DNA of 64,000 bases from Candidatus Borrarchaeum weybense (GTDB taxonomy: Archaea; Asgardarchaeota; Sifarchaeia; Borrarchaeales; Borrarchaeaceae), in contig JAHQJS010000006.1 in NCBI GenBank assembly GCA_019057385.1, positions 900,536 through 964,535 on the forward strand, written 5' to 3'. The position numbers and the translations under genes were made by a program. This document shows, one piece after another, positions 1-64,000 of the stretch; position 1 is the stretch's first letter; the number at the start of each line of letters is the position of its first letter. Under the pieces are notes generated by a model. That model searched no databases, was not told the origin of the DNA, and worked only from the letters and a program-made list of their open reading frames with translations.

Positions 1-7
1 AGCACAA

Positions 8-2587
8 GTGATTGGCATAGACCCAAGATATGATAATGAATTTGGCGACTTATTTGACTATAAGAGTGGTGAAACAATTAATGATCTTGTAGTTGGACAG
101 AATGTCATCGTAAGCGAATTGGTACTCGATGGAATTACTTATGAAGAAGAAGATGATGATGGTGAAATCAGTTTAGTCAATGCTACAGTTGGCGATAGAC
201 TAAAAATAAGGTATAGAAGTGGCGGAAGTTCAAGATCGAGAGTTTTTGATATCGCAGCATTTGCTGAATCCACTGGTAAGGTTCGTGATGAGTCTTTTGG
301 ATTAAGTGTGTGGGTTACCATCGATGCAGCTCGAAAATTATTCCCTAAGACTGGCGGTAAGATCGATAGGCTTATTATTGAATTAGATCCCGCATTTTCT
401 GATCAATTCGAAGAGGTTCAAAAAGGAATTGAGGATGTTGTTAAGGCAGAGGATGATCAACTTGAAGTATTCTCACCAAAACAAACTCAACTTGAAAATG
501 CGCAGGGTGCTCTTATTGGTCTAAATGCTGGAACCTCATTCGCGGGTATTACTGTTTTATTAGCAATGGTTTTCCTTATATTTAACGCTATCAATATCAC
601 CCTTGCAGAACGTAAATATGAAATCGGTGTGCTTCGATCAATTGGATTTAAAAAATTGAAACTATTTCGACTCTTTATTTATGAAATACTCGCAATCGGT
701 ATAGCAGGAAGTTTGCTTGGCTTATTGCTTGGTATTGGTTTATCACAAGCATTATTTCAATTCTTAACAAACACCATTATCAGTGATGAATTAGCAGATC
801 CAAATGCTCTTGGAGAGGCAGGGCAGTTTTTTATTGATCCTATTTCTCTTCGAGATGGTTTCATTATAGGTATTATCCTAACGATAATTGCGGGACTTTA
901 TCCTCTTATTAGTATTACAAGAATTGCCATTATAAATGCACTCAGGCCAGAATCCCGGGTAACAACGGAGCCCACATTAAGATCTCGTTTAAAATGCATT
1001 ATTGGAGGAACTATTCTTCTCGTTGTCGGTATAATTCTTTTCGTAACAGTGATGCTTATCCCAGAACTAGAAATGACGGGAATGCTCAGTGGTTTCATTA
1101 GTGCTATTGGTCTTGCAATGCTAGTTGTAGGTATTCCCCAAATTATATGTGGTATAAAGCAGAAATATCGTCTCTTGTCGGCGGGCGTATCTTTGTTGAT
1201 GGCTGGTATCATTGAAATACAGCTTCTTCGCGCAACGGGTCTAGTTGGAAATTTTATTCTTGTAGCTGGCTCAATACTCTTCACCGCAGGAATATTGAGA
1301 GGTGTAGGAAGCCTTTTTAATTTCTTCTTTAGACGCATTCCTGGTTTAGAATACGTAAGCGAACTTGCAAGTCGAAACTTGTGGAGAAAACCTGCTCGTA
1401 GTACATTAACTTTTGGTATTTTCACTATAGCTCTATCATTAGTCATAACAGTCGCTACAATTACAGGCTCGGTCACAGCGGGGATCCTTAATTTTGTAGA
1501 TGACAACCTAGAGGCTGACATGTTCATTATATCTCAAGTTGGAGCGCCTCCTAATCTCAGTGGCAATATCACGCGAAATATTCAAGGCATTAATTGGGAA
1601 AATACCAGTGAGGGATGGCTTCCAGCCATTACAGTGCAACAACAGGCAGGTGCAAAATTCGAATTATGGGAAGAAGATTTTAATTCATTGCTCATTGGAG
1701 TAAACAGTACAAATTATGCAATAGTGAACGACAATACACGAATTATTGCACCAAACAATACAGATGCATTTAAACTCTTCAAACAACTCAAAAATCCAAA
1801 CGAAAATGCATGCATAATAAGTGAAAAATTAGCAAATGAACTCAAAATTCGAATAGATCAGAAAACACCTGTCCAAATTAAAGCAGCAGGAAATAAAACT
1901 GAATTTAAGGTTCGAGGGATAATATCGAATAACTTCATTGGCGCCCCACAAGCAGGATTCTTCTGTATTATTGATATTGACAGATTCTATGAATTTGGAT
2001 TTGAAGAAAATGCAAATATATTTACTCTTAAACTAGATCAACGCTATGAAAATGGTACAGAAGTCGATCCGCAAGTTGTTGCTGATCAGATCGATTCAAT
2101 TTGGGGAGATGAATATAAACTTTCGTTCAGCCTAAAACAAGATATCAAAGCAGATATTGAGGAAGGCACAGCTCAGATAAGTGTTTTCTTCAATATAATT
2201 AGTTATGCAAGCATAATCGTTGGATTGCTTGCGTTATTAACTACTCTAATTAAGATAGTTAGTGAGAGAAGACGAGAAATAGGATTACTTCGTACCATAG
2301 GCATGAAAAGGGCAAAAGTAATTCAGCTTATCCTGGCTGAGTCCATATTTCTGGCTCTAATTGGTCTCATTCTTGGACTTATTGATGGGTACTTCTTAGG
2401 GGCAACGATCGTTCGATTGATCGCAGCATCTGGAGGAACAACATTTAGTGCAGTATTTATAGTACCATGGAGCGAAATCGTATTGACTACTGTTATTGCG
2501 ATCGTCGCAGCTATTGGTGCTGCGATATTTCCAGCCTGGCAAGCAGGAAAGGTTGCACCAGCGGAATCACTAAGATATACCGGCTGA
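8..2587 (+). CDS. FtsX/MacB-family ABC transporter permease (5' end probably upstream of the window)
   Basis: Two FtsX-type repeats (ERKYEIGVLRSIG, ERRREIGLLRTIG), each followed by TM helices; C-terminal PAESLRY. Confidence 0.9.
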   Translation: MIGIDPRYDNEFGDLFDYKSGETINDLVVGQNVIVSELVLDGITYEEEDDDGEISLVNATVGDRLKIRYRSGGSSRSRVFDIAAFAESTGKVRDESFGLSVWVTIDAARKLFPKTGGKIDRLIIELDPAFSDQFEEVQKGIEDVVKAEDDQLEVFSPKQTQLENAQGALIGLNAGTSFAGITVLLAMVFLIFNAINITLAERKYEIGVLRSIGFKKLKLFRLFIYEILAIGIAGSLLGLLLGIGLSQALFQFLTNTIISDELADPNALGEAGQFFIDPISLRDGFIIGIILTIIAGLYPLISITRIAIINALRPESRVTTEPTLRSRLKCIIGGTILLVVGIILFVTVMLIPELEMTGMLSGFISAIGLAMLVVGIPQIICGIKQKYRLLSAGVSLLMAGIIEIQLLRATGLVGNFILVAGSILFTAGILRGVGSLFNFFFRRIPGLEYVSELASRNLWRKPARSTLTFGIFTIALSLVITVATITGSVTAGILNFVDDNLEADMFIISQVGAPPNLSGNITRNIQGINWENTSEGWLPAITVQQQAGAKFELWEEDFNSLLIGVNSTNYAIVNDNTRIIAPNNTDAFKLFKQLKNPNENACIISEKLANELKIRIDQKTPVQIKAAGNKTEFKVRGIISNNFIGAPQAGFFCIIDIDRFYEFGFEENANIFTLKLDQRYENGTEVDPQVVADQIDSIWGDEYKLSFSLKQDIKADIEEGTAQISVFFNIISYASIIVGLLALLTTLIKIVSERRREIGLLRTIGMKRAKVIQLILAESIFLALIGLILGLIDGYFLGATIVRLIAASGGTTFSAVFIVPWSEIVLTTVIAIVAAIGAAIFPAWQAGKVAPAESLRYTG

Positions 2588-2771
2588 AATCAGTCATCAT
2601 TTCAATATTCCATTTTTTCTTTTGAATTAAAATAGAAGACTAAAAATAGAAAAGCATTCGATCTTTTATCATTTTCAATTCGAATCATTGCGCGCGCATT
2701 GAACAACAATGCTTTTATCTAACCTCCGCAAGAAGACTCCATCTGATAGGGTGGAGCTGAACTGCAGTATA

Positions 2772-3980
2772 TTAATTGTTTTTAAACGTAAATATCAATC
2801 CTTTTCCATATTTCAACAACTCCACGTTTTTGATATTGGTGTTTACGACTTTTCCGTTTGAATCACTTAATCGTACCCATGTTCCATAATTAAATACTCC
2901 TTTGACTTTGTATCGTTTTCCATTATAGGTTACCAAATCGTGGGGTTGCAACTGGTACCTCTGTCTCCTAATTGACGGTTTGAATCCTCTTCTGTTCTTC
3001 TGTATAGAACGATTATTACGCCTGACTTGCATCACTTCATAAGGACGGCAGCGTTCTTGATTGGATCCACCTGCAATAACAAACGCATCGTTGATATGCG
3101 ATTTTTCCAGCCCTAACTTGTTCCGCTGGTATTTGGTGATATATCCGTAAGTATGTTCTGCACCTAACTGTTCTACTATCCTCCAGCGAATAGTATTCAG
3201 ACATGCTGGTGCTTTAAGCGGTTGCGTTGCCTGTTGCTGGATGTGAGGATACCCAAACTCCTCGGCAGTCTTATTTCCTTTCTTAAGATTACATTTCCTG
3301 CATGATAACGTCAAATTCGACACTCGGTCTGTCCCGCCTCGGCTTTTCGGGACGATATGCTCGACTTCTAAGGGCACGTTTGTTTTACCACAATAAGCAC
3401 ATGTACGCCCCCACTTATCCAGTAGATATTCTCTGACTTCATAGCCTTGAAGTTCGCCCTGTTGATATTCTATTCCTGAAATTTCTGGATACTGCATTTT
3501 GTGTTCATCGAAATTTGCCACCTCTATCTTTTTGAAGGGTATCGGAAGTAACGTTTCAAGTTTATCAACTAATCGAATATGTGAATCTTGTTTGTGCTGA
3601 ATACTGGGGGCTAACCATCCTTCAGGTCGCGTTCGGTTATTAAATCGAGGTGGTCTGTACCCTAGTCTACTTCTACGAGCTCTGCGGTGCCTCCTTTTTT
3701 CCTCTAGCTTTTTAGAGACATCATGTCGTAAGTTCAGCGTCCCACTAATGACTTCTAACGTTTCTGTCTTGGCACTAAACCCGATGTTCGTATATCCGAT
3801 GTCCACTCCGAGTTTAATCGGTTGCCTAGATTCTCCAGTAGCATAGTTCAACTGCACAGTAAAAGGGCATCTCTGGACAACCTGTGCATTTCCTTCTTTT
3901 AATAATTTCTTTCCTTTGCGTTGTGTGGTAGGCATGAGCGGTTGCCCCCTCATGTTTACTACATAGATAGGTACTCTCAA
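2772..3980 (-). CDS. iscB: RNA-guided endonuclease IscB
   Basis: N-terminal PLMP; RuvC-I GVDIG; Arg-rich bridge helix (RRHRRARRSR); RuvC-II IEVANFD; HNH (CAYC...EHIVPKSRGG...CRKCN); RuvC-III SHINDA. Confidence 0.95.
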   Translation of the reverse strand: MRVPIYVVNMRGQPLMPTTQRKGKKLLKEGNAQVVQRCPFTVQLNYATGESRQPIKLGVDIGYTNIGFSAKTETLEVISGTLNLRHDVSKKLEEKRRHRRARRSRLGYRPPRFNNRTRPEGWLAPSIQHKQDSHIRLVDKLETLLPIPFKKIEVANFDEHKMQYPEISGIEYQQGELQGYEVREYLLDKWGRTCAYCGKTNVPLEVEHIVPKSRGGTDRVSNLTLSCRKCNLKKGNKTAEEFGYPHIQQQATQPLKAPACLNTIRWRIVEQLGAEHTYGYITKYQRNKLGLEKSHINDAFVIAGGSNQERCRPYEVMQVRRNNRSIQKNRRGFKPSIRRQRYQLQPHDLVTYNGKRYKVKGVFNYGTWVRLSDSNGKVVNTNIKNVELLKYGKGLIFTFKNN

Positions 3981-4258
3981 GTCCTATCGCCTCCTTTAAC
4001 TGGCATTACAGGAGGTCGGTTCTCTTCGCCAAGGTTATCAGTCAGTACTCTATGGTGATCACTGAGAGTTTCCTCTCTGTTTAAACCACCATTTACAGAG
4101 CAAGGGACTAGAGAAGCATCCTTTGGTGTGTTCTTTAACTCTCCTGATAACGTAGATACCGTCATGTGTGTTTCACCATGACCTCTCTTAGGCTAATCAA
4201 CTAATTACTCTTACTCCTCACGGAACAAGCCCCGTGCCTTTAGGGAGGGGTAGTTGAC
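3981..4258 (-). ncRNA. omegaRNA (HEARO-like) scaffold of IscB; guide expected immediately 5' (from 4259 outward)
   Basis: About 280 nt between the element end and iscB. P1 GTCAACTA...TAGTTGAT, nested hairpins, typical CTACGTT, GGATGCTTCTCTAGTCC and TTGGCGAAG segments. Confidence 0.85.
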
Positions 4259-4665
4259 TCCAACTTATGCGCAAGGAAAGGCAATCGTTTTTATTAAACT
4301 TGTACTGAATGAGTACACGAATTTATTACAAAATGTTCGTACGAAGTGTAGAACAATTCCCCTTATTCGCACAGACAGAAACCATCGCCGATTACCTTTT
4401 TATCTTATTGAGTAACTTGACCAATATTGGTGACCATAAATGGATAGCAGCTCTTAGTTATTTAAGCATGGGGAGACCTTTGTATAAGTAACAAACTATA
4501 TCGTAAATCAACCTCCATCGAGTTGGAAGGTCTTCTTACGAATGTGTTATAAATACCCTCCCTCTATTACGTGTACGAGTGATCAATTATATTATTAAAC
4601 ATCAATATTTGATACCTATGTTACTGGTATTCGGTATTATACGATAACACAAATAGATTAACTGT

Positions 4666-5403
4666 ATGAAGGTAGAACTGATGAGATTACTCATTTCGGT
4701 TATTAACAGAGAAGAAGCAATCAACGCAATAAACGGTGGTACTGAAATACTTGACATTAAAAACCCTAAAGAAGGGTCACTCGGGGCGAATTTTCCCTGG
4801 ATAATTAAGAGTATATCTGAAGAAGCCCATGAAATTGCAAAAGATGTAGAAATCAGTGCAACGATTGGAGATGCACCCTATAAACCCGGAACAATGGCTC
4901 TTGCTGCGCTTGGTTGCACAGTTTCAAACGTGGATTATGTAAAAGTAGGGCTTTTTGAAACAACTACTGAATCACAAGCTGTGGAAGTCATGAAGGCAGT
5001 GTCAAAGGCAGTAAAAGACTATAATTCAGATGTTAAAGTTGTGTGCGCAGGTTATTCCGATTCATATCGAATCAAATCAGTTCCTCCTTCTGCAATTCCA
5101 AACATTGCAATAGACTCAGAAGCCGACATTGCAATGTTAGATACTGGAGTGAAAGACGGTAAATCCTTACTGAATTTTATGTCGTTGGATCAACTTGCCG
5201 ATTTCACCGATCAATGCCATGAACATGGGCTTCTATCAGCGCTTGCCGGATCATTAAAGGAAGAACATATTCTAAAACTAATCCCATTAAAGCCGGATGT
5301 TATAGGAGTTCGTTCGGTTGTTTGTACATCTTTTGATCGTTTGAATGGGCATTTAGATTCTAAGAAGGTTGAAAAGTTAATTAATTTGATTAAAAACAAA
5401 TAA
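4666..5403 (+). CDS. mfnB: (5-formylfuran-3-yl)methyl phosphate synthase (start possibly 4681)
   Basis: LLISV..EEA, DIKNPKEGSLGANFPW, SATIGD, YVKVG, MLDTGVKDG, ALAGSL, GVRS motifs. Confidence 0.92.
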   Translation: MKVELMRLLISVINREEAINAINGGTEILDIKNPKEGSLGANFPWIIKSISEEAHEIAKDVEISATIGDAPYKPGTMALAALGCTVSNVDYVKVGLFETTTESQAVEVMKAVSKAVKDYNSDVKVVCAGYSDSYRIKSVPPSAIPNIAIDSEADIAMLDTGVKDGKSLLNFMSLDQLADFTDQCHEHGLLSALAGSLKEEHILKLIPLKPDVIGVRSVVCTSFDRLNGHLDSKKVEKLINLIKNK

Positions 5404-5780
5404 TTATTTTCTTTCAATTGAAGTACATCAAGTAAGACAATTAAATGAACCTTCTATTAGAATTGCGAAATTCTCATTCACAACTCCATGTCGAGTGCAT
5501 TTACCACCATCACGCGTTATGCTTTCGAAGACTTTGCGAGCATCTCAAAAAAGGTATCATTGATGTATATCGATTTATATATAATTTTTGTCGGTGTTTT
5601 TAGATACTGTATTACGCTAAATTAATAGTTAACTGATAGTGAATTGCGTTAAACGCATATTTCATATAACTCATTTCATTTTGAAATTGAAAAAAAACTA
5701 ATATTTCGGCATTAGACCTTACTTATTCCACATTTTGCCCAAAATTCTCTAATAGATTATGTGTTAGTATGACGGGAATA

Positions 5781-6584
5781 TCACTGTATTCGTTCTAATG
5801 CCTTTATAGCTGCTTCACGCAAGAATTTATCCGTTGATTGTGCGGCTTCCATAAGTAATGGACTAGCTAGTGGGTCACCGATATATCCAAGTGCTTCAGC
5901 AGCATATGCTCTTAAAAACTTCTTTTGTAGTAAACGTCCTCCTTCTAGAATAACCATTGCTAGATCGAATCCACTCTTATCGCCTAGTCGACCCAGAGAA
6001 CCCGCAGCACTCAATTGTAGTCGCTTATTTTTATGTTTCAACAAACCTTTTAGAGAATCAATTGCGTCCTGACTAGCTATTCCAAGTTCACCAATTGCTT
6101 CACAACTCCATTGACGCACTGATGGATCTTCATCAGAAAGCAACTCTATAAGTGGCGATAAAGCCCTCTCGTTTTCTAAACGCCCTAGTGCACGTGCAGA
6201 ATATTGGCGCACACCACTATCTTCATCTTTTAACGCATTTATAAGAGATTCTAATGCCCTTTCATCCCTGAATTCACCAAGACTGTTTGCTGCTTCTCGC
6301 CTCACCATTTTATCTTTATCTGCTAATGCAATAATTAGCGGTTCTACAGCTATAGGGTCTCCTATACTTCCTAATGCCAGTGCAGCGTTTGTTCGAACTT
6401 TTCTATTCTTATCTGATAAGTATAAAATTAACTCTTGAATTCTATCAGGATCTTGTTGGATCAAATTGTTAAGTTTTTTATAATTAACAGAGGTCAAGTC
6501 TTTTAATAAATCCCTAATTTCGTCGTCTTTTACTATACCAACGAGTTTTCCAAGATCTTTGAACTTATCGAGCATTTCTTTCAC
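5781..6584 (-). CDS. HEAT/PBS-lyase repeat protein
   Basis: Repeated LxDxxxxVRxxAAxALGxxxD units. Confidence 0.9.
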   Translation of the reverse strand: MKEMLDKFKDLGKLVGIVKDDEIRDLLKDLTSVNYKKLNNLIQQDPDRIQELILYLSDKNRKVRTNAALALGSIGDPIAVEPLIIALADKDKMVRREAANSLGEFRDERALESLINALKDEDSGVRQYSARALGRLENERALSPLIELLSDEDPSVRQWSCEAIGELGIASQDAIDSLKGLLKHKNKRLQLSAAGSLGRLGDKSGFDLAMVILEGGRLLQKKFLRAYAAEALGYIGDPLASPLLMEAAQSTDKFLREAAIKALERIQ

Positions 6585-6832
6585 CTATCAATAGAAGGGC
6601 TGTTATTTGCAAGTATGGTTAAGTTGATCTATTTAATTTTATCTGTTTTGTAGAATATGCGATCTAAGTATTTTCGCGACAATTATTGTTGAAAATTATG
6701 CGGACACATTGGATAGTATTTCTCTAAAAAAAAGCTATTTAAAGTTAGTAGGATTATATAGTCGAAAACTTGAAAAACAAAGTAGAAAAATACGTAATCA
6801 TTCTAAAAGTGACAATATAGACCGCCAACCAT

Positions 6833-7906
6833 GTGATTCAAATGAGTTTTTTAGAACGATTTCAAAAATATAAGCAAGTTATTGATAAGGAATTGGAATT
6901 ATTTCTTGCATCTGCAGTTAAAAGATATAAACAGTCAATCAACGCTGACGTGTATCAGGAAATACGTGATTATGTAATGAGAGGAGGAAAACGGCTTCGT
7001 GCATTAGCTTTATTTATGGCATATAAAGCTTTAGGTGGCCAAAATCAAGATGTAGCACGTCAATTGTCAATTTGCGTTGAATTGTTACATAATTCCACCC
7101 TTGTTCACGATGATATAATTGATAGGGATGATAAACGTCGTAATGCCCCAGCTTTTCATATAAAGTTCCAAGAATTCTATAAACAGATAGATGACCAAAA
7201 TGAAGTTAAAGTTCGCCGTTTTGGGGAATCCGTTGCAATTTTAGCAGGAAACATTCTGTACGAACTCGGGCTTGAGGTCATTTATCATTTGCAAACTCCT
7301 GATGAAGTCAAATCAAAACTCATGGAAATATATGCATCGACCTATAGGAAAGTAAACGAAGGTCAGCTATTGGATCTCGCATTTGAAGACCGATTTGATA
7401 TTGCTGAAAAAGAATATTATGAAATGGTCCAACTTAAAACAGGCGCCTTATTTGAAGCGTCTTTATTATTGGGGGTAACACTAGCACAAGGATCGGAAGA
7501 GCAGCTTGATACATTTGTTTCTTTTGGTATTCCAGCGTTTACTGCCTTTCAAATTCAGGATGACGTACTTGGAACTTTTGGAACAGATAAATGGGGAAAA
7601 AATATTGAGAGTGATCTCCGAGAAGGAAAGAGAACCTTATTAGTGATAAAAACTCTTGAGAAACTAGGTGATGCTGATAGAGAGTTTTTTATCTCCACTA
7701 TTGGGAACGCAAATGCCACTTCTGAAGAATTGGAGCGCGTTAGAAACCTTATGAAAAACTGTGGAGCATTGGGATATGCGACCGCTACTGCAAAAGAATT
7801 AATTACACGGGCAAAACAACAACTGACTATTGAGCCATCATTAAAAAAGGAAGGGTTAGAGTTTTTTGAAGCGTTCGCTGATTTTCTGATCTCTAGAACC
7901 TATTAA
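6833..7906 (+). CDS. idsA: Polyprenyl (geranylgeranyl) diphosphate synthase
   Basis: GGKRLR, LVHDDIIDRDDKRR (FARM), GQLLD, KTG, FQIQDD (SARM), DLREGK. Confidence 0.9.
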   Translation: MIQMSFLERFQKYKQVIDKELELFLASAVKRYKQSINADVYQEIRDYVMRGGKRLRALALFMAYKALGGQNQDVARQLSICVELLHNSTLVHDDIIDRDDKRRNAPAFHIKFQEFYKQIDDQNEVKVRRFGESVAILAGNILYELGLEVIYHLQTPDEVKSKLMEIYASTYRKVNEGQLLDLAFEDRFDIAEKEYYEMVQLKTGALFEASLLLGVTLAQGSEEQLDTFVSFGIPAFTAFQIQDDVLGTFGTDKWGKNIESDLREGKRTLLVIKTLEKLGDADREFFISTIGNANATSEELERVRNLMKNCGALGYATATAKELITRAKQQLTIEPSLKKEGLEFFEAFADFLISRTY

Positions 7907-7934
7907 ACGTAGTTTTTTCTCCATTCACAAAATG

Positions 7935-9179
7935 CTACATACTGAACGTTCGAATCAGCAAGATCAGGCTGAAGGCCATCACAGTAATTATTACTATACC
8001 CTCATAGACGTCCAATTGTTCATCATCAAGTATCGATGTCTTAATGAGATAAACGACCGCTACCCCCACTGCAAGTTGAAAAATTATCGCTGGGTCCAAA
8101 GGTATCAATGCAATAACGCCAATGAAACCGATAATCAGCGTGTAGCTCTGAAGCACCCCAGACAATGTATTTCCTAAAGCCAGATGTAATTGTCCTTTCC
8201 TTGCGCTAATTAATGCTATTGCATGCTCGGGAATAGAACCCGATGCTCCAATTAAAACAGAAATGATGATAATTGGTATCGTTGGATTAAACTCGATAAA
8301 GATTTCAACGCTATGTGTAATCAATTCAGCACCAATGCCAATCCCTGCAAAGCCTATGATTAATAAAGCTGCGGTTGCTTTCTTAGATAATTTATGTACG
8401 TGGACGTCGTGAGCTTCTTCTTTTTCAGCTTCTTGTGCTTTAGCTTGTTTCAAAGGTTTTCCAAAGAAGATATACACTATGTAAAGAACGTAGGTAAGTA
8501 AAAGAATCGCCGCAGCTTCCCTGGGAAGAAATTCCTTACCTGGCTGTAAGAAGAGGAGGTATTCAGCTATCCCTAAAATCAAAACCAACCCAAGCATAAC
8601 GACGGTAGCACGCATGAGGTCGCTTTCAACTACTATAACTGCTTTCGGCACCTTCATGTGCGACGAATGTGCTTGTCTTGCTCCTACAAAGATCACTATG
8701 CCCACAAGGAGCACGTTAAATAGTGCGGCAGCGAACACTAGAAGAACTGCAAATTCGGTCAGAGAAGGATTGTTCGTGACTGCGCCTCTATATGCAGAAA
8801 GTCCCGCAAGAGCCAATTCAGGGGTGTTAGAGGCTATAGATGAAAGAACACCTGCTACATAAGCACCAACACCAAGAAAACTATAGGCTAATGATTCAAT
8901 GCCTTTTACTGCAATTTCAGACATTCGAAGGGCACACCATATACCAAGAATGATCCCTAAAATCATAAGAGCATATGATGCGTTGAACAAGTTGAATGCG
9001 CTGTGGGTAATGAACATAAAAAGATAGATAACACCAAGTACTAATACAATGGATAATTCTTTTACTCCAAATCCTAGCAAATCCCAAGTTGAGTGTTTAT
9101 CAGTTTCATTTGTCAAAGTTGTACTCCCCTTAATGAACAACTCTAGTTTTCTTTTACTTGCGTTATGAAAATAGCTCAC
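7935..9179 (-). CDS. CaCA-family Na+(H+)/Ca2+ exchanger membrane protein (start uncertain)
   Basis: Multi-TM protein with two alpha repeats, SNTPE and GSIPE...ALGN. Confidence 0.8.
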   Translation of the reverse strand: MSYFHNASKRKLELFIKGSTTLTNETDKHSTWDLLGFGVKELSIVLVLGVIYLFMFITHSAFNLFNASYALMILGIILGIWCALRMSEIAVKGIESLAYSFLGVGAYVAGVLSSIASNTPELALAGLSAYRGAVTNNPSLTEFAVLLVFAAALFNVLLVGIVIFVGARQAHSSHMKVPKAVIVVESDLMRATVVMLGLVLILGIAEYLLFLQPGKEFLPREAAAILLLTYVLYIVYIFFGKPLKQAKAQEAEKEEAHDVHVHKLSKKATAALLIIGFAGIGIGAELITHSVEIFIEFNPTIPIIIISVLIGASGSIPEHAIALISARKGQLHLALGNTLSGVLQSYTLIIGFIGVIALIPLDPAIIFQLAVGVAVVYLIKTSILDDEQLDVYEGIVIITVMAFSLILLIRTFSM

Positions 9180-9384
9180 GCATCTTATTTAACTTATTCG
9201 GATTCATTTGTAGGGTAATTGAATAAATTGCTTTAAACTAAACTCCTAAAAGAAATAAAGAATAAACCAAGATGTTTTCCAAAAAAAAGAAAATGAATTG
9301 CAATTTAATGAAAGAAGAGCGAATTTTCTTTTTAGTAAAAAGAATGATATGCTTCTTCTAGGCTTTTAAATGTGATTTAATTGA

Positions 9385-9876
9385 CTATCCAATCGGTGCA
9401 CCATGTGCTAGGCTATATTTGTAGATATAGTCGAACCATTCATCTTCGGCAATAGTTTCTTTTTCGATTATGAACTTGCTAATCGTTTTAAGTAATTCAT
9501 GATGGCGGTGTTCATCTGCGATGATCGTCTCTAGTAAAAATTTAACTTTCTGGTCCTTTGGGCTGTCCCCGATTTTACTGAGTATTTCCTCGTATTGTTT
9601 CATGGCTTTTTCTTCATTTTCTATATGAATTTTGATATCCCTATTTAGAACAGCATTATCTTCGTCGCTAATGGCAGGTGAAAAGTCTAACAGTCCTGTT
9701 ATTGCTCTAAATACTAAAGCATGTTTCATTGAGTCGAAAGCAACTCCTCGCAGAAGTTCTTTTAGCAAAAGATTTTGTAGAGCATCAGTACTTTTATTAA
9801 CAGCTTGTACAATTTGTTCTTCAAACGCAATAGATTTCTCACATTGCGCTTTTAGTTCTTCTTTGCTTAATGACAA
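9385..9876 (-). CDS. Ferritin-like (rubrerythrin-type) four-helix protein
   Basis: DSMKH and DEHRHH di-iron-type motifs, helical. Confidence 0.75.
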   Translation of the reverse strand: MSLSKEELKAQCEKSIAFEEQIVQAVNKSTDALQNLLLKELLRGVAFDSMKHALVFRAITGLLDFSPAISDEDNAVLNRDIKIHIENEEKAMKQYEEILSKIGDSPKDQKVKFLLETIIADEHRHHELLKTISKFIIEKETIAEDEWFDYIYKYSLAHGAPIG

Positions 9877-10037
9877 TTTTTTACCTCCAATATAATGGGT
9901 TTTTACCCTACTCTTCTATGACTTATTTCCTATGTTTATAGTGAGTAACAAATAACTTTTTCGTTTGTGGTGTTTTAGTCTAAAGAAGCTTTTCAAAGTT
10001 ATATTCAAGAAAAAAAATCAAAAATGTCGTACGTTTA

Positions 10038-10547
10038 TTATAGCGAACTGCCGCAATTTGGACAAAACACAGAGCCCGAAGGTATCTTCTCACCACAGTA
10101 CGGACAGAACTTCTGAGCAACACTCTCTGTTTCAATCACTGGTTGAGGTGTTGTTTGAGATGTCTCTGTACCAATTATAACTTCGCCAGAAGCATGGTCA
10201 AATGTTGTTTTAATTCTTCCTTCTGTTCTTAGATCCACTATCGCATCTCTCACATCATCTTCTTTCATATTCAGTTCGGATGCCAATTGTCCAATCGTTA
10301 CACGAGTGTATGATCTAAGAGCTGATAAAACAGCATTTTTAGCACGTGATCGCTGGACAGTTGCACTTATAGCAATTAGTAACAAGATTCCTCCGGGGAT
10401 TAACATCCATGGACTTCCATAAAAACCTGGGCGTATAAGATTGATAAGTGAAACAGCAATGAAGATGATTCCAATGATAAAAAGCACATAGGGGATAGAA
10501 TTATAATGCAGGCGATGCCTACGACCACGACCCAATTTTCTTCTCAC
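10038..10547 (-). CDS. Membrane protein with PCI-like winged helix and C-terminal Zn ribbon
   Basis: Two TM helices; YTRVTIGQLASEL...EGRIKTTFDHASGEV; CPYC...CPNC. Confidence 0.7.
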   Translation of the reverse strand: MRRKLGRGRRHRLHYNSIPYVLFIIGIIFIAVSLINLIRPGFYGSPWMLIPGGILLLIAISATVQRSRAKNAVLSALRSYTRVTIGQLASELNMKEDDVRDAIVDLRTEGRIKTTFDHASGEVIIGTETSQTTPQPVIETESVAQKFCPYCGEKIPSGSVFCPNCGSSL

Positions 10548-10689
10548 TCCTTTTTGAAAGTCTGTTGTAATTATTATATTAGAAATTCTTTCCCATTTTC
10601 GTTCATATATATTTTTATTTTAACTTAATCGGCGGGAAGTCCAGAAGAATTAAATACTCACAAATTCCAATCTTAAGCTCGAAACGGAG

Positions 10690-11283
10690 ATGGTATTCTT
10701 GTTCCCTGGAAGCATTTTATCTGAAGATTTTTTCGAGAGAGATCCAGAGATCGTAGCAAAGGAACTATTAGGTAAAAAATTGATTAGAAAATTGGATAAG
10801 ACTTTCCTAGAAGGGATAATAGTAGAAACTGAGGTCTATTACGGCTTAGATGATCCTGCTTCTCGAGCTTATCATGGCAAGAAAGATTATAATATAATGA
10901 TGTGGAAAGAGCCGGGAATAGTCTTTATCTATAATGTCCACAAGTATTGGATGTTCAATATAGTTGCTCACAAACCTAGTCAAATTGGGGCTGTTTTAAT
11001 AAGGGCTCTTGAGCCGACTAAAGGAATAGAATTTATGTTAGTGCATAGGCCCGTTAAAAAAGAGATTGATTTAACGAATGGTCCTGGAAAACTTACTATT
11101 GCTCTGAAAATCGATAAGAGTTTAAATGGGATCCCAGTTACTTCTGAAAGCCAAATTATGATTATAGACAATAAAATGGAATTTAAAATTGGTAGTTCGT
11201 ACAGAATAGGTGTAAAGAAGGATTTACAGAGAAAACTAAGATTCTACATCAAAGGGAATAAATTTGTTTCTAGGAAGGAGTAG
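10690..11283 (+). CDS. mpg: 3-methyladenine DNA glycosylase (AAG/Mpg family)
   Basis: IVETEVY...DPASRAY, AVLIRALEP, NGPGKL, RIGV. Confidence 0.9.
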   Translation: MVFLFPGSILSEDFFERDPEIVAKELLGKKLIRKLDKTFLEGIIVETEVYYGLDDPASRAYHGKKDYNIMMWKEPGIVFIYNVHKYWMFNIVAHKPSQIGAVLIRALEPTKGIEFMLVHRPVKKEIDLTNGPGKLTIALKIDKSLNGIPVTSESQIMIIDNKMEFKIGSSYRIGVKKDLQRKLRFYIKGNKFVSRKE

Positions 11284-11385
11284 CTAATATTATGGACTTC
11301 ACGATTGGGAAATTAATTAGAAACGCAGTTATATTTAGATAACTAATATTGCAAAAAAAACGACAAAATTCTATTTTCTAAATAA

Positions 11386-11700
11386 TTGAAGGTTGAAAGG
11401 AAAATGAAAGACGCATTTGACACTATTTCAGAGAATTTGATCGGCAAAGAAATCACTTTAGTTGGCCAAGCTGTTGATTGTAAAGCAGCAGCATGTCTAA
11501 AATTAAAAAATGATATCGTTGTATATATCCCGAATTTAGATTTTTGGAATTCCGAATTTTTTGGAAAAACCGTTTATGTAACTGGAATACTCCAATGGGA
11601 AAAAATTATCCCTGACCCCATCATTGACGAAAACGGAGCAATAAGTACAGGTGCAGAAGGTGACCAGCTCATTTTAGAAAACGCAAAATGGGAATTATGA
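11386..11700 (+). CDS. Hypothetical protein (ATG at 11404 is a likely start)
   Basis: ORF in a co-oriented gene run; no recognisable motif. Confidence 0.55.
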   Translation: MKVERKMKDAFDTISENLIGKEITLVGQAVDCKAAACLKLKNDIVVYIPNLDFWNSEFFGKTVYVTGILQWEKIIPDPIIDENGAISTGAEGDQLILENAKWEL

Positions 11701-11766
11701 AAACAACAGTAAATAGAAACTTGTTTTTCACAAAAGTGAGATGGGGATACAAAAATAAGTCCTGAG

Positions 11767-12051
11767 ATGCTAACGAGGCGTGAAAAAATCAAAAGGATTT
11801 TACAAGAGGATAGATTTACAGATATTGACGAATTAGTTATGGAATTTGATATTTATGATAAAAAGTTGCTTATTACCGATCTTCAACATATAGAACGCTC
11901 GTTAAAACGGCTTCCTCAAAAATTGATTATGAAACCTGCTCAATGTCAAGAATGTGGGTTTACTTTTGAAAACAAGAGAATAAAATATCCTTCAAAATGT
12001 CCAAAATGTAAGGGACAAAGAATCCTCTCTCCTCAGTTCAAAATATTGTAA
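11767..12051 (+). CDS. Archaeal HTH + Zn-ribbon transcriptional regulator
   Basis: TRREKI, DLQHIERSL, PAQCQECGF...PSKCPKCK. Confidence 0.85.
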   Translation: MLTRREKIKRILQEDRFTDIDELVMEFDIYDKKLLITDLQHIERSLKRLPQKLIMKPAQCQECGFTFENKRIKYPSKCPKCKGQRILSPQFKIL

Positions 12052-12098
12052 TGGTGTAACCTTAACTCTCTCAAAAATAAAAAGAAGGAAGGCATGAG

Positions 12099-12761
12099 TT
12101 AAAGTAGGATGCCGGCTAACGGAGCTAAGATTATTAGAATCCATGAAATTATTATGGCTACTAAAGACGGATAAAGTAGTTTCTTTTTCAATTGCTCGTT
12201 ATCAGCAAAGCCAAAATAGTCGTCGAAATACTTGGCTTCGAAGATTCTTCTCAGCGCGGCAATGCAACCAATAGCAGGAATAATCCAGATCGCGTCTATG
12301 ATAGTAAATGCCACGATTACGCCGAATCCAGGGCCGAATAGATAGGTATCCGCCAAAACAAATGCTCCTGTTTCCCAAAGTACACCGATTATCATTGCAA
12401 AGATTTCCCATTTTCCACTATTACCGTTTTTATGCCGTAATTTGCCAACAATAAATGCTTCTGCACCTCTTACGGCAACTATTCCTGGAATAAAGACGGC
12501 TGGAAATCCTAGCAAAGCCGTTAAGTAGAGTAAGCCAACAAATTGACCGATACAGATCACAGGAGTTGCAAAACTAGGACCATATAAAATGGCAATTGCG
12601 AAGATTAGAACAGATGATGCGTCAATACTGCCAAGGGGGATTGGCATTGGTATCGTGAGTATTTTGAGGAACGCTACCAGCGATGACAGGATCGCGATTT
12701 GTGCGATAAGAAATGCTGTTGACTCTAATGTTGAATTGCTATAGGATTTTGATTCACTCAT
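12099..12761 (-). CDS. ECF transporter S component
   Basis: About six TM helices, IPMPIPLGSID, LYGP...IG pattern. Start moved to ATG 12761 because the longer ORF runs into the promoter region. Confidence 0.7.
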   Translation of the reverse strand: MSESKSYSNSTLESTAFLIAQIAILSSLVAFLKILTIPMPIPLGSIDASSVLIFAIAILYGPSFATPVICIGQFVGLLYLTALLGFPAVFIPGIVAVRGAEAFIVGKLRHKNGNSGKWEIFAMIIGVLWETGAFVLADTYLFGPGFGVIVAFTIIDAIWIIPAIGCIAALRRIFEAKYFDDYFGFADNEQLKKKLLYPSLVAIIISWILIILAPLAGILL

Positions 12762-12779
12762 TATTAACAACCCGCCAAC

Positions 12780-12834
12780 TAATGTGGCATACCACATTAT
12801 ATGATATAACTCATTTATATAACTCACTTATATA
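12780..12834. promoter_or_regulatory. Divergent promoter region with a palindrome and a 13-bp tandem repeat
   Basis: TAATGTGG-cata-CCACATTA (12780-12799); ATATAACTCATTT/ATATAACTCACTT (12804-12829). Confidence 0.5.
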
Positions 12835-12893
12835 TTGGTAATAAAAACGGGGAACAACTCATATGTACAATAACTACCCAAGAAGGTTAATGT

Positions 12894-13862
12894 ATGAAAT
12901 TACATAAGGGAAAACTCACTTTAAAAGAGCTCCAACGCCTTGTTTTGTCATACATTTCCTCTGTTGAGACTCCACGCCTAGATTTTTCTGTTGCACAAAC
13001 AGCGAGCGGCTTTCTAATTTCAGCATCAGATCCTGTCATTGGGGTGCCATTGAATCATTACGGCTTTTTTTCTGTCCATTATTCTGCTGGAGATGTATCA
13101 CTCTCTGGTATTAGACCCCAATATTTAATTTTAGGGATTTATTATCCTCCTGGTTTTGATTCAGCTTGGTTAGAAAATAATATGGATATTCTTGGAAAAG
13201 AAGCAAAAAAATATGACATAAAGATCCTAGGTGGGCATACTGGCGCGTATGATGGCCTACAGACTCCTATTTTTTCTACTACTGCGTTTACATTTACAAG
13301 TGAAGAACGAAATATACTTAATCCACAAAATCTGAAGCCAGGAGATTCATTGATAATTGTAGGTCCAGTTACTCGTGAAATTGCATGGGCAGTGGCAAAT
13401 TTCAAACCAGTGATATTCTCAGAACACTGTGAAACAAAACCAGAAGATATCGCGTCAGATTTATCATATTTAACAGTCTTAGACTGTGCTATAAAAGCTG
13501 CAGAAAATGGAGCTATTGCAATGCATGATCTGGCTGAAGGAGGCTTGATTACAGCTCTCAATGAATTCGCAAATGCGTCAAGTTTGGGAATAGAACTTGA
13601 TTCGGATTTGATACCCTGGGATAATTTAGGGTACACTTTGGTTACAGCGTTAGACGGAGACATTTTTTCAGCATCTTCATTTGGTAGCATACTAATCGGC
13701 GCTAGTAATGAGAATACTGAGGATATTATAAATGCGCTTACGCCTCTAAGACCATGTACAATCGCAGGAAAATTCACTTCAAAGAAAAATATAATTCTGA
13801 AAAAGAACGGAAAGGATCTAGTGATTAAAAAGAAAGAAGATATTTATTCTAGGCTATTTTAA
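12894..13862 (+). CDS. AIR synthase-related (PurM/HypE/ThiL fold) protein
   Basis: GKL, ASDP, GGHT, MHDLAEGGL motifs. Confidence 0.8.
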   Translation: MKLHKGKLTLKELQRLVLSYISSVETPRLDFSVAQTASGFLISASDPVIGVPLNHYGFFSVHYSAGDVSLSGIRPQYLILGIYYPPGFDSAWLENNMDILGKEAKKYDIKILGGHTGAYDGLQTPIFSTTAFTFTSEERNILNPQNLKPGDSLIIVGPVTREIAWAVANFKPVIFSEHCETKPEDIASDLSYLTVLDCAIKAAENGAIAMHDLAEGGLITALNEFANASSLGIELDSDLIPWDNLGYTLVTALDGDIFSASSFGSILIGASNENTEDIINALTPLRPCTIAGKFTSKKNIILKKNGKDLVIKKKEDIYSRLF

Positions 13863-13893
13863 AATATCTTTCAAATTCTATGGGTTGACTTGA

Positions 13894-14454
13894 ATGCCAA
13901 AAAGCGAAAAAAATCAAGATTCAAAGAAAATTATTAGTTCATTACAAGATGCAATTAAAATGCTTGAAGAGTGTAAGGAATTTAGTAAACTAATTCCAGA
14001 AGTTGGCTCAAATATGGTTTACGCTCTTGAGAATGCAAAAACAAGAGAGGATGTAGCTGGGTTAACTGGGCGTATTATAAAAGTAAAGAATCAAGCGACT
14101 GCGGTAGGGGAAGTTGAATTTGGATGGTCAAAATATATGGGATCAGTAATCCTTACTGCTTTGACAATTGATAAAGAGAAGAGGGCTGCAATATCCTTAA
14201 GAAATGATCTGAAGATAGTCTCGGCTTGCAAATCTCTAGGATTAGAACTGATAGAATTTGGGGAAAAAGCACCAGAAAGTTATGTTAAGGAGAAATGTGT
14301 TACTCCATTCGCATTGTTGACCTTAAAAGAAGTCCCTGATGGTATCTATGATCATGGTGATATAGGAATTGAACCCCTAATCATATTATTTGGAGTTGAG
14401 CCGTTAAACCTTGCTCAAACGGTGTGCAAAGTAGCTAAAGCGTTAGAGGATTGA
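13894..14454 (+). CDS. thiN: ThiN-domain protein (thiamine-phosphate synthase family)
   Basis: LIPEVGSN, DVAGLTGRI, PDGIYDHGDIGIEP. Confidence 0.8.
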   Translation: MPKSEKNQDSKKIISSLQDAIKMLEECKEFSKLIPEVGSNMVYALENAKTREDVAGLTGRIIKVKNQATAVGEVEFGWSKYMGSVILTALTIDKEKRAAISLRNDLKIVSACKSLGLELIEFGEKAPESYVKEKCVTPFALLTLKEVPDGIYDHGDIGIEPLIILFGVEPLNLAQTVCKVAKALED

Positions 14455-14460
14455 AGAAAC

Positions 14461-15180
14461 TTGAAACACAAAACTGTTGTGCGTTCGGGATTTAATTCGA
14501 TTTCTGGCTTCTATGATTTCTGGTATGACACTCCTCTTGGTGCTTACGCAGATCGAGTAGAAAAACGCGTATTTCAAAGTTTCTTAAGAGATTTGCCCTC
14601 AAATACTTTGGTGCTTGATCTAGGAACGGGAACTGGTGTCCTTCTACAATTCTTATTGCAGAAAAACTTTGAAGTAATTGGAATTGACTTTTCAAAAGAT
14701 ATGATTAGAAAAGCTAATGAAAAAATTGGTAAAAATCAAGGATCACTCGTTCTTGGTGATATTGAAAACTTACCCTTTCAGAATGAAGCTTTTGATATAG
14801 TTTCAGCTATGACAACCTTAGAATTTGTTAATAACGTAGAGAAACTCCTGCAAGAAATTAGGCGAGTTCTTAAATCAGGAGGACAATTCATCTTAGGCGT
14901 CCTTACATCGCTGAGCTCTTGGTCCTTTGATAGGAAAATACGAGGTATAATTTCAAAAGATATTTTTTCGTATGCTAAGTTCTATACTTCTTTTGAACTC
15001 ATAAAATTGCTTAAAGGTGCAAAATTTAGTGAAATAGATATAAAAGGTGCTGTATTTGCCCCTCCGTTTACCCCTAAACGTTTTTTTCCATTTGTAGAGA
15101 GAATTGAGCAAAAAATCATGGAATCTTCGATTTTACGCATGATTGGTGCGTTTCTTGCAGTCAGGGCAAAAAAAATCTAA
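14461..15180 (+). CDS. Class I SAM-dependent methyltransferase
   Basis: VLDLGTGTG, GIDFS, LPF...FD, RVLKSGG. Confidence 0.9.
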   Translation: MKHKTVVRSGFNSISGFYDFWYDTPLGAYADRVEKRVFQSFLRDLPSNTLVLDLGTGTGVLLQFLLQKNFEVIGIDFSKDMIRKANEKIGKNQGSLVLGDIENLPFQNEAFDIVSAMTTLEFVNNVEKLLQEIRRVLKSGGQFILGVLTSLSSWSFDRKIRGIISKDIFSYAKFYTSFELIKLLKGAKFSEIDIKGAVFAPPFTPKRFFPFVERIEQKIMESSILRMIGAFLAVRAKKI

Positions 15181-15269
15181 TAAAAAATCAGCATCTCCGA
15201 ATTTCCATCTCATATCTATACCTAAGGCTTCAAAGCTTGATAAAAAAAAGAAATGAAGATTTAAGTTTT

Positions 15270-15899
15270 TTACTTCTTGTGATATCGTACCAAGCTAATG
15301 ACAACGAGTGTTGCAACAGAAGCGAAGGCAATCAAGAGCGTACCGAGACATAATCCTCCAGCTGAAGTTAGATTTGCAGTTGTAGAAACTAGTTGAACTT
15401 CTAAACTATCTCCCCGGTCACTGGAACCTTGTGCTTCAAAAAGGATACCAGTACCAGAATCAATCCAAACTTCCATTGTCCATGTTGTACCATCTTCTGT
15501 CTCTTCATAATTTATATTGGCAGCTTCATAGTTGTTTCCATCAAAATTATAATTCTCTGTTGGTGCACCTTCCAATTGCGACTGAGAATATAAAAAGGGT
15601 CTCCAGTCATCGTCAGTTTCTGTACTAGTAAACGTGCTACCGAATAAAGACATTGCCGTTTTGGCCCTGACAGTGCCATCATTAATCTCAAGGATTTCCA
15701 TCTGAGTGGTGAATTCTAAGGACCACGTGCTCTCATCTTCCATGACGGTTGTTGCGTCGGTGTCCCATTCCATTGTATCGCCAACTGCTAAATTTCCCCA
15801 TTCTCCAGCAGCAACCGTTGTCGTTGCTGTGCTTGTTAAAAGACAGATCACGAAAACGCTGAGAATGCTTAAAAGAATTTTTTCTCTTGTTCTCCCCAT
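15270..15899 (-). CDS. Secreted/surface protein with C-terminal TM anchor (paralog 1)
   Basis: Signal peptide; acidic Thr-rich body; GLCLGT + TM + RYHKK. Confidence 0.75.
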   Translation of the reverse strand: MGRTREKILLSILSVFVICLLTSTATTTVAAGEWGNLAVGDTMEWDTDATTVMEDESTWSLEFTTQMEILEINDGTVRAKTAMSLFGSTFTSTETDDDWRPFLYSQSQLEGAPTENYNFDGNNYEAANINYEETEDGTTWTMEVWIDSGTGILFEAQGSSDRGDSLEVQLVSTTANLTSAGGLCLGTLLIAFASVATLVVISLVRYHKK

Positions 15900-16104
15900 G
15901 AATTTCCCTCATGTGATTTACTTTATTAAAATGAAAATCGTAAAACTGTTTTATACATTTTTTGTGAAAAATAGTCATCCAATAGCAATCTATGTAGTCA
16001 ACTAAAATAAAAAAATGCAATAAGATTTCAACCTTATCTTAAAGCAAGCATATCTCTACGTACCAAAGTGTACAATACTTTGCAAAATAAAAAAAAGTGA
16101 AGAT

Positions 16105-16794
16105 TTAGATTTTTTTCTTCTTTTGGTATCGTACCAAGCTAATGGCAACTAGTGTTGTGACGGAAGCCAAGCTAATAAGGATTGTACCGAAGCATATACC
16201 TGCTTTTGTTAGACTTGCAGTTGTACTTTGTAATTCAATCCATGTTTGGGCTGTTCCACCTGTAGTGAATCGCCATTCGAACAATATTCCAGTGTCTCTA
16301 TCAAACCAGAGTTCCAGACTGTCTCCACTAGAATCGACGTATTTGAAGTAGTGTGTCTTATACCGTCCTCCTTTCCAATTGAAATTAGCTTCAGAATAAG
16401 TGCTATCAGCATTTGCTTCAGCATCAGCTTTCATTTGCTGCAAGTAACTCTGAGGATATAGCATGAAGATTATGGCACTCGAATCCGAATATGTACCTTC
16501 GTCAGTGGAACTGGTAGAGTCATAAGTTACTGTAGTTTTATAACTATATGTGAGTACTGTTCCACTAATATCAAGTATCTTGACCTCGATGTACGTAACC
16601 GGACTGGTAGGATCTGTAGGCTCCCAATCCAATTTCCATGACATTTCGTCTCCAGTTTCTAAATTACCGAAATCTCCCGCAGCAACTGTTGTTGTCGCCG
16701 TACTGAGTAAAAGACAGACCATAACTACACTGATGATGCTAATAAGAAACTTGCTGTTTCTTCTCATTATTTTCTCCCTACAATTTATTTTCAA
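16105..16794 (-). CDS. Secreted/surface protein with C-terminal TM anchor (paralog 2)
   Basis: Shares TATTTVAAG..GNL..GD.M.W, D..TGILFE and GICFGT + TM + RYQKKK with paralog 1. Confidence 0.75.
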   Translation of the reverse strand: MKINCREKIMRRNSKFLISIISVVMVCLLLSTATTTVAAGDFGNLETGDEMSWKLDWEPTDPTSPVTYIEVKILDISGTVLTYSYKTTVTYDSTSSTDEGTYSDSSAIIFMLYPQSYLQQMKADAEANADSTYSEANFNWKGGRYKTHYFKYVDSSGDSLELWFDRDTGILFEWRFTTGGTAQTWIELQSTTASLTKAGICFGTILISLASVTTLVAISLVRYQKKKKI

Positions 16795-16924
16795 AAAACT
16801 ATTGAATACTGTTGATTTAAAAAAAGGCAGACTTATCCTATAAAAATCTAATAGTCAATTCCTGCGTCCTGTCATATGCAAAAAACAAAATTATTTATCG
16901 CATTTATATTACAACAGTATCTAG

Positions 16925-17599
16925 TTAAAGAATTTCAGTTCCTATCGGCTTTTGACCTTTTAAAACTGCAGATATGCGAGAAGGATGTCTTCCATTTAAT
17001 ATCCAGCAACGGATGTTACCCTGTGCCAATATCTTAGGAAAATGTTTATCAACACATCTCTGAGTTTCAAACGCATTAAAATCATGCCGATCAAGTTCTG
17101 CAATCAATTCACTTGGCTCTTGCTTTGGATCGTGTTTAAAGATTCCCTCTACATCCTTAAGAAGAATTAAAGATTCAGCTTTTATCAAGGAGGCGATATA
17201 TGCGGCAATCGAATCTGAAGTGACATCCCAAGAATGGTTCAATTGATCTTGTTCATATAATAACCAAAATGGTAAAAGAATTGGGAATTTATTTTTCTTC
17301 GCTAATTCTTTCGCTTTATCAATAGAATGGGTTGTAATTGCGTTTTCAGACAAATTTGAGAGAAAAAAACCATATTGATCCATTGCTAGAATTGCCATCC
17401 AATGAGCTATAGTTTCTGATAGATTATATTGACTGTAAATATCCCTCACAATGTCTGCAAATGGGCCTCCTCCGGGCACAATAAGCAATTGATACGATGT
17501 TGAGAGTTTGTCCAAGAACTTAATTAAATTTCGAAGTTCTTCCGAGTAAGAAATGAGTCCGCCTCCTAGTTTTATACAATGAATTGCGTCCGCCTCCAC
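16925..17599 (-). CDS. mfnE: Amino-acid-kinase family protein, probable 5-(aminomethyl)-3-furanmethanol phosphate kinase
   Basis: IKLGG, VPGGGPFAD, AHWMAILAMDQYG, HSWDVTSDSIA, KDVEG. Confidence 0.8.
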   Translation of the reverse strand: MEADAIHCIKLGGGLISYSEELRNLIKFLDKLSTSYQLLIVPGGGPFADIVRDIYSQYNLSETIAHWMAILAMDQYGFFLSNLSENAITTHSIDKAKELAKKNKFPILLPFWLLYEQDQLNHSWDVTSDSIAAYIASLIKAESLILLKDVEGIFKHDPKQEPSELIAELDRHDFNAFETQRCVDKHFPKILAQGNIRCWILNGRHPSRISAVLKGQKPIGTEIL

Positions 17600-17736
17600 A
17601 AAAGAGCTTTATGCTGAAGAATTAAACTCATAATTTCAGTTATACCTTTAATATTTTTAATTCACGCATTTGGAGACTTTAAGGATAATTATACGTACTT
17701 TCATGCTCAAAAAAAAAAAAGGATTCTAATTTAATA

Positions 17737-18318
17737 TTACTGTTTAGACCTTTCAAAAGCCATATCTACTACCGGCGAAAGTCTGTTAAGAAGTGAAGGC
17801 ATGTATACGCCGGCTAATCCTCCTAGAATCGCATGGATTGCGAGGAACCCATAGAGGAAAAGTGGCAATGACCACGCCCAACCAAGGAACATTATAAAGG
17901 CCCAATACAGGAGAATGTCTCCTGGGATGTTGTAGATGAGACCAGCGATCCCATCGGCTACTCGTGAATCTTGGATTTCCTTGTGTGTGACATGGAAGAA
18001 AAGGTCAATAACTATCCCACCTAGAACCCATGATGGAATGATTATCCATATCACTGGCGGTCCGCCTGGAAGGATAGTTGATATAACCCCGCTAACGAAT
18101 TGAGTGAAGGTCGCAGCGCCGGTCTTTCCAACGATTGCTCTTATTGTTAGAACGATGATGGTACCTACAGGGATTGCAATCACCCCATATAAGCCCGGAA
18201 GGGGTGCAGGAATGAAAGCAGTCGTTAATCCGACCAGTGAAGACAGGGACGCGAAGATAGCCATCAGCGCTAGATCCTTAGAACTAAAATAAGGTTCTTT
18301 CATGTTAGGATTCACCAC
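17737..18318 (-). CDS. Membrane protein, probable ECF S component
   Basis: FSSKDLALMAIFASL start, GKTGAA, about six TM helices. Confidence 0.65.
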   Translation of the reverse strand: MVNPNMKEPYFSSKDLALMAIFASLSSLVGLTTAFIPAPLPGLYGVIAIPVGTIIVLTIRAIVGKTGAATFTQFVSGVISTILPGGPPVIWIIIPSWVLGGIVIDLFFHVTHKEIQDSRVADGIAGLIYNIPGDILLYWAFIMFLGWAWSLPLFLYGFLAIHAILGGLAGVYMPSLLNRLSPVVDMAFERSKQ

Positions 18319-18336
18319 CTAGAGTATATTCAGGTA

Positions 18337-19065
18337 TTAGGACGAATCTATCGACATTCCTCTTCCATCTAAGACGTAATAATTTTCTTTGGCACAGTTT
18401 ATACAGACAGGATTGCCTTCTATCACCCTTGCCCTAGTCTCCATGACGTTCTCTCCACAGATTGAACATCTTACTGAAGCAAATATGGGGGCATACTCAG
18501 GCAGGTTGATTTTCATGCGTTTTATCCTGAACATTTCATCTGCTGATTTACTTAATTCGTTGATGGACATTTCATGGAATAGTCTCATCATTCGTTCATG
18601 CTCTTCTGGTGTCGCCTCTTCCCTCCTGGTAACGATCTTATCCCATAGTCCATATGCCTCAGGATATTCCTCCCCAATAGAATCTTCAAAATCGGGGTCT
18701 AAGGCAATTCGTATTGCCGTTCCGTCTCTTTTCGCCACCGTTACTGCACTCTTACCAAAATCACGGTATATAAGGGCATTGTTTCCAAAGGAGCACCCAG
18801 TCACCATCTGAACACCGTCGCTGAAACAATTGTTTGTCTCAACGATTGCTATGACTTCCTCCATGCCAGTGCTTTTTATTCCCAATTCTCTCACCGCAAT
18901 ATAGCCTGCTATCACGCCGTAGGTCATGTAGTTACAAAAATGCCCATGCAACTCACCAGCCTTCTCATGCAGCCTTCTAAGATTTCCAGTTGCAATTAAC
19001 TTCTCAATCTCTTTTCTAACCGGATTTCCAATCTCCATTTCTTTTTTTTCTGCCACTCTTATCAA
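18337..19065 (-). CDS. fmdE: FmdE/FwdE family protein with C-terminal Zn finger
   Basis: HGHFC, ETNNCFSDGVQMVTGCSFGN, CSICGE...CINC. Confidence 0.88.
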   Translation of the reverse strand: MIRVAEKKEMEIGNPVRKEIEKLIATGNLRRLHEKAGELHGHFCNYMTYGVIAGYIAVRELGIKSTGMEEVIAIVETNNCFSDGVQMVTGCSFGNNALIYRDFGKSAVTVAKRDGTAIRIALDPDFEDSIGEEYPEAYGLWDKIVTRREEATPEEHERMMRLFHEMSINELSKSADEMFRIKRMKINLPEYAPIFASVRCSICGENVMETRARVIEGNPVCINCAKENYYVLDGRGMSIDSS

Positions 19066-19170
19066 CTCTTGCGTTTGTTTCTTTTTTTGAGCCTGTTATT
19101 TAACAAGGGCATACTGCCCACAGAAAGTAGGAAGTACAAAATGTCTTACAACAACTAAAACATGGTTGCA

Positions 19171-19272
19171 TATATAAATATTACTATTTTATGCGCGCGT
19201 AATATTGTATTAGCTTACTCACAGATACGCGGAAAAAAACATAAGATCGCGTGTTAATTAAAAGATAATCGT
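19171..19272 (-). promoter_or_regulatory. Promoter region of fmdE, homologous to 26145-26247
   Basis: TATA-like TTTATATA on the minus strand; about 100 bp align with the mvhD-fdh upstream region. Confidence 0.55.
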
Positions 19273-19285
19273 ATTACAAGTAACG

Positions 19286-19319
19286 ACACAAGAAAACCCC
19301 ATAGCGTGGGGTAGTTCAC
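19286..19319 (-). mobile_element. Collapsed IS200/IS605-type end remnant
   Basis: Minus strand GTGAACTACCCC-acgctat-GGGG-ttttcttg resembles the element ends at 4258 and 63919. Confidence 0.5.
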
Positions 19320-19480
19320 TCTTCAAAAACTATTCAAACTAATCAAAAGGTTTAACATCCTTTTATTCAACCTTTCAAGAAGCGTCATCATCACAAATAG
19401 AGAAAAATATGCCAGTTTCCATGATGGATTCCTCCCTTAAAAAAGGTAGCTTCTTTCTTAGTAGATATAAAGGGTTCTGA

Positions 19481-19530
19481 GTCAACTAATTAGGAGAAGG
19501 AGTCCCCTTCCAAAATGTGGGGTAGTAGAC
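19481..19530 (-). mobile_element. Degenerate IscB element end / omegaRNA 5' fragment
   Basis: Minus strand GTCTACTACCCC...GGGG...TAATTAGTTGAC has the same P1 and hairpin layout as the start of the omegaRNA at 4258. Confidence 0.55.
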
Positions 19531-19533
19531 TTA

Positions 19534-19680
19534 TCACTCATGCTTTTTAAGGAACACTGTCATATCATTGATGGTCAATTCGGTATCTGTAACCATTGCT
19601 GGGGGGATAAGAACTTTTACATTTATAACTGGTTCGTAATCAAAGCGTAGAGTGACTTCCTTGTTCAGCATAAATATCAA
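19534..19680 (-). pseudogene. C-terminal fragment of an fdhB paralog
   Basis: 147 nt colinear with 22300-22446; encodes LIFMLNKEVTLRFDYEP...FLKKHE*, 33/48 aa identical to the FdhB C-terminus. Confidence 0.8.
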
Positions 19681-19731
19681 CGTAAAACAATTAGTGGAAA
19701 AAAAATTGTTAAGTTGAAATCGTTCTTAAGA

Positions 19732-21738
19732 TTATCTATCGTGGTCTGCGGGGCATTGATCAAGACTCCAGTAGATTACGGGCACATCCGCTATGCTACA
19801 TCCCTTCAAAAGCTCAGGAAGCAATACAAGAATAGGACCAAAGGTTGGTCCTCTTATTTTAGCTCTATATGGAGTGTTGGCCCCTGAACTAACTAGATGA
19901 AAACATAGTTCTCCTCTGGCACTTTCGATACAATTTATTGCTTCTCCTTCAGGCACACGTTTTAACGGAGCAAATTTCTTCCTAAATGGCCCTGGAGGTA
20001 GGTTATTTAAGGCTTCTTCAATCATATTAAGGCTTTCCCCGATTTCTGATATCCTAGCTTCCATTCTATGGTATGCATCACCTTCCTTGAATGTGGGGAT
20101 ATCAAAGTCTAGTTTACCATAAGCTTCGTAAGGATGACTCTTTCTCACATCAAAGTTTATGCCTGAAGCCCTGGCGTTAGGTCCTGTAACATCATTTTCT
20201 ATTGCAACATCCGAAGAAATTTTTCCAATATCCATTGTCCTTGCCTTGAATGAAGAGTTATCCATCATAAGATTGTTATACATGTTTACTCTCTGTTTCA
20301 TATAATTTATAGTCTCCAAAGCGAGTTCCGTAAAATCATCTGTTAAATCCCGGAAAACTCCACCTGGAACATTGTATACGTGATATATACGACCCCCGGT
20401 TAATTCATCTAGCAGACGAAGAAACCTCTCTCTATCGCCCCACGTAATCATTTGCATTGTTTTAAACCCTACTGCTCCAGTGACTAACCCTAAGTTAAGA
20501 AGGTGGCTTTGTATTCTTGAAAGTTCTGCCTGTATCACTCTAAGATACTTGGCTCTCTCTGGAACCTCTAAACCTGCAATTTTTTCAACGGCACCAATAT
20601 AGGCAATCTCGTAAGATGCGCCGTCAAGTACACAGACACGTTGAATCAACATCGCATTCTGATACCATGTTCTATATTCCATGAGTTTTTCAAACCCTCT
20701 GTGCAGGTATCCCACTTGAGGTGTAGCTTCTATCACACTTTCTCCATTAACCTTCAATTTAAGGTTAAAGTTTCCAGATCCAGCATGCTGTGGACCGAAG
20801 GGAATTAGCATTTCATTCGAATTAAGCGTTTCTTGCTTGCTAAATGGTGGAACTTTCAGTTTTTGAGTAAAAGTAGCGTCTTCTTCTTTACCTGTATATC
20901 CGTTTTGAATGTGTTTCATAGCAGCAACTATTGCGACACCTATGGGTTCTGGTCTGGGTGGACATCCTGCTATCCATACGTCAACAGGAATATACTTATC
21001 GATTTGTTTTATGGTGTTGTAACTGTCCCAGTATGTGCCACCACTCATTGGGCAATTTCCGAATGACAGTACAAACTTTGGCTTAGGCATCTGTTGATAG
21101 ATTCTAATAATTCTTCTGAGAGTTTTTACTGTAACATACCCACCTATAAGAAGTACATCTGCATGTCTTGGACTATCAGCTACTAAAAGCCCAAATCTCT
21201 CCATATCAAATCCGCTACTTACCCAAGGTACAGCTTCAATAAAACAACAACCTGTAAAGTAATTTAAAACCCATAGGCTCCTTGAACGTGCCCAACTCGC
21301 AATGTCAGAAATCTTCGTATCCTCAGGATGCATTAACTCAGGAGGTTGAGCTAGCATTTCTGGCGAAAATATAAATTTACTTTTATCGGGTCCAATTACT
21401 ACAGGGAAGTTTGTCATTTGAAGCGACTCTGTTGGACACACATCTACGCATAATCCACAGAAGCAACACCTAGAAAAATCTAGTTGGGGGTAATATGCAA
21501 CGTCTTTCTGGGGGGATTGATCTGACGCAGCTCTATCAACCATTTCTATAGCGCCATTTGGGCAAACCTTAGCGCATAACTTACAACCTTTACATGTTTC
21601 TAAGTTTAATATGTGCCGACCTCTAGAATTCTTTGCAATTGGCATTTCAGGAGGGAAATTATATGTAATTGGCTTACTAGTTAATTGAGTAAGCCCTGTT
21701 TTTAGGACGGTAAGCCCATTTTTTAACTTTTCAAACAT
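19732..21738 (-). CDS. Fused NuoI-like ferredoxin + NuoB-like small subunit + NuoD-like large subunit (MBS/Mbx-like head, no NiFe site)
   Basis: Two CxxCxxCxxxCP; TGCCFIE, GNCPMSGG, GCPPRP; FGPQH, GYLHRGFEKL, RVCVLD, ESARGE, DQCPADHDR. Confidence 0.88.
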   Translation of the reverse strand: MFEKLKNGLTVLKTGLTQLTSKPITYNFPPEMPIAKNSRGRHILNLETCKGCKLCAKVCPNGAIEMVDRAASDQSPQKDVAYYPQLDFSRCCFCGLCVDVCPTESLQMTNFPVVIGPDKSKFIFSPEMLAQPPELMHPEDTKISDIASWARSRSLWVLNYFTGCCFIEAVPWVSSGFDMERFGLLVADSPRHADVLLIGGYVTVKTLRRIIRIYQQMPKPKFVLSFGNCPMSGGTYWDSYNTIKQIDKYIPVDVWIAGCPPRPEPIGVAIVAAMKHIQNGYTGKEEDATFTQKLKVPPFSKQETLNSNEMLIPFGPQHAGSGNFNLKLKVNGESVIEATPQVGYLHRGFEKLMEYRTWYQNAMLIQRVCVLDGASYEIAYIGAVEKIAGLEVPERAKYLRVIQAELSRIQSHLLNLGLVTGAVGFKTMQMITWGDRERFLRLLDELTGGRIYHVYNVPGGVFRDLTDDFTELALETINYMKQRVNMYNNLMMDNSSFKARTMDIGKISSDVAIENDVTGPNARASGINFDVRKSHPYEAYGKLDFDIPTFKEGDAYHRMEARISEIGESLNMIEEALNNLPPGPFRKKFAPLKRVPEGEAINCIESARGELCFHLVSSGANTPYRAKIRGPTFGPILVLLPELLKGCSIADVPVIYWSLDQCPADHDR

Positions 21739-21744
21739 TTCTCA

Positions 21745-22227
21745 TCATCTCTCTTCATTATGAACTAATGAATAATTTTTCTCAACGAATTCTCTCCAAT
21801 TGAAATCTTTTCTAAAGGGGGGAATCTCAACGGGATCCTCCAAGAATAGTGGTTTTAGAATTTGATTTCCTTCAAAGGAAACCCCAAAGAGTTCCCACGC
21901 CTCTCTCTCATGCATAGCAGCATTAAGCCAGAGTTTCGACAAGCTTGGAATTGTAGGATTATCTCTCGGGATCTCAGTTGCTACCTTAACGTATATGTCT
22001 TCATGGAGTTTATGCACGAGGAAATATATCTCAAAAGTTCCTCGTTCTATCCAATCGACAGCGCTAATCGTCAATAATCTCTGGAATCCTTGATTTCTCA
22101 AGTACTCAGCAGCTTGGAAGTAATTAGGCTTTGAAACTCTAACATAATTTATATTTTCGTCAACAGAATACTCTGCTTTCATCTGAGTTTGAAGATATTT
22201 AAAAATCGCTTGAATTTCTTCTTTCAT
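21745..22227 (-). CDS. NuoC/MbxK-like subunit
   Basis: ISAVDW, IPSLSKLW.NA..HEREAWELFGVSFEG, PPFRKDF. Confidence 0.88.
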   Translation of the reverse strand: MKEEIQAIFKYLQTQMKAEYSVDENINYVRVSKPNYFQAAEYLRNQGFQRLLTISAVDWIERGTFEIYFLVHKLHEDIYVKVATEIPRDNPTIPSLSKLWLNAAMHEREAWELFGVSFEGNQILKPLFLEDPVEIPPFRKDFNWREFVEKNYSLVHNEER

Positions 22228-22299
22228 GGTGTGTACTCCCTTTTAAGATCTTTTTTGGTAGTTTCAGTCAATATATTTCAAGTAAGTTATATCTACTTT

Positions 22300-23526
22300 T
22301 CACACAGACTTCTTAAGGAATAATGCCACATCTTCTATGGTCAATTCGGTATCAGTAACCGTTGCTGAAGGGGCACGAGACTCTACATTTATACCTGGTT
22401 CATAATCAAAGCGTGGAGCTACTTCCTTGTTCAGCATAAAGATCAACTTAGCTAATGGCAATTCCATAGGACATGCATCCTGACACTGACCACAATTTAT
22501 GCAAGAGTCCATAACGTGCACGACTCGTACCATAGGCCATAGAGGATTAGGTGGTATCTCTCCACCGCTTACGTAACCTCTATCCGCCTCAAGCATGCAA
22601 TGCTCACAAAAACATATAGGACAAGCATCTCTACACCCGAAACACTTGATGCACTGACTAAATTGGGAGAACCAATAATTAAATCGTTCATCAGCACTCA
22701 TCGCTTTGAATGGAGCGAAATCTTTCTCTTGCCACTCTTGAGCTAGTTTTATTGCTAGTGCATCTTGTTTTCTTCTAGTTTCTATTGCTTCAGAATTAGG
22801 TTTTTCCACTTTAATAGAACCTGCTTCAATCGCGCTCTCTATAAGATTAGATCCTTTGTCGGAACAAACCTCGATAAACGTCATTTTTTCGTCTGTATTT
22901 CCCCATCTCCCACAAGCTATATCCGTCATAGTTGGAATCTTGATTTCACATCTCCTACAATTTTCTCTTCTGCCATATCCTTCTTCTTCTAATACTTTTA
23001 GATCTCTTTCTACTTCTGTTTCGTCTTTTAATCTTATCTTAAGTTTTCCATCTTCAATTTCTTCTTTGATAACATCTGAGGGATTTACACCAAATTTTTC
23101 TTTGAACATTTCTTTGGCTGTTACAGGTGAGAACGTACCAGTACAATTTAGTCCAATAAGAAGTAAATTTTCAAGATGCATGACATCTCTTTTGGTTAGT
23201 TCAATGATCGCCCTAGCATCACACGGTTTGCAGACTACAGCAAGTTTGCGATTATAAACACCCGCCATGTATTCTTTAAGATAGCGGGGAATATTTATAG
23301 AACTCGAATGCAAAACTCCTGCAGTATCTTTTATTTCTTCTGGATCAGTAATTAGCACAGGTATACCATCATATCTGTCGCCATCCCTTGCTTTTATAGC
23401 TAGTACTGCATCTACAAGTCCACTTTCTAATGCAAACTTCAGAAGTGCCGTAACTGCACCACCACAGTCTGCCTTATTTCGATTTTCCTCATTTGAAGCC
23501 CAGGCGAGATACATATCACCATTCAT
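22300..23526 (-). CDS. fdhB: Formate dehydrogenase beta subunit (FrhB family, F420-type)
   Basis: CGGAVTALL, KPCDARAI, GLNCTGT, RRENCRRC, two C-terminal 4Fe-4S motifs. Start placed at the ATGA overlap with the fdhA stop. Confidence 0.9.
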   Translation of the reverse strand: MNGDMYLAWASNEENRNKADCGGAVTALLKFALESGLVDAVLAIKARDGDRYDGIPVLITDPEEIKDTAGVLHSSSINIPRYLKEYMAGVYNRKLAVVCKPCDARAIIELTKRDVMHLENLLLIGLNCTGTFSPVTAKEMFKEKFGVNPSDVIKEEIEDGKLKIRLKDETEVERDLKVLEEEGYGRRENCRRCEIKIPTMTDIACGRWGNTDEKMTFIEVCSDKGSNLIESAIEAGSIKVEKPNSEAIETRRKQDALAIKLAQEWQEKDFAPFKAMSADERFNYWFSQFSQCIKCFGCRDACPICFCEHCMLEADRGYVSGGEIPPNPLWPMVRVVHVMDSCINCGQCQDACPMELPLAKLIFMLNKEVAPRFDYEPGINVESRAPSATVTDTELTIEDVALFLKKSV

Positions 23527-25553
23527 TGTTCTACCTCCATTCTTACAGCACATACTTTGAATTCAGGCATTTTGCACTTGGGGTCAAAGGCTGGGTTTGT
23601 TAATACATTGGCTGGTGAATCGCCGAAGTGAAAGGGCGTGAAAACCATCCCTTGAGGCACATCTTCAGTGATCCTTACCTTAGCTTTAATGCTACCCCGC
23701 CTCGTTTTCAAAACAACCCATCCCCCATTGGTGGTTTCCAGTTTTATTGCGTCTTTAGGATTAATCTGAACAAAATTACTAGGCACTTCTGCATTTAATG
23801 CGTCAGTTCTCCTAGTCATCGTCCCAGTATGATAATGGAAGATGCTTCTTCCAGTAGTCAGAACATAAGGATATTCTTCATCTGGCAATTCAGCTGGAGG
23901 TTTGTACTCCACTACTTGGAAGTGACCAAGACCATCAGGTGTATTAAACTTTTTTACAAACATTGTAGGTGTCCCTGGGTGATCTTCAGAAGGACAAGGC
24001 CATTGAATCCCTCCTACTGTTTCCTCTATCCTTTCGTAAGTTAATCCCGCATACTGGGGAACGCATTTTCTTATCTCTTCGAATATATCCCTGGGACTTG
24101 CATAACTGAATTTATCCTTAAAGCCCATCTTTTCAGCCAAATCACGTATTATGCGCCAATCAGGCTTAGCCTCGCCAGGAGGATCAATCACTTTATTTAT
24201 CTTTTGAACTCTTCTATCAACCCATGCATGTACTCCTTCCCTCTCGACCCATGTAGCTGCTGGTAATACCACATCTGCAAGTTTTGCTGTTTCTGTCATG
24301 AATATGTCTTGAACTACTAGAAAATCGAGGTTCTCAAGAGACTGCCTTACACTATTTGTATCAGGTCCTGACATCATAGGATTTGTTCCTACCACATAAA
24401 TAGCCTTACACTTATGCACGATGTCCATGTAGGTTAGACCGGGGTTAATTGGAAGATTTTCTACTCCCCAGCGCTCTTGAAAGAACTCTGCTGCCTCCTG
24501 ACCTACCCGTTTGAAACCAGGGTAGAAGACATTAACGCAGCCCATATCCCCTGATCCCTCTCCATTTATTTGCCCCCTCATAGGGTTAACGCCAGTTCCT
24601 GGCTTTCCAATATGGCCAGTCAAAAGTGCTAGATCGGCAAGGACCTTGACATTATCCGCTCCAGTAGTGTGCTGAGTTATACCTTCATCAAATTGGATGC
24701 ACCCCCTCTCTGCATTGGCGTAGGTAAGTGCAGCCTCTCTGATTTTTTCTATAGAAATACCTGTGATCTGTTCGATTTGTTTTAAGTCAATCGTGGAAAG
24801 GAAATCGCGCAAATCACTGAAACCAGCAGTTCTTGATTCTATAAATTCTCTATTTTCAAGTCCTTCATTAATAATAATACTCATTATGCCATTTATCAAG
24901 GCAACATCTGTGCCAGGTCTCAATTGTAAGTGAATATCTGCTAAATGTCTTGCAGTAACTGTTTTTCGTGGATCTATTACAATTACCTTGGCTCCCTTCT
25001 TCTTCGCTCTAAGCACCCTTTTTGCGATCATAGGAAAGGTTTCTTTGATATTGACCCCAGCAATGACAAAGCAATCCGCGAGTTCATAATCTAATTGAGA
25101 GATCTCCATAACACCCGAGCCAACTGTGGGTCCAAGCCCTGCAACTGTTGCGGAATGACAGAATCTGGCACAATACTCGACGTTGTTGGTACCCATGACG
25201 ATCCGAGCAAACTTCTGAAGCACATAACTAGCCTCGTTCGTGGTCTTTCCTGAACCCAGTATACCAAAGGATTCGGGTGAAGTATCCTTTAGAGCCGCAG
25301 AAACTACATCAAGTGCCTTCTCCCAAGTAATTTCCTCAAATTTGCCGTTATTTCTAAGCAATGGCTTTTTAAGTCGGTCTTCGCTATATAAAAATAAGTA
25401 AGATCTTCTACCTTTAGGACAATTCGTCCCTTCGTTTACAGGATGTTCCTTCCATGGTTCTATGCCTATTATTTTGCCGTCCTTGACCACAAGATACATC
25501 CCACATCCAGATCCGCAATATGGGCATATCGTTGGTACATACTGCATATCCAT
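23523..25553 (-). CDS. fdhA: Formate dehydrogenase alpha subunit (Mo/W-bisPGD, Cys-type)
   Basis: CPYCGSGC...CPKG, CARFCH, PMRGQ, GIQWPC, LTTGR, PEFKVCA. Confidence 0.93.
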   Translation of the reverse strand: MDMQYVPTICPYCGSGCGMYLVVKDGKIIGIEPWKEHPVNEGTNCPKGRRSYLFLYSEDRLKKPLLRNNGKFEEITWEKALDVVSAALKDTSPESFGILGSGKTTNEASYVLQKFARIVMGTNNVEYCARFCHSATVAGLGPTVGSGVMEISQLDYELADCFVIAGVNIKETFPMIAKRVLRAKKKGAKVIVIDPRKTVTARHLADIHLQLRPGTDVALINGIMSIIINEGLENREFIESRTAGFSDLRDFLSTIDLKQIEQITGISIEKIREAALTYANAERGCIQFDEGITQHTTGADNVKVLADLALLTGHIGKPGTGVNPMRGQINGEGSGDMGCVNVFYPGFKRVGQEAAEFFQERWGVENLPINPGLTYMDIVHKCKAIYVVGTNPMMSGPDTNSVRQSLENLDFLVVQDIFMTETAKLADVVLPAATWVEREGVHAWVDRRVQKINKVIDPPGEAKPDWRIIRDLAEKMGFKDKFSYASPRDIFEEIRKCVPQYAGLTYERIEETVGGIQWPCPSEDHPGTPTMFVKKFNTPDGLGHFQVVEYKPPAELPDEEYPYVLTTGRSIFHYHTGTMTRRTDALNAEVPSNFVQINPKDAIKLETTNGGWVVLKTRRGSIKAKVRITEDVPQGMVFTPFHFGDSPANVLTNPAFDPKCKMPEFKVCAVRMEVEQ

Positions 25554-25559
25554 AGTTAT

Positions 25560-26000
25560 TCACCTTTTTATCGGATTTGGTCCTAGCTCTTTTATTGTCT
25601 GACTAAAACTTGAAACGGTATCTGCTACTTTCTGTCCTTCAGATGCTCCTATCCATTCTAACCTGAGCCTCTCGCTACCGATTCCTATTGCATCAAGAAA
25701 GAGTTTCACTAATGTAACTCGCCTTCTAGTCCAGAGGTTACCTTTTATGTAATGACAATCTCCAGGGTGACAGCCTGCAATCAGAACACCATCTGCACCC
25801 TTAGCGAAGGCCCCTAGTATCAGTGGCACGTTTACTCTTCCTGAGCACATAACCCTAATAATCCGGATGTTGGAAGGATAACTTATTCTAGAGATGCCAG
25901 CCAAATCTGAGGCGGAATAAGAACACCAGTTACAAAAGAAGCCTATAATCTTAGGTTCGAATTTTTTTTCGAGATGAGTTTCAACCTTCACTTCAGACAT
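25560..26000 (-). CDS. mvhD: MvhD/FlpD 2Fe-2S subunit
   Basis: FFCNWCSY, RVMCSGR, GCHPGDCHY. Confidence 0.93.
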   Translation of the reverse strand: MSEVKVETHLEKKFEPKIIGFFCNWCSYSASDLAGISRISYPSNIRIIRVMCSGRVNVPLILGAFAKGADGVLIAGCHPGDCHYIKGNLWTRRRVTLVKLFLDAIGIGSERLRLEWIGASEGQKVADTVSSFSQTIKELGPNPIKR

Positions 26001-26144
26001 TTAAGTCACCATATCCCTAACTAATAGTTGGTATCTATATTACAAATTGTAACTTTTTATGACAACTCGATCTAATATTTTTAAAAGTTATTTAACTAAT
26101 CGTTTCAAATTGTTATAGTGTAATCGTTCATTACATAAACTTAT

Positions 26145-26247
26145 TATATAAGTATTATTGTTCTGAGCGCGTAGTATTCCGTTGGCATATTCAAAGACTC
26201 AAAGAAAAGAAAAAAATGAGGTAACATGTTGATAAAAAGATAATAGT
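26145..26247 (-). promoter_or_regulatory. Promoter region of the mvhD-fdh operon, homologous to 19171-19272
   Basis: Shared blocks TATATAA.TATTA, GCGCGTA.TATT, TGTT.AT.AAAAGATAAT. Confidence 0.55.
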
Positions 26248-26413
26248 GCTATTTAAAAAGTTAAATCCTTTTGTAGTGAAAGTGCGATGAAAATAAGGAT
26301 TCCTAATATGTTAGAGAGTCAACCTTCTCATGAAGTTTCGTCTGAAAGGTTTCTCAATAGTAGGGTCAATTTCTCCTTAAGAAGTTCAAGATGAGGGGAC
26401 GAAAATAATATTT

Positions 26414-27805
26414 TTAGACCATTTTGCGGGGATCAAGTAGATCATCGATGTCTCCCTTAAGTTCAATTCCCATTTCTGAGATAACTTCTTTTATCGTTTT
26501 ATTTGATTTATAAGCAATTTGAACTATCTCAGAGGCTTTATCGTATCCTATCTGCGGAATCAGATTTGTTACAATCATTAGGATTCTTTCTAAGTGTGTT
26601 TTTATTTGTGCCGTGTTCGCTTGCAACTCTTCCAAACAGTTTATCACAAAAGAGTTAAGAGTTCCAGCAAGAATTAAAACTGATTCAAGGAGATTCACTA
26701 TCATCAGAGGTTTGGTAACGTTTAAATCAAGAATACTACCGTATCCTTCCGCATAAGAAATGGCGGTATCGTTTCCGATGACTTGTAAACAGACTTGTAT
26801 TAACGCTTCAGATTGAGTTGGATTGATTTTACCAGGCATTATTGAGGAACCAGGTTCGTTAGCAGGGAGTATTAATTCGTTTAATCCCGCTCGGGGGCCA
26901 CTTCCCATCCAACGAATATCATTCGCCATTTTTAAGCATGAAAGGGCTAAAAGTCGTAGCACACCACTCGTTTTCACAATTGCGCTATGTGAAGCAATCC
27001 CTTCAGCCTTTACTGGATTAGTTCGAAAAGGAAATCCAGAAATGGCTTTTAAATGAGATGCAGTTAATTTTCCAAAATCCTTATGGGTTCCAATTCCTGT
27101 GCCTAGTGCAGTACCTCCAATCGGAATAGAATACAGTTCTTCGCAAGCATCATTTAATCGCATCTGATTGACATTAAGCTGCCGTAAATAAACGCTGAAT
27201 TCAGTCGATAACGGGATGGGGACAGCATCTTGAAGATGCGTGCGTCCTACTTTGACAATACCATCGACCCCCTCAATTTTCCGTTTTAGACTTTTTCTTA
27301 GGTTATCTATTGCAGGAAATAATTTTGCATGAAATAATTCCAAAGTAGAAAGGTGCATACTCGTTGGAACTACATCATTAGAAGATTGACCTTTGTTTAC
27401 GTGATCATTCGGGTGAACTGGAAACTTTTTTCCCAGTTCATGCCCTAGAATTTCATTTGCTCTGTTCGCTAGGACTTCGTTTGCATTCATGTTAATTTGA
27501 GTTCCGGAGCCCGTTTGGTAGACATCAAGTGGAAAATGATCCAAATGTTTTTCTTCAACAAGAATCTCATTAATCGCTTGAAGAAGTGCGTCACCTTTTT
27601 CTTTGTCAATTTCGCCCAATTCAAGATTTGCTCGTAGGCAGGCTTTTTTTACCTTTACTAGAGCTAAAATAAAAGATTTTGGAAAAGTCTTTCCACTTAT
27701 TTGAAAGTTCTGGATCGCTCTTTGAGTGTTAACTCCCCAGTATGCATTTATAGGGACTTCTACCTCTCCTAAAACGTCACGTTCAGTTCTTGTTTCACCC
27801 TTCAT
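26414..27805 (-). CDS. fumC: Class II fumarate hydratase
   Basis: QTGSGT, HPNDHVN.GQSSND, GRTHLQDA, GSSIMPGKINP. Confidence 0.93.
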   Translation of the reverse strand: MKGETRTERDVLGEVEVPINAYWGVNTQRAIQNFQISGKTFPKSFILALVKVKKACLRANLELGEIDKEKGDALLQAINEILVEEKHLDHFPLDVYQTGSGTQINMNANEVLANRANEILGHELGKKFPVHPNDHVNKGQSSNDVVPTSMHLSTLELFHAKLFPAIDNLRKSLKRKIEGVDGIVKVGRTHLQDAVPIPLSTEFSVYLRQLNVNQMRLNDACEELYSIPIGGTALGTGIGTHKDFGKLTASHLKAISGFPFRTNPVKAEGIASHSAIVKTSGVLRLLALSCLKMANDIRWMGSGPRAGLNELILPANEPGSSIMPGKINPTQSEALIQVCLQVIGNDTAISYAEGYGSILDLNVTKPLMIVNLLESVLILAGTLNSFVINCLEELQANTAQIKTHLERILMIVTNLIPQIGYDKASEIVQIAYKSNKTIKEVISEMGIELKGDIDDLLDPRKMV

Positions 27806-27820
27806 AATTATCCCGGCTAA

Positions 27821-28582
27821 CTACAGCATTTTTCGAATCCGTTGGATCGCGGTTCCTGGCTGTACGCCCTTTGGACAAACGACCGAGCAAGCAAATATCT
27901 TTTCACACGCAGGAACACCATCTTCTTTAGCTACTCGTTTAAGCATCTCATCACGATGTTCTTCTGATAAACGAGTATCTGCTATAAACCTATCAGCTTT
28001 CGCTAATTGTGCAGGCCCTAAATAGTTTTTATTTTGAGCCTCAACAGGACAAGTCCAACACAGACCACAGAGGATACAATACACAAGATGTTCAATTTCT
28101 TTTATTTCATTTGGGGCTTGTTGAGATTCTGGTTGTTCATCTTTCCAGCCACGTGTGAAATATGGTTGTATTTCTCGATAAAACTGCCAGAATCGTTCCA
28201 TATCTACAATTAGATCTCTGATAACTTTCATATTCGGCATAGGTTCAACTAGTATTTCAATTTCTGGATCCCAGTCTTCAGGTACATCTCCAAAGGTTAA
28301 GTCAGGGATTTGTTGATGAGTTTTAATTCCTTTGACTGTAGATACCTGGGTCTTACAAGCTAGAACTGGAAATTTATTTACGGTTACTCCACACGACCCA
28401 CAGATAGCTCCTCTGCACGAATAACGAAAGGCAAAAGTAGAATCGAAACGATCTTGAATATAATACAGCGCTTCCAGAACAGTCATGCCTGGGGAAATGG
28501 GTACTGAATATCGCTCATACCTTGGTTTAGCGTTTCTGTTCTCCTGTCGATAAACGATAAAAGTTCTTTCTTTTACCATCAA
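27821..28582 (-). CDS. sdhB: Succinate dehydrogenase/fumarate reductase Fe-S subunit
   Basis: [10 protein letters not shown]...[32 protein letters not shown]. Confidence 0.9.
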
Positions 28583-30303
28583 TACACACGCTCCTTAACT
28601 TCAAAAATGCCTAATTTGACAGGCTTAGTTTCCAATTTCAATCCACCATCAGCTGAACGATAAACAAGAGAGTGGCATAGGAACTCCTCGTCAGAGCGAC
28701 GCGGAAAGTCAACCCGATAATGTCCTCCTCTGCTTTCACGCCTCCAAAGTGCACCATAAGTAGTTACTTCGGCAATATCAAGCATATTACGCAATTCTAA
28801 TGTGTGTTGTAAACCATAATTGAACTTTCTATCAGTTGTTGAAACATGAACATTCAAGAAATCTTTTTGTAAATGTCTTATTGTGTTTAATGCTTTTGTC
28901 AATCCTTCTTCGGTCCTAAAGACACCTACGAGCGTGTTCATAGTCGTTCCCATAGCGTCCTTAATTTCGATCGGTTTTTTCCCATCATTTTTCTCCCATT
29001 GGTCTAATAATTGCTCAGTTTTTTGCAATGTCAATTCTTCTGCCTTTTTTACATCTTTTGTGGAAAGTGTCCTTTGTATGCCTTTTTTTAAGAGTTGTTT
29101 CGAAACATATCTTCCAAACACCACCGTTTCCAGTAGTGAATTGCCTCCTAATCTGTTTGCTCCATGTACTGAGATACATGAGGCCTCTCCAATAGCATAT
29201 AATCCTGGCAATGGGGTTTCACCAAAGTCTCCCCCATACTTCGAGGCTATTCCTCCCATGCTATAGTGTTGACCAGGCTGGACGGGGATTGGTTCATCAA
29301 TCGGGTCGATTCCGGCAAAGAACATCGAAATTTCCCTTATTCCAGGTAACCGTTCTTTAATTCTTTCAGCACCAAGATGTGTTAAATCGAGATGGACATA
29401 TTCATTTTCAAATGCGCGTCCTTCGAGTTTTTCTGTGTCGATTGCTCTTGCTACAATGTCGCGAGGTGCTAACTCCATGGCTTTAGAAGCATATTTCTTC
29501 ATAAACCGTTCGCCTTCTGTATTAAATAAGAAACCGCCTTCTCCTCTCGCCCCTTCTGTGATTAAAATATTAGTTCCATAAAGCGTTGTTGGGTGGAATT
29601 GCACGAACTCACAATCTTGCATTGGAACACCTGCCCGAAACGCGATTCCTAAACCATCGCCTGTATTTATAAGCGCATTAGTTGACTTATCATAAACTCG
29701 TCCATATCCACCAGTTGCAAGAATGACAGTCTCTAATTCGGACCTGAATATAACAAGTTCTCCCGAGTTTAGATCCAAAGCGATTAGCCCTGCAACACTT
29801 TCACCAACAGTAATAAGATCGATGACGAAATACTCGTCGAAGAATTTCACACCTCGTCGAGTACCTTGCTCATAAAGAGTATGTAATAATGCATGACCAG
29901 TACGATCTCCAGCATAACACGTTCTTGGAAATCCAGCGCCACCAAACGGTCTTTGTGCAATAAGACCTGATTCTAAACGCGAAAATGGCGTCCCCATACT
30001 TTCTAATTCAATTACTACTTTAGGAGCTTCCTCACAAAGTAACATAGCCGCATCTTGATCTGCAATGTAATCTGACCCATACACTGTGTCATAGGCATGC
30101 CGTTTCGGCGTGTCGTCTTTACCCGCCTCGGTATTTTTTAAAGCAGCGTTAATTCCTCCTTGAGCAGCACCAGAATGACTTCTCACTGGATAGACTTTGC
30201 TGATAACTGCAACATTCCATCCTCCTTCCGAAAGTCCTAGCCCTACTCTCAGACCACTCAACCCTGCCCCCACAACTAACGCATCAAATTCTTCTATTCT
30301 CAA
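28579..30303 (-). CDS. sdhA: Succinate dehydrogenase/fumarate reductase flavoprotein
   Basis: [17 protein letters not shown] (covalent-FAD His), [30 protein letters not shown]. Start moved to TTG 30303 behind an AGGGGG RBS. Confidence 0.92.
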
Positions 30304-30373
30304 TAAATAACCCCCTAAATGAAAATCTTTTAGGTTTATAGTCAAAGATCGATTCTTATGGCAATTTAATATG

Positions 30374-30868
30374 TTAAATTTCTTCAGGATATGCAATCTT
30401 TCCAAGGATTTTATCAAAATTGAAATACAGTACATTAGCTTCTGGCAAATGTTCTTTAAAGAATGATAAATCGTCTCTTGAAATAGCTAAAAACATGAAC
30501 ACGGATTTTGTATGTTCTTTAATCTGCTGATTCATTCTTGTTAAAGCCACAGAAACAGTCTGTCTCACTTCGTCAGATGGAATAGAAAAATCATCAACAC
30601 AATAAATTAGGTTATTTTCCATTGCTTCTATTTCTGCATTAATCGTCTCAAGAAGTGTTCTTGCTTTTTCGTGACGAAATATGATTTCTTCATACACCAT
30701 ATTTGGATATAATTTTGACAATATTTTCTTATAGAACCCCTCAAGATTGTTTTTTAGCCAGTGGGTTCTACCAGATCCATACGCACCACACAATAAATAT
30801 GTGCGAGACATACCCTTCTCAAGAGCGTTTAAAAATTCCATTTCAAATTCATGAATTTGATATTCCAT
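30374..30868 (-). CDS. Hypothetical small P-loop-like protein
   Basis: [12 protein letters not shown] (Walker A-like) and IYCVDD (Walker B-like). Confidence 0.55.
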
Positions 30869-30998
30869 TAGACTCCCTCACAAAAATCAGTAAACTATAT
30901 TTATCTAGGTTTCAGTTTAAAACATTTTTTGTATAGGAAAATCAGCAAAGAACCCATATTGTTGAAAGGATGAATTTAAGGCCTAATGAAGGAATAAA

Positions 30999-31745
30999 CT
31001 AACTTTTCTTGTCCCCATTAACTGTCAATAAATCATTACGGGTGATATTTCCGTTATGAAGAGCTGTAGCAATTAAGACTCCTGCAAACCCATTTTCTTC
31101 CAAGAAATGAATATCGTCGATGTAACGGATTCCTCCACCCGTGATAACAGAAATATCTACATTATCAACGATTTCTTTTGCAATAGTAATGTTTGGTCCT
31201 CTCTCACTTCCCACTTTAGAAAGATCTAAGACAATACACTCTTGTATGCCCAACTCTAAGCCATATTCTGCAATTGATCTTGGATTTAACTGTATAATTT
31301 CTTTTGAACTAGCTAGAATTTTGTTATCCATTGTATCGATGCTCAAAATGAGTTTGCTTCCGTTAACTTGGTCTACTATTATTTCTAATTCGCTAAGTCC
31401 AGACAGCGTCTCAGTCGCAATAATAATATGGTCAATATTTGTAGATATAACATTCAAGATATCATCCATTGAACGTATACCACAGTCAAGCATAAGATTA
31501 AGGAGCGTATTTTGCTTTATCTTGAGAATTTCTTTAAGATTTGAGTAATCGTGATGTGAAATAGCATCAAGATCAGCAATATACAGCTCTTTTAATTGAA
31601 GTTTATCTTCAAACGCGTAAGCTACAGTTAAAGGGTCTGCGGAATGACATAAAACGCTCTTAATTGGCTTATACTTTTTCCGTTCACCCATTTGTCCATG
31701 AACCACGATACCCTTCATCAAATCAATTACTGGAATTATACGCAT
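30999..31745 (-). CDS. HisA/HisF-related TIM-barrel protein (C1-cofactor-associated subfamily)
   Basis: IIPVIDLMKGIVVHGQMGER..YKP, LYIADLDAI, VLDLSKVGSERG, GGGIR, ATALHNG. Confidence 0.85.
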   Translation of the reverse strand: MRIIPVIDLMKGIVVHGQMGERKKYKPIKSVLCHSADPLTVAYAFEDKLQLKELYIADLDAISHHDYSNLKEILKIKQNTLLNLMLDCGIRSMDDILNVISTNIDHIIIATETLSGLSELEIIVDQVNGSKLILSIDTMDNKILASSKEIIQLNPRSIAEYGLELGIQECIVLDLSKVGSERGPNITIAKEIVDNVDISVITGGGIRYIDDIHFLEENGFAGVLIATALHNGNITRNDLLTVNGDKKS

Positions 31746-31857
31746 TTCGTTCCCTCTAAACGAGAAATCTGATTAATTGATTAAATTTGAAGCAAACTCT
31801 AATCTAAATACTTATGGATTGCTTAGCTAAAATCTTGTTTGATTTTTATTGACAAAA

Positions 31858-32101
31858 AATTTTAAATAAGTGCGTTACGTTACTCACCCAGATAAGCAGT
31901 CTCGATGAAAAAGTTGTCAGAGGGATAGTTTTGGAGATCGAACACAAAATAGAGGATTGTAGTCTAGAGGAGTTAGATGAAAAAATAGACGAAAAGATCA
32001 AAGAAGAGATTAAAGGGTTTATTTTTAATGGCAAGATTGAGATCAAAAAAGGAAATGATAGTTACATTGTAATTATTGGTTATGATCCAGTTGAGAAATA
32101 A
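31858..32101 (+). CDS. Possible small acidic protein absent from the ORF track (start uncertain)
   Basis: Stop-free frame ...SLDEKVVRGIVLEIEHKIEDCSLEELDEKIDEKIKEEIKGFIFNGKIEIKKGNDSYIVIIGYDPVEK*. Confidence 0.4.
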
Positions 32102-32252
32102 ATTAATTGAAAACCTATTTTTTTAGAGTATTAGACAACTATATTTAACATATCTTCTAGTATTAACAAAATCATCGAAGTTGTCATCACGAGCACAATT
32201 TCAGTGATATTTTTTGTATATTAGTTTTTAGTATTGTGAAGAAGGTGACTTT

Positions 32253-33491
32253 ACGAACATTCTAGTTGTTGAATACATCTCATCAGGCGGTTTTGTTGAC
32301 ACAGATATACCTAGCATACTTTTTCCAGAAGGATTCGGGATGCTTAATTCTGTAACTCGCGATCTTAAGCATTGTGGGCATAATGTGATTATTCCATTGG
32401 ATTTCAGAATAGATAACTATCGGTCGTTTCTCAATGTAGATGAGGTCAAAATAGTTACCCAAGAAAGGTCGCTCCATTATACACTGGAGACATTAGATCC
32501 TGATGCGATATTGATTATCGCCCCTGAAGTTTCTCATATTTTATACAACTTAAGAAAACTTGCTGAACAACTAGAAATACCTTTATTAGATTCATCCTCA
32601 AAGGCAACTAAGATTGCATCAAATAAGGTTCAAACGGAAGATATACTGAAAAAGAGAGGAATTTCAGTACCAGAGACCGTAATTTGTGAAATATCAGATG
32701 ATTTAGAGTACATCAAAGAGAGTTTGGAAGAGATTGGCTATCCTTTGATATTCAAGCCTATTGATGGTGTTGGATGCGGTGGTTTAAGTCTAGTAATGCA
32801 AGAAAAACAAATATCTAAAGCAATTCTTGATATACAGCTAAATTCGACACAAAATCGATTCATTGTGCAGAAATATATAGAAGGCACTCCTGCAAGCATA
32901 AATTGCATTTCTAATGGAAAGTATGCATTACCCGTCAGTTTCAATGCACAATTTATTACGTTTAACTCTTTTAATGGAAAATCAGAGTATGAAGGAGGCT
33001 TCACTCCTTTTCATCATGAGTTAGAGGAAAAGGCCAAGAAAGTTGTTATGCGCTTTCCAGACTATTTTCCTGGTTTATTGGGGTATTTTGGTGTAGATCT
33101 AATCTTTACAAAGGATGAAGTAGTCTTTATTGAAATTAATCCACGTATTACGACTTCATATATAGGTGCAAAAGCAGCAATTCAAGAAAACATAATGAAT
33201 CTTGTGATAAAAGCCGTATTTTTAGAGCAACTTCCTAAGGAGATTGTTCCTGAACAATTTGCTTTTTTTAAGAGGATATCATTAAATCCAGATGGTGTCA
33301 CTTTAATTCCTTTAGAGTTCTTTCAAAAACCAGAAATCATAGCCCCCCCTTATTACGATTTAGGCAGGCAAGAAGAGGCATCATTCTTTGTGAATGTGAT
33401 CGGTGGATCTTTAGAGTCATGTAAATCTCAATTTCTAGCTCTAGAGCGAGATATTCACAGTAAGGTAAATTCTGCCACGACTATAGACTAA
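32253..33491 (+). CDS. mfnD: ATP-grasp ligase, probable tyramine-L-glutamate ligase
   Basis: IIAPE, KPIDGVGCGG, QKYIEG, GYFGVD, IEINPRITTSY. The family-like N-terminus NILVVEYISSGG...EGFGML lies upstream of the called ATG. Confidence 0.8.
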   Translation, partial: TNILVVEYISSGGFVDTDIPSILFPEGFGMLNSVTRDLKHCGHNVIIPLDFRIDNYRSFLNVDEVKIVTQERSLHYTLETLDPDAILIIAPEVSHILYNLRKLAEQLEIPLLDSSSKATKIASNKVQTEDILKKRGISVPETVICEISDDLEYIKESLEEIGYPLIFKPIDGVGCGGLSLVMQEKQISKAILDIQLNSTQNRFIVQKYIEGTPASINCISNGKYALPVSFNAQFITFNSFNGKSEYEGGFTPFHHELEEKAKKVVMRFPDYFPGLLGYFGVDLIFTKDEVVFIEINPRITTSYIGAKAAIQENIMNLVIKAVFLEQLPKEIVPEQFAFFKRISLNPDGVTLIPLEFFQKPEIIAPPYYDLGRQEEASFFVNVIGGSLESCKSQFLALERDIHSKVNSATTID

Positions 33492-33574
33492 TCATTATTA
33501 AGTAAGCTATATGAGATAGAAAAAGTTTTTAATGATTTTTTGAGATACAACCATTAAAACCATTTCAAGGGATA

Positions 33575-34551
33575 CTAGCTGCCATAGATTTCCATAAACC
33601 ACTTTACAGTATCTTTCATGGCCTCTTCAAAGGGCATTGGTTTCCAATCTAACTGCTTTTCAGCTTTTGATGAATCTACTACGAATCCACCGTCCGCCAG
33701 AAAACGAGCTGCAACTCTGTCAATAAATGGTTTCTTACCTGTAAATGCCGCCTTTATTTCTTGGAGAACGACATAAGTTTTCAACATCATTTTTCCAGAA
33801 GTTCTTTTAGGTTTCGGAATTCCTGTGAGCTTTTCTAGCATGTCGAACATTTCTCCTATCGTCTTGACATATGCTCCAAAGAGATACGACTCCTTTGGTT
33901 GCCCTTTCTCGATTGCAAGTTTTATACCATCTACTACATCTTTTACATGAACAAACGTGAATTTTTTATCCGGCATTGGAATGGCGGGCATATCTCCTTT
34001 TATGTAATTCATTATAAATTGACCAGTAAATTTAGTATCTCCTGGGCCTATTACTCCACAAGGCATAACTGTAATTGTATCTAATCCCTCAGCACAACAT
34101 TGCTGCCAAAGTTTATGTGCTAAATGCTTTGTTTCTTCGTAATATGAAAGAAACTTACCAGGATGTTCAGAAGTTTCTGTCATTACCTTATCTTGATGAC
34201 CTAATGCTTCTTCAGTGCTACAATAAACAGATTTTGGTACTTCAAGTTCTTGTAAAAGATCGAAAACGTTTTGGGTGCCAACTACATTTGCGTTATACAT
34301 CTGTTTTTCATCAACTTTGCCAATTTCGTACATTGCTGCAAAATGCATAACCATGTCTACATCTTTCATGGCGTTACGCATCGATTCTATGTCTGTTACC
34401 GAACCTTCAATCATATCTATACCAACTCTACTAATCTTTTAATATCACTTGTTGGGCGAATTAAGCAAGTAAGATTATGTCCATCTTTCATTAATTGTTC
34501 AACTAAATAACTTCCAATAAAGCCTGTCCCTCCAGTTAGAAAAATATCCAT
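33575..34551 (-). pseudogene. NAD-dependent epimerase/dehydratase (extended SDR) with a 1-nt frameshift
   Basis: GGAGGT RBS + MDIFLTGGTGFIG from 34551 stops near 34419; the YEETK catalytic part continues in another frame. Confidence 0.8.
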
Positions 34552-34793
34552 GTAAGACCTCCTAAGAATAAAATGCAACTTTTCATTATATCTATTTGAA
34601 TCTATAAATATGCATATTCTACAGAATAAACTGCTGGCAAAATAATAGAACTCTATTAAGAAAAACTATCGATGATGGAGAATTTGAAGCCTTGGAAAAA
34701 ATGAAGGAGTTACTAGAGCAAAGATTGAAAGAAAAACGAAAGAAAGAAAGAAAGAAAGAAAGTGGATAATTAGTATTGTGTCCATCTTGTTTT

Positions 34794-35423
34794 CTAGAGT
34801 AAGCTTGGAATAATTGAAAGAGATGTACCGACAAAGACTAAAAGGATAAATTGAGCAATAGCTAGAATTCCAAGGATTGTACTAATAACGGGATTTCCTA
34901 ATACCAGGCTAATAAGTTTTAGAGTGTCTTCAAGCCATTTAAATGGCCAATAGAACAGCGCTCCAACTACTACAAAGGCTACGCCAAGTACCCACCAATA
35001 CCCTGTCAAAGAAACGCTGAAATAGTTGAATATCAATATGACAGCACCAACACCTATGAGACCTCCTATCAGTCCTATTAAAGCGGCCCACGGAAACTTT
35101 GTTATTGGTTTTAATATTTGTGCTATACCGATTGCTAAAAGTAAACCAATTGTTGCGCCATCACCGAGCCATACTGGTGGAATTATTAGTGTAAATGCAG
35201 TAGCAGGTGTTATCCAAGTAGCTACTGCTGTTATGACGCAGGCAATGCCAATTATTGGTCCGCAAGCAGAGAAAAACTTAATCGCGTTATATCCAAATCT
35301 TTCTTCTTCACTGACACCATCCCAGTCTATTCCCTTTAAGGTTAGCCAAGATGTAGCTAGCGCTCCTGCTATTAGAAGAACAAAAGGAGCACTTATCGCT
35401 AAGATTGTAATTCCATCTGCCAT
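34794..35423 (-). CDS. Hypothetical integral membrane protein
   Basis: About six hydrophobic helices. Confidence 0.7.
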   Translation of the reverse strand: MADGITILAISAPFVLLIAGALATSWLTLKGIDWDGVSEEERFGYNAIKFFSACGPIIGIACVITAVATWITPATAFTLIIPPVWLGDGATIGLLLAIGIAQILKPITKFPWAALIGLIGGLIGVGAVILIFNYFSVSLTGYWWVLGVAFVVVGALFYWPFKWLEDTLKLISLVLGNPVISTILGILAIAQFILLVFVGTSLSIIPSLL

Positions 35424-35615
35424 AGTTTTTTCCTCTTTTTTCTTTAAATGGTGCCATTCGCAAACCTATTAATAATTTTTTCGGCATCTTTAATATAAGC
35501 TTTGTAAATTAAGTTTTATACAGTTTCGTACAACTATTAATAATATGCATTCGTTAACATAGGTTTCTCAATTTTTAGTTAATTTTATAATAAAAACCAC
35601 CTTAATACATTCATT

Positions 35616-36299
35616 ATGTCAAACTTTATTGATTTAAGTCACGATTTTGAAGACAATATGCCTGGTTTTAAACTCAAGAATGAAGATGGAACAATTACAC
35701 AATATACTGCAAAGATCCATCCATTCTTAACACATGAACAAACGAAATCAAAATACAAAGATAATTGTTCGTTTGAGATCACAGAGATGACATTTCAAAC
35801 CTCGGTTGGAACGTATCTTGATTCCCCATTTCATCGATACCCAGATGGCAGAGATATCAGTGAAATAATGATTGACGAAGTAATTTTGCCTGGCGTGGTT
35901 ATCGTTGTTAGAGGTAGACGTGAATTTGATGCTGTTGGCACAGAAATAGTCAATAGTAATTTAGATTTAAAAGGCAAAGCTGTGCTTTTCAATTTCGGAT
36001 GGGATAAATATTGGGGAACTGAGCAATATCAGTCTTATCCATTCATTTCTAAAGAACTCATTAAATACCTAATTAAATCAGGCGTTAAACTTGTTGGTGT
36101 CGATACCGTGAATATTGATAATTTCAAAGATTTAACCAGACCTGCCCATACTTTATTCCTAAAAGAAGAAATTTTCATTGTTGAAAACTTAATGAACTTG
36201 GATAAACTTTATGATAAAAACTTCAGATTCTTTGCTGTCCCTCTTAAAGGCAAAAAAGTTGCAGCAATGCCAATAAGGGCGTTTGCTGAGATTCTGTGA
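35616..36299 (+). CDS. Cyclase / kynurenine formamidase family metal hydrolase
   Basis: IDLSH, GTYLDSPFH, VGVDT, H..FL...IFIVENL, P.RAFA. Confidence 0.85.
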   Translation: MSNFIDLSHDFEDNMPGFKLKNEDGTITQYTAKIHPFLTHEQTKSKYKDNCSFEITEMTFQTSVGTYLDSPFHRYPDGRDISEIMIDEVILPGVVIVVRGRREFDAVGTEIVNSNLDLKGKAVLFNFGWDKYWGTEQYQSYPFISKELIKYLIKSGVKLVGVDTVNIDNFKDLTRPAHTLFLKEEIFIVENLMNLDKLYDKNFRFFAVPLKGKKVAAMPIRAFAEIL

Positions 36300-36529
36300 A
36301 TTAAGATTAAATCGAAACGACACAAAAAATGATTCTTTTGGCGAATTTTGCAATGATATTCATCCAAAAAATTCAATCATCAACTAAACGTTTTTATAAG
36401 GATTAAAATAAATATAAATCTCTGTCTCTGTTGCTGTCTTAACCGTTACGAAACACCGTCTCCATAGTAAAATGATCGCATTAAATATATAGTAGTTTAA
36501 TTATCCCAAGTCTATTTGGAGGACTTTTT

Positions 36530-37945
36530 TTGAGAATCATCTTGGTTTATCCATCCAATCCGAGTGTTAAACGCGAATTTATCAGTTTAGAAGGCTCATG
36601 GCCGCCCATTGGTTTGCTCTACATAGCAACATGTTTGAAAGAAACTGGACACGATGTCAAAATTTTTGACAACAGTACTCATGGATTTTCTGCAGAAAGA
36701 TTAGCCCATTGGATTACATCTCAAGATCCAGATCTTGTTGGTTTTAGCACGCTAACAGTTACTACACTTTTTGCAGATAAAGTAGCTGAATTGTTAAAAG
36801 AGAAACTACCTGATGTACCTGTCGTTTATGGAGGATATCATGCTACAATAAATCATGAGCGAATCGTAAAAGAACAGCCATTTATTGATTTTGTGGTCAG
36901 AGGCGAAGGCGAACATATTGCGGTTGAACTTGCAGATGCCCTTGAATCAAGAAAAAACATCGAGGACATAAGAGGCATTACTTACAGAGAACATGGTCGA
37001 GTAATCGTAAATCAGGATAGCCCACTTATTGAAGATGTCAATTCGATCCCATTTCCAGACCGTAGTCTTTTGCAAGGCGAGTATCTTGGAGTTGTCAATA
37101 ATTTTCGAACTACAGTCAAAAAATTTACTACAGTTATGAGCAGCAGAGGATGTCCATATAATTGCACATTTTGTGCTGCTTCAACTCATGGTCGTAGAAA
37201 ATGGAGAGGTCGTTCGGCTGAAAATATAATAGAGGAACTTTCTTACCTAAAGGATCAGGGGTTTGGACAAATCTACTTCGTCGATGACAGTTTCACCGTA
37301 AACGCTTCAAGAGTAAAAGAACTTTGTAAACAAATGAAGAAAGAGAAGTTGGACATATATTGGGCAACTGAAACAAGGGTAGATCTAGCTGGAAAGGAAA
37401 TGCTGTGGGCGATGAAACAAGCAGGTTGTAATGCGTTGTATTTCGGGATAGAGAGTGCTATCCCTTGGATTCTTGAATATTATAAGAAAAGGATAACACC
37501 TCAAATGGCTAAACAAGCAATTAAGAATTGTAATGAAACGGGTATGGATTCCTTTGCTTCATTTATCTTGGGAGCACCAGGAGAAACTGTAGCGGAAATG
37601 TGGACCACTCTTAGATTTGCGTCAAAGATTGGAGTGGACATTCCTGATTTTCATATGCTGGGTGCAGCGCCTGGTATGCCTATTTGGGACGAATTAGTGC
37701 ATCAGGGTTATATAGATGAAGACAAATATTGGCGAACCGGTGTTGCGGTTCCTGATATAGTACCGAAAGCTGTTTCACGCGAAAAAATAAGTGAATTAAT
37801 TAAAAGAGGCTTCCGTCTTTTCTTAGCAAGCCCCAGATATCTCACAAGGCAATTAAAAAAGACTTATATGAATTCTTTTAGACGTGAAGTTATAAAGGTA
37901 AATACAAGTTTGAATAGCCTTCGAAGATTTATAAATTTCTACTAA
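36530..37945 (+). CDS. B12-binding radical SAM protein
   Basis: PPIGLLYIA, GGYHAT, RGEGE, SRGCPYNCTFC, FGIES. Confidence 0.92.
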   Translation: MRIILVYPSNPSVKREFISLEGSWPPIGLLYIATCLKETGHDVKIFDNSTHGFSAERLAHWITSQDPDLVGFSTLTVTTLFADKVAELLKEKLPDVPVVYGGYHATINHERIVKEQPFIDFVVRGEGEHIAVELADALESRKNIEDIRGITYREHGRVIVNQDSPLIEDVNSIPFPDRSLLQGEYLGVVNNFRTTVKKFTTVMSSRGCPYNCTFCAASTHGRRKWRGRSAENIIEELSYLKDQGFGQIYFVDDSFTVNASRVKELCKQMKKEKLDIYWATETRVDLAGKEMLWAMKQAGCNALYFGIESAIPWILEYYKKRITPQMAKQAIKNCNETGMDSFASFILGAPGETVAEMWTTLRFASKIGVDIPDFHMLGAAPGMPIWDELVHQGYIDEDKYWRTGVAVPDIVPKAVSREKISELIKRGFRLFLASPRYLTRQLKKTYMNSFRREVIKVNTSLNSLRRFINFY

Positions 37946-38172
37946 GCTCGATTAAAAGCCTTAATTAGGTTAATGTGAATTACTGACCTTGTGGAAGGAA
38001 TTTTCTCACCGTTATAAAATAAAGTAAATAGTTACTTTCAGATGTTGAAAGAAGGAAAGAGTTTAGTTTGTACATAAGAGAAAAACTAAGGGGCCCAGAG
38101 TTTCTGCCCGCAAGAGACACAAAACTTGCTTCTAAGCTTATTCACAGTGCCACATTTAGGACAGAAGGTGTA

Positions 38173-39606
38173 TTAATGAGTAGATTTTTCTGTCACCTTC
38201 AGCGCTTCGGAGATCACTTCTTGCTTTCTTTGCTTGCGGAATACGATAATTATTGTATAAACAAAGAGACCTAATGTAAGGCCCATGAGCTCTAAAAAGG
38301 AGGTTATATTTAAAAAGAGTTCTGTGAATTCCGATCCTATTGCCGTACCACTAACTGAAAACAACCCCCCTATTATAAAAATTATTCCAAAAAAGGTTAA
38401 TAGGAGTAATATCAACCCACTTATAGAATTACGGTACGCATTTGGAACATCAGTATTGAGGGGCGTGTCCTCAAATACTTTATCATATTTCTCATTCTGA
38501 ATATCCTCTTCGGACTTAATGTTGAACTCTTGCAGTTTTTTATCCCATGCAGCATAATATTTTCGTAATTTATCACCATAGTCATCCAAAGCACCTTGAA
38601 TGTAGAAGAAACCCATTGCTATAAGTGAAATAATTGGGCCCAGGAAATAATATGATGTCCCACCACTGGTATCTAACTGAGCTAACCCAATAAGTGAAAT
38701 TATAGTTCCCAATTCTGCTTGTATTGAATCTATAATGCCTGGAATAACAATAACCGTCAAAAATGTTAAAGACGCTGAAACTTGACTGGCAGTATATCCC
38801 ACTCGCCAGTTTCTCTTTAGAATTGTAAAAATCCCAATCAAACATAGGAATCCGTATAGGATTTGAGCCTCCAAACGCCAAAATCCCGCTTCGCTGCCAA
38901 AAATACTTCGAATTTCACCAGCAAAAATCAATAGACTGATGAATAATATCCAAGGTAAAGGGAGAAAAATAAAAAACCAATAATTTTGTTGCTGAAATTT
39001 TTCTGAATATCTTGCTTCAAACATCTGCATAGTTCCTTTAGCGGCAATAAATGCTGTAATGAACAGAAGAACGAAAATTAAGTAAAAAGAACTCCAAATC
39101 GCTATAGTATATATAGTAAGTAGCGCAAATAATATTTCCTGCACAATAAGAGTTTCAGCAAGTGCTATAAGGACTAAAAGAGATACAAAGATAAAAATTC
39201 CAACTCTTATTAATAAACGGCGTCCTTTTCTATCCTTTAAATCAGGATAATACCAATATTTCATTTTTAGTAGTGGGTTTTTTTCCGGAAATAAGTTGTA
39301 TTTTCTGTCATTCCAATAGAAACGTGCTAGTTCTATTAAAATAAATAGAAACAATACCAAAAAAAACGGGAAAACATAAAGACCTAAGCGTAAAATAAGG
39401 TCAATTTTTCCAAATGTAGCAATTGTCAAAGATATAGCTGTATAGGTAATAATCATCGAACTAAATAAAACAGCTATTAGTTTCAATAGATAACGAGTTT
39501 CACGCGTCTGAAGCAAGAATTTTATTCCATCAAAGAAGCGTCGCACAAAAAAGATTTTCTTTTTTTCTGATTCATTTGTAACAGAGATCTCCCCCAAAAC
39601 TTGCAC
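38173..39606 (-). CDS. Hypothetical multi-pass membrane protein
   Basis: Ten or more hydrophobic segments; no family motif recognised. Confidence 0.7.
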   Translation of the reverse strand: MQVLGEISVTNESEKKKIFFVRRFFDGIKFLLQTRETRYLLKLIAVLFSSMIITYTAISLTIATFGKIDLILRLGLYVFPFFLVLFLFILIELARFYWNDRKYNLFPEKNPLLKMKYWYYPDLKDRKGRRLLIRVGIFIFVSLLVLIALAETLIVQEILFALLTIYTIAIWSSFYLIFVLLFITAFIAAKGTMQMFEARYSEKFQQQNYWFFIFLPLPWILFISLLIFAGEIRSIFGSEAGFWRLEAQILYGFLCLIGIFTILKRNWRVGYTASQVSASLTFLTVIVIPGIIDSIQAELGTIISLIGLAQLDTSGGTSYYFLGPIISLIAMGFFYIQGALDDYGDKLRKYYAAWDKKLQEFNIKSEEDIQNEKYDKVFEDTPLNTDVPNAYRNSISGLILLLLTFFGIIFIIGGLFSVSGTAIGSEFTELFLNITSFLELMGLTLGLFVYTIIIVFRKQRKQEVISEALKVTEKSTH

Positions 39607-39837
39607 TTTTTCTTATTAAAACAAATATTAGAGTACTTTTATTCTAGTCTGGTCTTATATAGTTTCTGTTTTTGTTACTGAGTAAGTTTAAGATTTCATC
39701 ATTTGCTAAATTATGTTCAAAGAACTGTTTGTTTTTAATGTTAAATGTAGAATACGAATGAAAATAAGTATGTGAATATTGAGAAATAGGTTTAACATCC
39801 AAAAATCTTTAACTAAATAAATGGAGTTGTCGGCCTT

Positions 39838-40881
39838 TTGACAGATGTAATTGGACTGGATATCGGTGGTGCGAATACAAAAGCGGCATTAATAACATAT
39901 CACGATGGTGAAATTAGCAATATTAAGACAAAGTCGATATACTTTCCAGTATGGAAGCAACGCCATGAACTATTGTCCCTACTGAAGCAACTAAAAACAG
40001 AATTTTGCACTGACAGGATTGATGCTGTCGGAATAGTTATGACGGCAGAGTTATCTGATGCATATCGGACCAAAAGGGAAGGTGTACTTGAAATATTGGA
40101 AATTACTGAAACTGCTTTTGAGGGCAATCAGGTTTATACTATCGATATTTTCGGCAAAATGCATGATATTAAAGATGCAAAACGATCTCCGTTAGATTTT
40201 GCCGCTGCAAACTGGTGTGCCACAGCAAAACTAGTTGCGGAAGCCTTTTCAACTGGCTTGTTTATTGATACAGGGTCGACCACCACAGATATTATACCCT
40301 TTCAAGATGGTACGGTTCTTACATTTGGAAAGAACGACTTAGACCGTCTTATTTCTGGTGAGCTTATTTATACTGGTGCATTACGAACAAATGTGGCAGC
40401 AGTTGTTACGCATGTACCTGTAAAAAACAGACTAGTACGGATATGTCCCGAGTATTTTGCTATTTCAGCAGACGTTCATTTGGTCTTAGGACATATAAAT
40501 TCAGGAGATTATTCATGTGAAACTCCAGATGGACGAGGAAAAACAAAAGAATATGCACTTGAAAGATTAGCACGCACAATCTGTGCTGATATTGAACTTC
40601 TAGAAACAGAAGAACTCGAAAATATTGCTCAATATGTTTATTTAAAGCAAGTTGCAGAGATAAGCAACGGAATTAATCGTGTGACAGCTAATGAAATGAA
40701 TAACATTGATCAAAGATTAGAGTGTATTCTTACCGGGATAGGAAAAGACTTTCTAGCGAAGCCAGCAGCGCAAAAAGTTGGTATCAAACAATTTCACGAC
40801 CTTGATGAAATATGGACAGGAGATCTTGCGTTATGCGCTCCTTCAGCAGCTATTGCAATACTTACAGCAAGGCTTAACTGA
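39838..40881 (+). CDS. mfnF: Hydantoinase/oxoprolinase-like methanofuran biosynthesis protein
   Basis: GLDIGGANTK, YFPVW, MTAELSD, AANW, DTGSTTTDIIP, GELIYTG.LRT, TPDGRGK. Confidence 0.88.
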   Translation: MTDVIGLDIGGANTKAALITYHDGEISNIKTKSIYFPVWKQRHELLSLLKQLKTEFCTDRIDAVGIVMTAELSDAYRTKREGVLEILEITETAFEGNQVYTIDIFGKMHDIKDAKRSPLDFAAANWCATAKLVAEAFSTGLFIDTGSTTTDIIPFQDGTVLTFGKNDLDRLISGELIYTGALRTNVAAVVTHVPVKNRLVRICPEYFAISADVHLVLGHINSGDYSCETPDGRGKTKEYALERLARTICADIELLETEELENIAQYVYLKQVAEISNGINRVTANEMNNIDQRLECILTGIGKDFLAKPAAQKVGIKQFHDLDEIWTGDLALCAPSAAIAILTARLN

Positions 40882-40905
40882 AAAACTTTTTTAGGGTGAT
40901 AACTA

Positions 40906-41418
40906 ATGACCGAAAAATCGCAAAAGGTTGGTTTAATTTCGGATACTCACATCCCTGTTGTTGCAAAAGCAATTCCCGAAAACGCTATTCATATTTTTAG
41001 GAATAACAAAGTTTCGTTAATAATTCACGCTGGAGACCTAGTTTCTTTAACCGTGATAGATGAATTAAATAAAATTGCTCCCGCCGTTCTTGCAGTACAT
41101 GGAAACATGGATTCTCCAGGAGTAGCAACTCAACTACCTGAAATCAATGAAACAGAAATATTAGGTCATAAAATTGGCGTTATTCATGGAAGTGGTGGTC
41201 CTCAAGGATTCATCGAAAAAATTGAAGATATGATTAGGGGAAAAGATTACGAAATCGTTGTTTGTGGGCACTTACATAATGCATTTGTAGAAAAAAAGCG
41301 TGGGAGGCTTTTTGTGAATCCTGGTTCTCCAACTGATAAGCGTTGGGCAGAAAGAAATACTGTTGGAATTCTTGAGATAACGTCCCAAGACGTAAACCCA
41401 AAGATCATTGAAATTTAA
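40906..41418 (+). CDS. Metallophosphoesterase, YfcE/MJ0936/Vps29 family
   Basis: SDTH, HAGD, GNMD, HG, GHLH, NPGS. Confidence 0.9.
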   Translation: MTEKSQKVGLISDTHIPVVAKAIPENAIHIFRNNKVSLIIHAGDLVSLTVIDELNKIAPAVLAVHGNMDSPGVATQLPEINETEILGHKIGVIHGSGGPQGFIEKIEDMIRGKDYEIVVCGHLHNAFVEKKRGRLFVNPGSPTDKRWAERNTVGILEITSQDVNPKIIEI

Positions 41419-41461
41419 ACCTTCTTTATAGCAGCTAATTTTCGAATTTGGTGCGTTTTTC

Positions 41462-42478
41462 ATGGCAAAATGGAGATTACTTCGTCTAGATCGCGTAGAT
41501 CCGCTGTGGACTCAAACAGTGTGGCATGCTACTGCATTATATACTTCAGAAAACCTCGATTCTACTATGAACACTCTAATAATTGAATTTACAGATGGAA
41601 AACTAGTGAGTTGTGGACAAAGTCAGAATACTTATGCGGAAGTTAATATTGACTATTGTAAGGAGAATGATATCCCATTTACAAGAAGAATGACAGGAGG
41701 AGGAACTGTCATGCTCGATGAAGGACAGGTTTTTTACCATGTCATCTTGAAAGGCTATCATTTTCCCTTGAAAAATAAAATTCTTTACGATAAAGCACTT
41801 AAAGGACCGTTGCAGTATTTAAGATCACTCGGGCTTGATGCTAATCAAGATATGAATGATATTTTCATTGGGGATCGCAAGATTTCTGGGAATGGTGCGG
41901 GGTCTATAGAATCCACAGGAGTTGTTTGTGGTAATATTATCACCGATTTTGACTATACGACCTGTGTTGAAACATTAAAATTCCCAACAACAGGATTTAA
42001 ACATCGTTTTGCCGAGTTGCTGCCCTATTATATTACTAACCTAAAACGAGAACTGGGTAAAGATATTAACCGTGAAGAGGTTGCTCAAGACATTATAAAA
42101 CATTTCAAGAAGACTTTAAATGTTGAATTCAAAAAGGACGAATTAACAGACTGGGAAATAAACAAACTCAATGAATTAAACGAGCAATATTTAACTGAAG
42201 AATGGATTTTCATGCCAGAGTATTTTAAAGATCGCAAAAAAGAAAGGGAATTCATTAAGGTAACACGCGGTCTTGGAATTATCCACTTTACAGAAGGATT
42301 CGAAGCGGATGTCATTATAAGAGGCAAGCAAATATCGCAAATCGATATCTTTGATAGTGAATATGAGTTTTTAAATAATTTGGATGGACAAAATATTTTT
42401 GAGATTAAACCGTTTCAAGATACGATCTTAGAGGCTTTTAGAAAAAAATTAGTTAAATACTATTATTATACACAATAA
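41462..42478 (+). CDS. lplA: Lipoate-protein ligase A family
   Basis: RRMTGGGTV, NDI, RKISGNG. Confidence 0.85.
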   Translation: MAKWRLLRLDRVDPLWTQTVWHATALYTSENLDSTMNTLIIEFTDGKLVSCGQSQNTYAEVNIDYCKENDIPFTRRMTGGGTVMLDEGQVFYHVILKGYHFPLKNKILYDKALKGPLQYLRSLGLDANQDMNDIFIGDRKISGNGAGSIESTGVVCGNIITDFDYTTCVETLKFPTTGFKHRFAELLPYYITNLKRELGKDINREEVAQDIIKHFKKTLNVEFKKDELTDWEINKLNELNEQYLTEEWIFMPEYFKDRKKEREFIKVTRGLGIIHFTEGFEADVIIRGKQISQIDIFDSEYEFLNNLDGQNIFEIKPFQDTILEAFRKKLVKYYYYTQ

Positions 42479-42490
42479 TCTTGAATTAGT

Positions 42491-43216
42491 CTAATGGAAG
42501 ATAGCGTAGATGCGTTCCGCTTTCTTTTTTCCAATCCCTGGTACTTGTTGTAGTTGATTAATGGAAGCTGTGGCTATTCCTCGTATCGTGCGGAAGTGAT
42601 CAAGAAGTATCTTTGCCAATGAATCACCAATAAGTGGGATTGAGGCGAGAACATAGGATTTCTGATCTTTTTCGGGTAACATTGAACGTTTTGGTTTCCT
42701 ATACCATCGACCTTTAGGCAAGTTATCATTTTTTCCTTGTTCTTCCCTTTTAGCGGTGATTCTTAAAAAGGATTTAAATGCATCTGCATCGTCTTCGATG
42801 AACACGATTGGCGTATTATAAACAAAAAGAATTTCCTGTTGTGCTCCAACAATTTGTCCCCAAAAGGATGAGAGATCACCATTTGGATTTATCTCTTGTA
42901 AACTAGACAGATATTCACCATAAGTACCATGAAATAAAAGCATATGTCTTTTTATAGGAAATCCGAGTATCTGATCTGTTTTCATAAAATTTAATAACTG
43001 TTGCCAGAGCCTATTTGACCTTATTGAGCTGATAAAATCATTAACTCTTTTTCGCTCAATTATAATAACTTGATCGTTTTGATCAATTATTATAAAATCA
43101 CCTAATGGTAGTTGTTGAACTCTAAATGCTAAACCTGCTTCTTGTGCAACTTCGCGTGCCGAATTAATAATCGCATTAGATTCTCTATTATCAACAATTA
43201 ACTTCATCTGAATCAC
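42491..43216 (-). CDS. Short XPF/ERCC4 nuclease with HhH domain
   Basis: VDNRE, GDF, IERKRVNDF..SI, tandem HhH (IPLIG, VPGIG). Confidence 0.88.
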   Translation of the reverse strand: MIQMKLIVDNRESNAIINSAREVAQEAGLAFRVQQLPLGDFIIIDQNDQVIIIERKRVNDFISSIRSNRLWQQLLNFMKTDQILGFPIKRHMLLFHGTYGEYLSSLQEINPNGDLSSFWGQIVGAQQEILFVYNTPIVFIEDDADAFKSFLRITAKREEQGKNDNLPKGRWYRKPKRSMLPEKDQKSYVLASIPLIGDSLAKILLDHFRTIRGIATASINQLQQVPGIGKKKAERIYAIFH

Positions 43217-43417
43217 TCTGGATGCTATTGAAATTTTGAGAGTTTAAATATCTAAAGATTGATCTAAATAAACCCAACTCAACGAATTAAAAAAGACCAG
43301 TAAAAGAATTCGTGACCAAATCAATTAATTATTTTAGAAAAATTGCCAACGTCGAATAGCGTTAGTAACAATGCGTTTAGAGGAAGTTTAGAAAAAAGAG
43401 GATTTACAAAGGAAGTT

Positions 43418-43600
43418 TTACATTGACTCTTTAATTGTCCTTTGTATTGGAGCAACTTGTATAATCTGTTCCTCAACAATCTTAGTTTCATTCAATAATG
43501 GACAGGCTTCTTTGAGAATCTGCCATAAATCATGCTTTTTAAGAGCACATTTGTTTTCGTGATACCAGAAATCACATACATACTTACCAAGTAGACACAT
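43418..43600 (-). CDS. Small Cys-containing hypothetical protein
   Basis: 60-aa ATG ORF in otherwise intergenic DNA, four Cys. Confidence 0.4.
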   Translation of the reverse strand: MCLLGKYVCDFWYHENKCALKKHDLWQILKEACPLLNETKIVEEQIIQVAPIQRTIKESM

Positions 43601-43964
43601 TTTAAGATACGTCCTTGAAAGTTATTAGTTTCATTAATTTCGCGTTGTGTCCTTTATTCATTATACTACGACTAAGAAGTATGTCTTACAGTGTATTTAT
43701 GCGTTTGACAGGTCAATGAAAGTAAATTTCTTGATGACTCTACATTATTGGTTTCAAAAAATGCAAGGAACAACTACTATGAATCTCATCATTTTAACTT
43801 AAATCTCATCACAGGACTTTTCCCCTGAGTCTTAGAATGACTCCAATGAAATCTATGGTAAGAAAATATCGAATTTTCATTTCCCTAATTACCGATCTAT
43901 GTTTCTTTTAAAGTGTAGAAAAGATGGTGAAAAAACCTTAGAAAACTCTTTATTCTCCTAAAAA

Positions 43965-44001
43965 AATCCAAAAATTTCATATTGATTGATGTCACTCAAT
44001 A
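43965..44001 (+). repeat. 37-bp upstream element duplicated at 46847-46883
   Basis: AATCCAAAAATTTCATATtGATTGATGTCaCTCAATA; two mismatches between copies. Confidence 0.8.
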
Positions 44002-44768
44002 AAATGGAGAATATTACTATGAGTAGAGTAGTTCGCTTCTGCCGGAAGTGTGGTAATTCTATAGTCCCAGGTGCACGATTTTGTAATCGTTGTGGAACTC
44101 CCGTAGACCCTCAAAGCACCCTTGCAACGCATAAGAATGCAATTTCAGAAAGCGTATCTCAAATAGAAGAATCTGTAGAGGAAAAAGAAATACCCCCCGA
44201 AGAATTCAAACAAATCGTTACAACGTACAACGTTTGGAAAATAGAAGAAAAACTAAGACCACTTAATATGAAATTAGAAGAGTTAAGCGCAAAGAAAGAA
44301 GTTGGGGAGTTATCAGATGAGGAATATAACTCTGAATCTGCAGGATTAAAAGAAGAGAAAGAATTATTGGAAAAAGAACTTTCGGAGAAAATGGATGTTA
44401 AACCATTGAATATATACTTCCTAATATTCCAAGAACAAGAAGCGGTAGAACGTCTCAGTAAATTAGAAAGTATTTTTCAGGATAATAAAACATCACAAAC
44501 AACTTATTCAAAACTCAAAAGAGAGTATTCTGAAAAATTACAGGCAGTAAGAAATGAACTTGACTCTGAACGTTATAAATTGAGTAGATGGAAAAAAATC
44601 CTGGATAAAGGATTATCTAATATTAAAATGACACTTGAAGAATCATTGGTTAGATATGAACTTGGAGAGGTTTCAGAAGATGAATATCTACCAAAAAAAA
44701 CTGATTTAGAAGAAAAAAGAAAGGATATGGAGAATTCTCTAACTCTAATTAATTTTCTGTTGAGCTGA
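43986..44768 (+). CDS. Zn-ribbon + coiled-coil protein (CdvA-like helical region), paralog 1
   Basis: FCRKCG...FCNRCG; repeated GELSDEEY/GEVSEDEY helical units. Confidence 0.75.
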   Translation: MMSLNKMENITMSRVVRFCRKCGNSIVPGARFCNRCGTPVDPQSTLATHKNAISESVSQIEESVEEKEIPPEEFKQIVTTYNVWKIEEKLRPLNMKLEELSAKKEVGELSDEEYNSESAGLKEEKELLEKELSEKMDVKPLNIYFLIFQEQEAVERLSKLESIFQDNKTSQTTYSKLKREYSEKLQAVRNELDSERYKLSRWKKILDKGLSNIKMTLEESLVRYELGEVSEDEYLPKKTDLEEKRKDMENSLTLINFLLS

Positions 44769-44801
44769 AATTGAAAATTAAAAGTTAAAAGAGGAAGTTA
44801 A

Positions 44802-44870
44802 ATGTCAAAAGTTAAATTCTGTATTAATTGTGGGAATAAAATAAATCCCGGTGAAAAGTTTTCTCATTAA
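44802..44870 (+). pseudogene. Truncated 5' copy of a Zn-ribbon gene
   Basis: MSKVKFCINCGNKINPGEKFSH* versus MSDKVRFCIKCGNKINPGERFC at 46939; GAGG RBS upstream. Confidence 0.75.
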
Positions 44871-45131
44871 AATTCAATTTTTTCCTTCTCATCTTTTCTT
44901 GACAGTATTTCACGACTTTTATGTATTCTCTTCTCTTGAAAATGGGTAGACTTCGACTAAATTGCTCTCATTCTTGTTTTATTATATATAAGACATAAGT
45001 TAGTGAGTATTTCTAACCTTTTGAAACCATGATTTTCACTTTTACTGCGCCCCCTGTGGATTTTAAAGCAAAACGTCTGTATATAATACATTTAGGGTCG
45101 TGACTTAACTGAATTAGAGGAACTACGAGGC

Positions 45132-46631
45132 ATGCGTATCCATAAGAACACCGCAACCATCATAACTATGCAAAATTTGGAAAATGACGAAAAATCACTC
45201 TCAACAACGTTTAAATCACTTATGCGCGAAACTACAGTTTACAAATACTATGTAGAATTGAAAGAGGGTGTTCTCACCGAAGAAGGATACCTTGACTTAG
45301 TAAAGGTGCCCGATTTGCGTGTAGCTGGGGTAGGGCAGTTCCTTAAGAATTTAAGGTTAAAAAATTGCCTCAGACAGAAGGACATAGCTGAAATTTTCAA
45401 CGGCAATAGTGATTGTGTAAAAGGATGGGAAAATAATCAGAACAGAATGCCCTTAAAAACATTAGTTAAAATCGTTGAAACTTTAGGCGTATCTAGAAAT
45501 GCAATTTATTTGCTGATTGATCAAAGAAAATTAAACACTAAGAATAACTTACCAGTCAAATTTGAGAGAATTCGTAATATAGTGCAATATTTCAATCCGC
45601 TTAAAGACGATGGCAAAGGCCGAATAACTTTACTTAGATGTTGTCCTAAAGAAGCACTTTCTAATATTAAAAAGATTTTAAATGTAAACACAAGGTCTCG
45701 TGGCCGCGATTGGAAAATAATCACATGCAGAGAATTATACAAATTTCTTAAAACCTTCTTTCGCTACATCAAAGTTTCTAAAATACACCCTCCACTCACT
45801 GATGAAATTAAAGGTTGGTATAACGATGGCGTCGATTTGAAACGCGCGGTAATTATTCCCTGTCTTCAGAGAGATGGCTATAGTGGGCAATGGAATCAGT
45901 ACTATAGACTCAGTTTCCATGGCAACAGCAAAGTTTTACATGATTATTTTGTTGATGCAATATATTACGAGTACAAAGAATTGCCTTCAACCTACTTTGG
46001 ACGTTGCTATTTCACCGAGTATTGTAGTGATACAATAAACATAGAAGATGTAACAAACCTTGCTGGGAATACAAAGACATCACCCGCACATAGACAAACC
46101 GTTAAAGATTATTTAAAGGAAACACAGCCTCATTTGGATTATCTATTCACTGCTCCTAAGGCAGAACAGAAGATTGCTATACGAATCTGGGCATCAACTG
46201 AGGGATGTATCACCGTATATAAAAAGAATGAGCGTGCTAATCCTCGTTTGGTGATCGCTTGTTCCCATCCCGACTTGGCTAAACAACTGCAGAAAATTCT
46301 ACGACGTTTCAACATGAATTTTAACATAAGACATTCAAAAAGACATTGGTCTGGAATCGATGGCCTTTCCACTTCATCCCTTAGCACATGCATAAACTTT
46401 CTAAAATTTGGAGGCTTTGTCAAAGGTGTCAAAATAGGAGCGACCAGCAAATATCACGAAGGTATTGACAAAGACGTTCTTTTACTTGGAATTTTAGAAT
46501 TTAAAAAACGCGAATTAGAAAATATTCACCTTAAAAAACTGCCAATTCAACAAATACATCATGAAATAAACAGAATCGTCAATAACATAGAATATAGATC
46601 AGCAGGCTATTATATCAATTACTTCTCTTAG
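45132..46631 (+). CDS. XRE-HTH + LAGLIDADG-like endonuclease-fold protein
   Basis: LKNLRLKNCLRQKDIAE...WENNQNRMP (XRE HTH); AVIIPCLQRDGYS and AIRIWASTEGCI helices; very basic. Confidence 0.65.
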   Translation: MRIHKNTATIITMQNLENDEKSLSTTFKSLMRETTVYKYYVELKEGVLTEEGYLDLVKVPDLRVAGVGQFLKNLRLKNCLRQKDIAEIFNGNSDCVKGWENNQNRMPLKTLVKIVETLGVSRNAIYLLIDQRKLNTKNNLPVKFERIRNIVQYFNPLKDDGKGRITLLRCCPKEALSNIKKILNVNTRSRGRDWKIITCRELYKFLKTFFRYIKVSKIHPPLTDEIKGWYNDGVDLKRAVIIPCLQRDGYSGQWNQYYRLSFHGNSKVLHDYFVDAIYYEYKELPSTYFGRCYFTEYCSDTINIEDVTNLAGNTKTSPAHRQTVKDYLKETQPHLDYLFTAPKAEQKIAIRIWASTEGCITVYKKNERANPRLVIACSHPDLAKQLQKILRRFNMNFNIRHSKRHWSGIDGLSTSSLSTCINFLKFGGFVKGVKIGATSKYHEGIDKDVLLLGILEFKKRELENIHLKKLPIQQIHHEINRIVNNIEYRSAGYYINYFS

Positions 46632-46846
46632 AACAAATAAGGACATAAAAGAGGAGTTCAATTTCTCTCTTTTTAATCACAGAAAACTTGAATTTTAACC
46701 GATAAGAAGTGTCAAAGAGAATTTTATTTAATAGAAAACTCTATAAATGCGCTCTGTATTTCTTCTCGATTTCAGGGGCTTGTTAAGTTTTTTGATAGAG
46801 ATAGCAAAGACTTAGGATAAAACTGCTCGATCCAAATTAAAAAATC

Positions 46847-46883
46847 AATCCAAAAATTTCATATGGATTGATGTCCCTCAATA
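46847..46883 (+). repeat. Second copy of the 37-bp upstream element
   Basis: AATCCAAAAATTTCATATgGATTGATGTCcCTCAATA. Confidence 0.8.
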
Positions 46884-46938
46884 TTATGAAATTCAAAGAA
46901 ATAGATAATTATACTATCAAGACTTCGGATGGTCATAA

Positions 46939-47715
46939 ATGAGCGACAAAGTTAGATTCTGTATAAAATGTGGGAATAAAATAAATCCTGGCGAAAGATT
47001 CTGCCGAAAATGTGGAACTCCTATCACTCAACTAGATATTTCTAGACCAACAATACATACCGCAACACCGCCAACACCCCTTAAAAAAGAACCAATTTTT
47101 TCGGATCGAGAAATAAAAGAGATAGAAATTCCAAAAGAATTATATGAACAATTCAGCTACCGTGGAGAGCTTAAATCAACCAAAGAAAAGATGGAAAAAC
47201 TTTCGGTTGAAGTGGAAAGAATAATGGATAAAATAAAAAGCGGCGAAGTGGATATGGCTGAATATACTGATGAAATAAAGGACCTAAAAGGACAGTTTGC
47301 AACTTTAAAGGAAAAGAAAAATGGATTAGAAGGCAAAATAAAGTCCTTACCTCACGAAGCATTAGCTGAAGACGAGGAATTATGGAGAGAGCGGCTTCAA
47401 AAGTTAGACTCAGTTAGAAAAGAAAAAAATCTAAGTAAAGAAGTTTATCAAAAAATGAAGGCAGAGTATCAAGAAAAGTATGCAAATGCAAGTAAAAAAA
47501 GAAGAGATGAAATAGCAAAAATGCAGTTATGGAAGAGAAAGTTAGAAGAAGAAAGACAAAACATGAAAGAAAAGTTAGAGATTTTGGAAACGAGATACGC
47601 GACAGGCGAATTAAGTGAAGCCAATTATACCAAGGAATTGAAAAAGATAAAAGAAGGATATGACAAAAAGAAGCTCGCCCTGTCAGAGTTATCTGAGGTT
47701 TTAATTAAAATTTAA
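46939..47715 (+). CDS. Zn-ribbon + coiled-coil protein, paralog 2
   Basis: FCIKCG...FCRKCG; RYATGELSEANY; colinear with paralog 1. Confidence 0.75.
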   Translation: MSDKVRFCIKCGNKINPGERFCRKCGTPITQLDISRPTIHTATPPTPLKKEPIFSDREIKEIEIPKELYEQFSYRGELKSTKEKMEKLSVEVERIMDKIKSGEVDMAEYTDEIKDLKGQFATLKEKKNGLEGKIKSLPHEALAEDEELWRERLQKLDSVRKEKNLSKEVYQKMKAEYQEKYANASKKRRDEIAKMQLWKRKLEEERQNMKEKLEILETRYATGELSEANYTKELKKIKEGYDKKKLALSELSEVLIKI

Positions 47716-47852
47716 TCAATTCTGACTCGCATTACTTGAATTCTGTTTAATCTCTATAGACAAAAACTTTTAAGTAATATCATCGTGTTATCCACGCAAC
47801 GAGGCACTCACGTTGAAACAGGGTATTCAAGCTTAAATAGCACCCTTATTTT

Positions 47853-48818
47853 TTGAAAAAGCCTCAGGAGGTCAAAATGACTTCTGATGATCTATATGAC
47901 GTTATAATTATAGGCGCGGGTCCATCTGGTTTAACTGCGGGGATTTATGCTGCAAGAGCTAATCTAAAAACATTAATATTAGGTACACATTATGATTCTC
48001 AGTTGGCTAAAGCAGGAATCGTCGAAAATTATCCTGGATTTCCAGATGGCATCCAAGGTCTTGAAATATCAGAGTTGATGTACACACAAGCAAAACGTTG
48101 GGGAGCTCAAGTTTTAACTAGCAATGCTAAAAAGTTGGAAAAAAACGAAAATGGGTTATTCAAAGTGATAATTGCAAACGATAAAACATTTTTTGCGTAC
48201 TCACTTATTTTGGCCACAGGAGCCTACTACAGAAAATTGAATATATCTGGTGAAGAAAAACTCTATCTGAAGGGCGTATCATATTGTACAATATGTGACG
48301 GTGCCTTGTTTGGCGGCAGAGATACAGTTGTTGCGGGATATGGTAATGGTGCAGCAAAGGGTGCCTTATATCTAAGTGGCTTGGGTAGCAAAGTGACGAT
48401 ACTGTGTATTAAGGAAGATCTAAAATGTGAACAAACTTATATGGACCGACTTAAGGATCTAAAGGAAATTGATATTCTTTATAGTGTAGCTATAAAAGAG
48501 ATTGTTGGAGAAGATCGCGTAACTAGTGTTGTTTTTGTAGATAATGAAGGTAAAACAAATACACTAAAAACCTCAGCGGTCTTTATAGAAGGCGGCACCG
48601 CCCCAAACGCTGCGCTTGCAAAAGACCTGGGTATTGAATTGAACAAAAACAATTTTATCAAAGCCCATCGCGTCACTCATGCTACAAATATCGATGGTGT
48701 ATTTGCAGCTGGAGATGTAACGGGCGGAATTAATCAAATTGCTACAGCTATTGGAGAAGGATCTTCTGCTGCAATCAGCGCGATTAACTGGGTACGCGCA
48801 CATAAGTATAAGCCCTAA
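47853..48818 (+). CDS. trxB: Thioredoxin reductase-like flavoprotein (likely start ATG 47877)
   Basis: GAGPSG, VENYPGF, ATGA, GVSYCTICDG, GVFAAGD. Confidence 0.88.
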   Translation: MKKPQEVKMTSDDLYDVIIIGAGPSGLTAGIYAARANLKTLILGTHYDSQLAKAGIVENYPGFPDGIQGLEISELMYTQAKRWGAQVLTSNAKKLEKNENGLFKVIIANDKTFFAYSLILATGAYYRKLNISGEEKLYLKGVSYCTICDGALFGGRDTVVAGYGNGAAKGALYLSGLGSKVTILCIKEDLKCEQTYMDRLKDLKEIDILYSVAIKEIVGEDRVTSVVFVDNEGKTNTLKTSAVFIEGGTAPNAALAKDLGIELNKNNFIKAHRVTHATNIDGVFAAGDVTGGINQIATAIGEGSSAAISAINWVRAHKYKP

Positions 48819-48884
48819 TAGTCAAAAATTGTTAACTTCTTATTTCTTACCGTAGATCCGAAACTTGAGAAGAAGAAACAAATG

Positions 48885-49658
48885 TTAAGCTTGCATAGCA
48901 TATCGGATCCAAGGTAATAATTCAATTAGAGAGTGTATAGCTAAAGATACGGCATTTTGATCTGCTAATTTCTCAATGAGAAATGGAACGAGTTCTCTGA
49001 TAAGAGCTAAATTCTTGTCGGATAACGATTTGACTAATTCCATAGTCTGGTTTCGTGTAGAGTTATTCGAATCTAAAAGTAAATTCACAAATTTAGGAGC
49101 AAGTTTTGGAAGTACTTGTTTCTGGAACTCAAACTTAGGGCATAGTAATACATTTGCAAATTCTTGTAAATCATCAAAAACGAGAGGTACATCTGTCGAA
49201 AGAATTCTGGCAATAGATTCGGAAGCTTTTTCTCGAATATCTGGGTCATCACTATCTGTGAGAGTTATGATAACTGGAACTATCTCGCGAACAACTTGAG
49301 GCTCTTTCGCGCCAATTCTTCCAATCAGTTCTAGGGTATCTTCCCGGATATAGCGATCCTCTACCTTTAAAAATTCTCTTAGAAAAGGAATGGTATCTGC
49401 GACTAACTCAGGGAATTGCTGACTGACTTTTCCTAAGGCTTCAATGGCAGTCATTTGAACTAAAGAAGATTCATCTTCCAATTTTCTTTTGAAATGGGAC
49501 GTTAACAGATCCAATAATTCTTGATCATCAAGAATGACATCAGAAAGAGCATCAGAGAGCGTCTCTAAAGCATTAGCACGGGTATATTTGTCAGGATCAT
49601 CTAAATCCTTCAACCAATCTTCAATGTTTCTCCCTGAGATTCTAGCCAAGCATGCCAC
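48885..49658 (-). CDS. HEAT/ARM repeat protein
   Basis: Repeated LxDxDxxxRxxAxExL helices. Confidence 0.75.
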   Translation of the reverse strand: MACLARISGRNIEDWLKDLDDPDKYTRANALETLSDALSDVILDDQELLDLLTSHFKRKLEDESSLVQMTAIEALGKVSQQFPELVADTIPFLREFLKVEDRYIREDTLELIGRIGAKEPQVVREIVPVIITLTDSDDPDIREKASESIARILSTDVPLVFDDLQEFANVLLCPKFEFQKQVLPKLAPKFVNLLLDSNNSTRNQTMELVKSLSDKNLALIRELVPFLIEKLADQNAVSLAIHSLIELLPWIRYAMQA

Positions 49659-49740
49659 AGCTTTATATTTTTAAGGCGGTTCAAAAACCAATTAAAAAAA
49701 GAATGTTGAATGGAAAAGATTTCTCTTCTTCAGAGAACGG

Positions 49741-50865
49741 CTACGATTTTTTTGAACTCTCCATTTTTTTATCTGCTAATCGGCGCAAAGTTGTGCCGCC
49801 TTTTTCTGTAATTGGTTCTTTTGTGATCATTTTTTCTCTGACGGCACCGTCAAAAATTTCTTTGCCTTTTTCTGTTCTAGTGAAGACCGTAGACCATCCA
49901 GCAGGTGTGCCTATGCTTCCAACACTTATATCGGCATACCACGCAGTGAGATCTTCACATGAATGACAACCACTTCTTACAGCTTCTGAAGTTTCCTCTA
50001 GGGGAATGGTTTTCGCTTCCCCTCCGTCTTTTGGAAAGATACGCAACGCACCCTTTTTGATATCCATTTTACGTATTTGATTTACAGTCAGCCCTGTCTT
50101 TTCTTGGACAAGTTTATGTAATTTCGTTGCATCAAAGTTTTCCATGCAGAACAGGCCAATGGTCAACGTGATGAGGTTAGCTGGGCGGATATCCACACCG
50201 TCTAGAGCAGATTGAAGTTTTCTCACACCTAATGTTTGACAGGGAGTTCCAACAAACGCTAGACGAAGCCAGTCTTCGCCAACAGGATGTTGGGCTAATA
50301 ATTCCTCTACGACATCCCTATATTGTGCAAGAGAAGAGATATTTGGACTAAGTGAGTAACGGGTACCGGCAGATTTCAACAATTCCTCATAGGACGTTAT
50401 GATTTTCGGCTGAGGAATCCAAGGATTTTCTTCGCTTGGTACGGATACGATGGCTCCATCAATGAGACCATGTTGAAGTGCATATGCTATAATCGTAGAA
50501 ACAATGCCACCGTCTTGTGCAATCTCCGCAATCTCTGGTACTTCTGTCTTAGCTTTATAAAGGTGGACATAATTACCAAGGACATCTTCAGAGCCAAATA
50601 ATTCTTGCATGCGTGGTGTAAGGGAATCCGTAACAGGGCAGCCGAAATAACAGAGTTTACACTCAATACATTTACCTATTGGCGGTTCTCCCTCAGGAAC
50701 CTCCCCAGGGCGTTCTTGAAGAGTTGGAACATCATCAACAAACTTAATAACCTGTGTTGGACACACAGAAACACAACTGCCACAACCAGTACACATTCCT
50801 TTGTCAATCACGTCAGCCTTTAAATCTTCAAAGGTGCCGACTTTTAGTTCAGTTTGTACAGCCAT
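49741..50865 (-). CDS. FrhB/FpoF-family F420-interacting subunit with N-terminal ferredoxin
   Basis: CTGCGSCVSVCP, CIECKLCYFGCP, QDGGIVS, GTPCQ, GLFCMENF, CHSC, ADISVGS. Confidence 0.9.
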   Translation of the reverse strand: MAVQTELKVGTFEDLKADVIDKGMCTGCGSCVSVCPTQVIKFVDDVPTLQERPGEVPEGEPPIGKCIECKLCYFGCPVTDSLTPRMQELFGSEDVLGNYVHLYKAKTEVPEIAEIAQDGGIVSTIIAYALQHGLIDGAIVSVPSEENPWIPQPKIITSYEELLKSAGTRYSLSPNISSLAQYRDVVEELLAQHPVGEDWLRLAFVGTPCQTLGVRKLQSALDGVDIRPANLITLTIGLFCMENFDATKLHKLVQEKTGLTVNQIRKMDIKKGALRIFPKDGGEAKTIPLEETSEAVRSGCHSCEDLTAWYADISVGSIGTPAGWSTVFTRTEKGKEIFDGAVREKMITKEPITEKGGTTLRRLADKKMESSKKS

Positions 50866-50892
50866 TTTAGGTCACTCCTTCTAAAATCATTT

Positions 50893-51258
50893 CTATAATA
50901 GGGCGTATAAATAATCATCGCCTGATTCCCCAACAATGTTGACTATATTTAACTTTTTCAGGGCGACCAAGTGTTGGAGAATCAATTTTGGTTCTAAATT
51001 TGTTACTTTGGAAATTTCTTCGATTGAAGAAGTTCCTTTTTCGCGAAGTACCTGAGAGATTAGTTCTCGCTCAATTTCATCTTTGAGTATTTTGTCTAAA
51101 AGTTCTTCAAATTCTTCTTCTGTAATTTTGTTCTCCTTTAAGAGATGCTCACCTTTGCCTATAAGCCATCGAGTTCTTTCGTTTTTAAATATTGCTGCGC
51201 TAGCCTCAAGAACAGCTTTTTTGTCAACATTCTCTTCAGATTTTAATTTCGCCTTCAT
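50893..51258 (-). CDS. Small winged-helix protein overlapping mvhD
   Basis: RTRWLIGK, SIEEISKVTNLEPKLILQHLVAL. Confidence 0.65.
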   Translation of the reverse strand: MKAKLKSEENVDKKAVLEASAAIFKNERTRWLIGKGEHLLKENKITEEEFEELLDKILKDEIERELISQVLREKGTSSIEEISKVTNLEPKLILQHLVALKKLNIVNIVGESGDDYLYALL

Positions 51259-51721
51259 CTACAACAATTCCTCCTGTTGCGGTTATACCAAGTGGACTCG
51301 GTCCTAATTCTTTAATGTCATCTACCATTTCTCTCACTACCTTACCAAATTGTTCTCCCTCAGATGCAGATACCCATTCAAGGCGTAGACGTTTTTCATG
51401 CATACCCATTTTTCGCAGAAACTCTCTTAAGAGTAAATATTTTCTATAAGCTCTGTAATTGCCACCAATGTAGTGACAATCGCCTTCATGACATCCTGCA
51501 ATTAGAACCCCATCTGCACCATATCTGAATGCATTAAGGACAAGTTGAGGGTCTATCCTTCCAGTACACATCACTCGAACGATACGGATATTGGTTGGGT
51601 ATTGTACTCTGCTAGTACCCGCAAGGTCTGCTCCTGCGTATGAACACCAATTACAAAGGAATCCGATGATTTTTGGCTCAAAATCGATAGCTTCTTTTGG
51701 CATTTCTTGTACTTTTACCAT
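51236..51721 (-). CDS. mvhD: MvhD subunit
   Basis: FLCNWCSYAGAD, RVMCTGR, GCHEGDCHY. Confidence 0.93.
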   Translation of the reverse strand: MVKVQEMPKEAIDFEPKIIGFLCNWCSYAGADLAGTSRVQYPTNIRIVRVMCTGRIDPQLVLNAFRYGADGVLIAGCHEGDCHYIGGNYRAYRKYLLLREFLRKMGMHEKRLRLEWVSASEGEQFGKVVREMVDDIKELGPSPLGITATGGIVVDEGEIKI

Positions 51722-51724
51722 TTT

Positions 51725-53488
51725 TTATCCCTCCAATAATGCGGCTCGGACCATTGCGTCCAATTGTATATCTTTGAAGTTCAACATTGTAATCGCTCCA
51801 GATGGACAAGCAGAACCGCATGAACCACATCCTTTACATAAAGCCTCAATAACTTTAGATATTCTCTTTCCTTCAGGTTTGTCTTCAAAAACGATCGCAC
51901 TAAACTCACAAGAACCTTGACACACCCCGCAGCCCGTACAGTAGTCCTCATTTATTACGGAAATCGTGCTTTCAACTTCTACCGTGCCTTGAGCCATCGG
52001 GGAACATGCTTTAGCTGCTGCACCAAAGGCTTGAGAAACACTATCAGGCACATCTTTTGGTCCCTGTGTGCAGCCAGCTAAATAGACTCCGTCTGTAACA
52101 GAGTCAAGAGGAGCTAATTTGGGATGAAGTTCTTGGAAAAATCCATCTGCAGACATCGTTATGTGAAGTTTAGATGCAATATGAGCTGCAGAATCATCAG
52201 GAACCATACCTGTTGCTAAAACAACGAGATCAACGGGAATTTCTATATTCATTCCTGATAATGTGTCATAACTACGTACAGCTAAAGGATACTCGGAACC
52301 TTGAGTGACTGAAACTAATGGGATCTGATCCTCAGTATATCTGATCATTGTTGATCCTGCCTGACGGAAATCAGTAAAAAGTTCTTCATGACCTTTGCCA
52401 TGAGTTCTTAAATCTCTGTACAAAACGAAAATATCTGTATTTGGTTCCTTTTCAAGAATCTCCATACTTGTGGCTATCATGCCGGTGCAACAAACTCTAG
52501 AACAATATTTGTTCGGTTTTTTTCCTTCAGGAACGGTGTCTTCATTTTGTCGTGATCCAACGCAGGAAATGAATGCTATTGATCTTGGAGTTTTCCCCTC
52601 AGCTGGAGTTACAAGGTTGCCCTGAGTCGGACCATCATCCCTCAATAACTGATGCAATTCTAGTAATGTCAATACATTTGGGTGGTTGCCATAGGTAAAT
52701 TCGCCAGTAGGGTCGTATGGTTGGTAGCCAGTTGCGACTACGATTGTACCGAATTCAATTTCCTTTTCCTCGGCTTGTTCTCGAATGATAGCTCTGTAAT
52801 TTCCAATATAACCTTCTATATCTGCAATTTCAGCTGAAAGGTATGGAATAATGTTTGGATGTTCCATAACATCCTTTATTAAAGGATTCAATAATTCTTG
52901 GGGATCATCAAATGTAGGATATACTTTGTACAACTGTGCCATTTTTCCGCCAAAATTGGGGGTCTTTTCGACTAAATGGACCTTAAAGCCTCTATCTGCA
53001 ATATTCTTTGCGGCACTAAGCCCTGAAATTCCTCCTCCTATTACCAAAGCTTCACCTTTCACATCGACCATGTGTTGCGGTAGCGGCTCTAATAAGCGTG
53101 ATTTGGCTACTGCCATTCTTACTAGATCTTTAGCCTTTTCGGTAGCTTTTTCTGGTTGATTACTATGAACCCATGAGACATGCTCGCGAAGATTTGCCTG
53201 CTCAAAAAGATATTTATTAAGCCCTTTTTCCTCTATAACTTTCCTGAAGGTTGGCTCATGCATTCTAGGGCTACATGATGCTACCACAACTCTATTCAGT
53301 TTAAATTCATCGATATCTTCTTTGATCATAGTTTGTCCTCTATCAGAGCACATATAGAGCTGAGGTCGCGCTACTGCGACATTCGGCAGTTTTGATGCAT
53401 ATTCTGCCACTTCATCTACGTTTACTACACCACCAATGTTGATACCACAATTGCAGACATAAACACCAATTCTAGGTTCTTCTTCCAT
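51725..53488 (-). CDS. hdrA: HdrA-like flavoprotein (N-terminal domain + FAD domain + C-terminal ferredoxin; no inserted ferredoxin)
   Basis: GVYVCNCG, ASCSP, CVGSR, CSRVCC, CTGCGVC, CKGCGSC. Confidence 0.88.
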   Translation of the reverse strand: MEEEPRIGVYVCNCGINIGGVVNVDEVAEYASKLPNVAVARPQLYMCSDRGQTMIKEDIDEFKLNRVVVASCSPRMHEPTFRKVIEEKGLNKYLFEQANLREHVSWVHSNQPEKATEKAKDLVRMAVAKSRLLEPLPQHMVDVKGEALVIGGGISGLSAAKNIADRGFKVHLVEKTPNFGGKMAQLYKVYPTFDDPQELLNPLIKDVMEHPNIIPYLSAEIADIEGYIGNYRAIIREQAEEKEIEFGTIVVATGYQPYDPTGEFTYGNHPNVLTLLELHQLLRDDGPTQGNLVTPAEGKTPRSIAFISCVGSRQNEDTVPEGKKPNKYCSRVCCTGMIATSMEILEKEPNTDIFVLYRDLRTHGKGHEELFTDFRQAGSTMIRYTEDQIPLVSVTQGSEYPLAVRSYDTLSGMNIEIPVDLVVLATGMVPDDSAAHIASKLHITMSADGFFQELHPKLAPLDSVTDGVYLAGCTQGPKDVPDSVSQAFGAAAKACSPMAQGTVEVESTISVINEDYCTGCGVCQGSCEFSAIVFEDKPEGKRISKVIEALCKGCGSCGSACPSGAITMLNFKDIQLDAMVRAALLEG

Positions 53489-53500
53489 TTCTTTTTCCTC

Positions 53501-54781
53501 CTAAATTGCTTTTAAACTAGCCCGCATCGCTGCCGCACTCCCTTGTCCTACACTGTCTGGGATATCTTTCACTGATTCGCAGACACCTGCCATGTATACT
53601 CCCTCAATTTTTGTGTCAACGGGCAAGATACGTGATGCCTCCTCAAAGAAGCCGTACTGATCTGTAGGCAAATTTAGAATTTTACCGACTTCACTAGAGT
53701 TTTGTGATGGCACAAGACCTATAGAAAGAACTACCATATCGAATTCTTCTTGATTCAACTCTCCAGTTTCAGTATTTTCAACTCGCACAAGAAGGTTTTT
53801 TGTAGTTTCGTCCTCGACGATCTCCCCAACTTTTCCACGTACAAATTTTACACCAAATCTGGTTTGTGCGTTTTGATAAAACTCATCGAAGCCCTTTCCG
53901 AAGGCACGGACATCAATATAAAAGATCGTCGTGTCACATCCACCATGAATATGATCTTTGGCTAGAATCGCGTTTTTAATGGCATACATACAACAGACGC
54001 GACTACAATAAGGCATTCCGTGCTCGGGATCTCTTGATCCGACACACTGGAGGAAAGCAATTCTTCGCGGGATTTTTCCATCGGATAATCGGAATACATG
54101 GCCTCCTGCAGGTCCAGATGCTGATAAAAGGCGTTCAAATTCAAGGGAACTCAGTACGTTATCATAGACCCCATAACCATAGTACTTTAGATTTGTCGCA
54201 TCAAAAAGGTCATAACCAGTTGCCACAATAATAGATCCAACATTCACTTCTATTTCTTCGGGCTCTTGATCATATTTGACCGCCCCAGCTTCGCAGATCT
54301 TCTGACAGAGTTCGCATTCTATGCAAGCATCTTTGTCGATCGTATACACCAACGGTACGGCCTGCGGAAAAGGCACATATATAGCTTTTCGAACGCCGAT
54401 TCCTTCATCAAACTCACTAGGAACTTCTACTGGACAGTGAATCGCGCAATTTCCGCAGCCAGTGCATATATTTTCATCAATATATCTGGGCTTTTTCTCA
54501 ATTTTTGCAGTAAAATTGCCAGCAGTACCTGTAACTTCCTTTACTTCGCTATAGGTAAGCAGTTCGATGTGCGGGTGACGAGCAACATCGACCATCTTAG
54601 GAGTTAAAATACACGCAGAGCAGTCAAGGGTGGGAAATGTTTTGTCTAATTGAGCCATGTGCCCCCCGACGCTTGGTGATTTTTCAACAAGATATGTTTT
54701 AATTCCTTGATTTGCTACATCGATTGCAGCTTGTATTCCAGTAACGCCTGCACCTATAACTAAAACATTTTTTTCACTCAA
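53501..54781 (-). CDS. hdrA: Short HdrA-like flavoprotein (FAD domain + inserted ferredoxin only)
   Basis: [45 protein letters not shown]. Confidence 0.88.
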   Translation of the reverse strand: MSEKNVLVIGAGVTGIQAAIDVANQGIKTYLVEKSPSVGGHMAQLDKTFPTLDCSACILTPKMVDVARHPHIELLTYSEVKEVTGTAGNFTAKIEKKPRYIDENICTGCGNCAIHCPVEVPSEFDEGIGVRKAIYVPFPQAVPLVYTIDKDACIECELCQKICEAGAVKYDQEPEEIEVNVGSIIVATGYDLFDATNLKYYGYGVYDNVLSSLEFERLLSASGPAGGHVFRLSDGKIPRRIAFLQCVGSRDPEHGMPYCSRVCCMYAIKNAILAKDHIHGGCDTTIFYIDVRAFGKGFDEFYQNAQTRFGVKFVRGKVGEIVEDETTKNLLVRVENTETGELNQEEFDMVVLSIGLVPSQNSSEVGKILNLPTDQYGFFEEASRILPVDTKIEGVYMAGVCESVKDIPDSVGQGSAAAMRASLKAI

Positions 54782-54799
54782 CTTTTTCTCCTCCTTTAG

Positions 54800-57196
54800 T
54801 TATGCCCCCTCCATTCTTGGGACGGGGAAAATTGGCGTTAGTTTTTCAAGTTCCTCGACCATTTCTCTGATAGTATTGGCGAAACTTTCACCTTCGCTAG
54901 CAGAAATCCACTCTAATCTAAGTCGTCTAGGGTCTATTCTAGCTTGTTTTAGTGCGTGTTGTATAGCTACAAAACGTATCTTTGTCCTATAATTGCTAGT
55001 TGAATAATGACAATCTCCAAGATGGCACCCTGAAATGAGTACCCCATCGGCACCCAGCCTTAATGCTTCATATATGAAGGAGGGATCAACTCGCCCAGAA
55101 CACATCAACCGAATAATTCGGACATTGGTAGGATATTGAAATCTTGATATCCCCGCAAGATCTGCGCCACCATAACTGCACCAATTACACGTAAAGGCTA
55201 CGATAAGCGGTCTCTCTTTAACATCCATCAGTGCTGCTCTAATTTGTGCTAAAACTTGCTCATCTGTATAATGCTTCATATAGATAGCAAACTGAGGACA
55301 TGCCGCAGCACACGTTCCACAACCTTTGCAGATATCCTCAATTACTTTTGCTTTGTTCTCCTCAGTCATCTGGATTGCTCCATAGGAACATTCCAAAGTG
55401 CATAACTCACATCCAATACACAACTCTTCATCGACATTTGCCGTGATTGCCTCGATCTCGATTTTCCCTCTAGCCATGAGGCTAGCGGCAGCACTTGCAG
55501 CGGCTTTTCCTTGTGCAACACATTCAGGTATATCTTTTGGACCTTGAGCGCAACCTGCTAGGAACACACCATCTGTAAAGGTGTCAATAGGCCGCAATTT
55601 TGGATGTGCCTCAGCGAAAAAGCCGTCTGCTCCCAGTGATATATTTAATGTGTTCGCAATCTCTTTTGCATCGGATCCGGGAAGAAGTGCAGTCGCAAGG
55701 ACAACCATATCCAGTTCGAACTCTAATTGCTTTCCAACATAGAGATCTTCTGCACTTAATATGAGATTATCAGTTTCAGGGTCTTCTATTACTTCTGAGG
55801 CCCTTCCTTTGATGAAAACTATGCCCATATCCCTTGCTCGTCGATAAATTTCCTCAAAACCCTTACCAAATGCACGGATATCTATCGCGAAAATGTATAT
55901 CTCTGCATCAGGATATTTTTCTTTAATTTGAACCGCTTGTTTAATAGAAATCATACAACAGACGTTCGAACAATATCTATGATTTACCCTGTAATCTCGT
56001 GAGCCAACACACTGAATGAATCCAACTCGATGGGGAGTTTTGCCATCGGAGGGACGTACTAGATGTCCACGGGTGGGACCCGCGGCATTTTTAATCCGCT
56101 CAAATTCCATGTTTGTAACGACATTTTTATAGACGCCATACCCATATTCCCTCTTCGGTGTCGGATCGTATGATTCGTACCCTGTAGCTACAATAATTGT
56201 GCCCACATCAAGTTCAACTTCCTCTTCCTTTTGATTAAAATCTATCGCTTGCTTGGGACAAAACGTTTGGCATGTTCCACAGATTCCATAATTCAGGTGA
56301 AGGCAACTTTCTGGGTCGATCGTGTATTTAAGGGGAACTGCTTGAGGAAATGGCACATAGGCGGCACCACGCATCCCAAGGTTTACGTCAAATACGTTAG
56401 GTACACGAGCTGGGCAGATTTCCCCGCAATCTCCGCAACCATTACAAAGATCCATGTCAATGTAACGTGGTTTCTTTTTCACCTTAACCTTAAAGTTTCC
56501 TACGAATCCATCGACTTGGGCTACCTCAGAATACGTAAGAATTTCGATATTTGGATGATTTCCAGCATCAACCATCATCGGGGCAAGGATACATATTGAA
56601 CAGTCCAGCGTTGGGAATGTTTTATCCAACATTGCCATGTGGCCACCAATGGTCGGCGTCTTTTCAACAAGATATGTTTTAAATCCTTGCTTAGCAAGAT
56701 CGAGGGCTGTATTGATTCCTGTGATTCCTCCCCCGATAACTAAAGCTCTATCTATAATTGGAACTTCTTTCTTTGGCAAAGGTTTTAACAATGCAGCCCT
56801 CATGACTGCCATACGCACAAGATCTTTAGCTTTCTCTGTTGCCTTCTCAGGTTCGTACATATGAACCCAGGAAACATGTTCTCTTATGTTAGTCATTTCG
56901 AAGAGATACTTGTTGAGACCTGCTTCCTCTACCGTCCTCCGAAACGTTGGTTCATGCATTCGAGGACTACATGATGCAACGACAACCCTATTTAAATTGT
57001 ATTCTTTGATATGCTTCTTGATTTCTTCTTGACCAGGATCACTGCACGTATATTTGTTGTCTACAGACACAGTAACATTTGGCAACGTTGCCGCATAATT
57101 AGCAACGCTTTCTGAATCAACAACTCCACCAATATTAAGCCCACAGTGACAAACAAACACACCAATTCGAATTTCTTCTTCCATTTTATTAAACAA
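54800..57196 (-). CDS. hdrA: HdrA-MvhD fusion
   Basis: Full HdrA motif set followed by FTCNWCSY...GCHLGDCHY. Confidence 0.92.
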
Positions 57197-57199
57197 CTC

Positions 57200-58081
57200 C
57201 TATCCGATCTTTTCAAGAACCTTGTCCAATTTGATCCGATGCTGGTTAAGACCCAATTCCTCAGCGCTCATTCCCATTCCAAGTCCAATAAGTTCGCTGT
57301 AAGTAAGTGTGGGGATATCGTATGATTCCTTAAATTTTCGTTCTATCATGAGTTGTCCTAGATCAAATTGTAAGAAACAAAGGGGACAAACCGTCACTAC
57401 GCAATCTACTTTAGCTTCTTGAAGTTCCATAAGCCGATGCCTTAGCATTCCATCCGTTACTTCATTGGAAACGTTTCGGAGCAGTCCACCGCAACACCTT
57501 AAACGATATTTGTAATAGACACTTTCGGCGCCTGTAGCCTCTATAAGATCGTCCAAGAAGAAATAACGCTCAGAATAGTCAATTCCAATAACTTCTATGG
57601 GTCTAAACAAATGGCAGCCTGGTCTAGCGCCGACACGCAGGGCATCAAGCGGTTTTACTATCGTGTTTCTGATCTTGTCGACGCCTACATCATCATTGTA
57701 GATTTCGGCTAAATGGCGAACTTTTACGGTGCCTTTGTATTCTTTGTCTACCTTAGCGAGAATTTCATTTACCTTTACCAAAGTTTCGGGCTCTTCGCTC
57801 AAGATAGCCGCTGTTCTATCAAGCCCTTCGAAGCATCCATTGCAAGGGGTGCACATCGTGTCTAATCCCATTTCTTCGACGACCGCAAGATTTCTTGCAC
57901 CGATACTGAGCGAGGTAAGATAATCAAGTGAAAGGATACCTACAGGTGCACAACAGGTCCACTCGCCATCTGGTTCGGTAAACTGAACATCTAGTTTTTC
58001 AGCAGTCCTTCTGAGCGAAACTTCATAACTTGGGACTCGCTCAGGAATAAGACATCCTGGAAATAAGGCAAACTCTTTCAT
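57200..58081 (-). CDS. hdrB: Heterodisulfide reductase subunit B (copy 2)
   Basis: FPGC, CCAP, CNGC, RPGCH, CCGG, CPLC..QFD. Confidence 0.9.
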   Translation of the reverse strand: MKEFALFPGCLIPERVPSYEVSLRRTAEKLDVQFTEPDGEWTCCAPVGILSLDYLTSLSIGARNLAVVEEMGLDTMCTPCNGCFEGLDRTAAILSEEPETLVKVNEILAKVDKEYKGTVKVRHLAEIYNDDVGVDKIRNTIVKPLDALRVGARPGCHLFRPIEVIGIDYSERYFFLDDLIEATGAESVYYKYRLRCCGGLLRNVSNEVTDGMLRHRLMELQEAKVDCVVTVCPLCFLQFDLGQLMIERKFKESYDIPTLTYSELIGLGMGMSAEELGLNQHRIKLDKVLEKIG

Positions 58082-58626
58082 TTTTCCTCCTCCTTTTTCC
58101 TGTAAACTAGATCATAGAAGCCTGTTGCTTCAACTATCTTCTGCAAATCCTCTAAAGCCCTTTTTGAAAGGCGTTTTAATCCCAATTCTTCTCTCTTTTT
58201 ATCCATCGAGGCAGTGGGATGTTGTACCCATCCAGTTTCGATCATGACTTTAGCTTGTTCTACTAAAGCTTTAGGAGCATGGCCTTCTCGAAATGCAATA
58301 TTGCGCAATGCTAAATTGACATCTGCTATGTTTACCTTCTGAGGGCAGCGATCTTCACATGCGTAACAAGTAGCACATAGCCAGATCAGGTCACCAGCTA
58401 ATATCTCGTCTCTAAGTCCCAAAATGGTTTTTCCGATGACCTCCCTCGGTTTATATATTTCTGTTACTAAGCCAACTGGACATCCACCACTACAAGCACC
58501 ACATTTGTAGCACGCGTTGAGATTCCTTCCAAGATACGTGTCAGAGACTTCATTTTTAAAGTTTGGATCAAGATCTTTAGAATGGATCGGCTCTCTAAGA
58601 GGAACTTCAATTTCACCTTTACTCAT
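58078..58626 (-). CDS. hdrC: Heterodisulfide reductase subunit C (copy 2)
   Basis: CYKCGACSGGCP, WLCATCYACEDRCP. Confidence 0.9.
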   Translation of the reverse strand: MSKGEIEVPLREPIHSKDLDPNFKNEVSDTYLGRNLNACYKCGACSGGCPVGLVTEIYKPREVIGKTILGLRDEILAGDLIWLCATCYACEDRCPQKVNIADVNLALRNIAFREGHAPKALVEQAKVMIETGWVQHPTASMDKKREELGLKRLSKRALEDLQKIVEATGFYDLVYRKKEEEK

Positions 58627-58647
58627 TTTTTTCTTCTCCTTTTTTCT

Positions 58648-59523
58648 TCATTCAGGTAAAAATTCTAATATCTTCTCGGCATTGACTTTATTTAAAGACA
58701 AACCAACTTCTTCCGCATCAATCCCCATGCTAAGCCCTAGAAGTTGGGTGTGCAAAAGCGCAGGTAGTTTGTATTTTGTTTGATAAACTTCTTCCGCTTC
58801 TAACTGCATGAGATCTAACATAAGATGACAATAAGGACATACTGTTACGGTGGCATCTGCCCCAACCTCGGAAATGTTCTTCAGTTTGTTATTGATGATC
58901 TTAACCGCAAGCGATTGCTCTGTGGCAATAACTGGAGCACCGCAACAATCGTATTTGTCACGGTAGTCAACCATTGTGGCTCCCGTAATAGCACAGAGAT
59001 CGTCTACAGATTGTGGAGCCTCTGGATCTTCAAATTGCAAAACCTCACTAGGTTTGAGAAGGTGGCAACCGTAATGTGCTGCGAGTTTTAAACCGTTAAA
59101 AGGTTTAGTAATCTGTTTCTTAATTGTTTTAAGACCAATGTCTTCAACAAATGAGTTTACTGAGTTAACAACGCGTATCTTGCCTTCAAATGCCATATCA
59201 AAATCAGCTAGGACTTCATTAACAGCATTTCTTTCAACTTCATGTTCCTTTAGATAAGCATTTGCTTTTGCTAAAGCAGATGTGCACCCTCCACATAAAC
59301 AGAGGAGATCTAGACCTTGTTCTTCTGCTAAGGCGAGAACTCTCCCCGATAAAGTAAGGTATGCAAGTTTATTAGCGGGCTCAACGTATAGCCCACAACA
59401 GTTCAATTGATCAAGATCTACTAAATCTACACCTAAATGATCCATGACTTTTCTGGTTGATGCTTCATACGCATTGAGACGATAAGGAATAGTACAGCCC
59501 GTATATAATGCATATTTAACCAT
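58648..59523 (-). CDS. hdrB: Heterodisulfide reductase subunit B (copy 1)
   Basis: YTGC, CCG, CGGC, HYGCH, CCG, CPYC. Confidence 0.9.
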   Translation of the reverse strand: MVKYALYTGCTIPYRLNAYEASTRKVMDHLGVDLVDLDQLNCCGLYVEPANKLAYLTLSGRVLALAEEQGLDLLCLCGGCTSALAKANAYLKEHEVERNAVNEVLADFDMAFEGKIRVVNSVNSFVEDIGLKTIKKQITKPFNGLKLAAHYGCHLLKPSEVLQFEDPEAPQSVDDLCAITGATMVDYRDKYDCCGAPVIATEQSLAVKIINNKLKNISEVGADATVTVCPYCHLMLDLMQLEAEEVYQTKYKLPALLHTQLLGLSMGIDAEEVGLSLNKVNAEKILEFLPE

Positions 59524-59525
59524 TC

Positions 59526-60104
59526 TTAACCCTCCTCTATATCTAACAATCGATTAAGACCTGTTTTTTCTGCAATCTTTCGAAAAACCATAGGTGACGC
59601 TTCTGGAATGTCAGGTAGTTCAAAATCCTCTCGTTCAAATTCCTGAACGTCTCCCATTTCATAAATCCAGCCAAATTGGTGGATTGCTTTGAGGAGTTCC
59701 TTTATTGCTTTAGGAAGCAATCCTTCCTGTGTTGCTCGATTTTTAAGCACAGTAAACACATCTGTGAGTTTAACACCTTGTGGGCAGCGCTCATTGCACG
59801 TATAACAGGTAACGCATCTCCATATATCCTCTGACTTTAAGATCTCTTTAAGACCTAATTGCACCATCCTTAGAATCTGTCTTGGTCTAAAGGTATCGAC
59901 GTTTCTACTGACAATGCAACTTCCTGTACAAAGTCCACATTGATAGCATAACTTTAGTACATCTCCCCCTGGCATGCTTAATAACTCGTTTTTAAAGTTT
60001 AGGTCAACCCTGCTTACAGAATCAGTTTTATTGTAGCCCAAATTCACCAACTCTTCCCTTTTTCTTCGCATCTTTTCGTTTAACAACGATTTCTTATACA
60101 TCAT
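59526..60104 (-). CDS. hdrC: Heterodisulfide reductase subunit C (copy 1; true start probably further downstream)
   Basis: CYQCGLCTGSC, WRCVTCYTCNERCP. Confidence 0.88.
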   Translation of the reverse strand: MMYKKSLLNEKMRRKREELVNLGYNKTDSVSRVDLNFKNELLSMPGGDVLKLCYQCGLCTGSCIVSRNVDTFRPRQILRMVQLGLKEILKSEDIWRCVTCYTCNERCPQGVKLTDVFTVLKNRATQEGLLPKAIKELLKAIHQFGWIYEMGDVQEFEREDFELPDIPEASPMVFRKIAEKTGLNRLLDIEEG

Positions 60105-60112
60105 TAATGATC

Positions 60113-60262
60113 TAAATCGTTAATGAACAAATATGACAAATTGATATAGGTTTCTAATACTTAAAGATTACTTGTTCTTTTAAGAACGATAATGAACAAT
60201 AATGACAGATACGAGAAGATCTCCTATTTTTCTAAGAATGATAATGAACAATAATGACAGAT
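60113..60262. repeat. Three ~30-bp direct repeats upstream of the hdr operon
   Basis: TAAGAAyGATAATGAACAATAATGACAGAT at 60181-60210 and 60233-60262; degenerate copy at 60113-60141. Confidence 0.75.
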
Positions 60263-60652
60263 TTTCAATTTATGGACACCTAAAAGAGTCAACATCGTCC
60301 TATGGAGAGTAACCAAATAGTTCTGCCAAAAGAAGAACCCTATTTTCTTAGGTCATTTCATAGCATTTTATTTGTTTAACTCTGCTTAATTGACTTGAGC
60401 AACAATTTTATTTTCAAATAAGGGATTTAATAAAAAGTACAACTTTAATTGTCAAAAATTGACATTATTTTCTTTCAAGGGGGTAGAATATGACTATATT
60501 GAGGGTTCATTCACGTATTAGGATTTTAGTCGGATTTAAATTAAGTTAGTAGTTAGTCAAAGGGTGAATTTCCAAATTGGTTTTTGAATTAATAAGATAT
60601 TTATAAGACCGTGTCGTGTTTATGATAATCATGGACGCGTAGCTGTTGCTTA

Positions 60653-63600
60653 ATGTCATCTAATATTCGAAAGGCATCATTAATTGCGTTGCAAGTATTT
60701 CTAGTGATCTTAGTGATCTCTCTAGCATTCAATTTTGCTTTTACACCAAAAATCACCACAGATTATTCGAATGATGGATCAACTCTCTCTCCTGAAGATT
60801 ACATTAATAGCCTTGATAATGGCGGCGGAGGTGGAGGTGGAGGTGGAGGCAGCACTCCAATTAATCCAAATAATCCTTCAGGGTCTGGAAATGACTTTGA
60901 TGTTATTGAGTATTTTGAAAGTACTACTTCTGATCAAGATATGAGAATTTACAACGATACTGGCTCTCCTGATATCGTAATAGAGGCTCCCTCACAATCT
61001 ACGGATTTAATTTACTACAATCTGACGATAGAACATACTTACGTTGAAAGCGAGCTTATCTGGCCAGATGACTGGATTGACCGATATCATTATGTAAACT
61101 TAGGTGCAGATCTCTTAGAAGTAAATAGTACAGAGATGGGTTACGCATATAGATTTAGTATTACTTCTGTGTACGGTGCTGTATTTATTGATTCTATCTC
61201 CTTAGGATTAATCAATCCTAATCAAACCGCTGGAACTGATTTCTTACTCTACATTTTGAAAGAGAATGTAACAAATGGTCTTCCAGATGCGTCTTCAAAT
61301 GCGACTTACACTGGAGTTATGTATTATCAACAATTTACAGCACCTCCAGAAGTATCGTGGGAGGAATATATTCCCGATGAAAAGTGGGTACTACCAAATG
61401 GGAATTATTACATTGGAATCACTTTATCTAATGAACCAGATCCACTACCAGCAGGTTTTTATGACTATCTTTACTGGCTGGCTTCTAATGATACATATGA
61501 TATACTTTCGGATGATGACCAACCAACTTATGTGACACTAAACCACACAAAAGGTGGTAACACTCAGTGGACTGAAATTGGTTTCGACTGTGCATTTATG
61601 TATCACCGTTCAGGAATAAGTGTTACGGAACATATTGGTATGCAGGTATTTTGTAATGACGAAATAAACGGCACATATATTCTATCTGAAAATGCTACAC
61701 GTTACGGGGCACCAGGTCCACTACCTCCATGGGAAGGCTTGGCCGTATGGAGTGTGAATGCAACAAATGATCCAATAGCACCAAGGGGCGATGGGACTTT
61801 TGACTTTGATATCATATATCAGGAACTACCTGATTTCATTCATACATTTATTGGTTACACACTCTATTGTGAGTTTAGCGATGGAACGGTTTACAGCGCC
61901 GATTCAACATATAGCGTAACAAGTGGAAATGATGTAGAATGGACTTTAGAGTATGAATTTGATATTCTAGATGATGACTTCAATGGGTCTCTAGAAATAA
62001 CTGACATTCCAAGTGATTGGACTATTACATCTGTAAAGGCTCCTGATAATAGCGAACACGCGTCAAATGTCACTTTGGACCTCAATGCTAATGGTCTCTA
62101 TAATCTTACTATTCCTTATAACATCTCACAAAGTGGTACATGGGAACTTCATTTCACTTCACCTAACTACGTAGATGAAGTTTACTCCCAAGAATATTCT
62201 GAAGCTGGTTATTTCAATCAAACAACTTTCTATTCAAGTGACGAAATGCGTGTTAACGCATATATTGAAAATCTAAGTGGATCGGTTGGGGGAGGAACTG
62301 CAACTTTAACGGTATTAAAACCAGATTCGACAGATGTGGCACACACAAAAACTTCTGGTGCAGATTCTAATGGTAGAATTACTTTTTCAGATTGGGAGGT
62401 TCCATATAACGAACCAACTGGGAATTATCGCTTGCAAGTTTTATGGAATAATGGTACTGAAGTTGGTTTTCTGGACACGATTGTTAAGATTAACAGTGAA
62501 TCTTTAGATGGAGGTGAATCTTCTCAAGAGAGCGGAGAAGCTAAGAACTATCTGACTGTTAATGCAGATTATGAAGGCATACTTGAACGTGGACATTCGT
62601 TGGATATCCAAATAAATGTTACGCGATGGGGAAATGTCGTTGAAGGATTTAATATCACGTTAAAATTCTTGGATGAGACTTATACTATAACTGTATACGA
62701 TGAAGTTGAGAGTAACGAATTACAGGTCAATCAAATGGGTGCTGTCAGTACATTTCAAAAAGGCTCATATTTTGATGTTACTGAAACTGAAGGAATCTAT
62801 GATATTCAAATAGAAACTGCAAATCTCACACCTGGTAGTTATACATTTGAAATTTATGCTTCTAAAGAGGGCTTTGAAGATACTGGGTCAGTTTTTGATT
62901 TTACAGTCGAAAGAATGTCTGTATCAACCTTCTTTGTTGCATACTCTCCGAAAGTTGTTACATTCAATCCCCTTCCCAGCCTTTCAGTGGCAATATTATC
63001 CATTGCTTTTATTATGGTAATTAATTCACTTTTGTTTTCACCAGTAGACGCTGAAAAATTTATTGATTTGTATGTCTATACAAATACTGGCTTAGGGATC
63101 GACCATGTATCATTCGGATCTTTTGAAACGGATGAAGCCCTGATGACCGGAGCGCTTGCAGGGATCTCTTCTCTGATTGCTGAAGCAACACAAACAAAAA
63201 CACCTCCTAAAGTAATTGAAAAAGAGGAATTCACAATCATAATTGAATATGGTGAATTTATTGCAGCGTCATTATTTGCAAAAGTGAAAGCTAGATCATT
63301 TGCTCATAGAAAGATAAGTCACGATCTTAGGATGTTAGTTAAAGACTTTGAAAGTGAAAATAAGGACGCTCTGGAACATTGGACGGGCGATCTTTCCAAA
63401 ATCGAACCTCTATCTAAATATATAATCTCAGGGTTTCGTTTAAAACCATCTATGTATTTAACGGACTTGAAATATGAATATGGAGTTCTAAACTACGAAA
63501 AAAAGAATTTATTTAATGCGTTTCTCTTGCTTGTTGACGCCTTTAAATCATATCTTGAAAACAAGAATATAGAGAAAGCAAATCAGGCATTTTTCCTTCT

Positions 63601-63766
63601 TGAAGAAATTCTTCGTAAATTAGTCAATTATGCTCCCTTTACAATTATAAGGCCCTTTGCGAACTTTATGGATACTCAAACAAATAGATCACTTAAATTT
63701 GTATTAATGCGTCTAATCAGTAAATATATCGAACTTTTCAGGCATTCTAAAATAAGTATACTTTAA
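60653..63766 (+). CDS. Large surface protein: N-terminal signal/TM, Gly10 linker, acidic beta-rich ectodomain, TM helix, longin/roadblock-like cytoplasmic domain
   Basis: Many NxT/S sequons; TM LSVAILSIAFIMVINSLL; LYVYTNTGL...DEALMTGALAGISSLIAE...IIIEYG. Confidence 0.75.
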   Translation: MSSNIRKASLIALQVFLVILVISLAFNFAFTPKITTDYSNDGSTLSPEDYINSLDNGGGGGGGGGGSTPINPNNPSGSGNDFDVIEYFESTTSDQDMRIYNDTGSPDIVIEAPSQSTDLIYYNLTIEHTYVESELIWPDDWIDRYHYVNLGADLLEVNSTEMGYAYRFSITSVYGAVFIDSISLGLINPNQTAGTDFLLYILKENVTNGLPDASSNATYTGVMYYQQFTAPPEVSWEEYIPDEKWVLPNGNYYIGITLSNEPDPLPAGFYDYLYWLASNDTYDILSDDDQPTYVTLNHTKGGNTQWTEIGFDCAFMYHRSGISVTEHIGMQVFCNDEINGTYILSENATRYGAPGPLPPWEGLAVWSVNATNDPIAPRGDGTFDFDIIYQELPDFIHTFIGYTLYCEFSDGTVYSADSTYSVTSGNDVEWTLEYEFDILDDDFNGSLEITDIPSDWTITSVKAPDNSEHASNVTLDLNANGLYNLTIPYNISQSGTWELHFTSPNYVDEVYSQEYSEAGYFNQTTFYSSDEMRVNAYIENLSGSVGGGTATLTVLKPDSTDVAHTKTSGADSNGRITFSDWEVPYNEPTGNYRLQVLWNNGTEVGFLDTIVKINSESLDGGESSQESGEAKNYLTVNADYEGILERGHSLDIQINVTRWGNVVEGFNITLKFLDETYTITVYDEVESNELQVNQMGAVSTFQKGSYFDVTETEGIYDIQIETANLTPGSYTFEIYASKEGFEDTGSVFDFTVERMSVSTFFVAYSPKVVTFNPLPSLSVAILSIAFIMVINSLLFSPVDAEKFIDLYVYTNTGLGIDHVSFGSFETDEALMTGALAGISSLIAEATQTKTPPKVIEKEEFTIIIEYGEFIAASLFAKVKARSFAHRKISHDLRMLVKDFESENKDALEHWTGDLSKIEPLSKYIISGFRLKPSMYLTDLKYEYGVLNYEKKNLFNAFLLLVDAFKSYLENKNIEKANQAFFLLEEILRKLVNYAPFTIIRPFANFMDTQTNRSLKFVLMRLISKYIELFRHSKISIL

Positions 63767-63918
63767 AGGGAATTAGAAAAAACCACACTTTTTTTAAATA
63801 GAATTACAAAATGTAGAACAGCATCCAATTTACAGAAGATTTAAGTATTTGACTAAGTTCTAAAGATTTACATTCAAAAAGAGATCTAATATCTTCCGAA
63901 AAAGATATTTCAGATGAA

Positions 63919-64000
63919 GTCAACTACCCCACCTTAAAGGGTAGGGCTTGGGAAACCAAGTTCCTTAGTTGATTAGAGGGCTTCCCTTTGTGGGAGCAGC
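63919..64000 (+). mobile_element. Start of a second IscB-type element / omegaRNA, cut by the window edge
   Basis: GTCAACTACCCCACCTTAAAGGGTAGGGCTTG...TAGTTGATTAG matches the layout of the end at 4258. Confidence 0.75.

Follow-up and report, generated by a model that had tools for sequence, protein, structure and literature searches.

Like the gene set described here, the Fpo and Fqo complexes use an FrhB-family flavoprotein (FpoF/FqoF) to feed a NuoBCDI-type head without NuoEFG; FpoF, through which electrons enter Fpo, and FdhB are both FrhB-family proteins. Unlike this set, Fpo is membrane-bound and reduces methanophenazine, and FpoD lacks all four Cys. In E. coli, formate hydrogenlyase (FHL) connects FdhF with HycF/G/E, an order shared by the parts considered below. 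In NiFe enzymes, the second Cys residues of the two NiFe motifs are the bridging ligands of the NiFe centre.

Two further comparisons come from solved structures. E. coli FHL-1 (7Z0S/7Z0T, PMC9474812) resembles the present set in having a formate dehydrogenase wired via Fe-S proteins to a NuoI/NuoB/NuoC-D-type head, but it differs in its four-Cys NiFe site with maturation, its membrane subunits HycC/D and its connector, which is HycB there and FdhB plus MvhD here. MBS (formerly MBX) of Pyrococcus furiosus (6U8Y, PMC7684303) takes its electrons from free ferredoxin, whereas the input here is apparently FdhAB-MvhD. The cytoplasmic C-MBS subcomplex has been purified and is active with dimethyl trisulfide (Yu et al. 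2020, PMC7684303), which shows that a head needs no arm for catalysis; the same study tied the three-Cys proximal cluster of MBS to sulfur reduction.

In the section of their text covered here, Appler et al. (bioRxiv 10.1101/2024.07.04.601786) described Asgard group 4 hydrogenase/complex-I-like membrane complexes with predicted active NiFe sites, which share with the present set the phylum, the superfamily and a modularity with Hdr-type peripheral parts, and mentioned neither a fused I-B-D head nor a linkage to Fdh. Our literature search likewise found no account of such a head or of its Fdh linkage, although many subscription papers lay outside its coverage and novelty is unproven. Here we analyse a five-gene cluster of Candidatus Borrarchaeum weybense whose products may form one cytoplasmic complex, the reading we favour, at a probability of roughly 40%: electrons from formate would pass through FdhB and MvhD to an MBS-type site, with sulfane sulfur proposed as acceptor by analogy only.

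The five-gene cluster and its formate dehydrogenase trio

The window (the whole 64-kb stretch of DNA analysed) carries mvhD, fdhA, fdhB, a NuoC/MbsK-like gene and a fused NuoI-/NuoB-/NuoD-like gene in this order, all on the minus strand (Table 1). From mvhD to the fused gene, the gaps measure 6, -31 (an overlap), 72 and 6 nt; the tight co-orientation noted in the sequence-only reading is thus borne out by the open reading frames, and the Pfam families agree with the gene names. The 72-nt fdhB-nuoC gap holds a GGGAG 8 nt upstream of the nuoC-like ATG and no T run of at least 5. Its counterpart in G050, a genome of the same genus, is 139 nt long, and an internal promoter could sit in this gap, a point against a single complex. 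A Kyte-Doolittle scan of all five proteins found no hydrophobic 19-mer above 1.6, in favour of a cytoplasmic complex.

Table 1. Positions of the cluster, its domains and candidate signals within the window.
Feature	Position	Strand	Description
mvhD	25560..26000	-	146 aa, [2Fe-2S] connector protein; Pfam FlpD/MvhD 2.9e-52
fdhA	23523..25553	-	676 aa, Cys-type molybdo/tungstopterin formate dehydrogenase catalytic subunit; Pfam Molybdop_Fe4S4 + Molybdopterin + Molydop_binding
fdhB	22300..23553	-	417 aa, FrhB/FdhB-family flavo-iron-sulfur subunit; Pfam FrhB_FdhB_N/C + Fer4 (2x[4Fe-4S] tail)
NuoC/MbsK-like subunit	21745..22227	-	160 aa; Pfam Complex1_30kDa 1.6e-28
Fused head gene, whole	19732..21738	-	668 aa; Pfam Fer4 dicluster + Oxidored_q6 (NuoB) + Complex1_49kDa (NuoD)
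Fused head residues 1-135	21334..21738	-	NuoI/MbsN-like domain, two [4Fe-4S] motifs; Pfam Fer4 families
Fused head residues 136-300	20839..21333	-	NuoB/MbsJ-like domain, proximal [4Fe-4S] cluster; ligand candidates C164, C165, C229, C259
Fused head residues 301-668 + stop	19732..20838	-	MbsL-like large-subunit domain; site RVC369VLD372 and DQC662PAD665HDR (C-terminus)
T8 run	19698..19705	-	Candidate archaeal terminator ~30 nt past the fused-gene stop, as read from the sequence
Candidate unit promoter	26001..26413	-	AT-rich stretch of 413 nt ahead of mvhD, TATA-like elements; putative, read in the same way

The trio has clear homologues (E 1e-226 to 1e-44) in the FdhAB-MvhD-HdrABC(-Fmd) complexes of methanogens (7BKB, 8RVU, 9T1S). 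The top solved relatives of MvhD are the MvhD chains of Fdh/Mvh-Hdr complexes (8RVU_F, 1.1e-49; 5ODC_D; 7BKB_F), those of FdhA are 9T1S_L (4.4e-226) and 7BKB_D (2.3e-189), and those of FdhB are 7BKB_E (1.4e-110), 9T1S_M and 8RVU_E. FdhA has an N-terminal CxxCxxxC and its active-site C-H within ...CARFCHSATVAGL...; the next-best paralogue in the genome reaches just 164 bits. Unlike the methanogen complexes, the five-gene unit contains no hdr genes, and its MBS-like head lies where Hdr is encoded in, for example, some bacteria.

The close kinship of FdhA, FdhB and MvhD with a trio whose solved complexes all show it bound to HdrA counts against a single complex. It favours the main alternative, two independent modules that are only co-expressed, which we consider rather unlikely: FdhAB-MvhD would dock on an HdrA paralogue, with flavin-based bifurcation or confurcation involving formate as in methanogens, and NuoC plus the fused head would be a ferredoxin-dependent soluble reductase. 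The genome offers ~20 HdrA paralogues and ~14 MvhD domains for such a partnership, and in MBS it is the NuoI-type subunit on which ferredoxin docks (PMC7684303). Against it, no Hdr genes lie beside the trio, and the nearest Hdr cluster (49.7-60.1 kb of the window, 24 kb off) encodes its own pair of MvhD domains along with an FrhB-like module. That cluster is not visibly awaiting this head and lends no support to the earlier suggestion that the head docks on its HdrA. A further point against a single complex is that F420 biosynthesis genes (CofE, CofD-like) are present in the genome, so FdhAB might simply reduce F420.

Identity and active site of the head

Among solved complex-I-type heads, Pyrococcus MBS (MbsN/J/K/L) gives the best or near-best match to every part of the head. 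The top solved relatives of the NuoC-like subunit and the NuoB-like domain are MbsK (6U8Y_K, 61 bits) and MbsJ (6U8Y_J, 169 bits), respectively, and matches to the NuoI-like domain include NuoI 8E9G_I (67 bits) and MbsN 6U8Y_N (64 bits), the latter spanning fused-head residues 4-107 and thus taking in the N-terminal extension. For the large-subunit domain, MbsL (6U8Y_L) scores 297.6 bits versus 249 for Nqo4, 203 for MbhL and 194 for HycE, and Foldseek ranks 6U8Y_L first (TM 0.92, rmsd 2.1 Å). Phylogenetic analysis of the large subunit, proposed in the sequence-only reading, placed the fused-head clade with other two-Cys sequences, separate from the four-Cys ones. Bit scores, Foldseek and site residues thus uphold that reading's view of an MBS/Mbx-like head, neither quinone-type NuoD nor four-Cys hydrogenase. 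Unlike in MBS, the N, J and L parts are fused in one chain, whose predicted structure is a single compact unit (pLDDT 85.7, pTM 0.91).

The large-subunit motifs are RVCVLD and a terminal DQCPADHDR here, and RICVPE and a terminal DNCPPDIDR in MbsL, a site pattern of C..D / C..D versus C..E / C..D. Each former NiFe motif retains its first Cys and has an acidic residue in place of the second, as in MbsL; throughout the fused-head family this residue is Asp. The domain stops at the Arg of ...DHDR with no cleavable C-terminal extension, whereas the genome's own group 4 hydrogenase large subunits have four Cys plus such an extension. MBS shares the chain end at Arg and the absence of quinone-binding residues; in the domain studied here, Nqo4 H38 falls in a gap (deleted) and Nqo4 Y87 aligns with Val370. 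A quinone-type NuoD was dropped as an identity for the head, given the missing equivalents of H38 and Y87, and a NiFe hydrogenase was dropped because two of the four Cys ligands are gone.

These residues also bear on the idea that the enzyme resembles formate hydrogenlyase and still produces or consumes H2 at an atypical metal site, which we find hardly credible. Its wiring, Fdh to I to B to D (plus C), would mirror the soluble arm of E. coli FHL, with 7Z0S among the matches, and the two retained Cys are the first position of each NiFe motif. However, the Asp that stands for the second Cys in the whole family and the lack of an extension for endopeptidase maturation argue against it, as does MbsL, which has the same pattern and is no hydrogenase (PMC7684303).

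The pocket residues C369, D372, C662, D665, H666 and R668 are (near-)invariant in 63 sequences whatever their gene context, which argues that the pocket is a working site. This weighs against a ferredoxin:CO2 oxidoreductase for syntrophic formate production, in which electrons would run from ferredoxin through the NuoI-like domain, MvhD and FdhB to FdhA, and the NuoB/MbsL-like part would be structural or regulatory and not an acceptor site. Stand-alone and arm-linked heads would, moreover, still require an acceptor at the pocket. We judge this reading quite improbable, although the genome has only one FdhA, NuoI/MbsN-type subunits accept ferredoxin electrons in MBS, and the cultured relative MK-D1 has been proposed to shed ferredoxin electrons as formate via its single FdhA (PMC7015854).

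All 8 Cys of the NuoI-like domain are invariant in the 63 sequences. At the proximal cluster, equivalents of the three MbsJ ligands (C28, C93, C123) are invariant as well, but the protein here has an extra adjacent Cys: its motif is TGCCFIE, with the tandem Cys-Cys of complex I (cluster N2 of NuoB), and not the C..C-G of MBS. The CC form occurs in 96 and the CG form (TGCG, as in MbsJ) in 21 of 117 distinct fused sequences. This complex-I-type motif counts against a single sulfur-reducing complex, since it is not the three-Cys MBS arrangement. A ligand pattern that lies between MBS and complex I (MbsL-type pocket, CC/CG proximal motif) opens the modular evolution of complex I to direct testing. 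As a separate observation, 14 positions are convergently common to the two Fdh-linked clades, 5 of them in the NuoI-like domain, with Lys-to-neutral changes among them; the sequences are too few for statistics.

Membrane arms in the genome and the proposed electron path

No NuoH or antiporter genes lie within the 64-kb window, as first noted, and the genome's 3 PF00146 and 10 PF00361 matches are all on contigs C2, C4 and C7, the window being on C6. All 3 NuoH and 10 antiporter-like genes belong to three complexes, every one of which has a NuoB and a NuoD of its own, so that the genome holds no orphan arm. Two candidates for one were rejected: at the end of C7, an apparently head-less nuoJ-J-K-L cluster accompanied by a single NuoC, whose G050 counterpart is continuous with the C2 hydrogenase operon, and, at the end of C4, an M-M pair that in G050 is joined to an L-M-M tail. 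Neither an MbsM anchor nor an Mrp-like arm is present at the locus or unassigned in the genome, unlike in MBS, and the suggestion that the head docks on an arm encoded elsewhere thus gained nothing from the genome-wide search for orphan nuoH/mrp genes.

If the five proteins do form one complex (their physical association, the acceptor and the direction in which electrons flow being inferred), formate would be oxidised at FdhA, a Cys-type Mo/W-pterin enzyme. Electrons would then pass through FdhB (Fe-S plus flavin) and the [2Fe-2S] connector MvhD into the two [4Fe-4S] clusters of the NuoI-like domain, on to the proximal cluster of the NuoB-like domain, and finally onto a substrate in the pocket that separates the NuoB-like domain from the MbsL-like one, with NuoC/MbsK completing the head. 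Sulfane sulfur (polysulfide or persulfide) would be the most likely acceptor, given the homology with MBS, whose soluble MbsJKLN reduces trisulfide alone; the disulfide also raised in the sequence-only reading would be another acceptor proposed by homology. Lacking NuoH and an antiporter module, the complex would pump no ions in the reaction and may serve as a soluble electron sink or source, possibly reversibly. A soluble formate-driven sulfane-sulfur (polysulfide/protein-persulfide) reductase built from a complex-I-family head seems doubtful to us; if real, it would be the first of its superfamily shown to work without a membrane part and with formate dehydrogenase input.

The hand-off of formate and hydrogen is central to models of Asgard syntrophy, and hence to models of eukaryote origin, and the cluster holds the genome's sole formate dehydrogenase. 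If this dehydrogenase is wired to an MBS-type head, Asgard formate metabolism would be tied to an acceptor that nobody has considered; in sulfidic sediments, sulfane sulfur is the obvious candidate.

The head cassette in other genomes

Gene contexts were rebuilt by simple ORF calling and phmmer, with queries from the window and G103; other neighbours are mostly unannotated. The same arrangement occurs in G050 and on four metagenome contigs whose B domains are 94-97% identical. A co-oriented NuoC gene stands at position -1 in 23 of 24 fused-head lineages and is the only universal neighbour of the fused head, and this cassette mostly stands alone without Fdh. Orthologues of 59-79% identity terminate full membrane-arm operons of two architectures, nuoA-H-J-J-K-L-M (G103, L185, L187, L195) and Mrp/Mbh-like (L174, L176, L177, L179, L201), so the head is competent to sit on NuoH.

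NuoC plus the fused head is a portable cassette, and armlessness is a trait of the locus, not of the family. The description of a membrane-arm-less module in the sequence-only reading therefore holds for this locus and genome, which has no dedicated arm, and fails for the module, whose orthologues end arm operons. These operons lend some support to a detachable head that docks on an arm encoded elsewhere and makes a formate-driven ion pump, as does G103, where the cassette appears to replace the four-Cys B-C-D-I head found in G104. We nevertheless hold such a pump to be very unlikely here, as every arm gene of the genome belongs to a complex with its own NuoB/NuoD, the two clusters at contig ends join other contig ends (per G050), and the NuoH that best matches the G103 arm shares only 42% identity with it and is part of a four-Cys hydrogenase.

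The linkage of mvhD-fdhAB to the cassette is not unique to this assembly. It recurs in four arrangements: the order seen here; C-head-mvhD-fdhAB; divergent, head-to-head; and C-head preceding an FrhB-like/CBS gene. The window has no counterpart of the palindromic operator seen in the divergent arrangement (L151, G028). The head and the 675-aa orthologue of FdhA occur together in 4 of 201 sampled Asgard genomes and are adjacent in three; in the fourth, the ends of two contigs fit colinearly onto the divergent layout. On the FdhA tree, head-linked genes form the basal grade, so the linkage looks old.

Neither module needs the other, since mvhD-fdhAB also forms stand-alone operons, with no fused head found in the genome, in one Asgard family (13/43 genomes) and others, and most heads lack Fdh. 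The trio alone in 12 contexts examined, and the head alone in most lineages, fit two co-expressed modules; however, for linkage in all sampled genomes that have both (the fourth being consistent with it), in four arrangements and across ~60% sequence identity, co-regulation alone is a poor though not impossible explanation. A soluble formate-driven sulfane-sulfur reductase, if real, would illustrate in present-day cells, among the archaea closest to eukaryotes, how heads are swapped between ion pumps and modules for electron input. In this family the catalytic head of complex-I-like enzymes is a cassette that is found by itself, with either of two kinds of pump, or with a formate dehydrogenase. 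Other input modules occur in relatives of the head: in bacterial ones, NuoI is fused with a GltD-like NAD(P)H module, and a Thermoplasmata contig has HdrA-MvhD as the input module at the NuoI end of its head.

Layout of the operon and nature of the fused head

ORF calling with Pfam annotation resolved five genes between positions 19732 and 26000 (table), spaced, from mvhD to the fused head, by 6 nt, a 31-nt overlap, 72 nt and 6 nt, so the tight, co-oriented cluster described by the sequence-only reading is borne out. The 72-nt fdhB-nuoC gap carries GGGAG 8 nt ahead of the ATG and was found free of oligo-T, and a T8 run follows the stop of the fused-head gene. Together with the short gaps, these features fit a single predicted transcription unit. 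Membrane-helix-like stretches were found in none of the five proteins.

Loci discussed (positions refer to the window unless a contig or compared locus, L, is named; G, sampled Asgard genomes; C, contigs)
Feature	Position	Strand	Composition
mvhD		minus	Pfam FlpD
fdhA		minus	Pfam Fe4S4, molybdopterin and dinucleotide-binding domains
fdhB		minus	Pfam FrhB/FdhB N and C domains, dicluster tail
nuoC-like gene		minus	Pfam Complex1_30kDa
Fused head, 668 aa		minus	2x[4Fe-4S] ferredoxin part, Oxidored_q6 (NuoB), Complex1_49kDa (NuoD)
SdhA/FrdA-like operon	26414-30435	minus	Directly upstream of mvhD; SdhA/FrdA-like flavoprotein, SdhB-like Fe-S protein, class II fumarase
FmdE-family gene	18337-19065	minus	C-terminal DksA/TraR-type zinc finger; downstream of formate operon past 666-nt gap
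Hdr supercluster	49741-60104	minus	hdrC-hdrB-hdrC-hdrB; 798-aa HdrA with fused MvhD domain; two shorter HdrA-like genes (426, 587 aa); separate MvhD; 121-aa ORF; FrhB-like gene
Complex 1	Start of C7, tail at end of C4		A-B-C-D-H-I-J-K-M-M-L operon
Complex 2	C2; J-J-K-L start and divergent NuoC at end of C7		Four-Cys hydrogenase
Complex 3	C7:245-254 kb		Four-Cys B-CD-H...K-L
Arrangement 1	G050, L136-L139		Same order as window
Arrangement 2	G075, L173		C-head-mvhD-fdhA-fdhB
Arrangement 3	L151, L153		Divergent, head-to-head
Arrangement 4	L140		C-head, then FrhB-like/CBS gene
mvhD/nuoC promoter region	L151 5238-5299; L026 (G028:C205) 25-85		Conserved TATA-like box beside perfect palindrome (G028: ATTGTGCATATGCACAAT)
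Desulfurase-linked cassette	L025 (G104:C105) 677-7003		nuoC and fused head, co-oriented downstream of two class V aminotransferase (cysteine desulfurase-like) genes and a NifU-like gene
G103 arm	L029 3578-11800		nuoA-H-J-J-K-L-M, ending with NuoC and fused two-Cys head
G104 arm	L130 7078-14264		nuoA-H-J-J-K-L-M, starting with unfused four-Cys B-C-D-I head
Thermoplasmata locus	L049 3185-13700		Unfused two-Cys B-(C)-D-I head adjoining HdrA-MvhD, HdrB, HdrC, HdrB, HdrA
Bacterial operons	L052-L115		K-M-M-H-B-C-D; NuoI fused to ~450-aa GltD/SudA-like NAD(P)H flavoprotein

Of the proteins with solved structures, MbsL from MBS, the sulfane sulfur reductase of Pyrococcus furiosus, lies nearest the large-subunit domain (297.6 bits, against 249 for Nqo4, 203 for MbhL and 194 for HycE), MbsJ nearest the NuoB-like domain and MbsK nearest the NuoC-like protein; the N-terminal domain is of NuoI/MbsN type, N-terminal extension included. 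AlphaFold2 folds the fused chain compactly and with confidence (pLDDT 85.7, pTM 0.91); the model's top Foldseek match is 6U8Y chain L (TM 0.92, rmsd 2.1 A), and the proposed MBS-like nature of the head is thereby upheld. Its former NiFe motifs read RVCVLD and, at the C-terminus, DQCPADHDR, where MbsL has RICVPE and DNCPPDIDR. Unlike this two-Cys head, the group 4 large subunits of the same genome keep four Cys and a C-terminal extension; a hydrogenlyase, in which such a head would evolve hydrogen, is very improbable. A quinone-type NuoD was ruled out by the missing equivalents of Nqo4 H38 (a gap in the alignment) and Y87 (Val).

Across an alignment of ~220 large-subunit relatives, loss of the first retained Cys nearly always brings loss of the second, so the two seem to act as a pair. 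Joint loss (RINV... with ...AP..DR) occurs in several bacterial lineages and one fused protein, P0031; one exception, L044, lacks only the first. Yu et al. found the pair dispensable for trisulfide reduction by MBS, and tie three-Cys ligation of the proximal cluster to sulfur reduction (PMC7684303). The proximal-cluster motif here is TGCC, of complex-I type; TGCG, which reproduces three-Cys ligation, occurs in 21 of 117 distinct fused-family members.

Membrane arms and the fused-head family

The window holds no NuoH or antiporter genes, and the genome-wide search for orphan nuoH returned three NuoH and ten antiporter-like matches, all of which can be assigned to three complexes, and each complex possesses a NuoB and a NuoD of its own. 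Where a complex spans contig ends, the join is backed by G050, a genome of the same genus that has the pieces as one contiguous stretch. No orphan arm was found in the genome. The claim of an armless module thus stands for this genome but not for the family, in which the cassette of nuoC and fused head ends nuoA-H-J-J-K-L-M operons (G103, L185, L187, L195) or Mrp/Mbh-like arms (L174, L176, L177, L179, L201). Docking on a resident arm, for which these operons offer a parallel, is quite improbable where every arm has its own head. The homologous arms of G103 and G104 carry different heads, which looks like a catalytic head swap on one pump type.

The fused protein is widespread (Asgard lineages, including 19 of 201 sampled Asgard genomes, Bathyarchaeia, Hecatellales, Thermoplasmata and one Anaerolineae bin). 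The one neighbour shared throughout is nuoC, which immediately precedes the fused gene in 23 of 24 lineages, and the cassette most often stands alone. In a quick large-subunit tree with four-Cys sequences as the root, the fused proteins group together (SH-aLRT 98); the two arm-linked groups are nested inside this clade, and the Fdh-linked heads split between two clades. The nearest unfused relatives are armless B-C-D-I sets, among them the Thermoplasmata set of L049 beside HdrA-MvhD and HdrB, where the head occupies the position held by Mvh hydrogenase in methanogens. More distant bacterial relatives, a large family of MBS-like operons, have full arms and a NuoI that carries a fused GltD-like NAD(P)H module; their hosts include sulfur-oxidising Gammaproteobacteria, Bacteroidales and Spirochaetes, among others. 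As these HdrA-MvhD neighbours and the GltD-like fusion indicate, the electron-input module at the NuoI end varies among heads of the superfamily.

Linkage of the formate dehydrogenase to the head

The cassette adjoins mvhD-fdhAB in four arrangements, and the search for the same gene order elsewhere recovered that of the window. FdhA orthologues (at least 60% identity) occur in 17 of 201 sampled genomes, 13 of them from one family with a stand-alone mvhD-fdhAB operon, in which no fused head was found at the threshold used. Both modules are present in four genomes and adjacent in three; in the remaining one, G028, both contig ends concerned are colinear with the divergent arrangement of L151, including the shared palindromic promoter element, a likely operator that is absent from the window. 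In the FdhA tree, head-linked genes form a basal grade with the stand-alone family nested, and the simplest reading is that an old linkage was lost there along with the head. That the FdhA-FdhB-MvhD trio and the cassette have stayed neighbours through rearrangements, with their proteins diverged to ~60% identity, argues that the two are functionally tied; a physical complex would go beyond what adjacency shows.

The layout is real and recurrent, and uncharacterised: the searchable literature turned up no account of either the fused I-B-D head or its link to Fdh. Numerous group 4 and complex-I-like complexes are newly reported from Asgard archaea by Appler et al. (bioRxiv 10.1101/2024.07.04.601786), whose section on these does not include the fused head. 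The layout belongs within the MBS/complex-I superfamily as a new variant, whose function we infer.

Proposed electron path and neighbouring genes

We favour one soluble complex of the five proteins, at a probability of roughly 40%. Electrons from formate would pass through FdhA and FdhB to MvhD, enter the fused head at its NuoI-like clusters, move on to its proximal cluster and end on a substrate in an MbsJ/MbsL-type pocket; by analogy, the acceptor might be sulfane sulfur. Escherichia coli FHL likewise wires Fdh to HycF/G/E, and in Fpo the head receives its electrons from FpoF, which shares the FrhB family with FdhB. A further precedent is the cytoplasmic MbsJKLN subcomplex of MBS, which is active (PMC7684303). 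Against a single complex, such a trio binds HdrA in all solved complexes, the genome encodes ~20 HdrA and ~14 MvhD domains as well as F420 biosynthesis genes, and each module occurs without the other in other lineages. The main rival, two modules that are only co-regulated, we hold to be rather unlikely. A ferredoxin:CO2 oxidoreductase would draw on the NuoI-like end of the head only, bypassing the MbsL-like domain, and is improbable.

In L025, the cysteine desulfurase/NifU neighbours may serve Fe-S assembly for the head or weakly hint at a persulfide substrate. The SdhA/FrdA-SdhB-fumarase genes, with no recognised membrane-anchor gene in their operon, recur beside mvhD in G050 and may encode a soluble fumarate reductase beside the formate module. 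The Hdr supercluster is self-contained, with two MvhD domains of its own. Hdr-type parts are unusually numerous in this genome, where at least 10 ORFs match HdrB besides the ~20 matching HdrA and the ~14 with an MvhD domain; it has one FdhA only. The FmdE-family gene is kept at the same place in G050.
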